From assembly GCA_050948865.1 (NCBI GenBank), contig JBMNEQ010000003.1, positions 3,147 to 67,146 of the forward strand: 64,000 bases of DNA. Direction: 5' to 3'. Under the pieces are notes generated by a model that did no database searches, was not told where the DNA came from, and saw only the letters and a program-made list of their open reading frames with translations. The translations under genes were made by a program, and so were the position numbers. This DNA is from Bacilli bacterium. GTDB taxonomy: Bacteria > Bacillota_I > Bacilli_A > RF39 > UBA660. Below are positions 1 through 64,000 of this stretch, piece after piece. How positions within the stretch are numbered: position 1 is the first letter of the stretch; every line of letters begins with the position of its first letter.

Positions 1-330
1 TTGGGCATTTCCTTTTTAATAATAGAAGGAATACTAAATAAAATTAAACCAATAAAAGTGTAAATGGTTTGAGTTGGCCAATTAATAAAGAAGTAATCAA
101 TAATATTAGCAAAAGTAATAAGACCAATTAAAATACCGAATAATATTTGGCCTAAAAAGAGGAGATTTTCCTTTCTAGAAAGAGTTTTTCTTTTTAAAAT
201 ATCAGAAATAGCAAAAATAATTTTATCAAATAAACCAAAGAGGACTATAATTGTTCCTCCGCTTACTCCAGGAATGATATTAGCGATCCCAATTGCAACG
301 CCTGTTAAAATGTTTTTTAGCATGTTAACC
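1..330 (-). CDS. DUF368-family polytopic membrane protein, 5' partial (start codon at 328-330; gene continues off the window edge). Possible polyprenyl-phosphate transporter family.
   Basis: Manual translation of the minus strand gives MLKNILTGVAIGIANIIPGVSGGTIIVLFGLFDKII..., containing the PGVSGGT motif remembered for DUF368. Hydrophobic throughout. Confidence 0.5.
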
Positions 331-376
331 TCCGATTAAAATTATATCTAATGAAAAATAAAAAAACAATAGACAA

Positions 377-405
377 TTGACAATTGTTTAACTAAAATAT
401 ATAAT
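377..405 (+). promoter_or_regulatory. Sigma-70/SigA-type promoter with a perfect consensus, TTGACA-17 nt-TATAAT.
   Basis: ttgaca at 377-382, 17-nt spacer, tataat at 400-405. Sits upstream of the T-box-like leader. Confidence 0.7.
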
Positions 406-412
406 ATGTTTA

Positions 413-640
413 TAGCGTTGATGAGGAAGAGTAATATTAATACTATTTAAAAGAGAGTTAGGATGGTGGAATCTAACAATAAAGGTTAATATGAAAAACA
501 CCTTGTAGCTACTTACCGAAAGATAGTAGGCTAAGTCGGAAACCTCCGTTATCAGATTAAAGATGAGTGATCATTTTAATGATAAATGGGGTGGCACCGC
601 GGAATATAGTTTCGTCCCTTCTAGGGAGAAACTGTTTAAA
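413..640 (+). promoter_or_regulatory. T-box riboswitch-like leader with a probable Asn specifier.
   Basis: aaatggggtggcaccgcgg at 584-602 closely matches the T-box consensus AAUUAGGGUGGNACCGCG. AGAGAG at 452-457 fits the Stem I GA motif. Candidate specifiers AAC at 475-477 and AAU at 478-480 are each followed by A. A hairpin at 606-630 (agtttcgtccc...gggagaaact) followed by guuuaaaa is a candidate terminator. Confidence 0.55.
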
Positions 641-642
641 AG

Positions 643-718
643 GCCTAATTAGCTCAGTTGGTAGAGTACCCGGCTGTTAACCGGATCGTCGTAGGTTCGA
701 GTCCTACATTAGGCGCCA
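643..718 (+). tRNA. tRNA-Asn (anticodon GTT)
   Basis: 76 nt. Acceptor gcctaat/attaggc, anticodon loop ctGTTaa, T-arm ggttcgagtcc, encoded CCA. Confidence 0.9.
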
Positions 719-723
719 GATAA

Positions 724-799
724 GCCTGATTAGCTCAGTTGGTAGAGTACCCGGCTGTTAACCGGATTGTCGTAGGTTCGAGTCCTACATCAGGCGCCA
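724..799 (+). tRNA. tRNA-Asn (anticodon GTT), second copy with 3 substitutions
   Basis: Near-identical to the first copy. Acceptor gcctgat/atcaggc, loop ctGTTaa, CCA encoded. Confidence 0.9.
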
Positions 800-814
800 T
801 TAAGAAGGTAAATA

Positions 815-842
815 AACAGTAAGAATTCTTGCTGTTTTTTTT
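815..842 (+). terminator. Rho-independent terminator
   Basis: Hairpin aacagtaag-aatt-cttgctgtt followed by a T8 run. Confidence 0.7.
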
Positions 843-863
843 AATAAATAAAGGAGGATTTAA

Positions 864-1157
864 ATGGGATTAAATAAAGAAAGAATAAAAGATTATGCCG
901 CTAGTTTATTTTTTAAATTAGAGGAAGAAGAATTAGAATTAGTGGAAAAGGATTTAAAAAGGATTGAAGAGTATGAAAAGATAATTAATAAAGTAGCTCA
1001 TCTTGAAGAGGTAGAACCTTTAGCTTTTCCTTTTTCTTTAAAGGATAATACTTTTAGAGAGGATGAAGTTAAGGAAATATTATCAACTAAAGAAGCTTTA
1101 AAAAATGCTAAAGAGGTAGAGAATAATGAAATAAGGATTCCTAAGGTGGTGGGATAA
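864..1157 (+). CDS. gatC: Asp/Glu-tRNA amidotransferase subunit C
   Basis: 97 aa, GatC-like (conserved REDEV near the C-terminus). RBS aaaggagg upstream. Directly precedes gatA. Confidence 0.8.
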   Translation: MGLNKERIKDYAASLFFKLEEEELELVEKDLKRIEEYEKIINKVAHLEEVEPLAFPFSLKDNTFREDEVKEILSTKEALKNAKEVENNEIRIPKVVG

Positions 1158-1158
1158 G

Positions 1159-2493
1159 ATGAAATATTTAGATTTAACGATTGAAGAACTTCATTCTTTA
1201 ATAAAAGAGAAAAAAATAACAGCAATGGATTTAATTAATGAATCATTAAAAAGAATTGAGAAATACCAAGAAGATAATAATCCTTTAATAACAGTTTTAA
1301 AACCAGCAGGGCTTATTCAAGAAGATTCTAGTTATTTAGCGGGAATTCCTTATGTATTATCTGATAATATAACGACGAAGGGAATTTTAACAACTGGTTC
1401 TTCTGATTTATTAAAAGATTATATTCCTGTTTTTAATGCTACTGTAGTAGAAAAATTAAATAAAGAAAAGGCTCTTTTAATGGGGAAAGCTATATTAACG
1501 GAGCTTGGTTTAAATATTGAAAATAATGAAAATTTTATCAGTGGGGCTGCTTCTTCAGTTTTGTTAGGAATGGTTTCTTTTGCCCTTGATTCTGATACGA
1601 CGGGTTCAGTTCGAAAGACAGCTGCTTTTCGGGGGATAGTTGGTTTTAAACCTACTTATGGATTAGTTTCTCGTTTTGGGTTAATGCCTTTTTCTTCTTC
1701 TCTTGATCATATTGGTTGTTTTACAAAAAAGGTTAAAGATTTACCTTATATTTTAAATGCTATTAAAGGTTATGATGAAAAAGATTCGACAAGTTTAAGA
1801 AACGATAAGATAGATTATATATTACAATTAGATGATAATGTTAAAGGGAAGAAATTATTTTATTTTAAAGAAATGATGGAAGAAGGGGATCAAAAGGTTT
1901 TAGATAACTTTAAAATGGTTCTTAAAAAGTGTAAGAAGTTGGGAATAATAGTGGAAGAAGTTTCAATTAATAAAGCTCTTTTAAAAGCATTATCTCCAGC
2001 AACTGTTATTATTTCTTTAGCGGAAGCTGCTTCTAATAATGCTAATTTAACGGGACTTAATTTTGGTATTCGTGGTCAAGGAAATTCAATCGATGATCTT
2101 TTGATTGATGCTCGTTTTAAAGGTTTTACTTCTTTAACTAAAAGTAAATTTATTATTGGTCATTATGTTTTACAAAAGGAAAAGAAAGAAAAGTTATTTT
2201 TAAATGCTCAAAGGATTAGAAGAATGATTGTGGAGAAAATGAATGAATTATTTTCTTCATATGATGCTTTAATTTTACCTTCTTCTAATGGTTTTAAAAA
2301 AGATGATGATCATCTTCTTGATAGTCATTTAGTAATTGGTAATTTAGGGGGTTATCCTAGTGTTTCTCTTCCTAGTGGAAATAGTCCTTTTAGTATTAAT
2401 ATTACTGGTCCAATAAAAAAAGATTTAGAGGTTTTAAAGTTGGCTTTGGCTTTAGAAAATGAATTTAATCAAGGGGGGGATCAAGATGTATAA
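1159..2493 (+). CDS. gatA: Asp/Glu-tRNA amidotransferase subunit A (amidase family)
   Basis: 444 aa with an amidase-signature region (SGAASS...DSDTTGSVRKTAAF). Operon position between gatC and gatB. Confidence 0.8.
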   Translation: MKYLDLTIEELHSLIKEKKITAMDLINESLKRIEKYQEDNNPLITVLKPAGLIQEDSSYLAGIPYVLSDNITTKGILTTGSSDLLKDYIPVFNATVVEKLNKEKALLMGKAILTELGLNIENNENFISGAASSVLLGMVSFALDSDTTGSVRKTAAFRGIVGFKPTYGLVSRFGLMPFSSSLDHIGCFTKKVKDLPYILNAIKGYDEKDSTSLRNDKIDYILQLDDNVKGKKLFYFKEMMEEGDQKVLDNFKMVLKKCKKLGIIVEEVSINKALLKALSPATVIISLAEAASNNANLTGLNFGIRGQGNSIDDLLIDARFKGFTSLTKSKFIIGHYVLQKEKKEKLFLNAQRIRRMIVEKMNELFSSYDALILPSSNGFKKDDDHLLDSHLVIGNLGGYPSVSLPSGNSPFSINITGPIKKDLEVLKLALALENEFNQGGDQDV

Positions 2494-3910
2494 AGTGGTA
2501 ATTGGATTAGAGGTTCATTGTGAATTAAAAACAAAAGCGAAAGTTTTTTCTTCAGCTCCTAATTATTATAATAAAATACCTAATGAGAATATTGCTCTTG
2601 GTGACTTGGGATTTCCTGGAACATTACCAGCAGTTAATAAAAAAGCTGTGGCTTTGGCTTTAAAAATGGCTTTAGCTTTAGATTGTGAAATTCCTAGAGA
2701 ATTATTATTTGATCGAAAGAACTATTTTTATCCTGATTTACCAAAAGGATATCAAATTACTCAAGTAACTAAACCTCTTGGGAAAAATGGAGTTTTAATA
2801 GTTAATGTTGAAGGTATTGATAAAGAAGTTCAAATTAAACAACTTCATTTAGAAGAAGATACTGCTAGTTTAGATCATTTTGATGATTATTCTTTACTTG
2901 ATTATAATCGTTCTGGAGTTCCTTTAGTGGAAATAGTTACGGAACCCTGTTTACATAGTAGTAAAGAAGTTTTAGCCTTTTTAGAAGCTTTAAGATCAAT
3001 TTATCTTTATTGTGATGTTTCAGAAGCAAGAACGGATCAAGGACAAATGCGCTGTGATGTTAATGTTTCTTTAATGAAAGAAACAGATCAAGAATTAGGG
3101 ACTAAAGTAGAAATGAAAAATATTAATTCTTTTAATAATGTTAAAGATGCGATTGAATATGAAATTAAAAGGCAAACAGAATTATTAAATAATAATCAAA
3201 AGGTAATTATGGAAACAAGAAGGTTTGATGATGATAAAAGAAAAACTTATAGTATGAGAACAAAGGCAGAAGCAGTTGATTATAAATATTTTATTGATCC
3301 TAATTTACCACCAATTGATTTACCTTTAAATTTTATAGAAGAAATTAAAAAAACTATTCCTAAACTGCAATATGAAAGAATTAATATTTATATGAAAGAA
3401 TATAACTTATCTAGGTATGATGCTACTATTTTAGTTAAAGAAAAGGAGATTGCTGATTATTTTGAAGAAGCGCTTACTTATACGAAAAATTATCAAACAT
3501 TGGTTAATTGGATTAACGGGATCATTTTAGGTCATCTTAATAAATATGAATTATCTATTAAAGAACTATTTATCACTCCGAAAATGTTAGTTGAATTAAT
3601 TAGTCAAGTAGATGGTGGTTTTATTTCGATCAAACAAGGGAAAAAGGTTTTATATGAATCTTTAGAAAAAGGGAAAGCTCCCTTAGATATTATTAAAACT
3701 TCTAATATATCTCAAATAACAGATGAAGATCAAATAAAAGAGTTTGTTAAAGAAGTTTTAGAAGAAAATGAGAATCTTATTTTAGAATATAAAAATGGTC
3801 GAAATAATGTTTTAGATTATCTGATTGGTCAAATTATGAAAAAATCAAGAGGGAAGGCTAATCCAGCTTTAAGTTCAAAAGTTTTAAAGGAAGAAATAGA
3901 AAAAAGATAG
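2486..3910 (+). CDS. gatB: Asp/Glu-tRNA amidotransferase subunit B
   Basis: Likely start at the internal ATG 2486 (MYKVVIGLEVHCEL), the typical GatB N-terminus, with an RBS aagggggg upstream. The gatB ORF overlaps the 3' end of gatA. Confidence 0.85.
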   Translation: MYKVVIGLEVHCELKTKAKVFSSAPNYYNKIPNENIALGDLGFPGTLPAVNKKAVALALKMALALDCEIPRELLFDRKNYFYPDLPKGYQITQVTKPLGKNGVLIVNVEGIDKEVQIKQLHLEEDTASLDHFDDYSLLDYNRSGVPLVEIVTEPCLHSSKEVLAFLEALRSIYLYCDVSEARTDQGQMRCDVNVSLMKETDQELGTKVEMKNINSFNNVKDAIEYEIKRQTELLNNNQKVIMETRRFDDDKRKTYSMRTKAEAVDYKYFIDPNLPPIDLPLNFIEEIKKTIPKLQYERINIYMKEYNLSRYDATILVKEKEIADYFEEALTYTKNYQTLVNWINGIILGHLNKYELSIKELFITPKMLVELISQVDGGFISIKQGKKVLYESLEKGKAPLDIIKTSNISQITDEDQIKEFVKEVLEENENLILEYKNGRNNVLDYLIGQIMKKSRGKANPALSSKVLKEEIEKR

Positions 3911-3919
3911 GAGAATTTG

Positions 3920-5227
3920 ATGGAAAGAATTTATGTTAAAGATTTAAAAGATTATCTTGGAAAAGAAATTATAATAAAAGGTTTTCTTAAAAAAATAAGG
4001 GAATTAAAACAAATAATATTTATTGATTTTAATGATATTAGTGGTGATATTCAATTAATTGTAGAAAAGGAACAAGAAAAATTAGTTAAAAAAGTTAAAG
4101 AAATAACTTTAGAGTCAGCAATAAAGGTTAATGGTAAAGTTAGAACTAAAAGTAAAGAGGAGTTAGAAATAGAAGTTTTAGATATAGAATGTTTTAGTTT
4201 AGCAGAAAAAAAACTTCCTATTGATTTTAGTGGTAAAACAGAAACTTCTTTGGAAATAAAATTAGATTGGCGTTATTTAGATTTACGAAATTATAATAAA
4301 AGTTTAATTTTTAAAGTGCAAACTTTATTAGAATCAGCTTTAAGAGAATATTTTAAGAAGAGATCCTTTATAGAAATTCATAGTCCTAAAATTATTGGGG
4401 CTCCTAGTGAATCAGGGGCTGAAGTTTTTGAACTTAACTATTATGAAGGAAAAGCTTTTTTAGCTCAATCGCCTCAATTTTATAAACAAATGGGAATGGC
4501 AGCGGGATTGGATAAAGTTTATGAAATAGGTCCTGTTTTTCGGGCTGATCGTTCTAGTACTAATGTTCATGCAGCAGAATTTACAGGAATTGATGCTGAG
4601 ATTTCTTGGATAGATTCTGAAGAAGAGGTTATGAAGTTAAAAGAAGAAATGCTTGTTTATACTATTAAAAAGGTTAAAGAGGTTTATGGAGAAGAAATAA
4701 AAACTGTTTTTAAAAAGGATTTAGTTATTCCCTCTTTACCATTTCCTAGAATTAAGATGAAAGAAGCTTTAGAAATAGTTAAAGAAAGAGGTCATTCTAA
4801 TCCTGGAAAACTTCATAGTGATTTAGATAGTGAAGGGGAACGTTTATTAGGGGACTTTATTAAAGAAACGAAAGGTCATGATTTTGTTTTTGTTACTGAT
4901 TTTCCTTATGTTAAAAGACCTTTTTATCATATGAAAAAGGAAACTGATCCAACCTTAACTAAAAGTTTTGATTTATTATATGGTGGTGTTGAAATAACTA
5001 CTGGAGCTCAAAGGGAACACCGTTATGATGTTCTTTTAGCTCAATCTAAGGAAAAAGGATTATCAGAAGAAAGCATTGGTTTTTATTTAGATTTCTTTAA
5101 ATATGGTTGTCCTCCTCATGGAGGATTTGGGAGTGGTTTAGCTCGTATTTTAATGGTGATGTTAGGCTTTGATAGTATAAAAGATGTTTCCTTTATTTTT
5201 AGAAACCAAACTCGTTTATGGCCTTAA
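3920..5227 (+). CDS. aspS: Archaeal-type (type 2) aspartyl-tRNA synthetase, probably non-discriminating
   Basis: 436 aa class IIb aaRS with the AspRS QSPQ motif (FLAQSPQFYKQ) and C-terminus GGFGSGLARI...RLWP. Co-located with gatCAB and tRNA-Asn. Confidence 0.8.
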   Translation: MERIYVKDLKDYLGKEIIIKGFLKKIRELKQIIFIDFNDISGDIQLIVEKEQEKLVKKVKEITLESAIKVNGKVRTKSKEELEIEVLDIECFSLAEKKLPIDFSGKTETSLEIKLDWRYLDLRNYNKSLIFKVQTLLESALREYFKKRSFIEIHSPKIIGAPSESGAEVFELNYYEGKAFLAQSPQFYKQMGMAAGLDKVYEIGPVFRADRSSTNVHAAEFTGIDAEISWIDSEEEVMKLKEEMLVYTIKKVKEVYGEEIKTVFKKDLVIPSLPFPRIKMKEALEIVKERGHSNPGKLHSDLDSEGERLLGDFIKETKGHDFVFVTDFPYVKRPFYHMKKETDPTLTKSFDLLYGGVEITTGAQREHRYDVLLAQSKEKGLSEESIGFYLDFFKYGCPPHGGFGSGLARILMVMLGFDSIKDVSFIFRNQTRLWP

Positions 5228-5296
5228 TTTTTTTTAAGTTCCAATTTTTATGTATATTTTTTCATGTTTTTGCCACTATATATTTAGGAGGTTAGA

Positions 5297-5830
5297 ATGA
5301 AGGCTAGAATATTATTAATAATGTTATTCATCTTAACAGGCTGTACTCTTTTTCAATCAAATACATCTCCTAAAAGGACTGTTGAACATTTCTTTAGTAA
5401 ATATCAAACTTTGGATAAAGAGATAGATACTCAATTAGATGATGTTATTAGTAAGGAAGATTTAACAGAAACTCAAAAGAAAGATTATAAAGAGATAATG
5501 AAAAAACAATATAATGATTTGACTTATACAATAAAGGATGAAATCATTGATGGTAATAATGCTATTGTAACAGTAGAAATTGAGGTTTATGATTTAGCAG
5601 GATCACAAAAGGATATTGAAGAAAATTTAAATGAAAATAGAGAAGATTTCTTAAAAGATAATGAATTTTCTAACGAATTATATATGGATTACCGAATCAA
5701 GAAATTAAAAGAAGAACGGAAAAGAATTAAATATACTCTAGATTTAAGATTAACGAAAAATGATAAAGATAAATGGTTTATTGATGATTTATCAGAAGCA
5801 GAAAAGAAAAAAATTCATGGAGTTTATTAA
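5297..5830 (+). CDS. Lipoprotein of unknown function
   Basis: Signal peptide with lipobox (ILTGC). Charged mature domain. RBS aggagg. Confidence 0.6.
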   Translation: MKARILLIMLFILTGCTLFQSNTSPKRTVEHFFSKYQTLDKEIDTQLDDVISKEDLTETQKKDYKEIMKKQYNDLTYTIKDEIIDGNNAIVTVEIEVYDLAGSQKDIEENLNENREDFLKDNEFSNELYMDYRIKKLKEERKRIKYTLDLRLTKNDKDKWFIDDLSEAEKKKIHGVY

Positions 5831-5832
5831 AA

Positions 5833-5860
5833 AAAGACTAATTGGTCTTTTTTTTTCATA
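5833..5860 (+). terminator. Rho-independent terminator
   Basis: aaaagac-taatt-ggtctttt followed by a T run. Confidence 0.65.
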
Positions 5861-5879
5861 ATTATTATTGGAGGCCTTT

Positions 5880-6959
5880 ATGAAAAGACTTTTAATAATA
5901 ATTATTTTTTTTCTTTTTTCTTTAGTTTCTATTAATGCATTAGAAGTTTCAGGAGAAGCTTTAATTTTAATGGATGAGGATTCTGGTCGGATTTTATATA
6001 GTGTTTCTCCTTATAAAGAGAAGTTAATTGCTAGTATTACTAAAATTATGACGGCTGTAATAGCCATTGAATCTAATCAGTTAGATGATTTAATAACAGT
6101 TGATAGCATAATAAAAGAAGCTTATGGATCTAATATTTATCTTGAGGTTGGAGAAAAGATGAAATTAAGGGATTTAGTCTATGGATTAATGCTTCGTAGT
6201 GGAAATGATGCGGCTTTAGTAATTGCTAAATATTTAGCTAAAGATGAAAAGGGCTTTGTTAAAAAGATGAATAATAAAGCGAAAAAATTAGGGATGAAAA
6301 GGACTTTCTTTCTTAATCCTCATGGATTAGATGAAGATGGGGGAAATAAATCTACAGCTTATGATATGGCGTTACTTACAAAATATGCTAATCAATTAAA
6401 AGAATATCAAAATATTGTTAAAACAAAAGTTTGGCAAGTTAAAACTAATAAGAAAACTTATGTTTGGCATAATAAAAATAAAATTCTTCGTCTTTATAAA
6501 TGGTCAACGGGAGGGAAAACAGGTTTTACTGAAAAAGCAAGAAGAACTTTAGTTACTACTGCTAGTAAGAATAATCTTAATCTTATTGTGGTTACTTTAA
6601 ATGATGGAAATGATTGGATGACACACCAAACTTTATATGAATATGCTTTTAATAATTATCGTCGTTATTTAGTTTTAAATAAAAAGAAATTTATTTTGAA
6701 AAGTGATTACTATCAAGAAAGATTATATATTAAAAATGATTATTATTATCCATTAAAACATGAAGAGACTAAAGAAGTGGTTTTAAAAGCTAAACTATTT
6801 AAAAATAAGCATTATAAAAATGAAGATAAGGTTGGTGAAGTAGAAGTTTATTTTCAAAATAAAATAGTTCATACTGAAGATATTTTTATTGAAGTTTTAC
6901 CTAAAAAGTTTAATAAAAATATTAGTTGGTGGCAAAGAATTTTCAGGTGGTTTTCATGA
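5880..6959 (+). CDS. dacB: D-alanyl-D-alanine carboxypeptidase (sporulation PBP5*-like)
   Basis: SxxK (ASITK), SGN (RSGND) and KTG (GGKTG) motifs, plus a signal peptide. Followed by spmA-spmB as in the B. subtilis dacB-spmA-spmB operon. Likely start ATG 5880 after RBS ggagg. Confidence 0.85.
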   Translation: MKRLLIIIIFFLFSLVSINALEVSGEALILMDEDSGRILYSVSPYKEKLIASITKIMTAVIAIESNQLDDLITVDSIIKEAYGSNIYLEVGEKMKLRDLVYGLMLRSGNDAALVIAKYLAKDEKGFVKKMNNKAKKLGMKRTFFLNPHGLDEDGGNKSTAYDMALLTKYANQLKEYQNIVKTKVWQVKTNKKTYVWHNKNKILRLYKWSTGGKTGFTEKARRTLVTTASKNNLNLIVVTLNDGNDWMTHQTLYEYAFNNYRRYLVLNKKKFILKSDYYQERLYIKNDYYYPLKHEETKEVVLKAKLFKNKHYKNEDKVGEVEVYFQNKIVHTEDIFIEVLPKKFNKNISWWQRIFRWFS

Positions 6960-7534
6960 TCAATAAAATTTGGGGTTTATTTATTATTGTAGGTATTTTA
7001 TATGGTATTTTAACCGGTAATATTGAAGATATAAATAAAGAAATAATAAATAGTGCTAAAACATCACTAGATTTGTTTTTAAACATTTTACCTATTATTA
7101 CCTTATGGGTAGGGATTATGACAATTGCTAAAGAGAGTGGTTTGCTTGATAAATTAAGTAAAATCTTAGCGCCTCTTTTATCTTTAATTTTTCCTGATAT
7201 TCCAAAGGGTCATGAATCTTTAGGTTTTATTTCTTCTAATATTATTGTTAATATTTTTGGTTTAGGTAGTGCGGCGACACCGTTTGGCTTAAAAGCAATG
7301 AAATCTTTACAAGAATTAAATGATAAAAAGGATACAGCAACTAGAAGTATGATAACCTTTTTAGTTTTAAATACAAGTGGAATGACTCTTATTCCGACCA
7401 CTGTTATTTCTCTACGAATGTTTTATCAGAGCTTTAATCCAACAGAAATAATTATGACAACGATTATTGCGACAATGGCTTCTTCAACAGGTGGTTTATT
7501 ATTAGATCGTTTTATAAATAGAATTAAGAGGTGA
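6956..7534 (+). CDS. spmA: Spore maturation protein A (nucleoside-transporter-like membrane protein)
   Basis: Roughly 190-aa polytopic membrane protein immediately after dacB. ATGA start/stop overlap with dacB. Confidence 0.75.
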   Translation: MINKIWGLFIIVGILYGILTGNIEDINKEIINSAKTSLDLFLNILPIITLWVGIMTIAKESGLLDKLSKILAPLLSLIFPDIPKGHESLGFISSNIIVNIFGLGSAATPFGLKAMKSLQELNDKKDTATRSMITFLVLNTSGMTLIPTTVISLRMFYQSFNPTEIIMTTIIATMASSTGGLLLDRFINRIKR

Positions 7535-7537
7535 CAA

Positions 7538-8065
7538 ATGTTTTTAGTTAATTTATCTTCTTATATATTACCTTTATTAGTTTTGGTAGTAATTATTTAT
7601 GCTCTTTTTAAGAGAGTTAATATTTATGATATGTTTATAATAGGAGCTAAAGATGGTCTAGAAATTAGTATTGGTATTTTCCCTTATTTATTAGGTATGA
7701 TTGTAGCAATCAATGTTTTATTAAAAAGTAATATTCTTACTGATATTTTATTTTTATTAAAACCTTTATTTATCTTTTTGAAGTTTCCTTTAGAAATAGT
7801 TCCAATGGCGATTATGAGACCAATTTCTGGATCCTCAACTTTAGTTTTAATGAATGATATCTTTTTAAAGTATGGCGTTGATTCTTTTTTAGGACGTTTA
7901 GCTTCTACTCTTCAAGGTAGTACTGATACAACTATTTATATCTTAACTTTATATTTTGGTTTTATTGGCATAAAAAAAATAAAACATGCTCTTTGGGTAG
8001 GACTGTTTGCAGATTTAATAGGAGTGACGGCAAGTGTTTTAATAGTTTCTTTAGTTTTTGGTTAA
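7538..8065 (+). CDS. spmB: Spore maturation protein B
   Basis: 175-aa membrane protein completing the dacB-spmA-spmB arrangement. Confidence 0.75.
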   Translation: MFLVNLSSYILPLLVLVVIIYALFKRVNIYDMFIIGAKDGLEISIGIFPYLLGMIVAINVLLKSNILTDILFLLKPLFIFLKFPLEIVPMAIMRPISGSSTLVLMNDIFLKYGVDSFLGRLASTLQGSTDTTIYILTLYFGFIGIKKIKHALWVGLFADLIGVTASVLIVSLVFG

Positions 8066-8094
8066 AAAATTATATAATAATAAGGGTGAAAGAA

Positions 8095-8802
8095 ATGATA
8101 AGATTACAAAAGGTTATTGCTAAATCAGGTTATACTTCTAGAAGAAAAGCTGAAGAATTAATTAAAAGGGGAAGGGTTTTAGTTAATGGAAAAGTAGTTC
8201 AAGAATTAGGAACAAAAGTTTCTAAGGAAGATATAATCGTAGTTAATGGCCTAATTTTAAAACAAGAACAAAAGGTTTATTATTTATTTTATAAACCAAG
8301 GGGAGTAGTCACAACAGTTAAAGATGATAAAAAGAGGAAAACTGTTTTAGATTTTTTTCCTTTAAAAGAAAGGATTTATCCAGTAGGAAGACTTGATTAT
8401 CATACTTCAGGCCTTTTATTATTAACTAATGATGGGGAACTTACTAATTATTTATTACATCCTAAAAATGAAATAGAAAAAGTTTATTTAGTTAAAATAA
8501 AAGGAATAGTAGATAATAAGATAATTAATCAATTAAAAAAGGGTGTTTTTATTGATGGTAGTATAAGTAAGGCTAAGAAAATTAAAGTGAATAAAAAGGA
8601 TTTAGAAAAACAAATCTCTTTTTTAGAAATAACTATTCATGAAGGTAAAAATCATCAAGTTAAAAAGATGTTTAATAAAGTAGGCTTAGATGTTTTAAAA
8701 TTAAAAAGAATTTGTTTTTCTTTTTTAAATTTAAAAGGATTAAAAACTGGAGAATATCGAAAGTTAACGATTAGAGAAATAAAAAAATTGTTTAGAGTTT
8801 AG
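8095..8802 (+). CDS. Pseudouridine synthase, RsuA/RluB family (S4 domain plus PseudoU_synth_2)
   Basis: MIRLQKVIAKSGYTSRRKAEELIKRGRVLVNG is an S4 domain. GRLDYHTSGLLLLTNDG is the catalytic Asp motif. ATG 8095 with RBS preferred over the upstream ORF extension. Confidence 0.85.
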   Translation: MIRLQKVIAKSGYTSRRKAEELIKRGRVLVNGKVVQELGTKVSKEDIIVVNGLILKQEQKVYYLFYKPRGVVTTVKDDKKRKTVLDFFPLKERIYPVGRLDYHTSGLLLLTNDGELTNYLLHPKNEIEKVYLVKIKGIVDNKIINQLKKGVFIDGSISKAKKIKVNKKDLEKQISFLEITIHEGKNHQVKKMFNKVGLDVLKLKRICFSFLNLKGLKTGEYRKLTIREIKKLFRV

Positions 8803-8912
8803 ATGAATTTTATTTGGAATAAAAAATGACAAATCATGTTAATTACCACTAAAAAAGTAGATTTCTAAAAAACGTTATGCTATAATTTTGGTAATAAAGG
8901 GAAGAGGTGGTA

Positions 8913-10634
8913 ATGTTGAAAAAAGAAGGTTTTACTTTAATAGAATTACTAGCAGTAATCGTTATTTTAGCAATTATCTTAGCAATATCTATACCTACAA
9001 TAACAGGCTTAATAGAAAGCACAACAAAAAATGCTTTTTTAATGGATGCCAAAATGGTTATTAAGGCAATAGATTATCAATTAATGGAAGGCTATGATTT
9101 AGAGAAAACACCAATTAATAAAGAGAATTTTGAAACAATCCTAAAATTAAGTACTAAAAACTATGAAGAAGTTATTGTTGTATCTAATGAAAAAAAGGAA
9201 CCTTATGTAAAATTAGTTGGTCAAAATAAATGGGCAGGTTTAACAGTATGTGGGACGTATAAGGATATGAAAATTGGGTCAACTACTGAAATAGTTTGTG
9301 AACCACCAGTTATTGCAGGAGATGAAGGTGGATGGGATTCTAATAAAGGAGTCAATCGTCCTCAATTAGCTAAGGGGATGATACCGGTTATATGGGATGA
9401 TAATGATGACTTAATTAAAAAAGGTGAAGCTGGTTGGAATGATGATTTATGGTATGATTACAAAAATGAGCAAAGATGGGCAAATGCAGTAAGTGTTCAC
9501 GATAATGAAATTATAGCATATTGGGTTTGGATACCAAGATATGTATATAAGATAACCAAATGTCATCACGGAATTGAAGAATGTATGCAGGATAATAATG
9601 AAGAGTTGTATGGTGAAATAAAAATATCTTTTACTAGGGGCACAGATGATGTTGCTCCTGATGGTGAATTAAAAAATACCTGTGAATATAACGCTGATGG
9701 GATACCTACTGGTGAGAATCCTTGTGCTAATGATTCTAATGGCACATGGTCAACTCATCCAGCTTTTACTTTTGGTTATGATGAAGATAAAGTTGAATTA
9801 ACGGGATTTTGGGTAGCAAAATTTGAACCTTCTCTTGCTGGAGATTGTACAGGAAATAATGATGGAAAACATTTAGATTATGTATGTCCTATAAATATTC
9901 TTCCTGGAAAAGAATCATGGCGAGCCACAAGAATAGGTGCCTATTTTAGTGCTTTTCGTAACATGGAAGTAGATGTTCGTTATGGTTGGGAGGTAGCAAG
10001 TGAGCTTCAAACAAGCGGAATGTTTTTACATGATAATAATGATGTAGATACTCATTTGATGAAAAACGTAGAATGGGGAGCAGTAGCCTATTTAGCAACA
10101 TCAGAATATGGGAAAAACGAAAGGATTGATAGAAATACTAGTTATGATTATTATACTGGTGGAAATAAGGCCTCATCTTATACTCAGGAAGATTCTTATA
10201 AATATAATGTAAAACAAAGTACTACAGGAAATGTAACTGGAATATATGATATGTCAGGAGGTGCATATGAATATACAGCGGCTTATGTAAATAATGAAAA
10301 TAGTAGTTTAACTACTTATGGTGAAGTAATAGTAAATGCTAATAAAAAGTATAAAGATGTTTATTTAGCAACAAATGATGGTCGAGTAAATAATTATAAT
10401 GAATCTGAATATAAAAAAGGAGATGCTATATGGGAAACAACAACTTCGTCTGGTACTACTAGTTCATGGTTTGGGGAATATTCTTATATGCCCTATTCGT
10501 CTGGTCCCTGGTTTCTACGGGGTGGCGACTGGAATAGTTCTAATTCGGGCGTCTTCTACTTCAACGGCAACAGTGGCAATGCTTTCAGCAGCGTCAGTGG
10601 GCGGGCCGTGGTGCTGGTAGCAAAAGGATTGTAA
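8913..10634 (+). CDS. Prepilin-type protein: N-terminal type IV pilin module fused to a C-terminal FGE-sulfatase/SUMF1-like domain
   Basis: Class III signal MLKKEG|FTLIELLAVIVIL with Glu at +5. The C-terminal part carries FGE-domain signatures GIYDMSGGAYEYT (compare GLYDMSGNVWEWT) and WFLRGGDWNSS...GRAVV (compare RGGSW...GFR). Confidence 0.7.
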   Translation: MLKKEGFTLIELLAVIVILAIILAISIPTITGLIESTTKNAFLMDAKMVIKAIDYQLMEGYDLEKTPINKENFETILKLSTKNYEEVIVVSNEKKEPYVKLVGQNKWAGLTVCGTYKDMKIGSTTEIVCEPPVIAGDEGGWDSNKGVNRPQLAKGMIPVIWDDNDDLIKKGEAGWNDDLWYDYKNEQRWANAVSVHDNEIIAYWVWIPRYVYKITKCHHGIEECMQDNNEELYGEIKISFTRGTDDVAPDGELKNTCEYNADGIPTGENPCANDSNGTWSTHPAFTFGYDEDKVELTGFWVAKFEPSLAGDCTGNNDGKHLDYVCPINILPGKESWRATRIGAYFSAFRNMEVDVRYGWEVASELQTSGMFLHDNNDVDTHLMKNVEWGAVAYLATSEYGKNERIDRNTSYDYYTGGNKASSYTQEDSYKYNVKQSTTGNVTGIYDMSGGAYEYTAAYVNNENSSLTTYGEVIVNANKKYKDVYLATNDGRVNNYNESEYKKGDAIWETTTSSGTTSSWFGEYSYMPYSSGPWFLRGGDWNSSNSGVFYFNGNSGNAFSSVSGRAVVLVAKGL

Positions 10635-10679
10635 TCCTTTTGCGACTTGCCCTGATTTCTTTTTCCCCTTTTTTTCCGA

Positions 10680-10753
10680 CCTTGTCAAGTTAACTGTGTA
10701 AGTTGTCTATTATTATTGTATCAAGGATTATAAATCTAAATGTTTTGTAATCC
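10680..10753. repeat. 74-bp repeat, copy 1, with an internal hairpin aaggatta...taatcctt. It overlaps the 3' end of the IS256-like transposase gene.
   Basis: Matches 12827-12900 in direct orientation with 3 mismatches. Contains ttaactgtgtaagt. Confidence 0.8.
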
Positions 10754-11790
10754 TTTTTTCATGCAATATTATTAATTGATTTAAGATTGTTTTCCAATTT
10801 CTCACACCTTTCGACCACTTTTCTTCTAAATCTCTTACTCTTAAATATAATACCTTTATTACAGCTTCTTTGCTTGGAAAACTTCCTTTCCCATTTGTTA
10901 CCTTTCTTAAGGCTGAATTTAATGACTCTATTGGATTTGTCGTATAGATTACTTTCCTTATTTCCTTGGGATATTCAAATAACAACAGTATATATTCCAT
11001 ACTATCATTTACTTTCTTTACTATTTTGGGGTATTTTTCTGAGTATTTATCGTTAAAGTTTTCTAATTCTATAAGAGCAGCTTCTTTTGTATTACTTTGA
11101 TATATCTTTTTATAATCACTCATAATATTCTTAGCCACTTTTTTTGGACATATCTTATAAAGATTCCTACATAAATGAACTACACACCTTTGAGTCAATG
11201 TATTTGGGTATACTGTTTCTATTGCAGTATCTAACCCTGTTAAGCCATCCATAGAAATAAATATTATATCCTCTACGCCTCGTTCTTTTATTTCCTCTAA
11301 AATCTCAGTCCAAAAAGTAGCTGATTCTGTTTCATTTAACCAAATCCCTAATACCTCCTTTTTACCATCTAAACCTATTCCTAACATTACATAAACAGCT
11401 GTCTTTTTACTTACCAAATCATTTTTAATTGGTATGAATAAACAATCTATATATATAAATGGATAAATACTTTTAAGTCTTCTATTTTGCCATTTAATAA
11501 CTTCTTCATTAACAGAAGAAATTAAATGGCTAATAAGAGTTTTACTAATATCTATTTTATATATTTTTATTAATAATTGCCTAATATCTTCTTGGGTTAA
11601 TCCCTTGGCATACATTCCAATAATTATATCATCATATCCTTTTAAAACCCTTTGTCTTTTTGATAATATTATAGGATCAAAACTACCATCTCTATCCCTT
11701 GGCATATCTACTTTTATTATTCCTTTATCTGTTTTAACAATTTTATTTTTACTTGAATAACGGCCCTGTATAATTAACTGTGTAAGTGCG
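10728..11790 (-). pseudogene. IS256-family (mutator-type) transposase, N-terminally truncated
   Basis: Core aligns to IS256 Tnp (PRDRDG, GIGLDG, ISMDGLTGL, CVVHL). Reading upstream of the first Met continues in-frame through LTQLIIQGRYSS to a stop near 11790. The first roughly 70 aa of the family are missing. Confidence 0.75.
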
Positions 11791-11810
11791 CGTTCGCACT
11801 ACACAGTTTT
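11777..11810. repeat. Imperfect palindrome aactgtgtaagtg-cgcgttc-gcactacacagtt at the truncation point of the IS256-like gene
   Basis: Read directly. The left arm equals the ttaactgtgtaagt motif present in both 74-bp repeats. Confidence 0.6.
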
Positions 11811-11833
11811 TTTAATAATGAGGAGGAAGAAAA

Positions 11834-12616
11834 ATGAAAGAAAAAGTTAATCAAATGAAAAACAGAAATTTAAAAGATTTATTCACAATTTTATATGTAG
11901 TAAAAAACCAAATAGAGGTTGTTGTTGATGATAATATTATTCATCAAAACTCTTATGTTATAACTGGAATGGATATTGCCGGAAACCGTTATATTATTGA
12001 TATTGTTATTGATGATAAAGAAAATAATAGATTTTGGCTAGACGTGTTTGAAAGTATAAAAAACAGAGGAGTTAAAAGAATCTTATTTTTAAGTATTGAA
12101 ACAAATAAAAATATTTCTAGAGCTTTAAAGATTAGTTTTCCTGATACTATTATTGTTTTCCCTTTAACTGATACAATTAATCAATTTTATAAATATATTA
12201 GCAGTAGAGGAAAAGGCAATATAAGTAAATTAATAAAAGATTTATGTATTCAACCTAATATTGAACAATTTACTTGTAAAGTTGAATTATTACAAGAACA
12301 ATATGTTAATAATTATATTGTTAATATTTTAATTAATAACAAATTAGAAGATATCAAACAAACATATAAATATGATGAGAATGTAAGAAAATTATTGTTT
12401 AGTCATAACAAAAATTTAGATATTTATGATAAGATTAATACATACTGTTTAAAGAATTATGTTAAAAATAATGAAGAATTATGGATTGAACTATGGGAAA
12501 CTATTTTATCTTTTGAGAAAAATAAATCTTTTAATAAACAAGCCTGGATGGAGATATTAAATGGTTTAACCTATAATTTTAACAATGAAATTATTGAAGC
12601 AATTAAGGAGAGTTAA
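11834..12616 (+). CDS. Divergent IS256-family transposase core-domain protein, truncated or domesticated, with the second catalytic Asp replaced by Glu
   Basis: SYVITGMDIAGNRY...NRFWLDVFESIKNRGVKRILFLSIE aligns with VYVMLGIGLDGKKE...ATFWTEILEEIKERGVEDIIFISMD of the neighbouring transposase. It has its own RBS gaggagg. Confidence 0.55.
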   Translation: MKEKVNQMKNRNLKDLFTILYVVKNQIEVVVDDNIIHQNSYVITGMDIAGNRYIIDIVIDDKENNRFWLDVFESIKNRGVKRILFLSIETNKNISRALKISFPDTIIVFPLTDTINQFYKYISSRGKGNISKLIKDLCIQPNIEQFTCKVELLQEQYVNNYIVNILINNKLEDIKQTYKYDENVRKLLFSHNKNLDIYDKINTYCLKNYVKNNEELWIELWETILSFEKNKSFNKQAWMEILNGLTYNFNNEIIEAIKES

Positions 12617-12618
12617 GT

Positions 12619-12849
12619 ATGAAGAAAAATGTTAAAAATAAAATAATTAATCAAATTTTAGAAAACACAAAAATAACTACCACTAAAGACATTAATAATG
12701 TATTAGATGATTTATATGGAAATATTATTCAAAGATTATTAGAAACTGAAATGGATAATCATTTAGGTTATGATAAAAACTCAAAAGAAGTTAAAGAAAC
12801 AAATAATAGAAGAAACGGTTATTCAAACCTTGTCAAGTTAACTGTGTAA
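12619..12849 (+). pseudogene. IS256-family transposase N-terminal fragment (76 aa) running into the 74-bp repeat
   Basis: ...EMDNHLGYDKNS...NRRNGYS resembles the IS256 Tnp N-terminus (EHLGYEK...QRNGYYERS). The ORF terminates inside ttaactgtgtaa. Confidence 0.55.
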
Positions 12850-12900
12850 GTTGTCTATTATTATTGTATCAAGGATTATAAATCTAAAAGCTTTGTAATC
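12827..12900. repeat. 74-bp repeat, copy 2
   Basis: Direct repeat of 10680-10753. Confidence 0.8.
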
Positions 12901-12988
12901 CTTGGTATAATCTCATATTTATCATTTTTTATAAGAAAAAACTTTTCTATGAGCCTATTTATAAGGCTTTGGGGAGTTTTTCTTATTT

Positions 12989-14020
12989 TTAAAAACTGCG
13001 TAAGTTTTTTGTTTTTGTAAAGGAGATAATTTTTTTTAAATTCTTTTCAGTTATTACTTCGTAATCAGTTCTGAAATCAAACTTTTTATGGATATAATCA
13101 GTTATATCTGTTCTGGTATAGGTTGGAATATAATTGTTTTTTTCTTTAAAAACGTTCATTCCTTTTAAAGTTTTTAGAAGTTCTTCAATTGTATATTTGT
13201 TATCTAATTTTTTTTCAAAGTATCTATAAATAATTAAAGCTAAGAAACAAGTTAAAAAGTGGGCTTTTATTCTTTCATCCTTTGATAAATATATGGGCCT
13301 AGATTTAAAATCATTTTTCATTATCCTAAAACACTCTTCCATTTCCCATGTTTGGTGATTAATATTAACTATTTCTTCAATCTCATCTTCGAGATTAGTG
13401 CATACTGCGTATAATCCGTCATATTGGGATTCTTCTAATATTGCATTTTGATCTAAATGATAATATTTTTTAGGAGCAATTTCCCCGTCAGAAGTAGTAT
13501 TTACTTCTTTAATAAATCTCTTAGGATCGTTTTGTTTAGCTTTTTCTAATTTTTTTAGATCAGAGTTGAGTAGTTTTAAAGCCCTTTCAATTTGTTTATT
13601 TCTAATCTTTTTTTGATATTCTTGATATTTTACGGAATAAGTAATAATTAATCTTTGTTCAAGTCCATCTTCTTTAATCCATCTTTCTTTATAAAAAGTT
13701 TTATTTCTAAAGGTTTGAATGAAAGCTTCCTCTTCTCTTAATTTAGAAATATCATAAGTTTTATTATTACCTAAAAGTTTCCAATCAGAAGATAAATCAA
13801 GTGCCCACTTCTTTAAAAATCTTTTTAATTTTTTAATCGATTGAGTGGTAATGAAACTTCTTTTGTGGGTGTTATTAAACTTTCTATTGGTTTTTGATGC
13901 AAGACCAGTATCACTGCAAACTATAAACTTTGATGTTTTAAAATCATTAATAATTTTTTCTTCTAATGGTTTTAAAGTAATTTGTTCATTTGTGTTTTCT
14001 TGGAGTAATATCAAAAGCAA
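12989..14020 (-). pseudogene. IS4-family (DDE_Tnp_1) transposase, probably N-terminally truncated
   Basis: C-terminal IS4 signature HQTWEMEECFRIMK (the Y/H-x-x-W-x-x-E-x-x-F-R-x-x-K pattern). 343 aa without the usual N-terminal region. Confidence 0.6.
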
Positions 14021-14170
14021 GAAGTAAGCAGTAAAAAAACAAAGAGGCAGAAAATTAAGTGTGCGATTTTTTTTGTAGTTATTAACATATGTTAAAGTAA
14101 TGTTGGTCTTTTTTCTATAAAAAAAAGACCATTATATTTAGGTAATGGTCTAAAATAATTTGAATTGTTT

Positions 14171-14365
14171 TTATAATTTGTAGATTGCTTCTGTTGGACA
14201 ACTTTCTAAGGCTTCTAAAGCAGCCTCCATATCCTTTTCTTCAACTTCTTTAGTTTCTTTTTTAACATAAGCAAAACCTTCATCATCAAAATCAAAAACT
14301 TCTGGGGCAATACTTACGCAAGCACCACACTTGATACATTTTTCTTTGTTAACATCTAATTTCAT
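14171..14365 (-). CDS. Small 4Fe-4S ferredoxin
   Basis: 64 aa. CIKCGACVSIAPEVF...ESCPTEAI. Confidence 0.8.
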   Translation of the reverse strand: MKLDVNKEKCIKCGACVSIAPEVFDFDDEGFAYVKKETKEVEEKDMEAALEALESCPTEAIYKL

Positions 14366-14476
14366 ATATCCTCCTTGTATAATGTAATTATAATATCAAA
14401 AATAGTAAAATGCAAGGTTATTATCTTTGAAAAATGTTAAATTTATGATATTATTTAAGTAACTGGAGTTGGTAAA

Positions 14477-15280
14477 ATGAAAACAAGAACAGAGCGTTAT
14501 TATAAAAGAAAAGATTGTTTAGTTAGAACGGAAAAAAATGATGATTTATATAATAAAATATATGAAGAAACAACTCCTATTTCTAGGATTGATCTTTTAG
14601 ATAATGTTAGTGAAATTGATGTTGATAAATTAAAAGAAATGATTGGTCCTATTAAAAAAGAATCCAAAGAAATATCTAAAAGTTTTGATTTAACTGCCAG
14701 TTTGGAAAAAGAATATGATATTTATGAAGATATAGAAAATAAAATGTATGATATTAATAGTATTTTAGAAAAGGCTAAAGAACAAAGGGGATTAGATGAA
14801 AAGGAAAAATATAAAAAATTAAGAAATACTCAATTTAATATTTTATCAAGATTAGAATTAAATCAAGAAGAGGAACAAGTAGAAGGAGAAATGGTAACAG
14901 ATTTTTTTACTAAAGAAAAAGATTTATCTAATTTAATGGAAATGACTAGAGAAAGTAAAAATTTATCTAAAACGAAATCATCGACTGATTTGTTTTCTGA
15001 TTTAAAAGGTAGTGATAATACAGAAATTACTGATCCTATTGAAGAAGCGAATATTAATATTGAAGAGATTAAAAAGGCTAGTAAGGAAATTAAACCAGAA
15101 GAAAATACATTTTATACTAGTGTTTTGCCTTTTACTAAAGAAGATTTTGATGGTTTTCAGGATTTACAAGGGGCCATTAAAACTAATAATACTTTAATCA
15201 AGGTTTTAATTGGGACTTTAATTATAGTTTTATTAATCACTTTGGCTTTGTTTTATTTTGGAGTAATTAGTTTGCCTTAA
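14477..15280 (+). CDS. Hypothetical charged protein with a C-terminal transmembrane anchor
   Basis: 267 aa, K/E-rich. A C-terminal hydrophobic helix and its position upstream of yunB (sporulation neighbourhood) are the only further evidence. Confidence 0.5.
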   Translation: MKTRTERYYKRKDCLVRTEKNDDLYNKIYEETTPISRIDLLDNVSEIDVDKLKEMIGPIKKESKEISKSFDLTASLEKEYDIYEDIENKMYDINSILEKAKEQRGLDEKEKYKKLRNTQFNILSRLELNQEEEQVEGEMVTDFFTKEKDLSNLMEMTRESKNLSKTKSSTDLFSDLKGSDNTEITDPIEEANINIEEIKKASKEIKPEENTFYTSVLPFTKEDFDGFQDLQGAIKTNNTLIKVLIGTLIIVLLITLALFYFGVISLP

Positions 15281-15313
15281 TTTAGAATTTTTACATATAT
15301 ATTAATAGGTGGT

Positions 15314-16075
15314 TTGATGAGGCGAATTAAATTAAGAAAGAGAAGAGGAATTAAACGCTGGAATATTTTTATCACGGCGTTAATTTTTTTATTGATGATG
15401 ATGATGATGTTATTAATGTATTTTAATAATAAAGTTCTTCCTATTTTATTTAATTTTGCTGAATTGGAAACAATAAAGTTAGCGAATTTAATTATTAACC
15501 GAGCTATTAATAAACAGGTAGCTAGTGAAATGAATTTAGATAATTTATTCACGACGGTTCAAGATAAAGAGGGAGTTATTCAAACAATTGATTTTAATCC
15601 GACCATAGTTAACCGTGTTTTAGGAACAACAACTAATATTGTTCAATTACATTTAAAAGCGATTGAACAAGGAGATATTGATTTAATTGAAATTCCTGAT
15701 AATATCTTAGTAGAATATGATAAAGAAAATTTAAGAAAGGGAATTATTTATGAAGTTCCCCTTTTAGCAGCAACCAGAAATGCTTTTTTATCAAATATTG
15801 GTCCTAAAATTCCAGTAAAATTAAATTTAGTTGGTAGTGTTATCAGTAATATAAAGACTCAGATAAAACAGTATGGTATTAATAATGCTTTGGTAGAAGT
15901 TTATATTCAAATCGAAGTAACAGAACAAGTAAATCTTCCTTTTATGTCTAAGCGTGTTCCGATTAAAACAGATATTCCAGTAGCTTTGAAAGTTATCCAG
16001 GGGCAAGTACCTCTTTATTATCAGGGAAATGGTTTAGAAAAGAATTCGTCAATTTTAGCCTTACCTATAGAATAA
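15314..16075 (+). CDS. yunB: Sporulation protein YunB
   Basis: Collinear with B. subtilis YunB: N-terminal TM, ...TTNIVQLHLKAIEQG..., YEVPLLAATRNAFLSNIGPKIPVK..., YGINNALVEVYIQIEV..., IPVALKVIQGQVPLYY. Confidence 0.85.
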   Translation: MMRRIKLRKRRGIKRWNIFITALIFLLMMMMMLLMYFNNKVLPILFNFAELETIKLANLIINRAINKQVASEMNLDNLFTTVQDKEGVIQTIDFNPTIVNRVLGTTTNIVQLHLKAIEQGDIDLIEIPDNILVEYDKENLRKGIIYEVPLLAATRNAFLSNIGPKIPVKLNLVGSVISNIKTQIKQYGINNALVEVYIQIEVTEQVNLPFMSKRVPIKTDIPVALKVIQGQVPLYYQGNGLEKNSSILALPIE

Positions 16076-16127
16076 AAAGAAGTGATATGTTAAGATGTTT
16101 ATGTGATAAAAAGATAGGAGAAATAAT

Positions 16128-17381
16128 ATGGGTTTAAAAAGTTTTTTCTTCAAAGAAGAAGATGATGATAAAGATACCAATCAATTAGTTGGTTTTAAAT
16201 TTTATGAAATAATAATAATAATATTAATTGCTATTTTAATTGGTCTTGTTAGTGGTCTTCATATTGGTAGTTATTATGCTGAGAAGAGTTTAGAGAAAGA
16301 AAAGAAAACAGAAACTCAAGATCCTAGTTTAAATCAATTATCAACGATTTCTGATTGGATATCAGATAATTATTTTGAAAAGATTAGTAAAGAAGAATTA
16401 CTAGAAGCTGCTATTGAAGGAATGATTGATTATGTTGGTGATCCTCATACTTCTTATTTAACTCCTCAAGAAAAGAAGGATTTTGATGAAAGAATGGGTG
16501 GGGAATATCGGGGAATTGGAATTGAATTAACTAGTGATAAAGAGGAAAAGAATATATTTATTATTAATGTTTTTCCTAATTCTCCAGCAGCAACAGCGGG
16601 GCTTCAGGTTGGGGATATAATTATTGCTGTTGATAAAAAAGAAACAAAAAAAATGACTACAGCAGAGATTGCTTCTTATATAAAAGAAGGGAAAAGCAAA
16701 AAGGTTGATATTACAGTAAAAAGAGAGAAAAAAACTTTAACAAAAACAGTTGATAAAAAGAAAGTAACGATTCCCTCAGTAGAAACAGAAATGTTTAAAG
16801 AAAATAATAAAAAAATTGGTTATATTTTTATTTCTTTATTCGCTAATAACACTTATGAGCAGTTTAGAAGGGCTGTTTTGGATTTTGAAGATGAAAAGAT
16901 AGATTCTTTAATCATTGATGTTCGTAGTAATTCAGGGGGGTATCTTAATTCTGTTGTGGAGATGATGTCTATGTTTTTACCTAAAGATAGTATTATTTAT
17001 CAAATAAAGGTTCAAGATAATATTAAAAAGCATTATACTAAAACTAAGGAATATCGGGATTATCCAGTGGTTGTTCTTATTAATGAATATAGTGCTTCTG
17101 CTTCAGAAATTTTAGCAGGAGCTTTTAAAGAAGTTTATAAAGCAGAAATTGTTGGCAAAACTTCTTTTGGAAAAGGAAGTGTTCAAGAAACAAGAAATTT
17201 AGAAAATGGGGGTATGTTAAAAATAACTACTCAAAGTTGGTTAACTCCTTTGGGTAATTCTATTGAGGGAAAAGGAATTGAACCAACAATTGAAGTTGAT
17301 TTAGGAAAAGAATATTTAAATAATCCCTCTTCAGAAAATGATAATCAATTACAAAAGGCAATAGAAATATTAAAAAAATAA
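16128..17381 (+). CDS. Carboxyl-terminal processing protease (S41 family, PDZ-containing; CtpA/CtpB-like)
   Basis: GIGIELTSD... is a PDZ domain. SASASEILAGA is the S41 motif. N-terminal TM. Confidence 0.8.
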   Translation: MGLKSFFFKEEDDDKDTNQLVGFKFYEIIIIILIAILIGLVSGLHIGSYYAEKSLEKEKKTETQDPSLNQLSTISDWISDNYFEKISKEELLEAAIEGMIDYVGDPHTSYLTPQEKKDFDERMGGEYRGIGIELTSDKEEKNIFIINVFPNSPAATAGLQVGDIIIAVDKKETKKMTTAEIASYIKEGKSKKVDITVKREKKTLTKTVDKKKVTIPSVETEMFKENNKKIGYIFISLFANNTYEQFRRAVLDFEDEKIDSLIIDVRSNSGGYLNSVVEMMSMFLPKDSIIYQIKVQDNIKKHYTKTKEYRDYPVVVLINEYSASASEILAGAFKEVYKAEIVGKTSFGKGSVQETRNLENGGMLKITTQSWLTPLGNSIEGKGIEPTIEVDLGKEYLNNPSSENDNQLQKAIEILKK

Positions 17382-17399
17382 AAGGATTACCTTTTATTT

Positions 17400-17741
17400 T
17401 TAATATGCTTGACTAGTATTTTCTTCATGTTCGCTTAGTTCTGAAAGTTTAGCTTCAAATTCATTTAAGGTTGTTGTTACTTTTTGGCCTTCAGCTTTTT
17501 CTAATTTATACCAACCTTTTTCAAACAAGATATTAAATATTTCTCGTTGTAAATCATGTGTTTCTTGGCTGATAGTAAATAAATCTTGATATAAGCTTTC
17601 ATTGCTCGCTTCGATTAAGAAAATAGCATAATTTGAAATTAAATATTTTTCATTTGTTAATAAATCCTTTAAATAATCGCAATCATTCATTTCTATTCCT
17701 TTGGGTAATTCTTTTTTAGGATTTTTAACTTCATTATTCAT
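17400..17741 (-). CDS. Spore coat protein F (CotF)-like domain protein
   Basis: Coat_F-type pattern ending ...FEKGWYKLEKA. 113 aa. Confidence 0.6.
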   Translation of the reverse strand: MNNEVKNPKKELPKGIEMNDCDYLKDLLTNEKYLISNYAIFLIEASNESLYQDLFTISQETHDLQREIFNILFEKGWYKLEKAEGQKVTTTLNEFEAKLSELSEHEENTSQAY

Positions 17742-17750
17742 AATGTCCTC

Positions 17751-17948
17751 CTATTTTAATAAATTTAAGATTTTTTGATAATGTTTAGCATGTGTTTTAC
17801 AAACCTTTTCGACTATATTTTTTACATCTTCATCTTCAACATAATCTTCATAATGATGAGCTTTTTTACTTAAAATTAAATTACATGTTAACATATCTTT
17901 AATATAATCGAGATCTTTTGTAGAAATCATTTTTGGTGGTGTGTTCAT
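17751..17948 (-). CDS. Small CotF-like or YraE/YraG-like spore coat-associated protein
   Basis: 65 aa. Similar KDL..IKDML...K..HHYE pattern. Adjacent to the CotF-like gene. Confidence 0.4.
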   Translation of the reverse strand: MNTPPKMISTKDLDYIKDMLTCNLILSKKAHHYEDYVEDEDVKNIVEKVCKTHAKHYQKILNLLK

Positions 17949-18131
17949 CTTGTCCCCCTTTTAAAATTATTATGACCTAATTAAAGGAATTTATGCTCTT
18001 TAAAATAAGAAAGTGGTGTTATTTTTTTAAAAGATGCATATAATATTTTATGGAAAGAAGGACTTTTTTTCATAAAAGTGGTAGAAAAAACAAGTATTTG
18101 ACAAAAAAACAAAAAAAATTAAAAAAACTTG

Positions 18132-18160
18132 TTGACACGCTCCATTTTATTTGTTATATT
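18132..18160 (+). promoter_or_regulatory. rRNA operon promoter, TTGACA-17-TATATT
   Basis: ttgaca 18132-18137, 17-nt spacer, tatatt 18155-18160. An additional ttgaca lies at 18098. Confidence 0.65.
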
Positions 18161-18275
18161 AAACATGCTTTTCTTGAAGAGAAGCCTTTAATTTTTATGA
18201 ATGATCTTTGAAAACTGAGCAAAACGTCAATTTGAGTAATCGGATTTAAACAAAGAAACAATAAAAATTTTTTTA

Positions 18276-19841
<1,566 letters not shown>

Positions 19842-20024
19842 TATGGAGTAATCTATTAGAAAAGAAAGATCTGATTAATATCGTTTTGCTTAGTTTTGAG
19901 AGATTGTTCTCTCAATTAAAAATAGTTCTTTGAAAACTTGGTAATGTGGTGGCTTTATTTTTTTAAATAAAGCATTAAGATCTCAAAGATCTCATCAAAT
20001 TAGGATAATATAAATATCAAAGGT

Positions 20025-22952
<2,928 letters not shown>

Positions 22953-23019
22953 AGATATTTAATTTTTAGTTTGATAGACCACATTACCATGTTTTCAGAG
23001 AATTATTTTTAAGATATTT

Positions 23020-23129
<110 letters not shown>

Positions 23130-23188
23130 TTTTTTTATTTAAGAAGATTTTAAACATCTTTTAGATAATATAACATTAGGAGGTAAAG

Positions 23189-24457
23189 ATGTTTAAAAAG
23201 ATTTTGATTATTATTATACTTTTAATTAATTTATTATCAGTAAATGCTCGTACTAAAATAAATGAGGGAGTATGGTATGAAGAAAAATTAGATGATTCTA
23301 AATATTTAGTAGTTGATACTTTAAAGAAATATAAGTGGTATAAGGAAGAAATTATTTATAGTGAGGAATATTATTTAAGAGGATTTAATCCTCTTTCTTT
23401 TGATATTTTAAAAGAAGATGATTATCTAGAAACAGAGTGGAGTGCTTGGAGTGATGAAGTTCCTTTAAAACATGAAGATCGTTTAATTGAACTTAAAATG
23501 GTTAAGAAGTATCGAGAATTAAAACCCATAAGATATATTTATTTAGATAGTTTTCAAGGAGGAATTGCCAATTTTAATATAACAGAAATGAATATTCTAA
23601 TTGAAGATGAACCTTTTTCTTATGAAATAATAGAATGCAATGGTTGTAGCACTGATTTAATTAATCAATCTGGTTATGTTTTAAAAGATGGAAGTATTAA
23701 AATTGATTTAGGCGATTATTATCCTCTTCATAAAATAAAAATAGAATTATATATGTATGATATTAATCAAGGTAAAAAGTCTTTTAATCTTTATTTTTTA
23801 ATTGATAATGATATACCTGAAGAAAAATATATTTATTATGAATTTAATTCTTTTGTAGTTTCAGTTAAAAATGAAAATCCAACAAGATATTTAATAATCC
23901 CTGATAAAAGTTTTATTATTAATCCTTTCTATGATGATTGGGTTTATGTGGAACTTGAAAGTTTAATTAGTCCAACTTATTATCGACAATTAATAACATC
24001 TGTGGAAAGAAGATATAAAGATAAATTGTATCGCTATTATAAAATTAAAAGAAACTATTTAGATGGTTATTATACTAATCTAGAGGATGAAGATTATATT
24101 AAAGATGAAACTGATTATATAACCTTATATAAATATTTAGAGATAAAGAGTGAGGGGATTAAAGAATATAAACCTTTAAAAATAGGAGTAAAAAAATTAA
24201 ATGATAAGGAAGAGGAAATAAAGAATCAAAATAATAAAAAAGAAGAGGTTTTAAAAGGCCCTTTTCTTTTAGAAAAGGAATTAGAAGAAGAATTAGGGGA
24301 AGTAACAAAGAAAGATAGAAAGAAAGAAGTAACAGAAAAAGTAAAAGTAGAAAGAGAGTTTAAAAAAGTAGAAACAAAAAGAAAATATTTCATAATAATC
24401 TTAATTATTTTCTTTTTAGGTATTTGTTTTAGATGGTTTTGTCGAAAGCCTTTATAA
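23189..24457 (+). CDS. Secreted/surface protein of unknown function: signal peptide, Y/K/E-rich, C-terminal charged region and TM anchor
   Basis: 422 aa. N-terminal signal peptide. C-terminal KE-rich segment then a hydrophobic helix. RBS aggagg. Confidence 0.55.
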   Translation: MFKKILIIIILLINLLSVNARTKINEGVWYEEKLDDSKYLVVDTLKKYKWYKEEIIYSEEYYLRGFNPLSFDILKEDDYLETEWSAWSDEVPLKHEDRLIELKMVKKYRELKPIRYIYLDSFQGGIANFNITEMNILIEDEPFSYEIIECNGCSTDLINQSGYVLKDGSIKIDLGDYYPLHKIKIELYMYDINQGKKSFNLYFLIDNDIPEEKYIYYEFNSFVVSVKNENPTRYLIIPDKSFIINPFYDDWVYVELESLISPTYYRQLITSVERRYKDKLYRYYKIKRNYLDGYYTNLEDEDYIKDETDYITLYKYLEIKSEGIKEYKPLKIGVKKLNDKEEEIKNQNNKKEEVLKGPFLLEKELEEELGEVTKKDRKKEVTEKVKVEREFKKVETKRKYFIIILIIFFLGICFRWFCRKPL

Positions 24458-24508
24458 ATTTAATTAATAATGTTTTAATAAAAAGTAATTATTAAATTGG
24501 AGGCTTAA

Positions 24509-25186
24509 ATGAATAATAAAAAAACTTCTGAATTAGAAAGATTAATAAAAGAGAATGAGAGATTAATTAGGAGTTTAGTGAATAAGTGTAATCGTTTTAA
24601 TATTAAAGAAGATTTATATCAAGTAGGAGTTATAGGTTTGATAAATGCGTATAAGAATTATGATTATAATTATGGGACGAAGTTTTCTACGTATGCTTAT
24701 CCTTATATTTTTGGGGAAATGAAAAAGTATTTACATCATAATATTGGGATAAAGATTAGTCGTGATTTAGTTTATTTATCTTCAAGAATTGAGAAAGTTA
24801 AAAATATTATTGCTCAAAAATTAAATAGAGAACCGACTATTAAAGAAATAGCAAAAACTTTAAATATTGATGAAAATAAAATAGAAGAAGCTTTACAATT
24901 AAATTTTAATTTTCAAAGTTTGGATACTCCTCTTAATGCTGAAGGAAAAGAAATAACTTTAATGGAAGTTGTTTCTAAAGATAGAACAGTTGATAAGTTA
25001 GATTTAATTTTTTTAAAGGAAGAATTGCTTAAATTATCAGAAAAGGAAAAGAAATTGGTGGGGGCTCGTTGTTTATATGGAAAAACCCAAAATGAAACAG
25101 CTACGATGTTGGGAATAAGTCAGGTTCAAGTATCAAGAGAAGAACAAAAAGTTTTAACTAAATTAAAAAGCAAATTAGAACGTTAA
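24509..25186 (+). CDS. Group 3 sigma-70 family sigma factor (SigF/SigG/SigB-type)
   Basis: Region 2 FSTYAYPYIFGEMKKYL. Region 3 RDL...LNREPTIKEIAKTL. Region 4 GISQVQVSREEQKVLTKLK, compare SigF GISQVQVSRLEKKIL. Confidence 0.75.
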   Translation: MNNKKTSELERLIKENERLIRSLVNKCNRFNIKEDLYQVGVIGLINAYKNYDYNYGTKFSTYAYPYIFGEMKKYLHHNIGIKISRDLVYLSSRIEKVKNIIAQKLNREPTIKEIAKTLNIDENKIEEALQLNFNFQSLDTPLNAEGKEITLMEVVSKDRTVDKLDLIFLKEELLKLSEKEKKLVGARCLYGKTQNETATMLGISQVQVSREEQKVLTKLKSKLER

Positions 25187-25277
25187 ATAGACATTAAAAG
25201 AAGTTTGTTTTTTTTGTTTTTGTTGTGCATTATAGTTATTAATGATATAATTTTAGTGATGAAAGCAAGGAGTAATT

Positions 25278-26348
25278 ATGAAAAAGCATGCAAAGTTAAT
25301 TGTTAGTTTGATAGTTTTAATCTTATCCTTAATATTATTATTTTATAGTTATTATCAATATCAATTATCTCCAATAAGTGAAAATGATGTTTCTAAAATT
25401 ATCAAGATACCTGAGAAAGCTAGTGGGAAACAAGTAGCGAGTATATTAGAAGAAAATAAATTAATTAGAAAAGAAATCTTTTTTACTTTATATTTAAAGT
25501 TAAATAAAGTGAATAATTTAAAGTTTGGTATTTATGAATTAAATGAAACAATGAGCGTTCAAGAAATAGTTGATATTTTAGCGAAAGGGACTAATCATTT
25601 TGAAGGGGAAATTAATCTTTTGTTTCGTGAAGGAATAAATATAAGAGATATTGCAAAAGTAATTGCTAGAAATACTACTAACAGTGAAGAAGATGTTTTT
25701 AATCAATTAAAAGATCAAAAGTTTCTTGATAAATTAATAAATGAGTATTGGTTTTTAACAGAAGATATTAAAAATAAGGATATTTATTATCCTTTAGAAG
25801 GTTATTTAGCTCCTGATACTTATCGTTTTGATAATGTTGATGTTTCTGTGGAAGTGATTTTTAAGAGGATGTTAAAACAGATGGAAGAGGTTTTAAATAA
25901 ATTTAAAAAAGAAATAGAAGCAAGTTCGTTTTCTATTCATGAGTTTCTTACTTTCTCTAGTATTGTAGAAAGTGAAGGAGTTAATGATGAGGATCGTCCA
26001 AAGATAGCGGGGGTTTTTTATAATCGTTTAAAAGAAGCAATGCCTTTTCAAAGTTGCGTTACAGCTTGTTATGCTACTAAAGAAGATAAATGTTTACCAA
26101 TGAAAGTTGATAAACATTTTGAAAGTCCTTATAATACTTATTTAACAAGTTTAAAAGGGAAATTACCAGTAGGGCCTGTTTCTATTCCTGGTAAGGCTTC
26201 TATTGAGGCGACTGCTAAACCAGAAAAACATGATTATTTATATTTTTTAGCTGATAAATATAATAAAACTTATTTTAGTAAGACTAATAATGAACATCAG
26301 GCTAAAAAAGAAGATTTAATTGCAAAAAAGATGTGGATTGAAGGTTAA
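25278..26348 (+). CDS. mltG: Endolytic murein transglycosylase MltG (YceG family)
   Basis: N-terminal TM. C-terminal SPYNTYLTSLKGKLPVGPVSIPG is the YceG signature. Confidence 0.8.
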   Translation: MKKHAKLIVSLIVLILSLILLFYSYYQYQLSPISENDVSKIIKIPEKASGKQVASILEENKLIRKEIFFTLYLKLNKVNNLKFGIYELNETMSVQEIVDILAKGTNHFEGEINLLFREGINIRDIAKVIARNTTNSEEDVFNQLKDQKFLDKLINEYWFLTEDIKNKDIYYPLEGYLAPDTYRFDNVDVSVEVIFKRMLKQMEEVLNKFKKEIEASSFSIHEFLTFSSIVESEGVNDEDRPKIAGVFYNRLKEAMPFQSCVTACYATKEDKCLPMKVDKHFESPYNTYLTSLKGKLPVGPVSIPGKASIEATAKPEKHDYLYFLADKYNKTYFSKTNNEHQAKKEDLIAKKMWIEG

Positions 26349-26351
26349 TAA

Positions 26352-26901
26352 TATGGGAAGTGAAATCAAGCAAAAAGAATATTTAGATGTTTTAGATGAA
26401 CAAGGGAATAAAACTGGGATTGTTAAATCAAGAGGTGAAATTCATAAAAATAATTTATGGCATCGGGAAGTAGCAGTTCTTATCTTTAATTTAGAGGGAG
26501 AAATTCTTCTTCAAAAAAGAAGTATGGATAAAAAAGATGCTCCTGGAGTTTGGGCTTTATGTGCTGGTCATGTAGGGTTAAATGAAACTCCTTTAGAAAC
26601 TCTTTATAAAGAAGTAAAAGAAGAAGTAGGGATTGATATTGATATAAAGAAACTTACTTATATGTTTACTTTAAGAAATAATGAAGAAGGGAATAGACAT
26701 TTTATTGATATCTTTAAATATATAACGGAAGATAAAATAAATGAATTTAAAATTCAAACTGAAGAGTTAACTGCCCTTAGGTTTTTTAATTATGAGGAAG
26801 TTAAAAAAGGAGCTTTAAATAATGATCCTAATTTATTTTTGAAAAATGATGAACCAACTAGGTGTATTTTTGCTTGGATTGATGAAAAGGGAATTTATTA
26901 A
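26352..26901 (+). CDS. NUDIX hydrolase
   Basis: Nudix box GHVGLNETPLETLYKEVKEEVGI. Start taken at ATG 26352 (MGSEIK). Confidence 0.75.
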
Positions 26902-26926
26902 GATGTTTAATTAATGAGGTGAAAAG

Positions 26927-29047
26927 ATGGCCAAAAAGAAAGAGAGAAGAGAAGAAACTAAAAAACCAGTATATCATATTGAGTTAACTGGGTTATTATT
27001 AATTTTAATTGCTATCATTGGTTTAGGGGCTTTTGGTCCTGCGGGTAATATCGTTAGTGGGTTTGCAATTTTTATTGGTGGTTCTTGGTATTTTATGATT
27101 TTAATTTATCTTTTTTGTGTTGGTTTTTATATGATTTTAAATAGAGAAAGGCCTAATTTTTTTTCTCCTCGTTTAGTTGGATTATATGTTTTTTTTGCTA
27201 CTCTTTTAATAACTTCTCATATTACTTATATAAAAGAACTAAAAGGTTTAATTGAAGTATTAAGAGAGACTTCTAATCAAGTTTTATTAACTTTTAAAGA
27301 TGTTAGTCATAGTATTGATGCAGGAGGAGGTTTTGTTGGGGCTTTTTTAGCTTATTTTTTTGTTAAATTCTTTGATAAAGGAGTTTATATTGTTCTTGGT
27401 GTTTTACTTCTTTTTAGTTTTATTATGTTATTTGATATTTCAATTGGAGAGATGATTGATTGGATTAGAAAAAGGATTAAAAAGATTTTTAAAAGGAAAA
27501 AGGTAGAAGAAAAGAAAGAAGATCAAGTAATTATTTCTAATTTAACTAAAGTAAAACAAGTTGCTGATCAAGAAATAAGTGATAATCTAGAAAAAGAAGT
27601 TCATTATGAAGATTATGTGCTTCCTTCGATGATGCTTCTTGAAAATGCTAAAAAAGATTATAGTAATGATAATCAAGGGATTGTGCGGGGAAATATTAAA
27701 ATCTTAGAAAGAGTTTTAACTGATTTTGATATTGAAGGTAAAATTGTCCAAGTTCATATTGGGCCTAGTGTAACTCAATATGAACTTGAAATAAAGGCAG
27801 GAACAAAAGTTAATAAAATACTTGGAATTAATCGGGAAATTGCTTTAGCTTTAGCGGCTAAAGTTGTTCGTATTCAAGCTCCAATTCCTGGAAAGGGAAC
27901 AATTGGGATTGAAATACCTAATAAAGTTAATACTTTAGTCAGTTTAAGGGAAGTTTTATCTTCTATTCCTGATAATATGAGAGAAAAAAAGTTATTAGTT
28001 GGTCTTGGGATTGATATTATGGGAAAACCAATTTATGCTGAAATAGATAAAACACCACATCTTTTAATTGCTGGTGCGACTGGGAGTGGGAAATCAGTTT
28101 GTATTAATACGATGATTATATCTTTATTAATGAGAACTAAACCTGATGAAGTAAAATTGGTTTTAGTTGATCCAAAAAAGGTAGAGTTAAATATTTATAA
28201 TGGGATTCCTCATCTTTTAGCTCCCGTTGTAACTGATCCTCGTAAAGCATCGGTAGTTTTAATGAAGATTGTTTCAGAAATGGAAAGGCGTTATGATTTA
28301 TTTGATGATACTGAAACAAAAGGAATTGATAGTTATAATTTATATTTAGAAAATAAAAATAAAAAGCTAAATGAAGGAGAAAGAATTTCTAAATTACCAT
28401 ATTTGGTAGTTATTATTGATGAACTAGCTGATTTAATGTTAGTGGCTTCTAAAGAAGTGGAAGATTCTATTATGCGTTTAACACAAATGGCTAGAGCAGC
28501 AGGGATTCATCTTATTGTCGCTACTCAACGTCCTTCAACTGATGTAATAACAGGTTTAATTAAAGCGAATATTCCTTCTCGGATTGCCTTTTCTGTTAGT
28601 AGTAATGTTGATTCTCGGACTATTTTAGATATGGCCGGAGCAGAGAAATTATTAGGTCAAGGGGATATGCTTTTTTTACCAACAGGAGAGAATATTCCTC
28701 TTCGTCTTCAAGGGTCGTATGTTAATGAAAAGGAAATAAAAAGAATAATTGATTGGGTGATTAGACAACAAAAAGCTAAATATGATGAAAAGTTAGTTAC
28801 CACTGATCAGGCTTCCTTTTCTTTAGATTCTAAAGAAGAAGATGATGAACTTTATCAAGAGGTTCTTGAATTTGCTATTCAAAATAAAAGTATTAGCACT
28901 TCTTTAATACAAAGAAAATATCGAATTGGTTATAATAGGGCCGCTCGTATTATTGATTTATTAGAAGAAAGAGGAATAGTTGGACCTCCTCGGGGTTCTA
29001 AAGCTAGGGAAGTGTTAAAAAGTCAAGAAGAAGAGGGGGAAGAATAA
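26927..29047 (+). CDS. ftsK: DNA translocase FtsK/SpoIIIE
   Basis: N-terminal TM segments. Walker A GATGSGKS. C-terminal gamma wHTH ...IQRKYRIGYNRAARIID. Confidence 0.9.
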   Translation: MAKKKERREETKKPVYHIELTGLLLILIAIIGLGAFGPAGNIVSGFAIFIGGSWYFMILIYLFCVGFYMILNRERPNFFSPRLVGLYVFFATLLITSHITYIKELKGLIEVLRETSNQVLLTFKDVSHSIDAGGGFVGAFLAYFFVKFFDKGVYIVLGVLLLFSFIMLFDISIGEMIDWIRKRIKKIFKRKKVEEKKEDQVIISNLTKVKQVADQEISDNLEKEVHYEDYVLPSMMLLENAKKDYSNDNQGIVRGNIKILERVLTDFDIEGKIVQVHIGPSVTQYELEIKAGTKVNKILGINREIALALAAKVVRIQAPIPGKGTIGIEIPNKVNTLVSLREVLSSIPDNMREKKLLVGLGIDIMGKPIYAEIDKTPHLLIAGATGSGKSVCINTMIISLLMRTKPDEVKLVLVDPKKVELNIYNGIPHLLAPVVTDPRKASVVLMKIVSEMERRYDLFDDTETKGIDSYNLYLENKNKKLNEGERISKLPYLVVIIDELADLMLVASKEVEDSIMRLTQMARAAGIHLIVATQRPSTDVITGLIKANIPSRIAFSVSSNVDSRTILDMAGAEKLLGQGDMLFLPTGENIPLRLQGSYVNEKEIKRIIDWVIRQQKAKYDEKLVTTDQASFSLDSKEEDDELYQEVLEFAIQNKSISTSLIQRKYRIGYNRAARIIDLLEERGIVGPPRGSKAREVLKSQEEEGEE

Positions 29048-29766
29048 TGGGACGAGCTTATGAAGTAAGAAAGTTTTCGATAGCGAAAACAGCTTTAAAA
29101 AAGGCTAAACTTCATAGTATCTATGCTAAAGAAATTCAAAAGATTGCTAAAAAAGGTGGTGTTGATCCTTTAAGTAATTTGGAATTAAAAAGACTTTTAG
29201 AACGGGCTAAAAAGGAACAAGTTCCCAATGATATTATTGAAAGATCTTTAAAAAGGGTAACTAGTGGAGGAACAGAAGATTATCTAGATGTTCGTTATGA
29301 AGGTTTTGGACCAGGAGCTTCTACTTTAATTGTTGAATGTTTAACAGACAATATAAATAGAACGGCTAGTTTTGTTCGTCATGCCTTTTCTAAAGCTTCT
29401 TCTAAATTAGGAGTTCTAGGAAGCGTCAGCTATATGTATAAGCAAGTTTATTTTTTGGAAATAAGCAAGATAAAAGAAGAAGAATTATTAAACTTTTTAA
29501 TAGAAAATAATCAAGATTTTATTGATATAATAAAAGAAGAGAATATTATTTTATATGTTGAACCTCAAAAAGGAAATATGATAAGGGAATTATTTTCAAC
29601 AACAAAGAAACCTTATGAAGTTCTTAATGAAGGTTTAATTATGGTTCCAGATTTATCAATAGAATTATCTTCTTCTGATTTAGAAGAATTTAAAAAGTTA
29701 TTATCTTTATTAGAAGATATTGATGATGTTAAAGAAGTTTTTCATAATGTTAATAATGAATTTTAA
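29047..29766 (+). CDS. YebC/PmpR-family transcriptional regulator
   Basis: 239 aa with YebC-like features (KKGGVDP...NP.L). The TAATG stop/start overlap with ftsK is also seen. Confidence 0.75.
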   Translation: MGRAYEVRKFSIAKTALKKAKLHSIYAKEIQKIAKKGGVDPLSNLELKRLLERAKKEQVPNDIIERSLKRVTSGGTEDYLDVRYEGFGPGASTLIVECLTDNINRTASFVRHAFSKASSKLGVLGSVSYMYKQVYFLEISKIKEEELLNFLIENNQDFIDIIKEENIILYVEPQKGNMIRELFSTTKKPYEVLNEGLIMVPDLSIELSSSDLEEFKKLLSLLEDIDDVKEVFHNVNNEF

Positions 29767-29793
29767 AGATTTATTAAGTTAGGACGTGAATAT

Positions 29794-31062
29794 ATGTTTA
29801 ACGGAGTTAAAGTAGATCTTAATAAAAATATATCTATTACTAAAGATATTAAAGAATATAAACAACCAAAAATAGTTTATATCCCTCTTAATAGTTATGG
29901 AAGTGATGAGGGTGAAAGTTTAGTTAAAATAAATGATTATGTTTTAAAAGGACAAGTTATTGGTCAAAGAAGTGATCAATTAAAGTTTCCTCTTCATTCT
30001 AGTGTTAGTGGTCAAGTAGTTGCTTTTGAAGATAAAGTAAACAGTAAAGGAGAACTTGTTAAATGTTTAGTAATAAAAAATGATTTTAAAGAAAAGCAAG
30101 TAGAAATTCAAGGGGTAAGAGAAAAGTTAACTTCTTATAATAAAGAAATATTTTTAAAACTTTTAAAAGAATGTGCTGTTTCAGGAATGGGGGGAGCTGA
30201 TTTTCCTACTTATTTAAAATATAAGGGGGATTTAAATACAATTATTGTTAATGTAGTTGAGGGAGAACCATATATGACTTCTGATTATATGGTTGGAATG
30301 CTGCAAACAGAAGAAATATTAGAGGCTCTTGATGCAATAATGGAAATTAATCAGATTAAAAAGGGGATTATTGCTCTTAATGAAGAATATTTATCTTTAA
30401 AAGAACGTTTTGAAGCCTTTTTAGGAACTTATCCTAATATAATGATTGTTACTGTTCCTGCTATTTATCCTCTTGGTTGGGAAAGATATTTAGTAAAAAA
30501 GGTTTTAAATGTTCATTATAATAAGTATCCCCTAGAAAAAGGCATTGTTGTGAACAATATTAATACTATTTATGCTATTTATAAAGCTCTTAAGAATAAA
30601 AAGCCTATTAGTCAAAGAATTATTACTATTAGTGGGGAAATGGTTAAAGAACCTCAAAATGTTTTAGTGAAGTTAGGAACTAGTTTAAAAGAAGTTATTG
30701 AAGAAATAGGGGGGTTAAAAGAAGATCAAGAGTTAAGTTTTATTGTTAATGGTCCTTTAAGGGGAAAGAGTTTAAAGATTGATGATTTAATTGTTACCAA
30801 AGATTTAGCAGGAATAGTTATTCAAACTAAAAGAAGATTAGAACAAGAGACTACTTGTTTAAGATGTGGTAAATGTGCTTTGGTTTGCCCAGTTAATATT
30901 GTCCCTATTTTAATTAAAGAAAACTTAAAAAGTTATGATAAATTAAAATATTTATTTCCAGAACGATGTTTAGAATGTGGTTTATGTTCTTATATTTGTC
31001 CTTCCAAGATTAATATAAGAGAATCAGTAAGAAGAGCTAAAAAGGAGATTAGGAGGCATTAA
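29794..31062 (+). CDS. rnfC: Rnf complex subunit C (NADH-binding, 2x 4Fe-4S)
   Basis: SGMGGADFPT, CLRCGKCALVCP, CLECGLCSYICP. Confidence 0.85.
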   Translation: MFNGVKVDLNKNISITKDIKEYKQPKIVYIPLNSYGSDEGESLVKINDYVLKGQVIGQRSDQLKFPLHSSVSGQVVAFEDKVNSKGELVKCLVIKNDFKEKQVEIQGVREKLTSYNKEIFLKLLKECAVSGMGGADFPTYLKYKGDLNTIIVNVVEGEPYMTSDYMVGMLQTEEILEALDAIMEINQIKKGIIALNEEYLSLKERFEAFLGTYPNIMIVTVPAIYPLGWERYLVKKVLNVHYNKYPLEKGIVVNNINTIYAIYKALKNKKPISQRIITISGEMVKEPQNVLVKLGTSLKEVIEEIGGLKEDQELSFIVNGPLRGKSLKIDDLIVTKDLAGIVIQTKRRLEQETTCLRCGKCALVCPVNIVPILIKENLKSYDKLKYLFPERCLECGLCSYICPSKINIRESVRRAKKEIRRH

Positions 31063-31063
31063 A

Positions 31064-32494
31064 ATGGATTTATTAAAAGAAGGCCCTTATTTAAAAGATC
31101 AAGAAAATACTAATAAAATGATGAAAAGATTATTATTATCTCTAATCCCCATTATTTTATTTGCGATTTATAAAAATGGAATTTATCCTTATTGGGAAGG
31201 TTCATCATCTTTAGGGGAAGCCTTTCGACCTTTATTCTTAATTTTAATTGCTTCAGGAACTTCAATTTTAGCAGAAACTTTATATGTTTCTTTAGTTTTA
31301 AAAAAGAAAAAAGAGGATTTAAAAGAATATTTAAAACATTCCTATGCTCTTTTTCCTGGTTTGTTTTTGGCTTTAATTTCCCCTTATAATACTCCTTATT
31401 GGTTAATAATTTTTGGAAGTATTACAGCGACTATTCTTGGAAAGATGTTATTTGGAGGATTTGGTTATAATATTTTTAATCCAGCTTTAATTGGTTCTTT
31501 ATTCATGACTTCTTCTTATGGAGCTTTAATAACTTCTAGAGGTGGTTATTTAAATCCTTTAGAAATAGATACGATTACTTCTTCAACGCCACTTATGAGT
31601 GTTAGTAAAGTAAATTATCTTTTTAATTTTTCTGATATTAGTTTTAAATTTGGTACTCTTTTTGATTACTTTTTTGGTTTTATTCCTGGAGCTTTAGGAG
31701 AAACAAGTAAGATTTTAATTTTAATAGCGTTAATTTATTTAATAATAACTAAAGTAATAAAATGGAGAATTCCTCTTCTTTATTTGTTAACAGTTTTTAT
31801 AATGACTTTTATAATAGGCTTTTCTAATGGAATGGGATTTTGGTATCCTTTATTTCATTTACTCTCTGGAGGTTTGTTATTTGGAGCTGTTTTTATGGCT
31901 ACTGATCCAGTAACTAGTCCCATAACGAAAAAGGGACAAATCCTATTTGCCCTTAGTTTAGGTTTGTTAACAGTTATTTTAAGGTTTTTAACTTCTTATC
32001 CAGAAGGAGTTTTAACTGCTATCTTAACAATGAATATGTTTGTTTTTATTTTAGATAAGATTGGGGTAAAAGGAGAATTAAATAAAAAAGGTTTTCTATC
32101 TTTATTATTAATCTTTTTTATAATTATTTTAGGAATTAGTTTTTATATTGGTAATAGTTTAAAAAATATTGATGTTAAAGAAGAGATAACTACTATTACT
32201 GAGATTAAAAAAGAAGGTTCATTAACTAAATATTATGTATCAACTAAGGGGTTTGCGGGTTTAATTAAAGCAGAAGTAATTACAAGGGATAATCAAATTA
32301 AAGAAATTAAGATCATCAGTCAAAATGAAAGTTATTGGAAAAAGATAGAAAGTAATGATTATTTAAATACTTTAATAATTAATCAAGATAACATTAATAA
32401 TGTTGATGCAATTAGTGGAGCAACCTTTACCTCAGAATCTTTAAAAGAAATAATGGTTAGAGTAATTAAAGAAGAGTTTAAAGAGGTGAAATAA
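31064..32494 (+). CDS. rnfD: Rnf subunit D with subunit G fused in-frame at its C-terminus (RnfD-RnfG fusion)
   Basis: The first roughly 330 aa form an RnfD/NqrB-like polytopic protein. The C-terminal roughly 140 aa form an RnfG-like TM plus FMN-binding domain (KYYVSTKGFAGLIK...DAISGATFTSESL). No stop codon between the two. Confidence 0.75.
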   Translation: MDLLKEGPYLKDQENTNKMMKRLLLSLIPIILFAIYKNGIYPYWEGSSSLGEAFRPLFLILIASGTSILAETLYVSLVLKKKKEDLKEYLKHSYALFPGLFLALISPYNTPYWLIIFGSITATILGKMLFGGFGYNIFNPALIGSLFMTSSYGALITSRGGYLNPLEIDTITSSTPLMSVSKVNYLFNFSDISFKFGTLFDYFFGFIPGALGETSKILILIALIYLIITKVIKWRIPLLYLLTVFIMTFIIGFSNGMGFWYPLFHLLSGGLLFGAVFMATDPVTSPITKKGQILFALSLGLLTVILRFLTSYPEGVLTAILTMNMFVFILDKIGVKGELNKKGFLSLLLIFFIIILGISFYIGNSLKNIDVKEEITTITEIKKEGSLTKYYVSTKGFAGLIKAEVITRDNQIKEIKIISQNESYWKKIESNDYLNTLIINQDNINNVDAISGATFTSESLKEIMVRVIKEEFKEVK

Positions 32495-32495
32495 G

Positions 32496-32603
32496 ATGAA
32501 AAAAAATTTAATAAAACCAATCTTAGTTTTAACTTTAATTGCTTTTATTTGTTCTTTATTAGTTTGTTTAGTTAATGAACTTACGTTAGGAGTGATATCT
32601 TGA
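32496..32603 (+). CDS. 35-aa membrane mini-protein resembling an RnfG N-terminal TM helix, translationally coupled to rnfE (TTGA overlap)
   Basis: MKKNLIKPILVLTLIAFICSLLVCLVNELT... read manually. ATG sits 1 nt after the rnfD stop. Confidence 0.45.
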   Translation: MKKNLIKPILVLTLIAFICSLLVCLVNELTLGVIS

Positions 32604-33244
32604 AAGATGATAAAAAGGGCTTTTTTAAATCAATAATTGAGGATAATCCTGTTTTTGTTCTTTGTCTTGGTTTATGTCCTACTTTAGCTGTTACTTTTAA
32701 TTTAGAAAACGCTTATACTATGGGCTTATCTGTTTTATTTGTTGTTTTAATTACTAATATTATTGTTTCTTTAATATCAAAATATGTTGATGAAGAAATA
32801 AGAATACCTGCTTATATCATTATAATTGCTTCTTCAGTAACTATTTTAGAATTATTATTAGGAAAGTATCTACCAGCAATTTCTAAATCATTAGGTATTT
32901 ATTTACCTTTAATCGTAGTTAATTGTATCGTCTTAGGAAGAGCTTTATCTTATGCTTCTTCTCATAATGTAATTAATAGTATAAAAGATGCTTTTAAAGC
33001 AGGAATAGGTTTTACCTTGGCTTTATCTTTATTAGGTTTAATCAGAGAAGTTTTAGGAAGCAATCAAATAACTATTATGGATAATATTTCCCCTTTAACA
33101 GGATATATTATGAAGTATACTATTTTCTTTAAAAATGAATTGATTCCTAATCCTTTATTTTTATCCCCAGCTGGGGCTTTTATAACATTAGGTTTTTTAA
33201 TTGCTTTTATCAATGTTCTAAGAAATAGAGGTGAAGCGAAATGA
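32600..33244 (+). CDS. rnfE: Rnf complex subunit E
   Basis: NPVFVLCLGLCPTLAVT. Apparent TTG start. Confidence 0.8.
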   Translation: MKDDKKGFFKSIIEDNPVFVLCLGLCPTLAVTFNLENAYTMGLSVLFVVLITNIIVSLISKYVDEEIRIPAYIIIIASSVTILELLLGKYLPAISKSLGIYLPLIVVNCIVLGRALSYASSHNVINSIKDAFKAGIGFTLALSLLGLIREVLGSNQITIMDNISPLTGYIMKYTIFFKNELIPNPLFLSPAGAFITLGFLIAFINVLRNRGEAK

Positions 33245-33810
33245 ATTTATTTTCTTTATTTATAACAAGTATTTTAATGGAGAATGTTGTTTTAAATAAA
33301 TTTTTAGGAATTTGTCCTTTTGTTGGAGTTTCTAGTAAGGAAAAAAGTGCTACTGGAATGGGTTTAGCAGTTGTTTTTGTTATTACAATTTCTAGCATCA
33401 TAACTTATTTTCTTTATCATTATCTTTTAGTTCCTACCAAGACTGAATATTTAAGAACAATTGTTTTTATTTTAATAATAGCTTCTTTAGTGCAAATGGT
33501 AGAAATATTAATGAAAAGATATTTTACTTCTTTATATGAATTATTAGGAATTTATCTTCCTTTAATTACTACTAATTGTGCTGTTCTTGGAGTTGTTGTT
33601 TTAAATGTTTTTAGTGGTTTTAATTTATTAGAAACTTTAGTATTTTCTATTGGTAGTAGTCTAGGTTTTTTCTTGGTTATTTATTTATTTTCTACAATAA
33701 GAGAAAGAATAAAAGCTTCTCCAATTATAAAGCCTTTTCAAGGTTATCCTCTAGCTTTAATTACAGCTGGAATTATGGCTTTAATTTTTTCTCGATATGG
33801 AGGGATGTAA
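33241..33810 (+). CDS. rnfA: Rnf complex subunit A
   Basis: NKFLGICPFVGVS...YLPLITTNCAVLG. Confidence 0.8.
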   Translation: MNLFSLFITSILMENVVLNKFLGICPFVGVSSKEKSATGMGLAVVFVITISSIITYFLYHYLLVPTKTEYLRTIVFILIIASLVQMVEILMKRYFTSLYELLGIYLPLITTNCAVLGVVVLNVFSGFNLLETLVFSIGSSLGFFLVIYLFSTIRERIKASPIIKPFQGYPLALITAGIMALIFSRYGGM

Positions 33811-33945
33811 ATGTTAAGCTATGGAGTTCTCTTTTGTTTGTCTTTATTAACATTAATTTTATATAAATTAAACAAATCTTTATTTAATTCTTCTAATTGT
33901 AATTTATGTTTTATTAAAGAATGTGAAAAGAGGGATAAAAAATGA
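33811..33945 (+). CDS. 44-aa Cys-rich TM mini-protein between rnfA and rnfB, coupled on both sides (ATGTAAATG and ATGA overlaps)
   Basis: Manual translation MLSYGVLFCLSLLTLILYKLNKSLFNSSNCNLCFIKECEKRDKK. Not in the ORF track because it is shorter than 60 aa. Confidence 0.35.
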   Translation: MLSYGVLFCLSLLTLILYKLNKSLFNSSNCNLCFIKECEKRDKK

Positions 33946-34220
33946 TAGGAATTTTAATTGTTTCTGTTATTGCTTTTGGAGCGAGTATATTTTTAGTTAT
34001 TTTAAATTATTATTTAAATAAAATAGATAAAGAAGTAGAAGATGTTGCCCTTTTATTACCAGGATATAATTGTGGAGCTTGTGGTTTTGCAGGTTGTTTT
34101 GAATTAGCGAAACAAATCGTTCACCATCAAGTGGAACCTCGTCAATGTAAACCAATAAAAGAAGAACAATATCAAAAGATTATTGCCTATTTAAAAGAAC
34201 ATAAAATAAAGACTGATTAA
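33942..34220 (+). CDS. rnfB: Rnf subunit B, short form: N-terminal TM plus Cys-cluster domain only
   Basis: 92 aa. CGACGFAGC...C motif. Lacks the C-terminal ferredoxin-like 4Fe-4S domains usual in RnfB. Confidence 0.65.
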   Translation: MIGILIVSVIAFGASIFLVILNYYLNKIDKEVEDVALLLPGYNCGACGFAGCFELAKQIVHHQVEPRQCKPIKEEQYQKIIAYLKEHKIKTD

Positions 34221-34291
34221 AAGTAGAACCTTGTTTTACTCTAGCATAAAAACAAAAAGTAAAGTTCATACTAAAATTAAAAGAGGTTAAG

Positions 34292-34684
34292 ATGCAAAAA
34301 CAAGGATTTACTTTAATTGAGTTATTAGCGATTATTATTATTTTGGGAATACTTATTACTATTACTATTCCTAATGTTTCTAAAACAACAAAAGAGTTTA
34401 AAGATAAGTCTTATTCTTTATTAATAGAAAGTTTAGAAAATGGTGCTCAAATTTATGTTTCAAGAAATAGGTCTTTTATTCAAGAAAAAATTAATCAAGA
34501 AGGAGTTTATATAGTAAGATTATCTGATTTAAAAGAACTTAATTTAATTAAAGATAATCTAAGGGATCCAAGGACTAATAAGGTTATTTCTTTAAATAAA
34601 AAGATATATGTGATGTATGATTTAGATTTATCTTTGATTTATTGTTTCGAAGATAGGGATTGTCCAACCCCGTTTATTCCTTAA
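34292..34684 (+). CDS. Type IV pilin/pseudopilin (ComGC/PilA-like)
   Basis: MQKQG|FTLIELLAIIIILGIL prepilin signal with E+5. C-terminal YCFEDRDCPTP disulfide loop. Paralog of the 42966 pilin. Confidence 0.8.
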   Translation: MQKQGFTLIELLAIIIILGILITITIPNVSKTTKEFKDKSYSLLIESLENGAQIYVSRNRSFIQEKINQEGVYIVRLSDLKELNLIKDNLRDPRTNKVISLNKKIYVMYDLDLSLIYCFEDRDCPTPFIP

Positions 34685-34903
34685 CTAAGAATAAATTTTT
34701 AAAAAGAAAGGCTCAATTTAATTGACTTTTATCATATAATACTATAATATAGTAAAAGAATTTGAAAAGAGGAAAGAAGATGTATTCATCTCACCTGATT
34801 GCTTAAGCTTTAGGTTAATGCCCAAGTTATACTTTTAGTATAATAATAGGTGGAGTGTGAATATATAAATATTCACTTTTTATATTTTATGGAGGTGCTT
34901 AGT

Positions 34904-35431
34904 ATATCAAATAAGGGAAAAGATTTGTTTATAAATGAACAAATTAAAGCCAATCGTGTTTTGGTTATTGGCCCTAATGGTGAACAGTTAGGAGAAAAAA
35001 CAAAGGAGGATGCTTTAACTTTAGCTTTATATGCTGGTTTTGATCTTGTTATGATTAATGATGAAGTAAAACCACCAGTTTGTAAATTGTTAGATTATAA
35101 AAAATTTAAATATGAAAAAAAGAAAAAACAAAAAGAAGCGAGGAAAAAGCAAAAGGAAATTAATTTAGAAACTAAAGAGTTTCGCTTATCAGCAAAAATA
35201 GCAGAGCATGATTTACAAACTAAAGTTAGAAATGTTTTAAAATATTTGAAAAAGGGTCATAAAATAAAACTTACGATTCGATTTAAGGGACGAGAAATGG
35301 TTCATACAGATATTGGAAAAGAAGTTTTATTAGATTTTGCTAAAAGATTAGAAGAACTTTCAGAGATAGAACAACAACCGAAATTAGATGGTCGTATTAT
35401 GACGATGTTTTTAATACCAAAAAGAAAATAA
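34904..35431 (+). CDS. infC: Translation initiation factor IF-3, with inferred non-AUG (ATA) start
   Basis: KDLFINEQIKANRVLVIGPNGEQLG matches the IF-3 N-domain. RBS ggaggtg lies 6 nt before ATA 34904. The upstream AUG-initiated extension in the ORF track is probably not translated. Confidence 0.75.
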   Translation: MSNKGKDLFINEQIKANRVLVIGPNGEQLGEKTKEDALTLALYAGFDLVMINDEVKPPVCKLLDYKKFKYEKKKKQKEARKKQKEINLETKEFRLSAKIAEHDLQTKVRNVLKYLKKGHKIKLTIRFKGREMVHTDIGKEVLLDFAKRLEELSEIEQQPKLDGRIMTMFLIPKRK

Positions 35432-35444
35432 AGGAGGAATTATT

Positions 35445-35633
35445 GTGCCAAAAATAAAATCCCATAAAGGAACTAAAAAGACACTTAAAGTTAAGCCCAG
35501 TGGGACAGTTACAAGAAGTCAAGCGGGGGCTAATCATAAAACAGGAAAGAAAAGTGCTAATCTAAAGAGAAAAAAAAGACTTAGTTCTAAATTAAGTCCG
35601 GCTGATAGAAAAAGGTTACAAAGTCTTATTTAA
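35445..35633 (+). CDS. rpmI: 50S ribosomal protein L35
   Basis: MPKIKSHKGTKKTLKV. GTG start after aaaggagg. Confidence 0.9.
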   Translation: MPKIKSHKGTKKTLKVKPSGTVTRSQAGANHKTGKKSANLKRKKRLSSKLSPADRKRLQSLI

Positions 35634-35653
35634 TTTGTAAAGGAGGATAAATT

Positions 35654-36076
35654 ATGACTAGAGTAAAGACAGGAAAAATTAAACGTGTTCGTCATAAGAA
35701 AATTTTAAAAGAAGCTAAAGGATATTTTGGTAGTAAACACCGATTATATAGAACTGCTAAAGAACAGGTAATGCGTTCTAGTGTTTATGCTTATCGTGAT
35801 CGTAAACAAAGAAAAAGAGATTTTAGGAAACTTTGGATTACTAGAATAAATGCTGCTTGTCGCCAAAATGATATTAGTTATTCAAAGTTCATTAATGGTC
35901 TTAAAAAAGCCGGTTTATTAATTAACAGAAAAATGTTATCAGAATTAGCCATTGATAATCCTAAATCTTTTTCTGATTTAGTAGTAATAGCGAAGGATCC
36001 TTTAAATGAAAAAAATTATAAATCTTTAGTTAACGATCAAGAAGAACCAAAAGAGAAAGAGGATCAAGAGGTTTGA
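35654..36076 (+). CDS. rplT: 50S ribosomal protein L20, with a roughly 20-aa acidic C-terminal extension
   Basis: [26 protein letters not shown]. infC-rpmI-rplT order. Confidence 0.9.
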
Positions 36077-36177
36077 AAAGGGATAAGTTTTAAAAACTTT
36101 ATCTTTTTTAATTATATTAAAAAGATAGGGGAAAGAGTTTTTTTATAAAGAATAATATAATTAGGAAGTGTTATTGA

Positions 36178-37926
36178 ATGAAGTTAAATAAAGAAACAAT
36201 AAAAGATATTCGAAATAAGGTAAATATTGTTGATGTTATTGCGGAATACCTTCCTTTAGTTCAAAAAGGGAAAAACTATTTTGCAGTCTGCCCTTTTCAT
36301 GATGATCATAATCCCAGTATGAGTATTTCTCCTGAAAGACAAATTTATACTTGTTTTGTTTGTGGGGCTTCTGGAAATGTTTATACCTTTTTAATGGAAT
36401 ATGAACAAATATCCTTTTTAGAGGCTGTTAAAAAGGTTGCCGCTAAAGTAGGAATTTCCCTTGATCTTGGTCAAAAATATCAAAAGAAAGTTAATCAAAA
36501 AGAACAGTATTTATACGATATTTATGAAATAAGTAATAAGTTTTATCAAAATAACTTAAATACCAAGCCAGGATTAGAAGCTAAAAAGTATTTAAAGGTA
36601 AGAAAAATAGATGAAGATGTAATTAAATATTTTCAAATTGGTCTTTCTTTAAAGGGAATTTCTTTATCGAAAGTTTTAAAAGAAAAATTTAAAGAAGAAG
36701 AAATTGAAGAAAGTGGTATTTGTTCTTTAAGTTCTAAAGGACTTTATGATGTTTTTATTAATAGAATTATGTTTCCGATTTGGAATTTAGATGGACAAGT
36801 TATTGGTTTTAGTGGGCGCATTTATTTAGATGATCAAGATGCCAAATATATTAATTCTAGGGAATCAAAAATCTTTAAAAAAGGACAATTACTTTATAAT
36901 TATCATCAGGCTAAAGAAGAGGCTAGAAGAAAAAAGCAAATTATTATTGTGGAAGGTTTTATGGATGTTATTGCTTTATATAAAATAGGTTTAAAAAATG
37001 TTGTTGCTACTATGGGAACAGCGATAACCAAAGAACAAGCTTCTTTAATAAAAAAAACTGCCCTTAATATTATTTTATGTTTTGATGGTGATGAAGCTGG
37101 AGAAAGAGCGACTCTTAGTTGTTTAGAAGAATTAGTAAAGCTTGATTTAAAACCACAAATTATTCGTTTACCTAATAATTATGATCCTGATGATTATATT
37201 GAAGAAAAGGGAAAAGAAAGCTTTTTATCTTTATTAGAACAATCTCAAACAGGTTTAGATTTTAAAATGGCTCTTTATAAAAAGAATAAGAACTTTCAAA
37301 ATGAAGAAGATGTTTCTGCTTATATAAATTTAGTTTTAGAAGAGTTAATTAGTATTGATGATAAGGTCGTTAAAGATGTAATTTTAAATAAATTAACTAA
37401 AGAAACTAATGTTTCTTTGGGGACTTTAAATAGCTTACTTAAAAAAAGGCAATCTAAAAAAGGAAAAAAGAAATTTACAATTATTTCTAAAACTAAAAGA
37501 AGATTAAATAAATATGAACAAGCAGAACAAGCGATGCTCTTTTATATGTTAAAAGATGAGGGAGTTATTAAAATGTTTAAAAATAATTATTGTTATTTAG
37601 CAAAGACTAATTATCGTTATTTGGCTAATGAAATAGGAGAGTTTTATTATGAAAATGATTATATAGATTTAGCTGATTTTATTACCTTTTTGGGAGAAAA
37701 AAAAGAATTAGTAAATGTTTTAGGCGATATTTTAAAATTAAACCTTCCAGAAAAATATACCAAGGAAGAAATAACTGATTATATAAAGACTTTAAATGAA
37801 GGTATAAAAGAAGCAGAAATTGAAAGATTAACTAAAGACTTTCAAAAAGAAGTTGAACCTATGATAAAAGCTGAAATTGCTAAAAAGATTATTAATATTA
37901 AAAGAGGAGTGGATATTAATGGTTGA
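36178..37926 (+). CDS. dnaG: DNA primase
   Basis: CHC2 zinc finger [13 protein letters not shown]...CFVCGASG. Toprim EGFMDVIAL. Confidence 0.9.
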
Positions 37927-39004
37927 TGAAATAAAAACTTTTGAGGAACGAAAGAAAACTTTAATTAAAATAGGTAGAAATAAAGGTTATATAACTTTTG
38001 AGGAATTAGCGGATGAATTAAGAGGTTTAGATTTAGATAATGATTCTTTAGATGAATTATATAATTCTTTTCAAGAATTAGGGATAGAAGTAATATCTAA
38101 TGAAGATGAAGATGATGATGATAAAGAAAGTAGTAAAGAAATTAAAGGAGATTTATCTGTTCCTAAAAATGTAAGTATTAATGATCCTGTTAGGATGTAT
38201 TTAAAAGAAATTGGAAGAATTAGTTTATTAACTTTAGAAGAAGAATTAGAACTTTCTAAAAGAGTTGAAGAAGGGGATGAAATTGCTAAAAACACTTTAG
38301 CTGAAGCTAATTTACGTTTAGTTGTTAGTATTGCTAAAAGATATGTAGGACGTAATTTATCATTTTTAGATTTAATTCAAGAGGGGAATATTGGTTTAAT
38401 GAAGGCTGTAGAAAAGTTTGACGCTAGTAAAGGTTATAAGTTTTCTACTTATGCTACTTGGTGGATTAGACAAGCGATAACTAGGGCTATAGCTGATCAA
38501 GCAAAAACAATTAGGGTTCCTGTTCACATGGTAGAAACTATTAATAAATTAAAACGAATTCAACGCCAATTAACATTAGAATTAAATAGAGAACCAAAAG
38601 AAGAAGAATTAGCAGAAAAAATGGATTTAACAGTGGAAAAGGTTCGAGAAATATTTAAGATTGCTCAAGATCCTTTATCTTTAGAAACACCAATTGGAGA
38701 AGAAGAAGATTCTCATTTAGGGGATTTTATCAAAGATGTTTCTAATTTAACTCCAGAAGAATATGCTATTAATGAAGTTTTAAAAGATGAAATTTCTAAT
38801 GTTTTATTAACTTTAAATGAAAGGGAAGAACAAGTTTTAAAATTAAGATTTGGTTTAGAAGATGGAACTTGTCGCACTTTAGAAGAGGTTGGTAATATTT
38901 TTGGTGTAACTAGAGAAAGAATTAGGCAAATAGAAGCGAAAGCTTTAAGAAAACTTAAACATCCTTCTCGTTCAAGAAAATTAAAGGATTATTTAAGTGA
39001 TTAA
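37919..39004 (+). CDS. sigA: Primary RNA polymerase sigma factor SigA/RpoD
   Basis: Regions 2 to 4 are canonical ([62 protein letters not shown]). Likely start ATG 37919 (MVDEIK) with RBS aagaggagtgg. Confidence 0.9.
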
Positions 39005-39671
39005 AATATCTAAACGTTTAGAAGTTATTGCTAGTTTTATTGAGAATCAGGATCAAGTTATTGATATTGGTTGTGATCATGCCTTATTAGATATTTATCT
39101 TTACCAAACTAAAAATATAAAGGTTATAGGAACTGATATTAATAAAAGAGCTTTAGAACAAGCTAAAAGGAATTTAAATAAGTATAAATTAAGTAATCAA
39201 ATTGAGCTTAAGTTAGTTGCGGGTTTAAATTTTACTTATGATAAATCTATTAATACCATAATTATTTCTGGTTTAGGTTTCTCTAAAATTAAAGATATTT
39301 TATTTGAAAATTTAACAAAATTAGACTTTATAAATAAAATTATTATTCAATCTAATACTAAACCTTTTAAAACACGTCAATTAATAACAAAATTAGGATA
39401 TTATATTGAAAAAGAAAAATTGGTTTTCGATAACAAAATAATTTATTTAATACTTTTATTTAAAAAAGGTCAAAAAAAATACACTAAAGAAGATTTATTC
39501 TTTGGACCTCTATTAAGAAAAGAGAGATCTTCTTTATTTTTAAAAGATTTAGAAGATAATATTATGAAAAAGGAATATCTTCTTGAGAAAATTCCTTTAA
39601 AATATACTTCTCGAAGGAAAAGGTTGGAAAAAGAATTAGCAATATTAAAAAAAGAAAAAACCTCTACTTAA
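38997..39671 (+). CDS. trmK: tRNA (adenine22-N1)-methyltransferase TrmK (YqfN-like)
   Basis: [15 protein letters not shown] motif. Located after sigA as in B. subtilis. Confidence 0.7.
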
Positions 39672-39686
39672 ATATAAGGAGGTTTT

Positions 39687-40106
39687 TTATTGAAAGAATT
39701 TAGGGGGATTAGTGATAGTTCCTTTAGCTATTTGAGCAGTTGTTTCACTAGTGGCAGCTGCTGTAGTGGTAGAATTAACTTTACTAAATTCATTAAAAAC
39801 TTTTAACATGGTTTTAGCATTATTCCAAATAGGCTTTATTTGATTAAAAACTGGGATTGCTTGATTTACTACATTTAAAGTTTTTTGAGTACTATTTAAT
39901 AAGGAATTCCAATCAAAATTAGGTTTTTTAAAATTAGTATTATAATTAGGAAATATCTGATTTTGATTTGGCATTAAGGGATTAATTTGTCTTCTATTAA
40001 AATTATTATTATAAAAGGGTGTTTGTTGGTAAGGCATTATATTTTGATATCGAAAATTAGGATGATAATTTTGAGGTGAAAAATGAAAAGGTCTTTGATT
40101 AAACAT
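39687..40106 (-). CDS. N/Q/P/F/Y-rich low-complexity protein
   Basis: 139 aa. Composition only. No recognisable domain. Confidence 0.45.
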   Translation of the reverse strand: MFNQRPFHFSPQNYHPNFRYQNIMPYQQTPFYNNNFNRRQINPLMPNQNQIFPNYNTNFKKPNFDWNSLLNSTQKTLNVVNQAIPVFNQIKPIWNNAKTMLKVFNEFSKVNSTTTAAATSETTAQIAKGTITNPPKFFQ

Positions 40107-40224
40107 AAGATATGATACCTCCTAGGATAATATATGAAATTCTAGAAAAAAGTTTAAAAAACTTTTTACTTATGATATAATCTTACTATGATAGAGTCCT
40201 TGGTTTTTAGGAGGTGCCATTATA

Positions 40225-42180
40225 GTGTTTAAAAAGTTGCTTTTACCTTTTAATTATTTTTTAGTGGGCCTTCTTGTTGTTGGAAAGAATTTTGTTTTAG
40301 GTGCTCAAATTAGTGGCGCTTTTTTCATTAAAATTCTATCTTATTTAGGTGATATTTTTAAACAATTTTTAATATTGTTAGGTAAAATAATAAAAGTTTT
40401 TTTCTTTTATACTTTATCGGGTTTAAGAATGTTTTTAAAATATATTTTTATATTGTTTAAGATAATAGCGTTTTATCTAGGAGAAATGTTAAAATTACTT
40501 TTTAAAGTTTTAATCTTTATTTTTCAAAAGATTGTTTTAGGAATAGAAACTATTTTGAATTTTCTTTATTTTTTACTTAAAAAATTATTTTTATTAGTGA
40601 TTAGTCTTTTAAAAATTCTTCAAAAAGGATTAATAAAAGTGTTTAAGTTTTTAACTTCTTTACCACTTTTACTTTGGCATGGTTTAAAATGGTTAGGAAA
40701 AATAATTTATATTATTTTTATATCACCATTTGTTTTTGTTGGTAAGTTCTTTCAAAGACTTTATGTTAGTTTGATTGATTCTTTAACAACTCTTTTTGAG
40801 AAGTTAAAAGAAAAAGCAAAAGAATTAAAGAATTTACCAAAGAAAATTCAAAAAGGTCTTTCTAATTGGTTTAATAATTTAAGTTTTATTAAAGATATGC
40901 GTAATCGTCGGGAAATGAAAAGGCAAGCATTATTAATTGATTTTGAGGCTGAAGAAGAAGTTCGAAGTGAAGAAAAAGTATTATATCGTTTTGTTGGAAA
41001 GAATCCTGATGGAAAAATAGAAAAAGGAAAGTTAAGCGCCTATTCTCGTTTAGATGTTCATTCTTATTTATTAGCAGAAGGTTATGAAGTATATGAAATT
41101 GAACCTTTTAAAGGATTAAATATTGCTTTAGGTAGTAATTTGAAAATTAAACCAGCGGAGTTAGTTTTTTTATTAACACAATTATCTACTTATATAAAAT
41201 CAGGAATTCCTTTAGTTGATTCTATTAAAATTTTATCTAAACAAAGTAAAAGAGCGGATAAAGTTTATTTATTTCGTTCTATAATTTATGAATTAACGAT
41301 GGGTGAAAGTTTCAGTGAGGCTTTAGCTAAACAAGGTAAAGTCTTTCCTCGTTTATTAGTTAATATGATAAAATCAGCTGAATTAGCTGGAAATTTACCA
41401 GAAACTTTAGATAGTATGGCTGATTATTATGATTCTGTAAATAAAACTAGAAAACAAATGATTACAGCAATGATGTATCCGACTGTTGTTTTTCTTTTTG
41501 CTACTATAATAATTGCTTTTATTTTACTTTTTGTTATTCCTGAATTTGTTACTATCTATAAAGATATGGGTAGTGAATTACCAGCTATCACTCGTTTTAC
41601 GGTCGGAGTAAGTGATTATTTACAAAATAATATAATCTTTATTATATTAGGTGTTATTGTTTTTGTTGTAAGTGTAACAATGATTTATTCTAATATTAAA
41701 GTATTTAAAATGTTAATTCAATGGATTTTAATGCATCTTCCAGTAGTAGGAAAGATTATTATTTATAATGAAGTAACGATGTTTTCTAAAACTTTTGGTT
41801 CTTTATTAAATCATAATGTTTTTATTACTGATAGTATGGAAATTTTAAGTAAGATTACTAATAATGAAATATATAAAATGTTGATTTTTGATACTATTAC
41901 CAATTTAGCAAAGGGAGAATCTATTTCTAAATCATTTAAGAATCATTGGGCTTTTCCTATTGTTGCTTATGAAATGTTATTAACAGGGGAAAGAACGGGT
42001 CAACCTGGTCCGATGATGGATAAGGTGGCGAATTATTATCAAGAGGAACACCGAAATGCTGTTAATCAAGTTAAGGTTTTTATTGAACCAGTTATGATTG
42101 TAGCATTAACAGTTATTGTTGGGTTTATTTTATTATCTGTTATTTTACCGATGTTTAGTTTATATGGTAATCTTGGTTAG
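40225..42180 (+). CDS. Type IV pilus/T2SS platform protein (PilC/GspF/ComGB-like) with a roughly 225-aa N-terminal hydrophobic K/L/F/I-rich extension
   Basis: The C-terminal roughly 420 aa carry two T2SSF-type halves with polytopic TMs. GTG start with strong RBS aggaggtg 8 nt upstream. The N-terminal extension is a low-complexity amphipathic repeat. Confidence 0.75.
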   Translation: MFKKLLLPFNYFLVGLLVVGKNFVLGAQISGAFFIKILSYLGDIFKQFLILLGKIIKVFFFYTLSGLRMFLKYIFILFKIIAFYLGEMLKLLFKVLIFIFQKIVLGIETILNFLYFLLKKLFLLVISLLKILQKGLIKVFKFLTSLPLLLWHGLKWLGKIIYIIFISPFVFVGKFFQRLYVSLIDSLTTLFEKLKEKAKELKNLPKKIQKGLSNWFNNLSFIKDMRNRREMKRQALLIDFEAEEEVRSEEKVLYRFVGKNPDGKIEKGKLSAYSRLDVHSYLLAEGYEVYEIEPFKGLNIALGSNLKIKPAELVFLLTQLSTYIKSGIPLVDSIKILSKQSKRADKVYLFRSIIYELTMGESFSEALAKQGKVFPRLLVNMIKSAELAGNLPETLDSMADYYDSVNKTRKQMITAMMYPTVVFLFATIIIAFILLFVIPEFVTIYKDMGSELPAITRFTVGVSDYLQNNIIFIILGVIVFVVSVTMIYSNIKVFKMLIQWILMHLPVVGKIIIYNEVTMFSKTFGSLLNHNVFITDSMEILSKITNNEIYKMLIFDTITNLAKGESISKSFKNHWAFPIVAYEMLLTGERTGQPGPMMDKVANYYQEEHRNAVNQVKVFIEPVMIVALTVIVGFILLSVILPMFSLYGNLG

Positions 42181-42192
42181 AAAGGTTAAAAG

Positions 42193-42948
42193 ATGTTAGA
42201 TATATATATAATACTTTTCTTTATTTTAGGTTCAATTATGGGCTCTTTTTATAATGTAGTGGGGGATCGTCTTCCTTTAGAAAAATCTATTATAAAACCA
42301 CCATCTCATTGTCCTAATTGTCAAAAAAAGTTAACTTTTATAGAATTAATTCCAATTATTTCTTATCTTCTTCAATTAGGTAAATGCCGAAAATGTAAAA
42401 CTAAATTATCTATTTCTTATCTTTTATCAGAGGTAGGAACAGGTTTAATTTTTGTTTTATGTTATTTAACTTTTAATTTGTCTAATGAATTATTAATTGC
42501 TTTAGTTTTTAGTTCTGTTTTAATAATAGTAATAATTAGTGATTTAAAATATTTAATTATTCCTGATGAATTATTATTATTTGGAGGCATTTGTCTTTTT
42601 ATTATAAGATTAATAATGGGTTCTTCTTTTTTAACATTATTAATTAATGTTTTTATTCCTTTTTTGGTTCTTTTATTAATTAAGATCTTTGGGGATTTTC
42701 TTTTTCAAAAAGAATCATTGGGGGGTGGTGATATTAAACTAATGCCTTTATTTGGTTTAGTTTTAGGTTGGGAATTAACGTTAGTTTCTATCTTCTTTTC
42801 AGCTTTTTTAGCTTTACCAATATCTTTAGTTATTCTTCATTTAAAAAGAACTAATATTATTCCTTTTGGTCCTTTTCTTAGTCTTTCTGCTTATATTATA
42901 TATTTATCAAAACTAGATATTTCTTGGATTATAAATTTAATTGTTTAA
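42193..42948 (+). CDS. Prepilin peptidase (A24 family; PilD/ComC-like)
   Basis: N-terminal CPNCQKKL...CRKCKTKL zinc-binding pairs. Polytopic. GGGDIKLM catalytic-region motif. Confidence 0.85.
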   Translation: MLDIYIILFFILGSIMGSFYNVVGDRLPLEKSIIKPPSHCPNCQKKLTFIELIPIISYLLQLGKCRKCKTKLSISYLLSEVGTGLIFVLCYLTFNLSNELLIALVFSSVLIIVIISDLKYLIIPDELLLFGGICLFIIRLIMGSSFLTLLINVFIPFLVLLLIKIFGDFLFQKESLGGGDIKLMPLFGLVLGWELTLVSIFFSAFLALPISLVILHLKRTNIIPFGPFLSLSAYIIYLSKLDISWIINLIV

Positions 42949-42965
42949 TTAAGAGGTGAAATTTA

Positions 42966-43355
42966 ATGAATAAAAAAGGATTTACTTTAATAGAAATGAT
43001 GACTGTTATTATTATTCTTTTACTTTTAGCAACAATAGTTTTAGTAGGTGTTTCTAAGGCTTTTAAAGCAATTAAAATGAATGCTTATTATATGCTAACT
43101 AACGAATTTGAAGCTGCGGCTAGAGAATATATAAAATTAGATAAAAATAAGTTAAAAGGTTTATCAAAAGCTACTCCTATTTTAGAAATAGAATTGGGGG
43201 ATCTAATAAATATAAATAATTTAAAAGAACCCTTGATTGATCCTAGGGATGATTCAGTAATTCCTTTAAATAAAAAGGTTTTAGTTATTTTAACTGAGAA
43301 TAATCAAATTCAGTATTGTTATGAGGATAATGATTGTCCTAATCCAATAGAATAA
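42966..43355 (+). CDS. Type IV pilin (paralog of 34292)
   Basis: MNKKG|FTLIEMMTVIIILLLL. C-terminal YCYEDNDCPNP. Confidence 0.8.
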   Translation: MNKKGFTLIEMMTVIIILLLLATIVLVGVSKAFKAIKMNAYYMLTNEFEAAAREYIKLDKNKLKGLSKATPILEIELGDLININNLKEPLIDPRDDSVIPLNKKVLVILTENNQIQYCYEDNDCPNPIE

Positions 43356-43360
43356 CGTAG

Positions 43361-44365
43361 GTGGTTGGTATGCAAATTATAATTTTAATAATTTTAGGTA
43401 TAATTTATTTTTTACCGTCCTGGGAATTACAAGTTCCTTTAGTGTTAGGTCTTTCTTTTTTTTGGATAATAGTTATATTTTTAACTTTTATTTTTATTTA
43501 TAAAAAAAGGGCTAAAGAATATCCACCTAAATTTAAGGAAGAAAGATTAACAGAGCCACCAACTAAAAGAACACCTGAACAATTAGGCTATTTATTTAAA
43601 CGTCGTTTAAATATAAATCATTTAATTTCTAATTTTATGGAATTGATTCGAAAGGAAGCTGTGATAGTAGATAAAAATAAAGAAACATTTATCTTTTATT
43701 TTTCTAAAGAGTTTAAAGAAGAATTAACAAAATCAGAACAATATTTAATAAATTGGTTTTTTAATAGAATGGGTAATGGAGAAAGTTTTTCCTTAAACAG
43801 TTTTAAAAAAAGGGCCTTTACTGATAGTGGTTTTTTTATGAGATGTTATTATGAATGGCAAGAAATTGTAATGTTTGAAGGTTTAAAATGTTTTTTTTTT
43901 GAATCTAAACGAGATATTTTAGAAAGAAGTTTAGGTTATTTATTTTTATCATTCTTATTAATATTTTTAAATATAGTTGTTATTACAAATAGATATTTAA
44001 TTTTAATCATGTTTTTAATTTTAATTTTATTTACTTCTTATTTAGGACGTTTTATAAGAAGGACTAAAGAAGCGAATGAGGAATATTATAAGTGGAGAGC
44101 TTTTAAAAGATTTTTAGAAGATAAAGAAAAGATTGATCTTAAAAAGATAGAGAAATGGTCTATTTATGCTCAAGTTTTTAGAGTTTTGCCTCAATTTAAA
44201 TCTAAAATACCTAAAAATTTAGAAAAGATAAATAGTCCTTTATTAGACTGTATTAAAGATGGAACAATAGAAAAGATTGAACAAGTATTTAAAAAAAGTT
44301 TATTTATTGCTAAAATTAAAGGAGGAATATTTTCTTTTAATAGAGGGAATAATCCAGGTTATTAA
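43361..44365 (+). CDS. Polytopic membrane protein of unknown function (possibly DUF2207-like)
   Basis: Two N-terminal TMs and two central TMs. C-terminal YKWRAFKRFLEDKEKIDL...WSIYAQVF motif. Operonic between the pilin and ATPase genes. Confidence 0.5.
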   Translation: MVGMQIIILIILGIIYFLPSWELQVPLVLGLSFFWIIVIFLTFIFIYKKRAKEYPPKFKEERLTEPPTKRTPEQLGYLFKRRLNINHLISNFMELIRKEAVIVDKNKETFIFYFSKEFKEELTKSEQYLINWFFNRMGNGESFSLNSFKKRAFTDSGFFMRCYYEWQEIVMFEGLKCFFFESKRDILERSLGYLFLSFLLIFLNIVVITNRYLILIMFLILILFTSYLGRFIRRTKEANEEYYKWRAFKRFLEDKEKIDLKKIEKWSIYAQVFRVLPQFKSKIPKNLEKINSPLLDCIKDGTIEKIEQVFKKSLFIAKIKGGIFSFNRGNNPGY

Positions 44366-44382
44366 AAAAGGAGGATGTTAAA

Positions 44383-46170
44383 ATGTTGGGAAAAATAATT
44401 TCTACAAAAGGGGATCTTATTGAAGTAAAATTAGAAACTGAATTATCTAAAATAGGAAAGATGGTCAATTATCATATTGTTTTTGAAGAAGATAATATTA
44501 AGATTATTGGAGAAATAAAGGATATTGATATAAATATAGCTAGTGTTGTTTTAGTTGGAGAGATTAGAAATGACATATTTTATGCGGGTATTACAAGAAA
44601 ACCTTCTCTTAATTTAAGTTGCCGAGTTATTAATAAAGAAGAATTAAAAATAATTCTTGGAGAAAATGTTTTGTTTGGTAAAAATATGCTTAACTTAGGA
44701 GCGGTTCCTTTATACGGTAATTATTCGATGAATGTTGATGTTAATGAATTTTTTAGTAATCATTTTGCTATTTTTGGTAATACTGGTAGTGGTAAATCTT
44801 ATTCAGTTACAAAAATTCTTCAAAATCTTTTTTATAATAAAAAGGAAGTAGCGGTGAATGCTAAAATCTTTTTGTTTGATGCTTATGGGGAATATCATAA
44901 TGCTTTTAAAAGGATTAATGAGTATTCTGATAAACTTCATTTTAAAACTTATACAACTAATTTATCCTTCCCTGATAGTGAAGTATTAAAGATACCTCTT
45001 TGGCTGCTTGGCGTTGATGATATTGCCTTATTATTAGGGGCTGATAATCATATTCAATTACCAATTATTGAAAAAGCATTAAGACTTGTTTCTATTTTTG
45101 CTAAAGAAGAAGAAGAAGTAATAATTTATAAAAATGATATTATTGCAAGGGCATTATTAGAAATCTTATATAGTGGTAATACTCCTTCTCAAATAAGGGA
45201 TCAAATCTTTGCTGTTTTAACAGCTTTTAATACTAAAGATCTAAGTTTAGAAAGTAAATTAATTCAACCAGGTTATATTAGAACTTTAAGGCAATGTTTA
45301 ATTATTGATCGAGATGGTAAATTAGCTGAAATGCAGTTGGTAACTGAATTTATTACTAGTTTTATTAAAGAAGGTTTAGATTTATTATTACCGGATGGTT
45401 CTTTTCCATATACTTTAGATGATTTAAAAGATGCTTTTGATTTTGCTTTAATCTCGGAAGGAATTTTAAAAAGTGATCGGGTTTATGATTATGCGAATAT
45501 TTTAAAAGTAAGACTTCATTCTTTAATTAATAGTGATAATCGTTACTTTTTAGATTATAAAGGTTTTATTAGTAAAAAGGATTATATTAACCAATTATCA
45601 ATTACTCCTGATGGTAAAAGAGCTCAGATTATTAATTTTAATATTAATTATATAGATGATCGTTTAGCTAAAACTGTTACTAAAATTTATTCAAAAATGT
45701 TATTTGATTATTCAGCTGAATTAGGAGAAAGAGCTTCAGAACCAATTCATATAATTTTAGAAGAGGCTCATCGTTATGTTCAAAATGATAATGATTTATT
45801 TTTATTAGGTTATAATATATTTGATCGAATTACTAAAGAGGGTAGAAAATATGGAATTATTTTAGGACTTATTTCCCAGCGGCCTTCAGAATTAAGTGAA
45901 ACTTCTTTATCACAATGTTCTAACTTTTTAATTTTTAGAATGCTTCATCCTCATGATTCTACTTTTATTAAAAATATGGTTCCCAACATAACAGGGGAAA
46001 TTGTGGAAAAGTTAAAATCCTTACAAGCAGGAACTTGTATTGCTTTTGGTTTAGCTTTTAAATTACCAGTAATTGTTCAGTTTGATCTACCTAATCCTCC
46101 TCCTAAAAGTCATAACGCTAATGTGGCTTTAAGATGGTATCAAAAAGAAGATGAGATTGAAGAACTTTAA
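44383..46170 (+). CDS. HerA/FtsK-superfamily ATPase: HAS-barrel N-domain plus DUF87-type P-loop domain
   Basis: Walker A FAIFGNTGSGKSYSV. Walker B/DEAH-like HIILEEAHRYV. LISQRPSELSETSLSQCSNFLIFRM. Not GspE/PilB-like: no Asp/His boxes and no GPTGSGKT. Confidence 0.7.
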   Translation: MLGKIISTKGDLIEVKLETELSKIGKMVNYHIVFEEDNIKIIGEIKDIDINIASVVLVGEIRNDIFYAGITRKPSLNLSCRVINKEELKIILGENVLFGKNMLNLGAVPLYGNYSMNVDVNEFFSNHFAIFGNTGSGKSYSVTKILQNLFYNKKEVAVNAKIFLFDAYGEYHNAFKRINEYSDKLHFKTYTTNLSFPDSEVLKIPLWLLGVDDIALLLGADNHIQLPIIEKALRLVSIFAKEEEEVIIYKNDIIARALLEILYSGNTPSQIRDQIFAVLTAFNTKDLSLESKLIQPGYIRTLRQCLIIDRDGKLAEMQLVTEFITSFIKEGLDLLLPDGSFPYTLDDLKDAFDFALISEGILKSDRVYDYANILKVRLHSLINSDNRYFLDYKGFISKKDYINQLSITPDGKRAQIINFNINYIDDRLAKTVTKIYSKMLFDYSAELGERASEPIHIILEEAHRYVQNDNDLFLLGYNIFDRITKEGRKYGIILGLISQRPSELSETSLSQCSNFLIFRMLHPHDSTFIKNMVPNITGEIVEKLKSLQAGTCIAFGLAFKLPVIVQFDLPNPPPKSHNANVALRWYQKEDEIEEL

Positions 46171-46177
46171 ATTTAAA

Positions 46178-46203
46178 AAGACAATTTTAAATATTGTCTT
46201 TTT
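46178..46203. terminator. Bidirectional rho-independent terminator between convergent genes
   Basis: aaagacaat-tttaaat-attgtcttt flanked by T and A runs. Confidence 0.6.
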
Positions 46204-46205
46204 AA

Positions 46206-46697
46206 TTAAAGATTATCATTTGTAGAATGAGCTAATCTACTAGCAGCGGAAGCTGCTAAAGCGGCGATAATATCATCTAAAAAAGTATGACATTCTTTTT
46301 TATCTTTACTAAGCTTATCCAATTTACCAATAATGCCTAACTTGGTTTTATCTAAATAACCAAAATTAGTTAAAGCAATAGAACCATGCATATTAATAAT
46401 GCTTAAAGAAAGTATTTCATCAATTCCAAATAAACCATGATCCTCTAAGATAATCTCATTAAGTATTTTATCTAATTTTCTTTCTTCTGCTAATTTATCA
46501 AGAGTAATTCCAACTAAAATAGTATGAATAACTTCTCTTTTATTAAGAACTTTTAAAACAGCTTGATCACATTCTTCATAAGTTAATTTTTGATATTCTT
46601 TTTGAATTTCCAGAACAATTTTTGAGATATCTCTAATTGTAACGCCTCTTTCTTCTAATTGTTTGATAGCTTTCTCTTTCATTGGTTTGACCTCCAA
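46206..46697 (-). CDS. Phosphatidylglycerophosphatase A-like (PgpA/YutG family)
   Basis: CHTFLDDIIAALAASAASRLAH C-terminal PgpA motif. Confidence 0.75.
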   Translation of the reverse strand: MEVKPMKEKAIKQLEERGVTIRDISKIVLEIQKEYQKLTYEECDQAVLKVLNKREVIHTILVGITLDKLAEERKLDKILNEIILEDHGLFGIDEILSLSIINMHGSIALTNFGYLDKTKLGIIGKLDKLSKDKKECHTFLDDIIAALAASAASRLAHSTNDNL

Positions 46698-46740
46698 TCA
46701 TAATAATTTCCTTTTTTCATAATATAATATAGGTGATAGT

Positions 46741-47673
46741 ATGAATAATTATATTAATTATTATTATCATTTATATCCTAAAGAAATATATCAACATCCT
46801 AATTTTTTTTATTTTAAATTACAAAATGATTTTTATTATTTCATTCCTTATAATCGTCCTCTTTTAGAAATAGGTCCTTTATATGAATTAACAATTAGAA
46901 TGTTAAATATTAATTCTTTGACTCATGAGATTATTTTAAACTATCTTTCTCAACCAGTATCTTTTATTGATAATAAACCATACATTTTGTTTAAAAGACG
47001 TTTAAAGGAAGATAAAAATCTTTCTTTAAAAGACATAATTTTTTTTAATCAGGTTCATACTAATATTCAGACTAATAATTTATTAAATCGTTCTAATTGG
47101 GGAGAACTATGGAGTAAAAAAATTGATTATTTTGAAGAACAAATTAGTCAAGTAGGAAAAAACTATCCTTTAGTTAGAGAAAGTATTAATTATTTTATTG
47201 GTTTAGCTGAAAATGCAATCGCTTATATAAATAATACTTTAAATGAACAATTAATTATAGAATCTTTATCTGTAGCTCATAAAAGAATAAAAAAGAATTA
47301 TACTTTATTTGATTTATATAATCCTCTTACTTATATTATTGATTATCAAGTTAGGGATATTGGTGAATATATTAAAGAAAGTTTTTTCCATGATAAAAAT
47401 GTTTGGTTAGAATTAAAAGAATATCTTTTAGAAAATCAGTTATCAACATTTAGCCTTCAATTATTATATGCTAGATTATTATATCCCTCTTATTATTTTG
47501 ATAAATATGAAGAAATAATAGAGGGTAATTTAAAAGAAGAGAGTCTTTTAATTATTTTAAAGAAAGTTGATGCTTATGAATTGTTTTTAGATACTTATTA
47601 TAATTATATTATAAATAAAACTTTAATACCTCCTATACCTTGGTTAAATAAAACTACTTATAATTTAGATTAA
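46741..47673 (+). CDS. CotS/YutH-family spore coat protein (kinase-like fold)
   Basis: 310 aa, Y/N-rich, CotS-like. Neighbourhood PgpA-like / CotS-like / NifU-like mirrors B. subtilis yutG-yutH-yutI. Confidence 0.6.
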   Translation: MNNYINYYYHLYPKEIYQHPNFFYFKLQNDFYYFIPYNRPLLEIGPLYELTIRMLNINSLTHEIILNYLSQPVSFIDNKPYILFKRRLKEDKNLSLKDIIFFNQVHTNIQTNNLLNRSNWGELWSKKIDYFEEQISQVGKNYPLVRESINYFIGLAENAIAYINNTLNEQLIIESLSVAHKRIKKNYTLFDLYNPLTYIIDYQVRDIGEYIKESFFHDKNVWLELKEYLLENQLSTFSLQLLYARLLYPSYYFDKYEEIIEGNLKEESLLIILKKVDAYELFLDTYYNYIINKTLIPPIPWLNKTTYNLD

Positions 47674-47900
47674 TCATTAATATTTATGACCCTTTTTATT
47701 TCTGGAATTTGAGAAGTAAGGGCATTTTGAATAGTAGTTTCTAAAGTAATACTAGCTAAAGGACAATTACTACAAGCTCCTATTAAATTAACAAAAACAA
47801 TTCCATCTTCATATTTTATAAAAGAAACATCACCACCATCATTTTGTAAAAAAGGCCTAATTTTTTCTAATACTTCTTCAATTTGTTTTTCAATTTTCAT
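47670..47900 (-). CDS. NifU/Nfu C-terminal-domain Fe-S assembly protein (YutI-like)
   Basis: ...VNLIGACSNCPLASITLETTIQNAL is a NifU C-terminal CxxC motif. Confidence 0.75.
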   Translation of the reverse strand: MKIEKQIEEVLEKIRPFLQNDGGDVSFIKYEDGIVFVNLIGACSNCPLASITLETTIQNALTSQIPEIKRVININD

Positions 47901-47991
47901 AAAATCACCTATTTACATTATACAGTTACTATTTTCTTTTGTAAATAACTATAAAAAATTAAAGAAAAGCAATGAAGTTACTTGATAACTA

Positions 47992-48021
47992 TTGACAAAG
48001 TTCATAGTAGAATGATATATT
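47992..48021 (+). promoter_or_regulatory. Promoter of the tRNA operon: TTGACA-18-TATATT with TG extension
   Basis: ttgaca 47992-47997. tgatatatt at 48013-48021. Confidence 0.55.
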
Positions 48022-48053
48022 AATATACGTCTAGCGAAGGGATAGGAAAATTA

Positions 48054-48130
48054 GGACGATTAGCTCAGTTGGTTAGAGCACTTGCCTTACAAGCAAGGGG
48101 TCGTAGGTTCGAGTCCTACATTGTCCACCA
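48054..48130 (+). tRNA. tRNA-Val (TAC)
   Basis: ggacgat...anticodon loop ctTACaa...ggttcgagtcc...attgtccacca. Confidence 0.9.
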
Positions 48131-48135
48131 GAGAG

Positions 48136-48211
<76 letters not shown>

Positions 48212-48217
48212 GTGATA

Positions 48218-48301
48218 GGAGAGGTAGCGAAGTGGTCAAACGCGACAGACTGTAAATCTGTTCTTTCGGGTTCGAAGGTTCAAATCCTTCTCTCTCCACC
48301 A
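48218..48301 (+). tRNA. tRNA-Tyr (GTA), long variable arm
   Basis: ggagagg...loop ctGTAaa...cctctccacca. Confidence 0.9.
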
Positions 48302-48304
48302 AAT

Positions 48305-48379
48305 TGCCTCGTAGCCAAGTGGTAAGGCATCAGACTTTGACTCTGACATTCGTTAGTTCGAATCTAGCCGAGGCAGCCA
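48305..48379 (+). tRNA. tRNA-Gln (TTG)
   Basis: tgcctcg...loop ctTTGac...cgaggcagcca. Confidence 0.85.
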
Positions 48380-48386
48380 ATTTTCT

Positions 48387-48463
48387 GCTCCGTTAGCTCA
48401 GTTAGGTAGAGCATTTGACTTTTAATCAAAGGGCCATAGGTTCGAATCCTATACGGGGCACCA
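48387..48463 (+). tRNA. tRNA-Lys (TTT)
   Basis: gctccgt...loop ctTTTaa...acggggcacca. Confidence 0.9.
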
Positions 48464-48466
48464 TGG

Positions 48467-48555
48467 GCTTGTGTGGCGGAATAGGTAGACGCACAGGACT
48501 TAAAATCCTGGGGGAATAAAATCTCGTGCCGGTTCAATTCCGGCCACAAGCACCA
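48467..48555 (+). tRNA. tRNA-Leu (TAA), class II
   Basis: gcttgtg...loop ctTAAaa...long variable arm...cacaagcacca. Confidence 0.9.
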
Positions 48556-48562
48556 TTTAAAT

Positions 48563-48654
48563 GGAGGAATACCCAAGATGGCTGAAGGGGTCGGTCTTGA
48601 AAACCGAAAGGTCGTGAAAGCGGCGCGGGGGTTCAAATCCCTCTTCCTCCGCCA
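48563..48654 (+). tRNA. tRNA-Ser (TGA), class II
   Basis: ggaggaa...loop ctTGAaa...long variable arm...ttcctccgcca. Confidence 0.9.
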
Positions 48655-48666
48655 TAAATTTAATAT

Positions 48667-48742
48667 CGCGGGATGGAGCAGTTGGTAGCTCGTTGGGCTC
48701 ATAACCCGAAGGTCGTTGGTTCAAATCCAGCTCCCGCAACCA
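48667..48742 (+). tRNA. Initiator tRNA-fMet (CAT)
   Basis: cgcggga...ggg-ctCATaa-ccc...cccgcaacca. Shows the C1:A72 mismatch and three G-C pairs in the anticodon stem, as in bacterial initiators. Confidence 0.9.
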
Positions 48743-48751
48743 ATGAAGATT

Positions 48752-48784
48752 AAAGGATTATATAATTTATAATCCTTTTTATTT
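48752..48784 (+). terminator. Rho-independent terminator of the tRNA operon
   Basis: aaggattata-taattta-taatcctt followed by a T5 run. Confidence 0.7.
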
Positions 48785-48834
48785 AAGTTTATATTTTTGA
48801 TATAATGAATATAGATTAAGGGTTAGGTGATAAA

Positions 48835-49314
48835 ATGAAATATAATAAAATAAAAGTTAATGGAGATTATTATTATGTTGCTAAAACAGATAAGGGATTA
48901 ACTTTTCTCGGGCATAAAAACAGATCATTCGAGGATTTAAAGAATTATTTTCCTAAGGAAGAATTAATTTTAAGTAATGATTTTAAAGATGTTGAAACAC
49001 AATTAAAAGAATATTTTCTTCATAAAAGAAAGAACTTTAATTTAAAATTTGATTTAATTGGAACTGAGTTTCAAGTAAAAGTTTGGAAACAACTTTTAAA
49101 GATTGAATATGGAAAGACTAAAGCTTATTCTAAAATTGCTCTTGAATTAGGTGATAAAAAGAAAACAAGAGCTGTTTCTAATGCTATTGCTAAAAACCCT
49201 CTTCCAATAGTAATACCATGTCATCGGGTTATTGGTTTAAATGGTGAATTAAGAGGTTTTGGTGGAGGTTTAGAATTAAAATCTTGGTTATTAAATCATG
49301 AAAAAGATAATTAA
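48835..49314 (+). CDS. ogt: Methylated-DNA-protein-cysteine methyltransferase
   Basis: PCHRVIG active-site motif. 159 aa. Confidence 0.85.
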   Translation: MKYNKIKVNGDYYYVAKTDKGLTFLGHKNRSFEDLKNYFPKEELILSNDFKDVETQLKEYFLHKRKNFNLKFDLIGTEFQVKVWKQLLKIEYGKTKAYSKIALELGDKKKTRAVSNAIAKNPLPIVIPCHRVIGLNGELRGFGGGLELKSWLLNHEKDN

Positions 49315-49859
49315 TCATTTAAAAAATTAACCCCTTTAGTAACCATATTATTTAATAATAAAGCTAAAGTATTAGGATCCTCTAAACAATCATTTTGAAG
49401 CCATCTTTTTATAATTCCTAAACAACCATAGATGGCATATTCTAAAAAGTAATCATAATGAATATTATTATTATATGGCTTTTTCCAATTATTTAAAGCT
49501 CTAGTTTTAAATAAATCAATAATTTTCTTTTGAAATAAACTTTCATCATATTTTTCTAAAAGAATAGAAACAATATTAAAATGATCATATATAAAATTTA
49601 ATAAATCTTTAAATAAAGGAAAAGGATCTTGGTTAAGCTCGTTAGAAGTATATTTAGATAATTTTTTTTCTAAATTATTGATTAAATCATTTTCTATTTG
49701 TTTGATTAAATCAAAAACATCTAAGTAATGATTATAAAAGGTTCCTCTATTAAGATGACTTTTTTCACATATTTCTTTAACAGTTATTTTATTTAATCTT
49801 TTTCTTTTTAATAACTTTATAAAAGTTGTTTCAATTTTCTTTTTACTTTTGTTTCTCAT
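49311..49859 (-). CDS. TetR/AcrR-family transcriptional regulator
   Basis: N-terminal HTH ITVKEICEKSHLNRGTFYNHY. Confidence 0.8.
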   Translation of the reverse strand: MRNKSKKKIETTFIKLLKRKRLNKITVKEICEKSHLNRGTFYNHYLDVFDLIKQIENDLINNLEKKLSKYTSNELNQDPFPLFKDLLNFIYDHFNIVSILLEKYDESLFQKKIIDLFKTRALNNWKKPYNNNIHYDYFLEYAIYGCLGIIKRWLQNDCLEDPNTLALLLNNMVTKGVNFLND

Positions 49860-49987
49860 AAAACCTCCATAATTTTAATTTTGAACACTTTTTATATAAT
49901 TGATTATTGTATTTGTTATGTTAAAGATTATAATATATATAGAATGAAAAATCAACACTGTGTTTAATTTAAAGAAAGGAATGTTTT

Positions 49988-52021
49988 ATGAAAAATTTAT
50001 CAAAGCATTTATTAAGATATAAGAATCTTATTCTTATTTTAGTTTTAGGTATTACTATTGGGAATGGTTTTTTATTAACAAAAGTAGGAACTAATTATAA
50101 TTTGGAGGATTATTTACCAAAGGACGTTCCATCAATAATTGCTTCAGAAGAACTTCTTCAAGATTATGATTTAAAAATTCCGAACGTTAAGTTAGTTTTA
50201 TCTGATGTAACTATTAATGAAGTGATAGGTTATAAGAAAAAAGTTTTAGCTATAAAAGGGGTTAATCAAGTTTTATGGCTAGATGATTTTATTGATTTAG
50301 AAAATCTTGATTATAGTGGTCTATCTTTAGATACTTCCGTTTTAAATGATTGGTATTATAATCAAAAGGCTTTATTATTAATTAATATTGAAGATAATAA
50401 TACTATTAAGATTATTAAAGATATTAAAGAGGCTGTTAAAAGTGATTCTTTAATTACTGGACATGCAGTTATAAAAGCGGTTAGTCAAGAAAATGTTACA
50501 GGAGAAATAAAAAATATAATTTTATTTGTTGTTCCTATAATTTTTTTGATTCTTTTAATTACTACTAGTTCTTGGTTAGAACCTATTTTATTTTTAATTA
50601 CTATTTTGGTAGCAATAATTATTAATTTAGGGACTAATATAATTTTTAAAGAGATATCTTTTATCACACAATCAGCAGTAATTGTTTTACAATTAGCGGT
50701 ATCTATGGATTATGCTATATTTTTATTGCACCGTTTTACTAGTATAAGAGAAGAGAAAGAAGAAGTAGAAACTTCAATGAGAAGAGCAATGAGTGATTCA
50801 GCACCGGTGATATTAGGAAGTGCTCTTACGACTATTTTAGGTTTTTTAGCTTTAACAATTATGAAGTTTAAAATAGGGGCTGATTTAGGTTTAGTTTTAG
50901 CTAAAGGAATAACTTTAAGTTTTTTATCAGTAATGATTTTATTACCTATTTTAGCAGTATTAATGCATAAGGTTATAGAAAAGACAAAACATAAATCATT
51001 AATCCCCTCTTTTAATAAAGTTGGAAAACTAATTGTTAAAAGTCGTTATCTAGTATTAATAATAGTTTTATTATTAGTGGTTCCTAGTTATTTAGGAAGT
51101 CAAAAAAATAATTTTCTTTATGGAAGTTCAGCGATGGAAGATGAAAACTCTTCGGCTTATAAAGATAATTTAAAGATTAATGAAATGTTTGGTAATGATA
51201 ATAATATAATGATCCTAGTTCCTAAAGGGGACTTTAAAAAAGAAGAAAAGATTATTGCTAAATTATTAGACTTAAATCCTAATTTAACAATAAATTCTTA
51301 TATTACTACTTTTGGGACTGAAGTGCCAATGGAATATTTACCAGAAAAAATAGTTAAACAATTTATTTCTAAGAAGTATTCAAAAATTATTATTCAAACT
51401 GATTTAGAAGAAGAAGGAAAAGAAACTTTTGATTTTCTAGAAAGTATGGATAAGATATTAAAAAAGGAATATGAACAGTATTATGTAGCAGGGGTTAGTC
51501 CTACTAATTATGATATGATGAAAGTGATTACAGAAGATAATTTAAAGGTTAATCTAGTAGCGATTATTTCTATTTTTTTAGTTTTAGTTTTAATCTTTAA
51601 ATCTTTATTTACTCCTTTAATTCTTATCACAACAATAGAAATTGCTATTTGGATAAATTTATTTATTACTTATCTTTATGGGTTACCTTTAAATTATATT
51701 GGTTTTTTAATAGTTAGTATTGTTCAATTAGGAGCTACAGTAGATTATGCGATCTTATTTGCGAAAAGATATATTGAAAATAGAAAAGATAAAGAAAGAA
51801 AAGAATCCTTAATCTTTACAATAGAGGAAACAGCTCCTTCTATTCTGTCATCAGCTCTTATTTTAGGCATTGCTGGTTTTGGTTTAGGAATTATTTCTTC
51901 TAATAATGTAATTAGTCAATTAGGAACATTAGTGGGAAGAGGAGCCTTAATATCAGCAATAATGGTTTTGTTATTTCTTCCAGCAATGTTTAGCATAAGT
52001 GATAAATGGATAAAAAAATAG
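49988..52021 (+). CDS. MMPL/RND-superfamily membrane transporter
   Basis: 677 aa. Two blocks of roughly 6 TMs separated by extracytoplasmic domains. MmpL/YdgH-like. Confidence 0.75.
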   Translation: MKNLSKHLLRYKNLILILVLGITIGNGFLLTKVGTNYNLEDYLPKDVPSIIASEELLQDYDLKIPNVKLVLSDVTINEVIGYKKKVLAIKGVNQVLWLDDFIDLENLDYSGLSLDTSVLNDWYYNQKALLLINIEDNNTIKIIKDIKEAVKSDSLITGHAVIKAVSQENVTGEIKNIILFVVPIIFLILLITTSSWLEPILFLITILVAIIINLGTNIIFKEISFITQSAVIVLQLAVSMDYAIFLLHRFTSIREEKEEVETSMRRAMSDSAPVILGSALTTILGFLALTIMKFKIGADLGLVLAKGITLSFLSVMILLPILAVLMHKVIEKTKHKSLIPSFNKVGKLIVKSRYLVLIIVLLLVVPSYLGSQKNNFLYGSSAMEDENSSAYKDNLKINEMFGNDNNIMILVPKGDFKKEEKIIAKLLDLNPNLTINSYITTFGTEVPMEYLPEKIVKQFISKKYSKIIIQTDLEEEGKETFDFLESMDKILKKEYEQYYVAGVSPTNYDMMKVITEDNLKVNLVAIISIFLVLVLIFKSLFTPLILITTIEIAIWINLFITYLYGLPLNYIGFLIVSIVQLGATVDYAILFAKRYIENRKDKERKESLIFTIEETAPSILSSALILGIAGFGLGIISSNNVISQLGTLVGRGALISAIMVLLFLPAMFSISDKWIKK

Positions 52022-52046
52022 CGTCTTAAAAGACGTTATTTTTAAT
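52021..52046 (+). terminator. Rho-independent terminator
   Basis: agcgtctt-aa-aagacgtt followed by attttt. Confidence 0.6.
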
Positions 52047-52436
52047 TGAAAAACCTGATAGTAAAGCTACAGTTAAAAGAATGACTATTAAAAGTTTTGA
52101 TTCCTTATCAAAATTTGATAATAACCTTGGAGAAAGATTATTATCAAGATTAATGAAAAAGAAATATATCGGACAGTAGATATTTTAAAGGGAAAGATCA
52201 TTAATTAATTTTCAAATTAATCATATGATAAAGCTGATATATTATAAAAGGGTAAGAGTAAACCTTGTATTTATATAGGTTAAGCCTTGTTTTTTGTTTT
52301 TTTAACTGTCAAACTCGGAAAATAATTAAATATAAATACTTAAATAAATTGGTAAAACTTACCAAGTAAAAACCGTTGTAAAATCTTGACACACAATGCT
52401 TTAGGTGCTATCTTTATGATAGGAGGAATTAAAGAT

Positions 52437-53471
52437 ATGGGTGGTATGTTTAAGGTTCAAAAACAAGGTTTTACTTTAATTGAATTACTAGCAGTAATAG
52501 TTATTTTGGCTATAGTCTTGGCTATAGCTTTACCGTCTATTACAGGATTAATAGGAAATACTACAGAAAGAGCTTTTTTAATGGATGCAAAAATGGTAAT
52601 AAAAGCAATAGACTATCAACTTTTAGAAGGTTATGATTTAGAAAAAGAACCAATTAATGATGGAATTAATTTTGAAGAAGTACTAAATCTAAGTGCTAAA
52701 AATTATGAAAGTGTTAGTGTATCACTTGATGAAAATGATGAACCATATGTAATGTTAGTAGGTCAAAATAAATGGGAAGGATTAACCGTTTGTGGAACTT
52801 TTAAAGATATGAAGGTAGGGCAAACGGAAGAAATAGTATGTGAGGTACCGGAAGATAATTTTATTTGTGGTGAGGATACAATTTTACATGGTGGATATTC
52901 TTATAAAACAGCAAAAATAGATAATCAGTGTTGGTTTGCGGAGAATTTAAGGTATACAGATTATAAAGATGAAGGAGGAAAATCTTGTTTAGAGAAACAA
53001 TTTTATTCTGAAACAAAGGCTTGTGCTTCTCATACAAAAGATACGGATGGAAAATGTGTAGGCTATTGTAATTGGGAAGGTGAGGAAGTATTATATCAAT
53101 GGGAAGCGATTTTTGGTGATAAGCCATTAATAGAAGAAAGTCAAGGATTATGCCCATTGGGATGGCATATACCAAGTAAAGATGATTGGGAAGTTTTAAT
53201 TGATGGAAAAAGTGATGTTGGTAATAAATTAAAAGCAGGGGGACCTTTTTGGGATGGTAGTAATCAATATAAATTTAATGCTTTACCTGTGGGTGCTCGT
53301 GAATATGATTCAGGATATCTTACAGTGGTTGGTTCAAATTTAACATGGTGGTCTTCCACATCAAATAATTTAAGTGCTTGGGTTTATTATGTTGAAACAG
53401 ACACTTCAGAAATTAAATTCCAGACAGCTGGTAAAGATTATGGCTTTTCAGTTCGTTGTCTTAAAAATTAA
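52437..53471 (+). CDS. Prepilin-type protein: pilin N-terminal module fused to a C-terminal FISUMP (Fibrobacter succinogenes major paralogous) domain
   Basis: M(GG)MFKVQKQG|FTLIELLAVIVILAIVLAIALPSITG. The first roughly 150 aa are about 75% identical to the 8913 pilin. C-terminus CWFAENLRY...LCPLGWHIPSKDDWEVL...WWSST...GFSVRCLKN matches the FISUMP/TIGR02145 pattern. Confidence 0.7.
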   Translation: MGGMFKVQKQGFTLIELLAVIVILAIVLAIALPSITGLIGNTTERAFLMDAKMVIKAIDYQLLEGYDLEKEPINDGINFEEVLNLSAKNYESVSVSLDENDEPYVMLVGQNKWEGLTVCGTFKDMKVGQTEEIVCEVPEDNFICGEDTILHGGYSYKTAKIDNQCWFAENLRYTDYKDEGGKSCLEKQFYSETKACASHTKDTDGKCVGYCNWEGEEVLYQWEAIFGDKPLIEESQGLCPLGWHIPSKDDWEVLIDGKSDVGNKLKAGGPFWDGSNQYKFNALPVGAREYDSGYLTVVGSNLTWWSSTSNNLSAWVYYVETDTSEIKFQTAGKDYGFSVRCLKN

Positions 53472-53505
53472 ACTTAAAGATTACAAATATTAAATTGTAA
53501 TCTTT

Positions 53506-56106
53506 TTATAACCAATCTTTATATTTTTTTATATAAATCATTTTAATAAATTCAGTTAGTAACATATAAGTAAGAATAATTATTATTAACCAGAGGGTAT
53601 ATACTTTAGGTAATATTACTAATCCTATTAAAGATCCAAATTGGGTGCTAGGTAAGATAAATCCTATTAGGGATATGATAATAGTTGTAAAAATAATAAT
53701 TGGGGAAGCTAAACTTTTAAAGAAGGGGATTTTTTCTGTTCTTATAATGTGAACGATTAAAGTTTGAGAGATTATTCCCATCATAAACCATCCAGAATGA
53801 AATAAGGCCTGATTAGAAATGGTATTCGCTCCAATTATAAACCAAAGAATAGCAAAGATGATTAAATCAAAGACAGAACTTAAAGGGGCAAACCAAGCGA
53901 TAAATCGAGTGATATTAGTGGTGGCCCATTTTCTAGGCTTTTTTAAATAATTTTTATCAACTTTATCAAAAGGAATACCTGTTTGAGAAAAATCATATAA
54001 TAAGTTTTGAATTAAGATATGAATTGGTAATAAGGGTAAAAAAGGTAAAAGAAGACTAGCTAAAATAACACTAATCATATTTCCAACATTAGAACTAATA
54101 GCCATATTTAAATATTTCATAATATTAGCAAAAATCTTTCGTCCTTCGATAATTCCTTTTTCTAAAACTAATAAACTTTTTTCTAAAAGAATAATATTCG
54201 CAGTTTCTTTAGCTATTTCTACACCTGAATCAACTGAGATTCCTACATCTGCTTCTATTAAAGCAGGTGCATCATTAACTCCATCCCCCATATAACCGAC
54301 AATATGCCCTTTTTCTTTTAATAACTTTATGATATAGGCTTTTTGTAAAGGAGATATTTTAGAAAATAAAGTTGTTTCATTTATTATTTTTAATAATTCT
54401 TCTTTGGTCATAGTATCAAGATCATTTCCAGTTAAAGAGTTGGTTGTTTTTATTCCTACTTGAGAGCAGACATTTTTAGCTACAAGTTCATTATCTCCAG
54501 TTATTACTTTTACTTTTATTCCGTATTCATTTAATAATTTAATTGCTTCTTTTGCACTAGCTTTTGGAGGATCTAAGAAAGAGACAAAACCAATCATAAT
54601 CATTTCTTTTTCATCATCTTTAGTAAATAAAGAAGCATCAGTTAAAAAGACATCCTTTTTAGCTACAGCGATAACTCTTAATCCTTTTTCATTTAAACGA
54701 GTTGCAACAGCAGTTATTGTTTTTTTTAAATCATTATTTATTTTAATAATTTTTCCCTCATGTTCAATATAACTACTAATTGCTAAGATTTCTTCTGTTG
54801 CTCCTTTAGTTATTAAAGTCTTTTCTTTATTTTTCTTTTCTAAGATAATTGACATTCTTCTTCTATTAAAATCAAATGGAATTTCATCTATTTTATTATA
54901 ATTAGGTAATAATCCTTCTAATTTATTTTCTAAAGCTCTAGATATTATAGCTTTATCTAATAAGTTTTTTAGTCCTGTTTGAAAATGACTATTTAGATAA
55001 GCATATTTTAAAACTCCCATCTCCTCATTACCATAAATATCTAAATATTCATCTAAAATAATATTATCTTCAGTAATAGTTCCTGTTTTATCAGTACATA
55101 AAATATCGATTGCTCCTAAGTTTTGAATACTATTTAGGTTTTTAACAATTACTTTATTTTTGGACATAGAAATGGATCCTTTAGCTAGGTTAGAATTAAT
55201 AATCATTGGTAATAATTCTGGAGTTGTTCCAACAGCAACAGTAAGAGCAAAAATAAAGGCTGTTAAGGGATGTCCCTTAGTTAACATATTAATAATAAAA
55301 ACTAAAGGCGTCATAATTAGGGTAATTTTTATTAAAATACCACTAACTTTATTTATTCCAATATCAAAGGCTGTTTGTTCTTCTTTTTTAATTATTGTTT
55401 TAGACATATGACCTAAATAAGTATTAGATCCAGTTTCAATTACAATTGCTGTAGCAGAGCCACTAATAACATTGGTTCCTAAAAAACAAATATTAGAAGT
55501 ATCAAAAATATTATTATCTTTATTTATATTATTAGGTAATTTTTCTACTGGTTCAGATTCTCCTGTAAATGAAGATTGACTAACAAAGAGGTCTTTGCAA
55601 GATAAGATTCTTATATCAGCAGGAATAATATCACCAGCAGATAGTTTTATAATATCTCCTGGAACAAGATCATTTAAAGGAATTTCCTCTATTTTTCCTT
55701 CTCTTAAAACAGCAGTAGTATTAATAACTAATTGTTTTAATTCATTTAAAGATTTTCTAGAACGAAGTTCTTGAATAAAATGCATAAGACCACTAATAAC
55801 AATAATAAAAGTTAAAATTATAATAGTAGAATAATCGTTTGTTTTAGAAAAAATAACATCAGTTAGTATGGAAATTAAAATAATTCCTATTAATAAGATA
55901 CTAAAGGGATTTAAAAAGGCTTTTATAAATAAATCTTTAAGTGTAAAATGATCTTGATCTTCAATTTTATTTGGTCCAATTTTTAAAAGGATTTCATTGA
56001 CCTTTTTATAAGAAAGACCCTTAAGATTGGATTTAAAATGATGAAGAATTTCTTTTTCCTTCATTTTACTATAATTAATAATATTTTCATTGACCTTTTT
56101 ATTCAT
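53506..56106 (-). CDS. mgtA: Magnesium-translocating P-type ATPase
   Basis: 866 aa. CTDKTGTITEDN phosphorylation site, GDGVNDAPAL hinge, 10 TMs. Confidence 0.85.
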   Translation of the reverse strand: MNKKVNENIINYSKMKEKEILHHFKSNLKGLSYKKVNEILLKIGPNKIEDQDHFTLKDLFIKAFLNPFSILLIGIILISILTDVIFSKTNDYSTIIILTFIIVISGLMHFIQELRSRKSLNELKQLVINTTAVLREGKIEEIPLNDLVPGDIIKLSAGDIIPADIRILSCKDLFVSQSSFTGESEPVEKLPNNINKDNNIFDTSNICFLGTNVISGSATAIVIETGSNTYLGHMSKTIIKKEEQTAFDIGINKVSGILIKITLIMTPLVFIINMLTKGHPLTAFIFALTVAVGTTPELLPMIINSNLAKGSISMSKNKVIVKNLNSIQNLGAIDILCTDKTGTITEDNIILDEYLDIYGNEEMGVLKYAYLNSHFQTGLKNLLDKAIISRALENKLEGLLPNYNKIDEIPFDFNRRRMSIILEKKNKEKTLITKGATEEILAISSYIEHEGKIIKINNDLKKTITAVATRLNEKGLRVIAVAKKDVFLTDASLFTKDDEKEMIMIGFVSFLDPPKASAKEAIKLLNEYGIKVKVITGDNELVAKNVCSQVGIKTTNSLTGNDLDTMTKEELLKIINETTLFSKISPLQKAYIIKLLKEKGHIVGYMGDGVNDAPALIEADVGISVDSGVEIAKETANIILLEKSLLVLEKGIIEGRKIFANIMKYLNMAISSNVGNMISVILASLLLPFLPLLPIHILIQNLLYDFSQTGIPFDKVDKNYLKKPRKWATTNITRFIAWFAPLSSVFDLIIFAILWFIIGANTISNQALFHSGWFMMGIISQTLIVHIIRTEKIPFFKSLASPIIIFTTIIISLIGFILPSTQFGSLIGLVILPKVYTLWLIIIILTYMLLTEFIKMIYIKKYKDWL

Positions 56107-56637
56107 CTGAATCCCTCTTTCTATTATTATATTATACTAAAGAGGAAAGAAAGTAAAATTAACTTTTTGAAAAAAGATAATTTAGATATATGTTTAAATG
56201 ATATTAAAATGTTAGACAGTGAAGGATAGATAATATTAGTATATGAAAAATATAGATATTTTATTGATGCAAAAATTAAATATTAGATTTTTATAATTTA
56301 ATTTATGTGTGTTATAATTTTAAATGGGAGGCCAAAATGTTGAAAAATATTTTTATATTCTTTTTCATTATCATTCCTCTTTGTGATTAATTATAAATTA
56401 TGATTCCAATGATGATTGTAAAACGTATGAAGAATATTTAAAATTTACTAAAGAATGGTTAACTAATTGTTATAATTGGAGTAAGAATAGTGCTCGTTTG
56501 TTATTAAATATTCCTTTAGATAAAAATAAGTTTGGTCATCAAAGTGTTGGTGCTGATATAACTTTAATAGCAAAAAAGATTGGTATCTAGTCAGTCTTTT
56601 TTTATAAAGTAATAAAAATAGGAGTAGATGATTTATA

Positions 56638-59600
56638 ATGGTTAAAACTTTTAATTTATCAGAAGAAGAAGTAAAAATGTATTTTAATCAATTACAAAAA
56701 GGTGATGAAAAAGCAAAAGAAAAAATAATTGAACATTATTTTTATTTAATTGAAAATGAAGCGAGAAAGTTATCTTTTAATTCTTTTTTAAGAGATGATT
56801 TAATTGGAGAAGGGCACTTTGGATTATTAGAGGCGATCAAAGGATTTGATCTTACAAAAGAAGTTCCCTTTTCCTTTTTTGCTAGTCTTTGTATAAAAAG
56901 AAAAATGTTTGCTTATTTAAAAAAAACTGATAAACAAAAGTCAGAGATTAGTTTAGAAGCTCCTTTGAAATATTTAGATAATGAGACAATAAATCTTTTA
57001 AATTATTTAGAAGATAAAAAAGTTAATATCGAAAAAGAAATAGTTAATCAAGATATAAATGAGGAATTATATAAACGTTTAGATTATCTTAGTCCTTTAT
57101 ATAAACAGGTTATAACTTTGCTTTATGGTTTAAAAGGAAATAAGCGGCATACTTATCAAGAAACGGCTTTAAAGTGTGGTTTAACAAAAAAACAAATTGA
57201 TAATATGCGTATTGTTATTTTAAGAACTTTAAGAAAAAGTTTTGAAGATTATTCTATAAAAGAAATAGAGGCTACTAATAATCTTTATAAGTATTTTTCT
57301 AATCTTAATTTTAAACAATTTATCTTTTTATATAAAGAACAATTTAATAATTTAAACCAAATTGATCAAGATGAAATAAAACGCTTTTATAATGTTTATA
57401 ATCAAGATTTGTTGAAACTTTTTTCTTCATTAGAAAAAATAGAAAAACAAATTAATAAAGAAGCTTTTCCTTTTTTAACAGCTCCTTCAAAATTAGGAAA
57501 AGATAAATTAATTCCCATTTATGAAACTAATAAGGATAGTTTTACTGAATATCATCAAAATATTATTGAATATTATTTATATAAAAATAAAGATATAGAA
57601 GTTATTTCTAAAGAATTTAATAAATCAAACAGGATTATTAAAAGCACTTGGAATAGTTTAAAAACAAGTTTAGAATTAAAATATTTTAATATTGATAAAA
57701 AGAATTTAGATCAAGAAACTGTAACTTCTATATTAAATAATCCTAATTATATCATTAGTGATTGGCATCAAAAAATTGTTGCTTTATATTATGGAATTGG
57801 TTATAAAAGAAGATATCAAATTAAAGAGATTGCTTCTAAATTAAAAGAACCTTATTTAAAAACTCATGATTCTTTAATGTATATGGAAGAAAAGATGAGA
57901 GAATTATTATATGGAGTTTCCTATTCTGGAGAAAAAAAAGATAATAGTAATTTAATTTCTTATATTACTAATAATAATTATAGTTTTTCTAAGCAGACTA
58001 GAGAAATATTAAAACTATATTTAATAGAAGGATTAAGTTATGAAGAAATTTCTAAAATATATCAAATAACAAAACCCCAAGTTTCTAATATTGTTACTGA
58101 TGGTATTAGAAAGGCAAACTTTTATCGTTTTGGAATTGTAAAAAAGTTAATTGTTTTAGAAAATGATTTAGAAGATTTTTTTCAAGTTTCCAATTTTTCA
58201 TATAAAGAAAAGGAAATTATTAAAGAAAGATATCTTTCTTTAAAAGAAATTAAAGAACTTCTTAAAGAGAATAAAATTTCTCGTTTTGCGATGGAAAAGT
58301 TATTTTTTCAATTTGAAAAGAATTTTATTAAACATAAATATAAAATCAATTTAAAAAAAGAAGATTATCAAAAAGAAATTGCTTATCATCAAACAGATAC
58401 TGTTTTAACAAAAGAGGAATTAAAATTAATTAGTTTATTTTGGGGAATTGCTTCTAAATATAATAGTACTGGTCGAATATTTTCTTTAAAGGAAATAAGA
58501 GAAACATTAAATCTTTCTTCTAGAGTTTGCAATAATTCTTTTAACAGGGCGGAATTAAAGTTATTAAAGAAGAAAGCCGGATTATTAGATTCTTTATATG
58601 GAATAATGAATAAAGAAGCATTGGAGGAAGTTTTTAAGGATAAAAGGGTTCCTTTAAATAATAAAGAAATAGAGATTTTAAAACATTTAAAAGAAATAGA
58701 TAATTATTCATTTTTATCTTCTAAAGATTTAGCTAAAAAATATCAAATGAGTGAAAGTAGTATTTTAAGAGTTTATCAAAGGGCGATATTAAAGATTAAG
58801 CAATATGAATTAGGAGAAATTGAAGGTAAATATAATTATGAGGAAGATATTTTACCTAATAAGCGTTTTTTCCCTAAAGATTACCGACTGGTATTAGAAG
58901 CTAAATATAAAAATGATTTATCCGCTTTTAAAATTTCTCAGTTAACAGGTGAATCAATTGATCAAGTACGTTATAAATTAAAAAGAATTAAGTTTCATTT
59001 AGCAGGTATCTTAAAGAAAGATGAAAATATAACTAAATTTGATTATGATTTAATGGAGAAATTAGTTTTAAAAAAGGATTTAGTTTTATATGGTAAAAGA
59101 AGATTAAAATTAAAAGCTTTTAAGATGTTTTATGGTTTAAATGGTTATCAAAGACATTCTTTAGTTGAAATTGTTCAAAATTTAAACTTAAAGATAGAAC
59201 CTAAAACTTTAAGTTCTCATATTAAAGAAGTAGAACTAGCAATAGAAAAATATAAAATAGGAATTAGAAATCCAAAATGGTTTACTTATTCTCAATTATT
59301 AGATTATTATCATCATAATCAAGATTATTTAAATTTTGGGGAGAAAGAAAAGATTTTAACCTTTTTAGAAAAACAAAAAAGATATTTAGATGATAAAGAT
59401 ATTAATGCTCGATATACTAATAAAACTTTACCTTTTAATCTTAAATATAATTTAGCTTGTTTTTTATATGGAAAAACAATTGATTTTAATACTATGAGTC
59501 TTTTAGAATTAGAAAAAGCTTTTCAGAATAAAAAAATAAGTTATTCTAATAAACTTTTATTAGAAAATTATTTGGGTAATTCATATAAAGATATAATTAA

Positions 59601-59718
59601 TAATAATACTAAAAGAAAACTATTGAAAATAATGTCTAAAATATATGAAGAAAAAAATAAAGATCAAATTAAAGAAAACCAGACTAAAGTTAAAAGTTTT
59701 AGAAAAAAAGAAAATTAA
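56638..59718 (+). CDS. Giant sigma-factor-like protein: one sigma-70 region-2-like module followed by about 7 tandem sigma-70 region-4-like HTH repeats
   Basis: N-terminus DLIGEGHFGLLEAIKGFD...FSFFASLCIKRKMFAYL resembles the sigma2 domain. Repeats include LYKQVITLLYGLKGNKRHTYQETALKCGLTKKQIDNMRIVILRTLRK, IVALYYGIGYKRRYQIKEIASKL, ILKLYLIEGLSYEEISKIYQITKPQVSNIV, LISLFWGIASKYNSTGRIFSLKEIRETLNLSSRV and KAFKMFYGLNGYQRHSLVEIVQNLNL. Confidence 0.6.
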   Translation: MVKTFNLSEEEVKMYFNQLQKGDEKAKEKIIEHYFYLIENEARKLSFNSFLRDDLIGEGHFGLLEAIKGFDLTKEVPFSFFASLCIKRKMFAYLKKTDKQKSEISLEAPLKYLDNETINLLNYLEDKKVNIEKEIVNQDINEELYKRLDYLSPLYKQVITLLYGLKGNKRHTYQETALKCGLTKKQIDNMRIVILRTLRKSFEDYSIKEIEATNNLYKYFSNLNFKQFIFLYKEQFNNLNQIDQDEIKRFYNVYNQDLLKLFSSLEKIEKQINKEAFPFLTAPSKLGKDKLIPIYETNKDSFTEYHQNIIEYYLYKNKDIEVISKEFNKSNRIIKSTWNSLKTSLELKYFNIDKKNLDQETVTSILNNPNYIISDWHQKIVALYYGIGYKRRYQIKEIASKLKEPYLKTHDSLMYMEEKMRELLYGVSYSGEKKDNSNLISYITNNNYSFSKQTREILKLYLIEGLSYEEISKIYQITKPQVSNIVTDGIRKANFYRFGIVKKLIVLENDLEDFFQVSNFSYKEKEIIKERYLSLKEIKELLKENKISRFAMEKLFFQFEKNFIKHKYKINLKKEDYQKEIAYHQTDTVLTKEELKLISLFWGIASKYNSTGRIFSLKEIRETLNLSSRVCNNSFNRAELKLLKKKAGLLDSLYGIMNKEALEEVFKDKRVPLNNKEIEILKHLKEIDNYSFLSSKDLAKKYQMSESSILRVYQRAILKIKQYELGEIEGKYNYEEDILPNKRFFPKDYRLVLEAKYKNDLSAFKISQLTGESIDQVRYKLKRIKFHLAGILKKDENITKFDYDLMEKLVLKKDLVLYGKRRLKLKAFKMFYGLNGYQRHSLVEIVQNLNLKIEPKTLSSHIKEVELAIEKYKIGIRNPKWFTYSQLLDYYHHNQDYLNFGEKEKILTFLEKQKRYLDDKDINARYTNKTLPFNLKYNLACFLYGKTIDFNTMSLLELEKAFQNKKISYSNKLLLENYLGNSYKDIINNNTKRKLLKIMSKIYEEKNKDQIKENQTKVKSFRKKEN

Positions 59719-59802
59719 CACTTGAAATTATTAATTAAAATTATTATAATGTATTTAGCACTTCACCAAAGAAAGTGCTACAAAATATAAAAAAGGAGAG
59801 AT

Positions 59803-61668
59803 ATGATGGCTAAAAAACAATTTAAAGCAGAATCTAAAAGATTATTAGAAATTATGATTAATTCTATTTATACACAAAAGGAGATCTTTTTAAGAGAGCT
59901 TATTTCTAATGCTAGTGATGCTCTTGATAAACGTCATTATTTTTTATTAACTGATAAATCTAAAAAGATTAGTAAAAAAGATTTGAATATTAGAATTAAT
60001 CTTAATAAAGAAAAAAGGACTTTAACTATTTCTGATACTGGTATTGGAATGAATAAAGAAGAATTAGAATTAAATTTGGGAATGATTGCTCAAAGTGGTT
60101 CTTTGGCTTTTAAATTAGAAAATAAAATTAAGGATCCAAATGATATTATTGGTCAATTTGGGGTAGGGTTTTATTCAGCTTTTATGGTTAGTAAAGAAGT
60201 AAATGTTATTAGTAAAAAAGAAGGAGAAGAAAAAGCGTTTAAATGGAGTTCTAAAGGAGTTGATGGTTACACCATTACAGAAGTTAAAAAAGATAGTATT
60301 GGAACAGATATCATTTTAACGATTAAAGATAATGAGAAGGAAGATAATTATGATGAATTTCTTGAAGAGCATTATATAATGATGTTAGTAAAGAAGTATT
60401 CTAATTTTATAAAATATCCTATTATTATGAAAGTAACAAAGTCACGTCCTAAAAAGGCTAAAAAAGATGAGTATGAAGAATATGAAGAGGACGAAACTTT
60501 AAATAGTATGATTCCTATTTGGCGTAAAAAGAAAAAAGATCTTAAAGAAGAAGATTATAATAATTTTTATGCTGAACAAAGATTTGGTTATGATCAACCT
60601 CTAAAGATTATTCATACTAGTATTGAAGGAACTATTAATTATGATGCTCTTTTATTTATTCCAACAGAACTTCCTTTTAATTATTTTACAAAGGAATTTC
60701 AAAAGGGAATAGCTTTATATTCAAGTAATGTTTTAATTACAGAAAAATGTGAAGAATTATTACCTGATTATTTTGGTTTTGTTAAAGGTTTAGTTGATTC
60801 ACCAGATGTTTCATTAAATATTTCAAGGGAAATGCTTCAACATAATCGGCAATTACAATTTATTGCTAAAAAAATTAAAGAAAGAATTCAAAAAGAATTA
60901 CATACAATGTTAAAAGAAGAAAGAGATAAATATGAAACCTTTTTCAAAAACTTTGGTCGGGTTATTAAATATGGTATTTATACAGATTGGGGAGTTAATA
61001 AAGACTTTCTAAAAGATTTATTAATGTTTTATTCTTCTTATGAAAAGAAATTAGTAACACTTGATGAATACATTAGTCGGATGAAAAAGGATCAAAAATA
61101 TATTTATTATGCGACAGGAGAAAATATGGGGTTAATTGAAAAATTACCTCAAACAGAAGCAATTAGAGAAAAGGAATATGAAATATTATATTTAATTGAA
61201 GAGATAGATGAGTTTGCCATTAAAATATTAGAAAAATATCAAGATAAAGAATTTAAATCAATAGCAAGTGGGGAAGTCTTAGAAAAAGAGGAGAAAAAGG
61301 AAGATAAAAAACATCAAAAGATCTTTGATTTTATGAAAGAAGTATTAAAAGATAAAGTTATTGATGTTCGTTCTTCGACACGTTTAAGAAAGCATCCTGT
61401 TTGTTTAACTAGTGAAGGAGAATTGTCTTTGGAAATGGAAAAGATATTAAAGATGATGCCTAATTCAGAAAATGTTAAATCAGATAAAATTTTAGAAATT
61501 AATACTGATCATGAATTATTTAAAACAATAGAGAATGTTTTTCCTAAAGATCAAGAAAAGGTAAAAAAGATAACTAATATTTTATATAATCAATCCTTAT
61601 TAATAGAAGGATTAACAATAGAAGATCCAATTCAATTTGCTGATGATGTTTATTCTATAATAAAATAA
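59803..61668 (+). CDS. htpG: Molecular chaperone HtpG (Hsp90)
   Basis: N-terminal GHKL ATPase motifs [25 protein letters not shown]. 621 aa. Confidence 0.9.
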
Positions 61669-61681
61669 AAAAGGAGAAGAT

Positions 61682-62305
61682 ATGCTAATTAAAAGGATTG
61701 TCGTGGGAGCTTTAGAAACTAATTGTTATTTATTAAGCTGTAAACAAAGTCAGGAAACGGTTATTATTGATCCGGGGGCAGAAAGTAAAAGGATTGTTAA
61801 AGAAATCACTGATTTAAAATTAAAACCAAAGATGATTATTTTAACTCATGGTCATGGGGATCATATAACAGCAGTTAATGATTTAAAAGAATATTATCAG
61901 ATCCCTCTTTATGTTCATAAAGAGGAAGAAAAGATTTTGTTAAACAGTGAAAATAGTTTTGTTCATTTACTTACTGGTAAAGATATTAATTTTACTATTG
62001 ATAAATATTTAGAAGATGGGGAGATAATTAAATTAGGTTCTTTAATAATAAAAATTATTCATACTCCTGGTCATACTTCTGGTGGAATTTCTTTAAATTG
62101 TAATAATGTTATATTTACAGGAGATACCTTATTTAAAGGTTCTATTGGAAGAACAGATTTACCAGGAGGATCTCTTCAAGAAATTTTAAATTCTATAAAA
62201 ACTAAACTTTTAACTTATCCTGATGAAACAATTATTTATCCAGGTCATGGCTCTTCATCAACTATTGGAAAAGAGAAAGAAAGTAATCTCTTTTTAGGAA
62301 TATAA
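61682..62305 (+). CDS. MBL-fold metallo-hydrolase (glyoxalase II-like)
   Basis: THGHGDH motif. 207 aa. Confidence 0.8.
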   Translation: MLIKRIVVGALETNCYLLSCKQSQETVIIDPGAESKRIVKEITDLKLKPKMIILTHGHGDHITAVNDLKEYYQIPLYVHKEEEKILLNSENSFVHLLTGKDINFTIDKYLEDGEIIKLGSLIIKIIHTPGHTSGGISLNCNNVIFTGDTLFKGSIGRTDLPGGSLQEILNSIKTKLLTYPDETIIYPGHGSSSTIGKEKESNLFLGI

Positions 62306-62343
62306 TTTTTTTAGAAGCACATCCTAGTATTAGGAGGTGCTAT

Positions 62344-62571
62344 GTGGACCAAGAAAATGAAAAAACTTCTAGAAAAAAAAGATCATTAAATAATGAAGAT
62401 GATCCTAATACTTTATTTTCTAGAGAAACACTTATTGAAAAAAATGCTCATAATATGGAAATAGCTGAATCGATGTTTGATAATGATTCTTTAACAGAAG
62501 AAGAAACTTATCAAACTAACAATAGAAAAGCAATAATAAAAGAGAATGATTTATCAAGTGAGGATGAATAA
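62344..62571 (+). CDS. Small acidic hypothetical protein
   Basis: 75-aa ORF only. No domain recognised. Confidence 0.3.
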   Translation: MDQENEKTSRKKRSLNNEDDPNTLFSRETLIEKNAHNMEIAESMFDNDSLTEEETYQTNNRKAIIKENDLSSEDE

Positions 62572-62679
62572 TTCTTTTTTTTATTGTAAAAAAGATGACA
62601 ATAAAAGGATTATTTAATCTTTTTTTTATTAATATTTAAAAAATAAGTTATAATTAGAATACTTGGAGGTAAAAGAAGA

Positions 62680-63735
62680 ATGAATAAAAAAATAAATACT
62701 TTAATTACAAGAATATTTTTATTTATTTTCTTTTTTGGTTCTTTAGCTTATCTTGGTTATCAAATTTTAGCTAAAGAAGATAAAGAAGTAAAAATTTTGG
62801 AAAATAAACCGAAAATGGAAGTGAAAAAAGAGATCCCCAAATTAAAGATTATGGATCTTGATTCTAATTCTAGACCAATAGCAGTAATGATTAATAATAT
62901 TTCGGCTTCTTGGAATAATCAAAGGGGTTTAAGTAAAGCGTATATGGTATATGAAATAGTAGTTGAAAGTGGGATAACTAGGTTTTTAGCCTTATTTAAA
63001 GATCAAGATATAGAAGAAATAGGTTCTATTAGAAGTGCTCGTCATTATTTTATTGATTATGCTTTAGAACATGATGCTTTTTATGTTCATTTTGGTTATA
63101 GTCCTCAGGCCTTAAGAGATCTTCGTTCTTTACAAATCAATAATTTAGATTGTGGTTCAGATGGTAGAACTTATTGGAGAAATAAAGGTTTTGTAAGTCC
63201 TCATAATGCTCTTACTAGCACAGAAAGGTTAACAGATTATTTTCAAAGAAGAAATTATCGTTTAACTACCGAGAAACCATTAGTCCTTGATTATTCTTCT
63301 ACTCCTTTTTATTTATCTAAAGAAAGAAATAGTCAAAAAGCTTATTATATTAAAATTAGATATTCTTCTGGTCATTATATAGAATATCAATATGATTATG
63401 AGAAACAAGTTTATTTAAGAAGTATGGGGGGTAAACCTCATCTTGATATTGGAGTTAATAAACAATTAGAAGTAAAAAATATTATTGTTTATCAAGTTAA
63501 AAACAGTTTAATACCGGGGGGAGGTTCAGGTCGCCAGGATTTACATAATATAGGCTCTGGAGAAGGTTATTATATATCTAATGGATATTCAATACCTATT
63601 ACTTGGGAAAAGAGCAGTAGAGAGGCTCAAACTATTTACCGGGATTTAGATGGTAATAAAATTACTTTAAATGATGGACTTACTTTTATTCAAATTCAAC
63701 CACTAAATCAATCAATTGATATAAAAGAAGAATAA
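62680..63735 (+). CDS. DUF3048-domain membrane-anchored protein (YerB-like)
   Basis: N-terminal TM. RPIAVMINNISASWNNQRGLSKAYMVYEIVVESGITRFLALF resembles the DUF3048 N-domain motif. Confidence 0.6.
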   Translation: MNKKINTLITRIFLFIFFFGSLAYLGYQILAKEDKEVKILENKPKMEVKKEIPKLKIMDLDSNSRPIAVMINNISASWNNQRGLSKAYMVYEIVVESGITRFLALFKDQDIEEIGSIRSARHYFIDYALEHDAFYVHFGYSPQALRDLRSLQINNLDCGSDGRTYWRNKGFVSPHNALTSTERLTDYFQRRNYRLTTEKPLVLDYSSTPFYLSKERNSQKAYYIKIRYSSGHYIEYQYDYEKQVYLRSMGGKPHLDIGVNKQLEVKNIIVYQVKNSLIPGGGSGRQDLHNIGSGEGYYISNGYSIPITWEKSSREAQTIYRDLDGNKITLNDGLTFIQIQPLNQSIDIKEE

Positions 63736-63736
63736 C

Positions 63737-64000
63737 TTATTTCTTCTTTTCTTTTTGTAATAAAGTGTTTCTAGCTAAATCCATTTCTTTTTTTAACAAA
63801 AGATAATCTTCTTCATTATAATAGTCTAAACCTAAAGAATCACATAACCTTAAATTATTATTTAAAATAATTTGGTGGTTATGTTTTTGATCTTGGTTAC
63901 CTTTAGATTTAACTTTATCTTCATACATTCTTTTTTCAGCCAGATTAATAATATTTTGAAAATAATCTTTTAAATCTTTATCAGAAAGACTGGGTGGTAA
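63737..64000 (-). CDS. Small Spo0E-like(?) regulatory protein, 5' end possibly outside the window
   Basis: The frame is open upstream of the annotated Met to the window edge. Weak Spo0E-family pattern (...NIINLAEKRMYE...LCDSLGLDYYNEE). Confidence 0.3.
   Translation of the reverse strand, partial: LPPSLSDKDLKDYFQNIINLAEKRMYEDKVKSKGNQDQKHNHQIILNNNLRLCDSLGLDYYNEEDYLLLKKEMDLARNTLLQKEKKK

Follow-up and report, generated by a model that had tools for sequence, protein, structure and literature searches.

No bacterial surface filament is more widespread than the type IV pilus, and the source of its binding specificity is an active question. Diversity-generating retroelements (DGRs) are, to our knowledge, the only natural system of targeted protein hypermutation known in prokaryotes. 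They work through a reverse transcriptase (RT) that copies the RNA of a template repeat (TR) and misincorporates opposite adenines, after which the cDNA replaces the variable repeat (VR).

The variable proteins closest to the one described here are TaqVP from Thermus aquaticus (5vf4), TvpA from Treponema denticola and Mtd from a Bordetella phage. All have the VR at the extreme C-terminus within a fixed scaffold, with variable positions encoded by AAY in the template and with a GC-rich end, resembling an IMH (initiation of mutagenic homing) element, that is followed by an inverted repeat (PMC6328139, PMC5758913). [quoted passage not shown] A second group of relevant proteins is represented by PilB (vWA) and PilC (ConA-like lectin) of S. 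sanguinis, in which a short linker connects a small N-terminal pilin module, bearing a class III signal peptide, with a bulky module predicted to bind ligands, with two such pilins in the monoderm genome (PMC8179133, the main text of which does not contain the word “sulfatase”). DGR-diversified pilus adhesins have been described for the Type V pili of Bacteroides: in BfrT, BthT and BunT, which are encoded in mobile loci, a DGR with an Avd and MutS-like accessory set rewrites the C-type-lectin head of the adhesin (bioRxiv 10.1101/2024.11.15.621889). For DGR-targeted type IV pilins, a GspG-type pilin domain, named in passing as one of the rare target domains, was all that the searchable literature yielded.

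The gene described here is located at 8913..10634 on the + strand of a 64-kb stretch of DNA, referred to below as the window. Its reading frame is uninterrupted over 573 aa plus stop, with a ribosome-binding site (GAGGTGG) approximately 7 nt upstream, and the identical protein was assembled independently in JGI 3300053716 (L087) and Logan SRR31065934 (L088). Taken as a whole, the gene is annotated as encoding a type IV prepilin that is modular and has a variable C-terminus of DGR type. It resembles a reprogrammable adhesin, because it combines a module of lectin-like fold with a final stretch of approximately 35 codons that bears the marks of adenine-templated rewriting. We consider it probable that the protein is a modular (bimodular) type IV pilin, and that its FGE-type C-type-lectin-fold module is a DGR target.

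The C-terminal VR, the fixed scaffold, the variable positions encoded by AAY (here in a putative template) and the IMH-like end with its inverted repeat, described above for TaqVP, TvpA and Mtd, recur here. However, TaqVP and TvpA each consist of a single domain (TvpA being a lipoprotein) and Mtd forms the tip of a phage tail fibre, whereas here the fold spans approximately 435 residues with large inserts and follows a type IV pilin module in the same polypeptide, the global TM-score is approximately 0.4, and the window lacks both TR and RT. The architecture of PilB and PilC is also reproduced, including the presence of two modular pilins in one monoderm genome, but the grafted module is here an FGE-type C-type-lectin fold and a putative hypermutation target, and its gene is outside the pilus locus. 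The Bacteroides system shares with this family the rewriting of a C-type-lectin head, the accessory set and the mobility of the loci. It differs in consisting of Type V pili with lipoprotein pilins and strand exchange in diderm Bacteroidota, in contrast to type IV pilins, predicted to be PilD-processed, in low-GC Bacilli; and its mobility depends on ICE or phage, in contrast to IS256-family elements here.

The protein begins with a class III signal peptide, MLKKEG (8913..8930, + strand), with a predicted PilD cleavage site after Gly6. The N-terminus reads MLKKEG|FTLIELLAVIVILAIILAISIP, and thus has the short basic leader, the Gly-1, Phe+1 and Glu+5, and the stretch of about 20 hydrophobic residues of the type IV pilin cleavage and methylation motif. 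It scores 27.0 bits against Pfam N_methyl (PF07963; cut-off 21.2) and 27.1 bits against TIGR02532 (cut-off 16.3); because both scores exceed their cut-offs, the motif is beyond chance. The preliminary description of this gene had recognized a class III prepilin N-terminus (MLKKEG|FTLIELL, Glu+5), and was right to do so. It had placed a region of roughly 420 aa outside the cell, which needs to be corrected: the protein consists of a 132-aa pilin module, a short linker predicted with low confidence at aa 134–138, and a single module of approximately 435 aa.

The mature pilin module comprises aa 7–132 (126 aa; 8931..9308, + strand). AlphaFold2 predicts a helix at residues 9–58 and strands at 84–91, 97–103, 110–114 and 119–123, with pLDDT mostly above 85, which is a pilin fold. 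A profile built from 80 homologues matched solved type IV pilins over up to 98 residues, the best match being S. sanguinis PilE1 (8pfb, E 6e-12); a PDB search with the single protein sequence gave matches to pilin N-termini only. The linker to the C-terminal module occupies 9309..9329 (aa 133–139, + strand), with pLDDT below 50 at aa 134–138. This arrangement of a short linker and a C-terminal module known from non-pilin proteins is that of a modular pilin in the sense of Raynaud et al. (2021). A second modular pilin is encoded at 52446..53471 in the same window. Its pilin module is approximately 70% identical in amino acids and 77.7% in nucleotides, the homology stops at the sequence CEPP/CEVP, and beyond this point the same pilin module is joined to a different C-terminal domain, Fib_succ_major.

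The window also contains genes expected of a type IV pilus. These encode a PilD-like prepilin peptidase (42193..42948, + strand; Pfam A24_N_bact 108.8 bits, Peptidase_A24 58.1 bits), a platform protein of PilC/GspF type that has a long extension at its N-terminus (40225..42180, + strand; two T2SSF repeats, 165 bits), and a small prepilin of 129 aa with an N_methyl score above cut-off, which is a candidate major pilin (42966..43355, + strand). A paralogue of the last is found at 34292..34684, with 39% identity between the two. At 129–130 aa, these two pilins suit the role of major pilin better than the protein studied here, which we read as modular and adhesin-type; the preliminary description likewise had not taken it for a structural major pilin. 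A PilB/GspE-type ATPase was not found within the 64-kb window.

The genomic setting is relevant to the alternative that survives best, namely that the protein is a DGR-diversified surface protein and not a pilus subunit. On this account the prepilin N-terminus would be an anchor or export signal processed by PilD, as in pseudopilins or other proteins with class III signal peptides that do not form part of long filaments, and the module would be held on the cell surface. The absence of a PilB-type ATPase from the window and the location of the gene outside the pilus gene cluster are consistent with this. So are the homologues, in which this C-terminal module follows various N-termini other than those of pilins (GITLIAL-type sequences, Listeria-Bacteroides repeats, and anchors that are plain signals or TM segments). 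Non-pilin variants with DUF5011 also occur, and the canonical GFTLIE-type motif is present in only 14 of 55 inspected ORFs; pilus incorporation is therefore not needed for the module to work. Against this, the N-terminal part is more than a signal: it is a full pilin module, with a hydrophobic α1 of 50 residues carrying Glu+5, a four-stranded sheet, and a pair of cysteines (Cys113 and Cys129) near its C-terminus, and it is conserved at approximately 70% identity in the second modular pilin that this genome encodes. The window also has genes for PilD, the PilC-like protein and two small pilins, and bulky modular pilins are known to polymerise elsewhere (PMC8179133). We therefore consider a role confined to the cell surface unlikely, and prefer that of a modular pilin.

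The evidence for diversification is found at the 3′ end of the gene. Third-position C occurs in 16 of the 33 tail codons (approximately 536–568) compared to 28 of the 535 body codons (p 4.6e-11). The switch to NNC codons and to higher GC is abrupt and restricted to the last approximately 35 codons; it is followed by a GC-rich block and then by a hairpin. Judged from the sequence, these three elements together correspond to the structure of a DGR variable repeat. The VR is placed at 10490..10617 (+ strand), where 10490 is the point at which homology to a template-like copy (described below) begins, and the substitutions extend from 10503 to 10596. Its invariant GC-rich 3′ end, GGGCGGGCCGTGGTGCTGG (10599..10617, + strand), marks the 3′ boundary of the substitutions and looks like an IMH element, a role suggested by analogy with the DGR literature (PMC5758913). 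The hairpin, GCAAAAGGAT-TGTA-ATCCTTTTGC (10620..10643, + strand), spans the stop codon and is perfect, with a 10-bp stem, a 4-nt loop and a fold z of −3.7. Hairpins are found at the equivalent position after the VR in the homologous loci L046, L111 and L113, and we regard this one as a candidate DGR target-site inverted repeat. An intrinsic terminator was considered and rejected, there being no terminator-like site in a scan of 8700–10800. [quoted passage not shown]

On a contig from a different metagenome (L105), a non-coding, template-like copy of this repeat stands beside a second VR allele. The window VR differs from the template-like copy at 12 positions, 10 of which are template adenines; expressed per site, 10 of 36 A and 2 of 109 non-A positions are substituted (p 1.4e-5). 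The copy has AAC or AAT where the window reads GGT, GAC, TAC, GGC, AGT, TTC or AGC, and its two non-A differences are in GCC TGT versus GTC AGT. The second VR allele (L105 nt 1–41) has eight nucleotide differences, seven of them at template-A positions, while the IMH-like block, the hairpin and the flank are identical between the window and this allele; two VR alleles have thus been observed. The template-like copy lies approximately 170 nt downstream of the VR in L105. In contrast to the Bordetella paradigm, the IMH-like block and hairpin of L105 do not differ between the VR and the template-like copy, and because of this the copy could itself be target-like.

The wider family comprises more than 7,700 relatives. 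Two homologous loci have an intact cassette. In L046, 16 of the 17 TR/VR mismatches are at A, and the gene is followed directly downstream by TR, MutS_I, bAvd and RVT_1; in L110, which encodes a prepilin of 551 aa, all 21 of 21 mismatches are at A and the same cassette of TR, MutS_I, bAvd and reverse transcriptase is present. RT and Avd are also found downstream of family genes in L043 and L072, although no TR was recovered in L072. A self-blast with an A-bias filter over 80 homologue loci gave a clean result for L046 only, and missed L043 and L072 despite their RT and Avd. The peptides encoded by the TRs of the family align position by position. The 3′ codon switch occurs in approximately 26 of 78 homologue loci (about one third).

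It could be argued that the protein is a static lectin-like or adhesin pilin, in which the FGE-like domain is a binding module that does not vary and whose odd 3′ end arose from horizontal transfer or composition bias rather than from retroelement mutagenesis. This would fit with the absence of the switch from about two thirds of the homologues, and with the Fib_succ_major pilin at 52446..53471, which has neither codon signature nor repeat and was for this reason ruled out as a second DGR target. It would also fit with the lack of a TR or RT in the window. Searching for a template with the 3′ end of the gene (blastn, word size 7) found no repeat in the 64 kb, and a position-wise scan of both strands of the window for “VR base or A” returned A-rich noise only. 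A degenerate template pattern gave 21 matches in a metagenome contig collection of samples other than that of the window, of which 20 are (AAC)n microsatellites and one, in L105, is real; a pattern for the conserved VR/TR core gave no matches in viral contigs. Nevertheless, the codon switch is limited to approximately 35 codons and is made of NNC codons, the template-like copy has AAC or AAT at exactly the positions that differ, the second allele varies there too, and the mismatches in the intact cassettes of the homologues are adenine-specific. A static pilin is largely refuted by this evidence, and we consider it very improbable.

The cassette is incomplete in this strain. No reverse transcriptase was found in the window, either by a YxDD scan of long ORFs or by tblastn with the RT and Avd of L046, and no RVT_1 domain was found in the 10-kb flanks beyond both window ends in a near-identical strain; a DGR-clade RT with Avd is thus absent from the window and from the ±10-kb flanks of that strain, and the template-like repeat has been removed. 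The removal can be traced by comparison with L105. The gene is part of a strain-specific insertion of 5.37 kb (8794..14165) between rluB and a ferredoxin gene, which contains the target gene and IS debris including a DDE_Tnp_1 ORF (12989..14020). Near-identical strains L081 and L082, whose flanks are 97–99.9% identical, have approximately 19 bp in place of the insertion, while it is present in L087 from the same JGI sample. Within the insertion, 10678..12903 is a rearranged IS256-family element, identified by Pfam Transposase_mut and by comparison with the intact copy in L105. It comprises a truncated transposase of 325 aa (10728..11705, − strand), an inverted segment with a 260-aa Transposase_mut ORF (11834..12616, + strand) and a repeated IS end (12827–12903). 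Relative to L105, nt ~118–441 (the spacer and template-like repeat) are missing and nt 1516–2587 are inverted. This alignment indicates that an IS256-adjacent deletion removed the template in this strain. Because the TR has been lost and there is no RT in the window or flanks, the present allele probably represents earlier diversification that is now frozen, unless it is served in trans by a DGR at another site in the genome. The window provides a clean natural example both of cassette decay, by loss of the template through an IS-adjacent deletion, and of cassette movement, as a 5.4-kb strain-specific insertion.

The C-terminal module (aa 140–573; 9330..10631, + strand) is predicted to be one compact domain of the FGE-type C-type-lectin fold with large inserts. 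The AlphaFold2 model of the module alone has a pLDDT of 90.5 and a pTM of 0.94. In Foldseek searches of the PDB its only significant matches are TaqVP (5vf4, E 3e-7) and Mtd (1yu3, E 1.6e-3), no FGE enzyme being among them, and the model of the whole protein likewise has significant matches to these two only. The TM-scores are low (0.37–0.44, rmsd approximately 10 Å), and the similarity is therefore local and confined to the core. The profile from 80 homologues gave TaqVP as the sole non-pilin PDB match, at a non-significant E of 0.97. The top match in BFVD is a phage protein described as “sulfatase-modifying factor enzyme-like” (SUMF1-like; E 5.9e-8), and phage tail fibres were also matched.

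The preliminary description had proposed a large non-pilin module of this fold, which these matches support, and had quoted strings that are all found in the protein (GIYDMSGGAYEYT at aa 443–455, RGGDW at aa 536–540 and GRAVV at aa 563–567). Its attribution of FGE-sulfatase signatures holds for the fold, through TaqVP, Mtd and the SUMF1-like phage protein, but not for the Pfam family: PF03781 scores 15.7 bits (E 0.012, aa 383–473), which is below the gathering cut-off of 23.3, and weak matches (E<0.01) occur in 17 of 80 homologues, the best having E 2.5e-4. The catalytic reading is not supported. Human FGE has a catalytic pair of cysteines, Cys336 and Cys341. The only cysteines here are at residues 113, 129, 217, 224, 257, 271, 312 and 325; with none beyond residue 325 the catalytic pair cannot be present, and the segment equivalent to the FGE active site is the cysteine-free VR. 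The module thus shares with FGE/SUMF1 (PF03781) a fold subtype and remnants of motifs, and differs in its catalytic cysteines, its sub-threshold score and its nearest structures. That it might be a catalytic FGE/SUMF1-type enzyme displayed on a pilus, for formylglycine generation or as another oxidase, is hardly credible: the weak PF03781 similarity and the motifs GIYDMSGG and RGGDW are outweighed by the missing cysteines, by the absence of any invariant cysteine column in the C-terminal part of 80–90 homologues, and by nearest structures that are non-enzymatic DGR binders, TvpA itself being without FGE activity (PMC5758913). The lectin-like domain on a pilin that was originally described therefore stands as a fold, but the description missed both the DGR variable repeat in the C-terminal approximately 35 codons and the strain-specific, IS-rearranged insertion; with these, the lectin-like domain is better read as a hypervariable ligand-binding domain on a pilin.

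We infer the following mechanism for a modular pilin diversified in this way. The PilD-like peptidase (42193..42948) would cut off the leader MLKKEG. Through its 126-aa mature pilin module, the protein would then be fixed in the membrane and could enter a filament built of the 129–130-aa pilins, probably as a low-abundance or tip subunit, with the module of approximately 435 aa presented outside. The last approximately 45 codons would be the VR of a DGR variable protein. Rewriting of this repeat would randomise the ligand-binding face at approximately 10 or more solvent-exposed positions and leave the scaffold (W, RGG, G, F, F, G, R-V) unchanged; the outcome would be a pilus-borne adhesin with rewritable specificity.

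More tentatively, a similar role may extend to the family as a whole, in uncultured low-GC Bacilli and Mollicutes-like bacteria of the gut and other anaerobes. It is possible, though we would not yet call it likely, that DGRs in this family rewrite the binding face of a lectin fold borne by type IV pilins (“programmable” type IV pili), in analogy to the Type V tips of Bacteroides but independently of them, and that in this lineage a unit of target and template moves with IS256 elements apart from the RT. Since the two VR alleles adjoin what is apparently the same IS256 copy, diversification may even have gone on once the IS was in place, and in that case a reverse transcriptase would have to act in trans.

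If true, a type IV pilin with a DGR-target module would combine the reach and retraction given by the filament with the very large repertoire of binding sites given by the retroelement. The family is large and comes from poorly known Bacilli of the gut and anaerobic environments, and it could therefore matter for colonisation or for cell–cell attachment.

The ORF at 8913..10634 (+) is intact, has a GAGGTGG ribosome-binding site approximately 7 nt 5′ of its ATG, and translates to a protein of 573 residues, in which all of the sequence strings quoted in the preliminary description were found. The prepilin N-terminus proposed there (MLKKEG, then FTLIELLAVIVILAIILAISIP, with Gly-1, Phe+1 and Glu+5) is upheld by scores above the curated cut-offs for both Pfam N_methyl (27.0; cut-off 21.2) and TIGR02532 (27.1; cut-off 16.3). 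The whole protein was modelled using AlphaFold, with 80 homologues as input (pLDDT 87, pTM 0.82). The model consists of three parts: a pilin module, with a helix at residues 9–58, four strands at 84–123 and Cys113/Cys129; a linker at residues 134–138, modelled with low confidence; and one large C-terminal module. Residues 140–573, modelled on their own with 90 sequences, gave pLDDT 90.5 and pTM 0.94. The family profile matches solved type IV pilins, the best being S. sanguinis PilE1 (E 6e-12).

The outer module had been described as an FGE-like domain, either binding or catalytic. A match to Pfam FGE-sulfatase (PF03781) was not obtained above threshold (15.7 bits against a cut-off of 23.3, E 0.012), and the same weak match recurs in 17 of 80 homologues; the fold assignment nevertheless holds in kind. 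When either model was compared with the PDB using Foldseek, significant matches came from two families only, namely the DGR (diversity-generating retroelement) variable proteins TaqVP of Thermus aquaticus (5vf4, E 3e-7) and Mtd of Bordetella phage (E 1.6e-3 to 1.3e-2). TaqVP is also the sole non-pilin chain found with the sequence profile, at a non-significant E of 0.97. Among predicted viral structures, the top match is a phage protein annotated as “sulfatase-modifying factor enzyme-like domain” (E 5.9e-8), with phage tail-fibre proteins ranking next. TM-scores are low, at about 0.4; the models resemble TaqVP and Mtd in the lectin core, with large inserts predicted elsewhere in the module. 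Cysteine is absent beyond residue 325, and the protein therefore lacks the FGE catalytic Cys pair, which rules out an FGE-type enzyme and with it the catalytic option.

Codon usage shifts abruptly at the 3′ end of the gene. GC3 of the last ~35 codons is 0.67, against ~0.15, in a window of 27.7% G+C, and C is the third base in 16 of 33 tail codons compared with 28 of 535 in the remaining gene (Fisher p 4.6e-11). The tail codons read GGC GTC TTC TAC TTC AAC GGC AAC AGT GGC AAT GCT TTC AGC AGC GTC AGT. Downstream of them come a GC-rich block that is invariant, GGGCGGGCCGTGGTGCTGG (10599–10617), and a perfect hairpin (stem 10 bp, loop 4 nt; 10620–10643; fold z -3.7), which spans the stop codon. 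[quoted passage not shown]

To find a template repeat (TR), metagenome contigs were scanned with an IUPAC pattern in which each template base is either the VR base or A. Twenty of the matches were (AAC)n microsatellites and were rejected as templates; the one genuine match was Ga0172377_10053343 (L105), from another metagenome. Nucleotides 1–117 of L105 represent the 3′ end of a second allele of the target gene, with the GC-rich block, the hairpin and a 33-nt flank identical to those in the window. About 170 nt further on is a non-coding TR-like copy (nt ~286–441), with in-frame stops just upstream, which reads AAC or AAT at the codons that in the window are GGT, GAC, TAC, GGC, AGT, TTC and AGC. 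Where window and copy are homologous, the window has substitutions at 10 of the 36 adenines of the template, compared with 2 of the 109 positions with other bases (p 1.4e-5), and of the 8 differences between the two VR alleles over 41 comparable nt, 7 fall at template adenines. The GC-rich block and hairpin are identical at VR and copy, so the TR-like copy may itself have been mutagenised. Its two non-A differences form a codon pair, GCC TGT, against GTC/TTC AGT (NTC AGT) in the VR alleles, and are of a kind that adenine mutagenesis acting on the template would explain.

The target family has more than 7,700 matches, mostly in “Bacilli bacterium” MAGs, and we surveyed 80 genome loci. The codon switch at the 3′ end is shared by about 26 of the 78 homologue ORFs. 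N-terminal anchors differ across the family, comprising GFTLIE prepilins, GITLIAL-type termini and plain signal or TM anchors. At locus L046, a 551-aa prepilin homologue has 16 of 17 VR/TR mismatches at template A, and is followed by MutS_I-like, bAvd and RVT_1 genes. In L110, found via relatives of the reverse transcriptase (RT), the prepilin is likewise 551 aa long, all 21 mismatches fall at adenine, and the cassette is the same. The template-encoded peptides can be aligned with that of the window position by position (NPWF.RGGN.N...N.G.FNFNNN.G). RT and Avd also lie downstream of family genes in L043 and L072, and L111 and L113, of the same DGR clade, have a hairpin directly 3′ of the VR. 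In all DGR cassettes of this clade, a small MutS domain I-like ORF precedes bAvd and RT (L046 9683..9934; L110 5296..5667; L111 5281..5673; L113 1097..1483), resembling the MutS-like accessory gene type in the DGR literature. The L111 cassette has two tandem TR-like copies upstream (4452..4589 and 4850..4987), and the protein that it targets, encoded on the opposite strand, has 1108 aa and contains DUF5011.

The window encodes three further prepilins. Two are small pilins of 129–130 aa with 39% mutual identity. The third (52446..53471 (+)), also present in a near-identical strain, combines a pilin module with PF09603, the Fibrobacter succinogenes major paralogous domain (92 bits); its 3′ end has no DGR-like codon switch. 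Its first 132 residues are ~70% identical to the target pilin module (DNA 77.7%), which indicates one carrier module grafted onto two outer domains. Both proteins resemble S. sanguinis PilB and PilC, for which the “modular pilin” design was described (PMC8179133).

A type IV filament-like cluster of unusual make-up occupies 40225..46170 (+): a PilC/T2SSF platform protein whose N-terminus bears a membrane extension of ~300 aa (40225..42180), the prepilin peptidase PilD (42193..42948), a 129-aa pilin, a DUF2207_C membrane protein (43361..44365) and a HerA/DUF87-type ATPase (44383..46170), all on the (+) strand. No PilB/GspE-type ATPase was found anywhere in the 64-kb window. Elsewhere the window carries a T-box leader and, after it, two tRNAs (409..796), upstream of gatCAB, a complete rRNA operon (16S, 23S, 5S; 18272..23127), a nine-tRNA run (48054..48739) giving rise to a spurious ORF (48364..48702), and an unusually long sigma-like protein of 1026 aa (56638..59718 (+)), in which weak sigma-70 region 2/4-like segments are repeated.

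Both components are already known: FGE-type C-type-lectin-fold DGR targets (TvpA, TaqVP, Mtd) and modular pilins. Pilus adhesins rewritten by DGRs are on record for the Type V pili of Bacteroides (bioRxiv 10.1101/2024.11.15.621889). For type IV pilins, a GspG-type pilin domain is named in passing in the literature as one of the rare DGR target domains. DGR-diversified type IV pilins go unmentioned in the main text of the Roux et al. 2021 survey, and a literature search on DGRs with prepilins or pseudopilins returned nothing relevant.

Neither a TR nor an RT was found in the 64-kb window, and in one near-identical strain there is no RVT_1 gene within 10 kb beyond either window end. L105 nt ~118–441 (spacer, TR-like repeat and its hairpin) are missing from the window, where the 33-nt VR flank directly adjoins what appears to be the IS256-family element of L105, here truncated, partly inverted and with one end duplicated. 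This arrangement points to an IS-adjacent deletion, which would have removed the template, plus an inversion. An IS256-family element with paired Transposase_mut ORFs of 400–410 and 260–265 aa recurs beside DGR target loci in different MAGs (window 10678..12903; L105 442..2587; L111 10797..12799), and in the window a DDE_Tnp_1 fragment lies beside it (12989..14020). The whole forms a strain-specific insertion of 5.37 kb (8794..14165) between rluB and a ferredoxin gene, in place of which two near-identical strains (flanks 97–99.9% identical) have ~19 bp. A contig of 9.2 kb from the same JGI sample and a Logan assembly both have the insertion, with an identical target gene, and the insertion is polymorphic within one JGI sample (Ga0534105_00077 against Ga0534105_07887); in L105 the target/TR-like unit adjoins mraZ instead. 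The VR of the window is probably frozen, unless served in trans. Given its absence from near-identical strains and the IS debris around it, the target gene is strain-variable, IS-associated cargo.

Follow-up and report, generated by a model that had tools for sequence, protein, structure and literature searches.

Within the window, by which we mean the whole 64,000-nucleotide stretch of DNA that was analyzed, an open reading frame at 56638..59718 encodes a giant, 1026-aa protein of the sigma-70 family (all features described here lie on the + strand). The ORF listing confirmed the coordinates given by an earlier, sequence-only reading exactly, with the ATG at 56638 and the stop codon ending at 59718. 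That reading had also placed the gene between mgtA and htpG with its own ribosome-binding site; both neighbors were confirmed, and inspection located a Shine-Dalgarno-like AGGAG at 56620..56624, 13 nt 5′ of the ATG. The gene assignment is further supported by colinear homologues and by an identical protein elsewhere: the same 1026-aa protein is encoded in JGI 3300053716 (on a 787,845-bp contig) and in two independent Logan assemblies, and a homologue search found a 1032-aa relative with 43% identity. The housekeeping role in this genome falls to another sigma, encoded in a canonical dnaG-sigA pair that the window contains at 36178..39004, outside the giant gene. This pair was identified by NCBIfam matches, with 450 bits for dnaG (cut-off 283.6) and, for SigA, 567 bits against RpoD PRK09210, slightly under the cut-off of 572, and 389 bits against RpoD_Cterm (cut-off 354).

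The DNA around the giant gene is very AT-rich (20–26% GC). A scan counted 36 promoter-like sites versus 30.6 expected, which is uninformative since the DNA there is 22% GC, and no terminator was found in the scan of this same DNA. In a relative of the protein, P0002, an AGGAG lies 8 nt 5′ of the ATG; the two genes share no upstream motif, and their contexts differ, with tRNA genes upstream of P0002. Recoding of UGA as Trp was considered as an account of the 530-nt gap upstream and discarded, since translation table 11 already gives intact long ORFs. No DNA-level tandem repeats matching the protein modules were present in the gene, PADLOC and PHROGs returned no defence or phage links for the tail of the protein, and a scan of viral contigs found no relatives.

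Residues 7 to 205 constitute a complete SigK/SigE-like sigma factor, composed of sigma-2, a disordered linker, and sigma-4. Sigma region 2, the part for core binding and −10 recognition, occupies aa 7–100 (56656..56937) on the basis of Pfam, NCBIfam, and a pLDDT of ~80–88, and Pfam Sigma70_r2 matches aa 31–98 with 29.4 bits, above its cut-off of 24. The likeness of this domain to the SigA of the window, quoted in the sequence-only reading, holds as well, the segments DLIGEGHFGLLEAIKGFD and FSFFASLCIKRKM being present verbatim. The linker to sigma-4, aa 101–137 (56938..57048), is predicted to be disordered (pLDDT <50 for aa 97–142) and contains no Sigma70_r3 match. Canonical sigma region 4, aa 138–205 (57049..57252), has four helices in the AlphaFold model (138–148, 153–163, 173–180, and 184–202) and a family consensus that starts with TLEEIA and ends with KaLkKIK; Pfam Sigma70_r4 passes its cut-off with 39.6 bits for the whole protein. 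The NCBIfam models for SigK, SigE, and SigH align through aa 199–204 (to about aa 203), which puts sigma-4 at the normal distance after sigma-2. Thus, the N-terminal sigma2-like domain proposed from sequence is real, but it does not stand alone, as aa 7–205 make up a whole sigma factor.

With sigma-2 and a properly spaced sigma-4 both present, the protein belongs to the sigma-70 family. TIGR02937 scores 76.6 bits (cut-off 42.9), the NCBIfam SigK/SigE models cover aa 7–203 with almost their full mature length (E 1e-26 to 2e-23), and sigma factors rank top when the whole model is searched with Foldseek, the first being Bacillus subtilis SigH at 29% identity. The SigK/SigE equivalog or subfamily cut-offs are not reached (PRK05803, 93.5 versus 252; TIGR02846, 88.8 versus 298.65; PRK08301, 84 versus 339). 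The pro-sequence removed by SpoIVFB/SpoIIGA is absent, because the alignment begins at residue 7 of the protein versus model positions 30–41 and leaves no room for a pro-peptide. The protein is not a primary sigma of the RpoD/SigA type, having no Sigma70_r1_2 or Sigma70_r3 match and a gene between mgtA and htpG, nor is its core of the ECF type: Sigma70_ECF gave an E of 0.032 and 14.6 bits versus a cut-off of 21.1, and the full-length models that match best are those of SigK, SigE, and SigH. Pfam detected no sensor-like domain anywhere in the protein. Within the giant-sigma family, aa 53–67 rank with the most conserved 15-aa windows, and a comparison of 107 members places the core-binding sigma region 2.2 in the group of the most conserved segments as well. 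The sigma-2 of the window's protein has nonetheless diverged, scoring 93 bits to SigK versus 219 for P0002, and its region 2.4 motif ENEI is changed to KRKM.

The ~820 residues that follow (aa 206–1026) form a conserved, all-helical tail that no Pfam family covers. When the protein was modeled with AlphaFold, a check that the sequence-only reading had suggested, a four-helix pattern (helices of ~10, 11, 8, and 19 residues) appeared nine times. The tail begins with module A (aa 207–284; 57256..57489), a helical, remote relative of the repeat recognized by deep-profile hhalign, with probabilities of 92% to C, 90% to G, and 93% to K and only 4% to canonical region 4, to which it is not similar. 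Module B (aa 286–352; 57493..57693) is a divergent sigma-4-like module whose modeled helices (288–297, 304–315, 320–327, and 331–349) follow the pattern of the repeat; it matches C, D, E, and G with 86–94% in hhalign and scores 18.4 bits with the stacked-module HMM. Module C (aa 357–428; 57706..57921) is sigma-4-like, aligning with canonical region 4 over 71 columns (hhalign 96%, E 1e-8). Module D (aa 435–500; 57940..58137) is the best-preserved sigma-4-like HTH, since its slice passes Pfam Sigma70_r4 (E 3.9e-7, 29.9 bits versus a cut-off of 24.1) and matches canonical region 4 with 96%; it also contains the most conserved 15-aa window of the whole protein, aa 486–500.

Module E (aa 506–571; 58153..58350) is sigma-4-like with the weakest sequence signal, reaching 83–84% to region 4 and 98% to D and H in hhalign, with only 1.8 bits with the stacked HMM. 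Module F (aa 572–649; 58351..58584), whose helices b and c are joined by a longer loop, is sigma-4-like as well; it matches region 4 with 93–95% and scores 26 bits with the stacked HMM. Module G (aa 657–727; 58606..58818) is highly conserved, matches region 4 with 94–96%, and keeps the basic recognition helix, its family consensus SIrRRYQRAIL.IkKY being comparable to sigma 4.2; its slice also gave weak Pfam matches to HTH_6 and DnaD_N. Module H (aa 732–795; 58831..59022) matches region 4 with 86–92% and Pfam Sigma70_r4_2 with an E of 0.026, and it starts with the near-invariant DILP.LKYF, in which D737, P740, and F745 are 89–99% conserved. Module I (aa 801–876; 59038..59265) matches region 4 with 77–78% and C, D, and G with 96–97%; it is acidic in most family members (median net charge −2), while the other modules are near neutral (median 0 to +2). 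The helical C-terminal cap, modules J and K (aa 880–1012; 59275..59673; pLDDT 65–88), consists of remote relatives of the repeat (hhalign 96% for K to G, 93% for K to A, and 89% for J to A).

These comparisons show that the eight four-helix modules B to I are derived from sigma region 4 or homologous to it, and that A, J, and K are three further, remote copies or relatives of the repeat. In profile-profile comparisons with hhalign, the seven modules C to I (aa 357–876) match canonical region 4 with 77–96% probability, and the scores of their family-profile slices against the canonical region-4 slice (27–47) exceed the maximum of 64 reversed-sequence controls (18.3). An HMM built only from the tail modules of other family members, with the window protein's canonical sigma-4 left out, detected that canonical sigma-4 with 19.5 bits and found seven modules with at least 8 bits in the window protein, versus a maximum of 7.4 over 200 shuffles. 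The stacked-module profile matched YlxM and region 4 of sigma-H, SigW, SigK, and SigA in the PDB. Its top PDB sequence match, the “CAP REPEAT” 8vd6 (E 2e-19), a computationally designed repeat protein (PMC12339374), was treated as an artefact because the match is confined to a 24-residue HTH-like stretch that is hit five times, with independent E values of ~0.6.

Most of this relationship lies below the reach of single-sequence searches. Outside canonical region 4 and module D, no sigma-4 threshold in Pfam was passed with single sequences, and phmmer with canonical region 4 against the whole protein found nothing significant except itself; the other modules are recognizable with profiles or structure only. 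The profile searches that the sequence-only reading had proposed thus gave significant matches for both sigma2 and sigma4, with D the only module to pass Pfam on its own. Its count of about seven sigma-4-like modules agrees with the profile-profile and PDB matches, except that the first sigma-4 belongs with sigma-2 to the complete sigma factor. Likewise, the repeat is indeed of the region 4 pattern, but its proposed LuxR-type character amounts to likeness at the fold level, Pfam GerE scoring 11.6–15.2 bits versus a cut-off of 23.5 in the modules.

Conservation within the tail is high and specific to position. Windows in D (486–500), H (732–746), and G (666–680 and 711–725) match sigma region 2.2 in conservation, so that the tail is under constraint as strong as that on the core-binding region. 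Every module position shows a conserved signature of its own, and near-invariant aromatic/acidic motifs mark the junctions (FYRFGI, EIEG, DILP.LKYF, and FDFDYY). A pLDDT of 85–93 across most inter-module linkers and a pTM of 0.58 for 814 residues suggest that the tail is rigid. Conserved basic recognition-helix residues are clear in canonical sigma-4 and module G only and partial in D.

Giant sigmas of this kind, ~1000–1230 aa long, form a previously undescribed family to which the protein belongs; the hosts are uncultured gut Bacilli with small, AT-rich genomes. Clustering at 50% identity gives about 170 distinct groups of colinear homologues; an 805-position tail profile, whose positions 2–805 match aa 216–1025 of the window protein, found 171 clusters at E <1e-30, end-to-end in most. 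The common plan is a complete sigma followed by a colinear tail of ~800 aa with modules A to K in fixed order. Most members are ~1200 aa long with a SigA-like N-terminus, and the clade of the window's protein has a SigK/E-like one, so that sigmas of two classes carry the same tail; in the tail tree, the SigK/E-like clade nests within the SigA-like forms. Sigma-2 is present in 107 of the 116 members of at least 900 aa (92%), and this, together with the presence of the same tail on two sigma classes, indicates that the tail is coupled to sigma function. Since some relatives lack sigma-2 (L014 and the group P0045, P0046, and P0065) and sigma and tail are on separate ORFs at locus L018, the tail may not strictly need to be in cis.

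Across 21 loci, no gene neighbor is conserved family-wide, and dnaG is beside none of the long forms; only a five-locus subclade shares neighbors, obg upstream and an unidentified conserved ORF of ~470 aa downstream. No anti-sigma gene is conserved adjacent to the giant sigma gene. In agreement with the sequence-only reading, which was aware of no characterized protein of such architecture, our literature search brought up no account of the tail or of tandem sigma-4 modules in a sigma factor. The protein proved to be one of a sizeable colinear family.

We tentatively hypothesize, as a plausible reading that falls short of being probable, that the protein is a working alternative sigma with a rigid multi-HTH arm that projects upstream of the −35 element, modules D and G being its points of contact with DNA. 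The sigma-2/sigma-4 core would bind the RNA polymerase core and read the −10 and −35 elements as usual. The tail departs from the C-terminal end of sigma-4 and, in the holoenzyme, would therefore emerge at the promoter's upstream edge, extending from there as a largely rigid arm of fixed length. Modules D and G, being the most conserved and having a sigma-4.2-like recognition helix, would contact upstream DNA, and the remaining modules, which have lost the conserved basic residues, would serve as spacers or protein-contact surfaces. The protein would then combine, in one chain, a sigma factor and its own upstream-element reader or activator. With near-neutral module charges and few conserved basic helix residues, DNA binding by the arm is not assured, and the earlier proposal of a multivalent −35 binder is unlikely if every module is meant to take part, since basic recognition residues are kept in so few of them. 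A broader form of the idea, which is possible but on the unlikely side, is that the arm represents a new mode of promoter recognition: a rigid, ~800-residue sigma-4-derived array might read or wrap tens of base pairs upstream or dock factors, replacing separate activators in gut Bacilli whose genomes are strongly reduced, as a portable “promoter-extension cassette” grafted onto two sigma classes.

The loss of basic residues from most recognition helices also fits protein–protein contact, and a regulatory or autoinhibitory tail acting in cis has to be considered, one that folds back on sigma-2/sigma-4 or mimics sigma-4 toward the beta-flap or an unknown partner and holds the protein inactive until a signal arrives, comparable to the fused C-terminal domains of some ECF sigma factors and to the sigma mimicry of PhyR. 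Modulation of sigma activity by fused C-terminal domains is well established, with the SnoaL_2 domain of sigma-J (PMC5766207) and SigG1 (PMC7730460) as examples, and a built-in inhibitor would be in keeping with the lack of a conserved anti-sigma gene next door. We nevertheless regard this as unlikely: an inhibitor of 820 residues and 11 modules, ~0.3% of the 788-kb contig, would be costly, yet the tail is strongly conserved and colinear; it has no sensor-like domain, the linker between sigma-4 and the tail (203–211) has a pLDDT <50, and no confident contact is readable from the model outputs.

The module-specific signatures, invariant module order, near-neutral net charge, and interface-like junction motifs could instead point to a scaffold, in which degenerate HTH modules recruit regulators, other RNA polymerase subunits, or further polymerases to the promoters of this sigma while DNA is read by canonical sigma-2/sigma-4 only. 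This seems quite unlikely, as no conserved neighboring gene hints at a partner, G and in part D keep sigma-4.2-like recognition helices, and the junction motifs are equally explicable as intramolecular packing. It is very unlikely that the protein merely descends from a sigma gene and now acts as a chromosome-associated, multi-site DNA-binding or nucleoid-organizing protein. The AT-rich genome, the many HTH modules, the diverged sigma-2 of the window's member, and the relatives without sigma-2 would suit such a role, but region 2.2 remains among the most conserved segments, 92% of the long members keep sigma-2, the N-terminus was swapped for another complete sigma factor rather than lost, and the modules are not strongly basic. 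Finally, the idea that the long ORF is an artefact, whether of chimeric assembly or of a frame left open by chance in AT-rich DNA, has only the unusual length in its favor and is already refuted by the identical protein in independent assemblies, the 43%-identical relative, the ~170 colinear clusters, and confident structure models (mean pLDDT 78–82).

Few bacterial proteins have been studied as thoroughly as sigma factors, whose domain plan from sigma-1.1 to sigma-4 is considered settled. About 170 clusters depart from this plan: behind a full sigma they carry another eight to eleven modules derived from sigma-4. The tail is retained in genomes that appear strongly reduced, the contig with the gene described here being 788 kb long. 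Should the arm of our preferred alternative-sigma reading prove to read upstream DNA or to bring in partners, it would provide a new route to promoter selectivity where regulators are few; it would also be a rigid tandem-HTH array occurring in nature. The hosts are uncultured gut Bacilli; the protein is nonetheless directly testable in vitro.

Among known systems, YlxM/UPF0122 (1xsv and 1s7o), KorA/TrfB (5clv), FocB (3m8j), and the LuxR/GerE effector domains are single, usually dimeric, and found as small proteins or in response regulators; unlike the giant protein, none is tandem or fused to a sigma factor. PhyR uses a sigma-like domain as an anti-anti-sigma decoy together with a receiver domain, with NepR and EcfG as partners, whereas the giant protein has neither a receiver domain nor conserved partner genes. 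The closest likeness is to SigK/SigE, the sporulation-type group 3 sigmas (NCBIfam PRK05803, TIGR02846, PRK08301, and TIGR02835), and covers aa 7–203 over nearly the whole mature models; P0002 reaches 219 bits against SigK (subfamily cut-off 252) and carries the FATYASRCIENEILMYLR motif. This analysis found no link of the giant protein to sporulation, and the protein differs from SigK/SigE in lacking the pro-sequence (residue 7 corresponds to model position 32) and in its 820-aa tail, which they do not have. In the ECF41, ECF42, and ECF56 types, extensions are SnoaL_2, TPR, or zinc-finger domains of ~100–200 aa. In contrast to these sigmas, such as sigma-J of Mycobacterium tuberculosis and SigG1 of Streptomyces tsukubaensis, the core of the giant protein is not ECF-type, and its extension is made of ~11 sigma-4-derived HTH modules.

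The gene lies at 56638..59718 on the + strand, exactly where the sequence-only reading had placed it, and encodes 1026 aa from an ATG start (ORF listing), with AGGAG read from the sequence 13 nt 5' of the ATG and a surrounding GC content of 20-23%. Both of its proposed neighbours were recovered, a divergent magnesium-translocating P-type ATPase MgtA (1092 bits) and HtpG (660 bits). NCBI labels the protein, referred to here as the giant sigma, just "sigma-70 family RNA polymerase sigma factor". The sigA gene (37877..39004), which follows dnaG, reaches 567 bits against the Firmicutes RpoD model and contains verbatim the motifs that had been quoted for comparison; with this dnaG-adjacent SigA elsewhere in the window, the genome has an ordinary housekeeping sigma besides the giant sigma.

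Several other features of the window were recorded. Tiny ORFs are all that the 530 nt between mgtA and the giant sigma gene (56107-56637) contain, and a longer stop-free reading of its 30-aa frame (56498-56590) resembles a C-terminal protein remnant, possibly of a decayed gene. A 361-aa ORF adjoining mgtA (52386-53471) carries a FISUMP (Fibrobacter succinogenes major paralogous) domain (97 bits), which is unexpected for a small-genome Bacilli MAG. At 409-3910 the layout is unusual, with a T-box leader (409-622, 142 bits) immediately 5' of two tRNA-Asn(GTT) genes (643-718 and 724-799), a hairpin with a T-run (about 818-845) after the second, and a putative Asn/Gln transamidation operon of ORFs read by eye as putative gatC (866-1156), gatA (1159-2493) and gatB (2459-3910).

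The N-terminal 205 residues of the giant sigma are a whole sigma factor and not, as had been proposed, a sigma-2-like domain alone. Pfam placed Sigma70_r2 at aa 31-98 above the cut-off and also matched Sigma70_r4, and in NCBIfam aa 7-203 aligned with nearly full-length SigK, SigE, and SigH models (E 1e-26 to 1e-14). The NCBIfam sigma-70 superfamily model was passed with 76.6 bits (cut-off 42.9), while every equivalog cut-off was failed; the domain profile search gave no match to region 1.2 or region 3, and the N-terminus could not accommodate a pro-sequence. AlphaFold models both sigma-2 and sigma-4 with confidence and makes the linker between them (aa 97-142) disordered, and a Foldseek comparison of the whole model with the PDB returned sigma factors as all of its top matches, the first being Bacillus subtilis SigH (29% identity). 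Its sigma-2, its sigma-4, and the superfamily model place the giant sigma in the sigma-70 family, but it falls outside the SigK and SigE equivalogs, group 1, and the ECF group.

The sequence-only reading had seen about seven region-4-like HTH units after the sigma-2-like domain. For the tail (aa 206-1026), we sliced a ten-member family alignment by module (A to K) and compared the slices as profiles: canonical region 4 (aa 138-205) matched slices C, D, E, F, G, H, and I with 78-96% probability and scores of 30-47, against a maximum score of 18.3 in 64 control runs with reversed slices. With 107-sequence profiles, C-I resembled one another at 84-98% (sole exception E-I, 61%) and region 4 at 77-96%, B resembled C, D, E, and G at 86-94%, and A, J, and K were remote relatives of the repeat (A-K 93%, K-G 96%, A-J 89%). 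A module HMM trained solely on tail modules from eight further members of the family recognised the canonical sigma-4 of the giant sigma, absent from the training, at 19.5 bits and found seven units of at least 8 bits, while 200 shuffles never gave more than 7.4 bits. Against natural PDB sequences, this same stacked-module profile ranked YlxM/UPF0122 first (7e-9), followed by sigma-H region 4 (2e-6) and then by region 4 of SigW, SigK, and SigA and by GerE. Two AlphaFold models (whole protein, pLDDT 78; tail alone, pLDDT 82, pTM 0.58) both show nine repeats of a four-helix pattern (aa 138-202, 288-349, 359-425, 437-497, 508-568, 574-646, 659-724, 734-792, and 803-873). Profiles, HMM, and models therefore support the proposed repeats, while in single-sequence Pfam searches only canonical region 4 and, alone among the tail modules, D (aa 435-500) were above threshold. 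Sigma70_r4 matched 11 of 80 modules from ten proteins at E <0.01, and no Pfam family spans the tail in searches with the whole protein and its slices.

The family, whose distribution the sequence-only reading had wished to see mapped, belongs to uncultured Bacilli. A word-indexed search found nine relatives, and an exhaustive tail-only profile search found 291 representatives at E <1e-3 (171 at E <1e-30), most of them 1150-1250 aa long with tail onset near residue 410 and matched end to end. A scan of GTDB species genomes gave 21 loci, all in uncultured Bacilli, "Tenericutes", or mislabelled gut MAGs (hosts rabbit, mouse, and chicken; Candidatus Coprovivens included). The long forms start with a SigA-like sigma containing regions 1.2, 2, 3, and 4 (31-42% identity to the window's SigA; E 1e-52 on RpoD-type models), with a further segment of ~130 residues after region 4. 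The giant sigma's own clade (family proteins P0001, P0002, and P0031) has a SigK/E-like sigma instead; P0002 reaches 219 bits against the SigK subfamily model. Since a neighbour-joining tree of the tail places this clade within the long forms, one and the same tail occurs on two different sigma classes, and the simplest reading of the sequences is that the N-terminal sigma was replaced in this clade.

Sigma-2 is present in 107 of the 116 members of at least 900 aa; most of the other nine are calls truncated at the 5' end, and a small group has a different N-terminus. A 958-aa relative (L014:6876-9752) matches tail positions 228-799 after a different N-terminus without Sigma70_r2, and P0045, P0046, and P0065 make up a comparable group that lacks sigma-2. 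In a mouse-gut MAG (L018:6592-10250), 38 nt separate a 315-aa SigA-like sigma ORF from an 890-aa tail ORF; the gene may be naturally made as two polypeptides, or the split may be due to a sequencing error or mark a pseudogene. Full-length paralogues stand in tandem pairs at L010:814-10400, with a DDE transposase gene between them, and at L011:760-8082, and one MAG has two copies on separate contigs (L001 and L015). Across the family loci no neighbour is conserved beyond one five-locus subclade, dnaG is upstream of no copy, and searches of PADLOC, PHROGs, and viral contigs gave nothing for the tail.

The family has a fixed number and order of modules, and each position has its own signature, pointing to an ancient array that has not been homogenised; the giant sigma gene has no DNA-level repeat. 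Over the whole protein, conservation in 15-residue windows is highest at the end of D (486-500), in sigma region 2.2 (53-67), where H begins (732-746, DILP.LKYF), and in two parts of G, its start (666-680) and its recognition helix (711-725). Canonical region 4.2 has, across the family, the classical consensus TLEEIA..[12 protein letters not shown].KaLkKIK; module G retains SIrRRYQRAIL.IkKY and module D retains rISNIITDGIRKIDfYRF, while in B, C, E, H, and I the first half of the recognition helix lacks conserved basic residues. The modules carry a net charge close to zero, with module I on the acidic side. From the high pLDDT through most inter-module linkers and the near-invariant aromatic or acidic motifs at module junctions, we infer that the tail is probably a largely rigid arm, not beads on a string.

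In every solved holoenzyme, sigma-4 lies on the beta-flap at the -35 element. Since the tail leaves the C-terminal end of sigma-4, the arm would begin at the upstream edge of the promoter. We tentatively propose that the giant sigma is a functional alternative sigma whose arm would lengthen promoter contacts upstream, with modules D and G touching DNA and the remaining modules serving as spacers or as surfaces for protein contact. A literal "multivalent -35 binder" is disfavoured by the near-neutral charge and by the loss of basic residues from most modules, and these two features keep alive two further readings: an in-cis autoinhibitory or mimicry domain, which we consider unlikely, and a protein-recruiting scaffold, which seems to us less likely still. 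A sigma-derived nucleoid protein that has lost core binding is more doubtful again, because region 2.2 is strongly conserved and the N-terminal sigma appears to have been replaced, not lost. An assembly artefact can be dismissed with near certainty, since a 787,845-bp JGI contig and two independent Logan assemblies encode the identical protein.

We regard the finding as real and the interpretation as a poly-sigma-4 architecture as supported. The sequence-only reading knew of no characterised protein with a sigma2-(sigma4)n architecture, and the literature that we searched likewise contained no description of a sigma factor with tandem sigma-4 modules; to our knowledge, no HTH array is fused to a sigma factor. 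The poly-sigma-4 tail is without precedent and represents an undescribed family. As functional precedents, sigma factors with a regulatory domain fused at the C-terminus come closest, together with the stand-alone sigma-4-like proteins YlxM, KorA, and LuxR/GerE, but none of these is a tandem array like that of the giant sigma.
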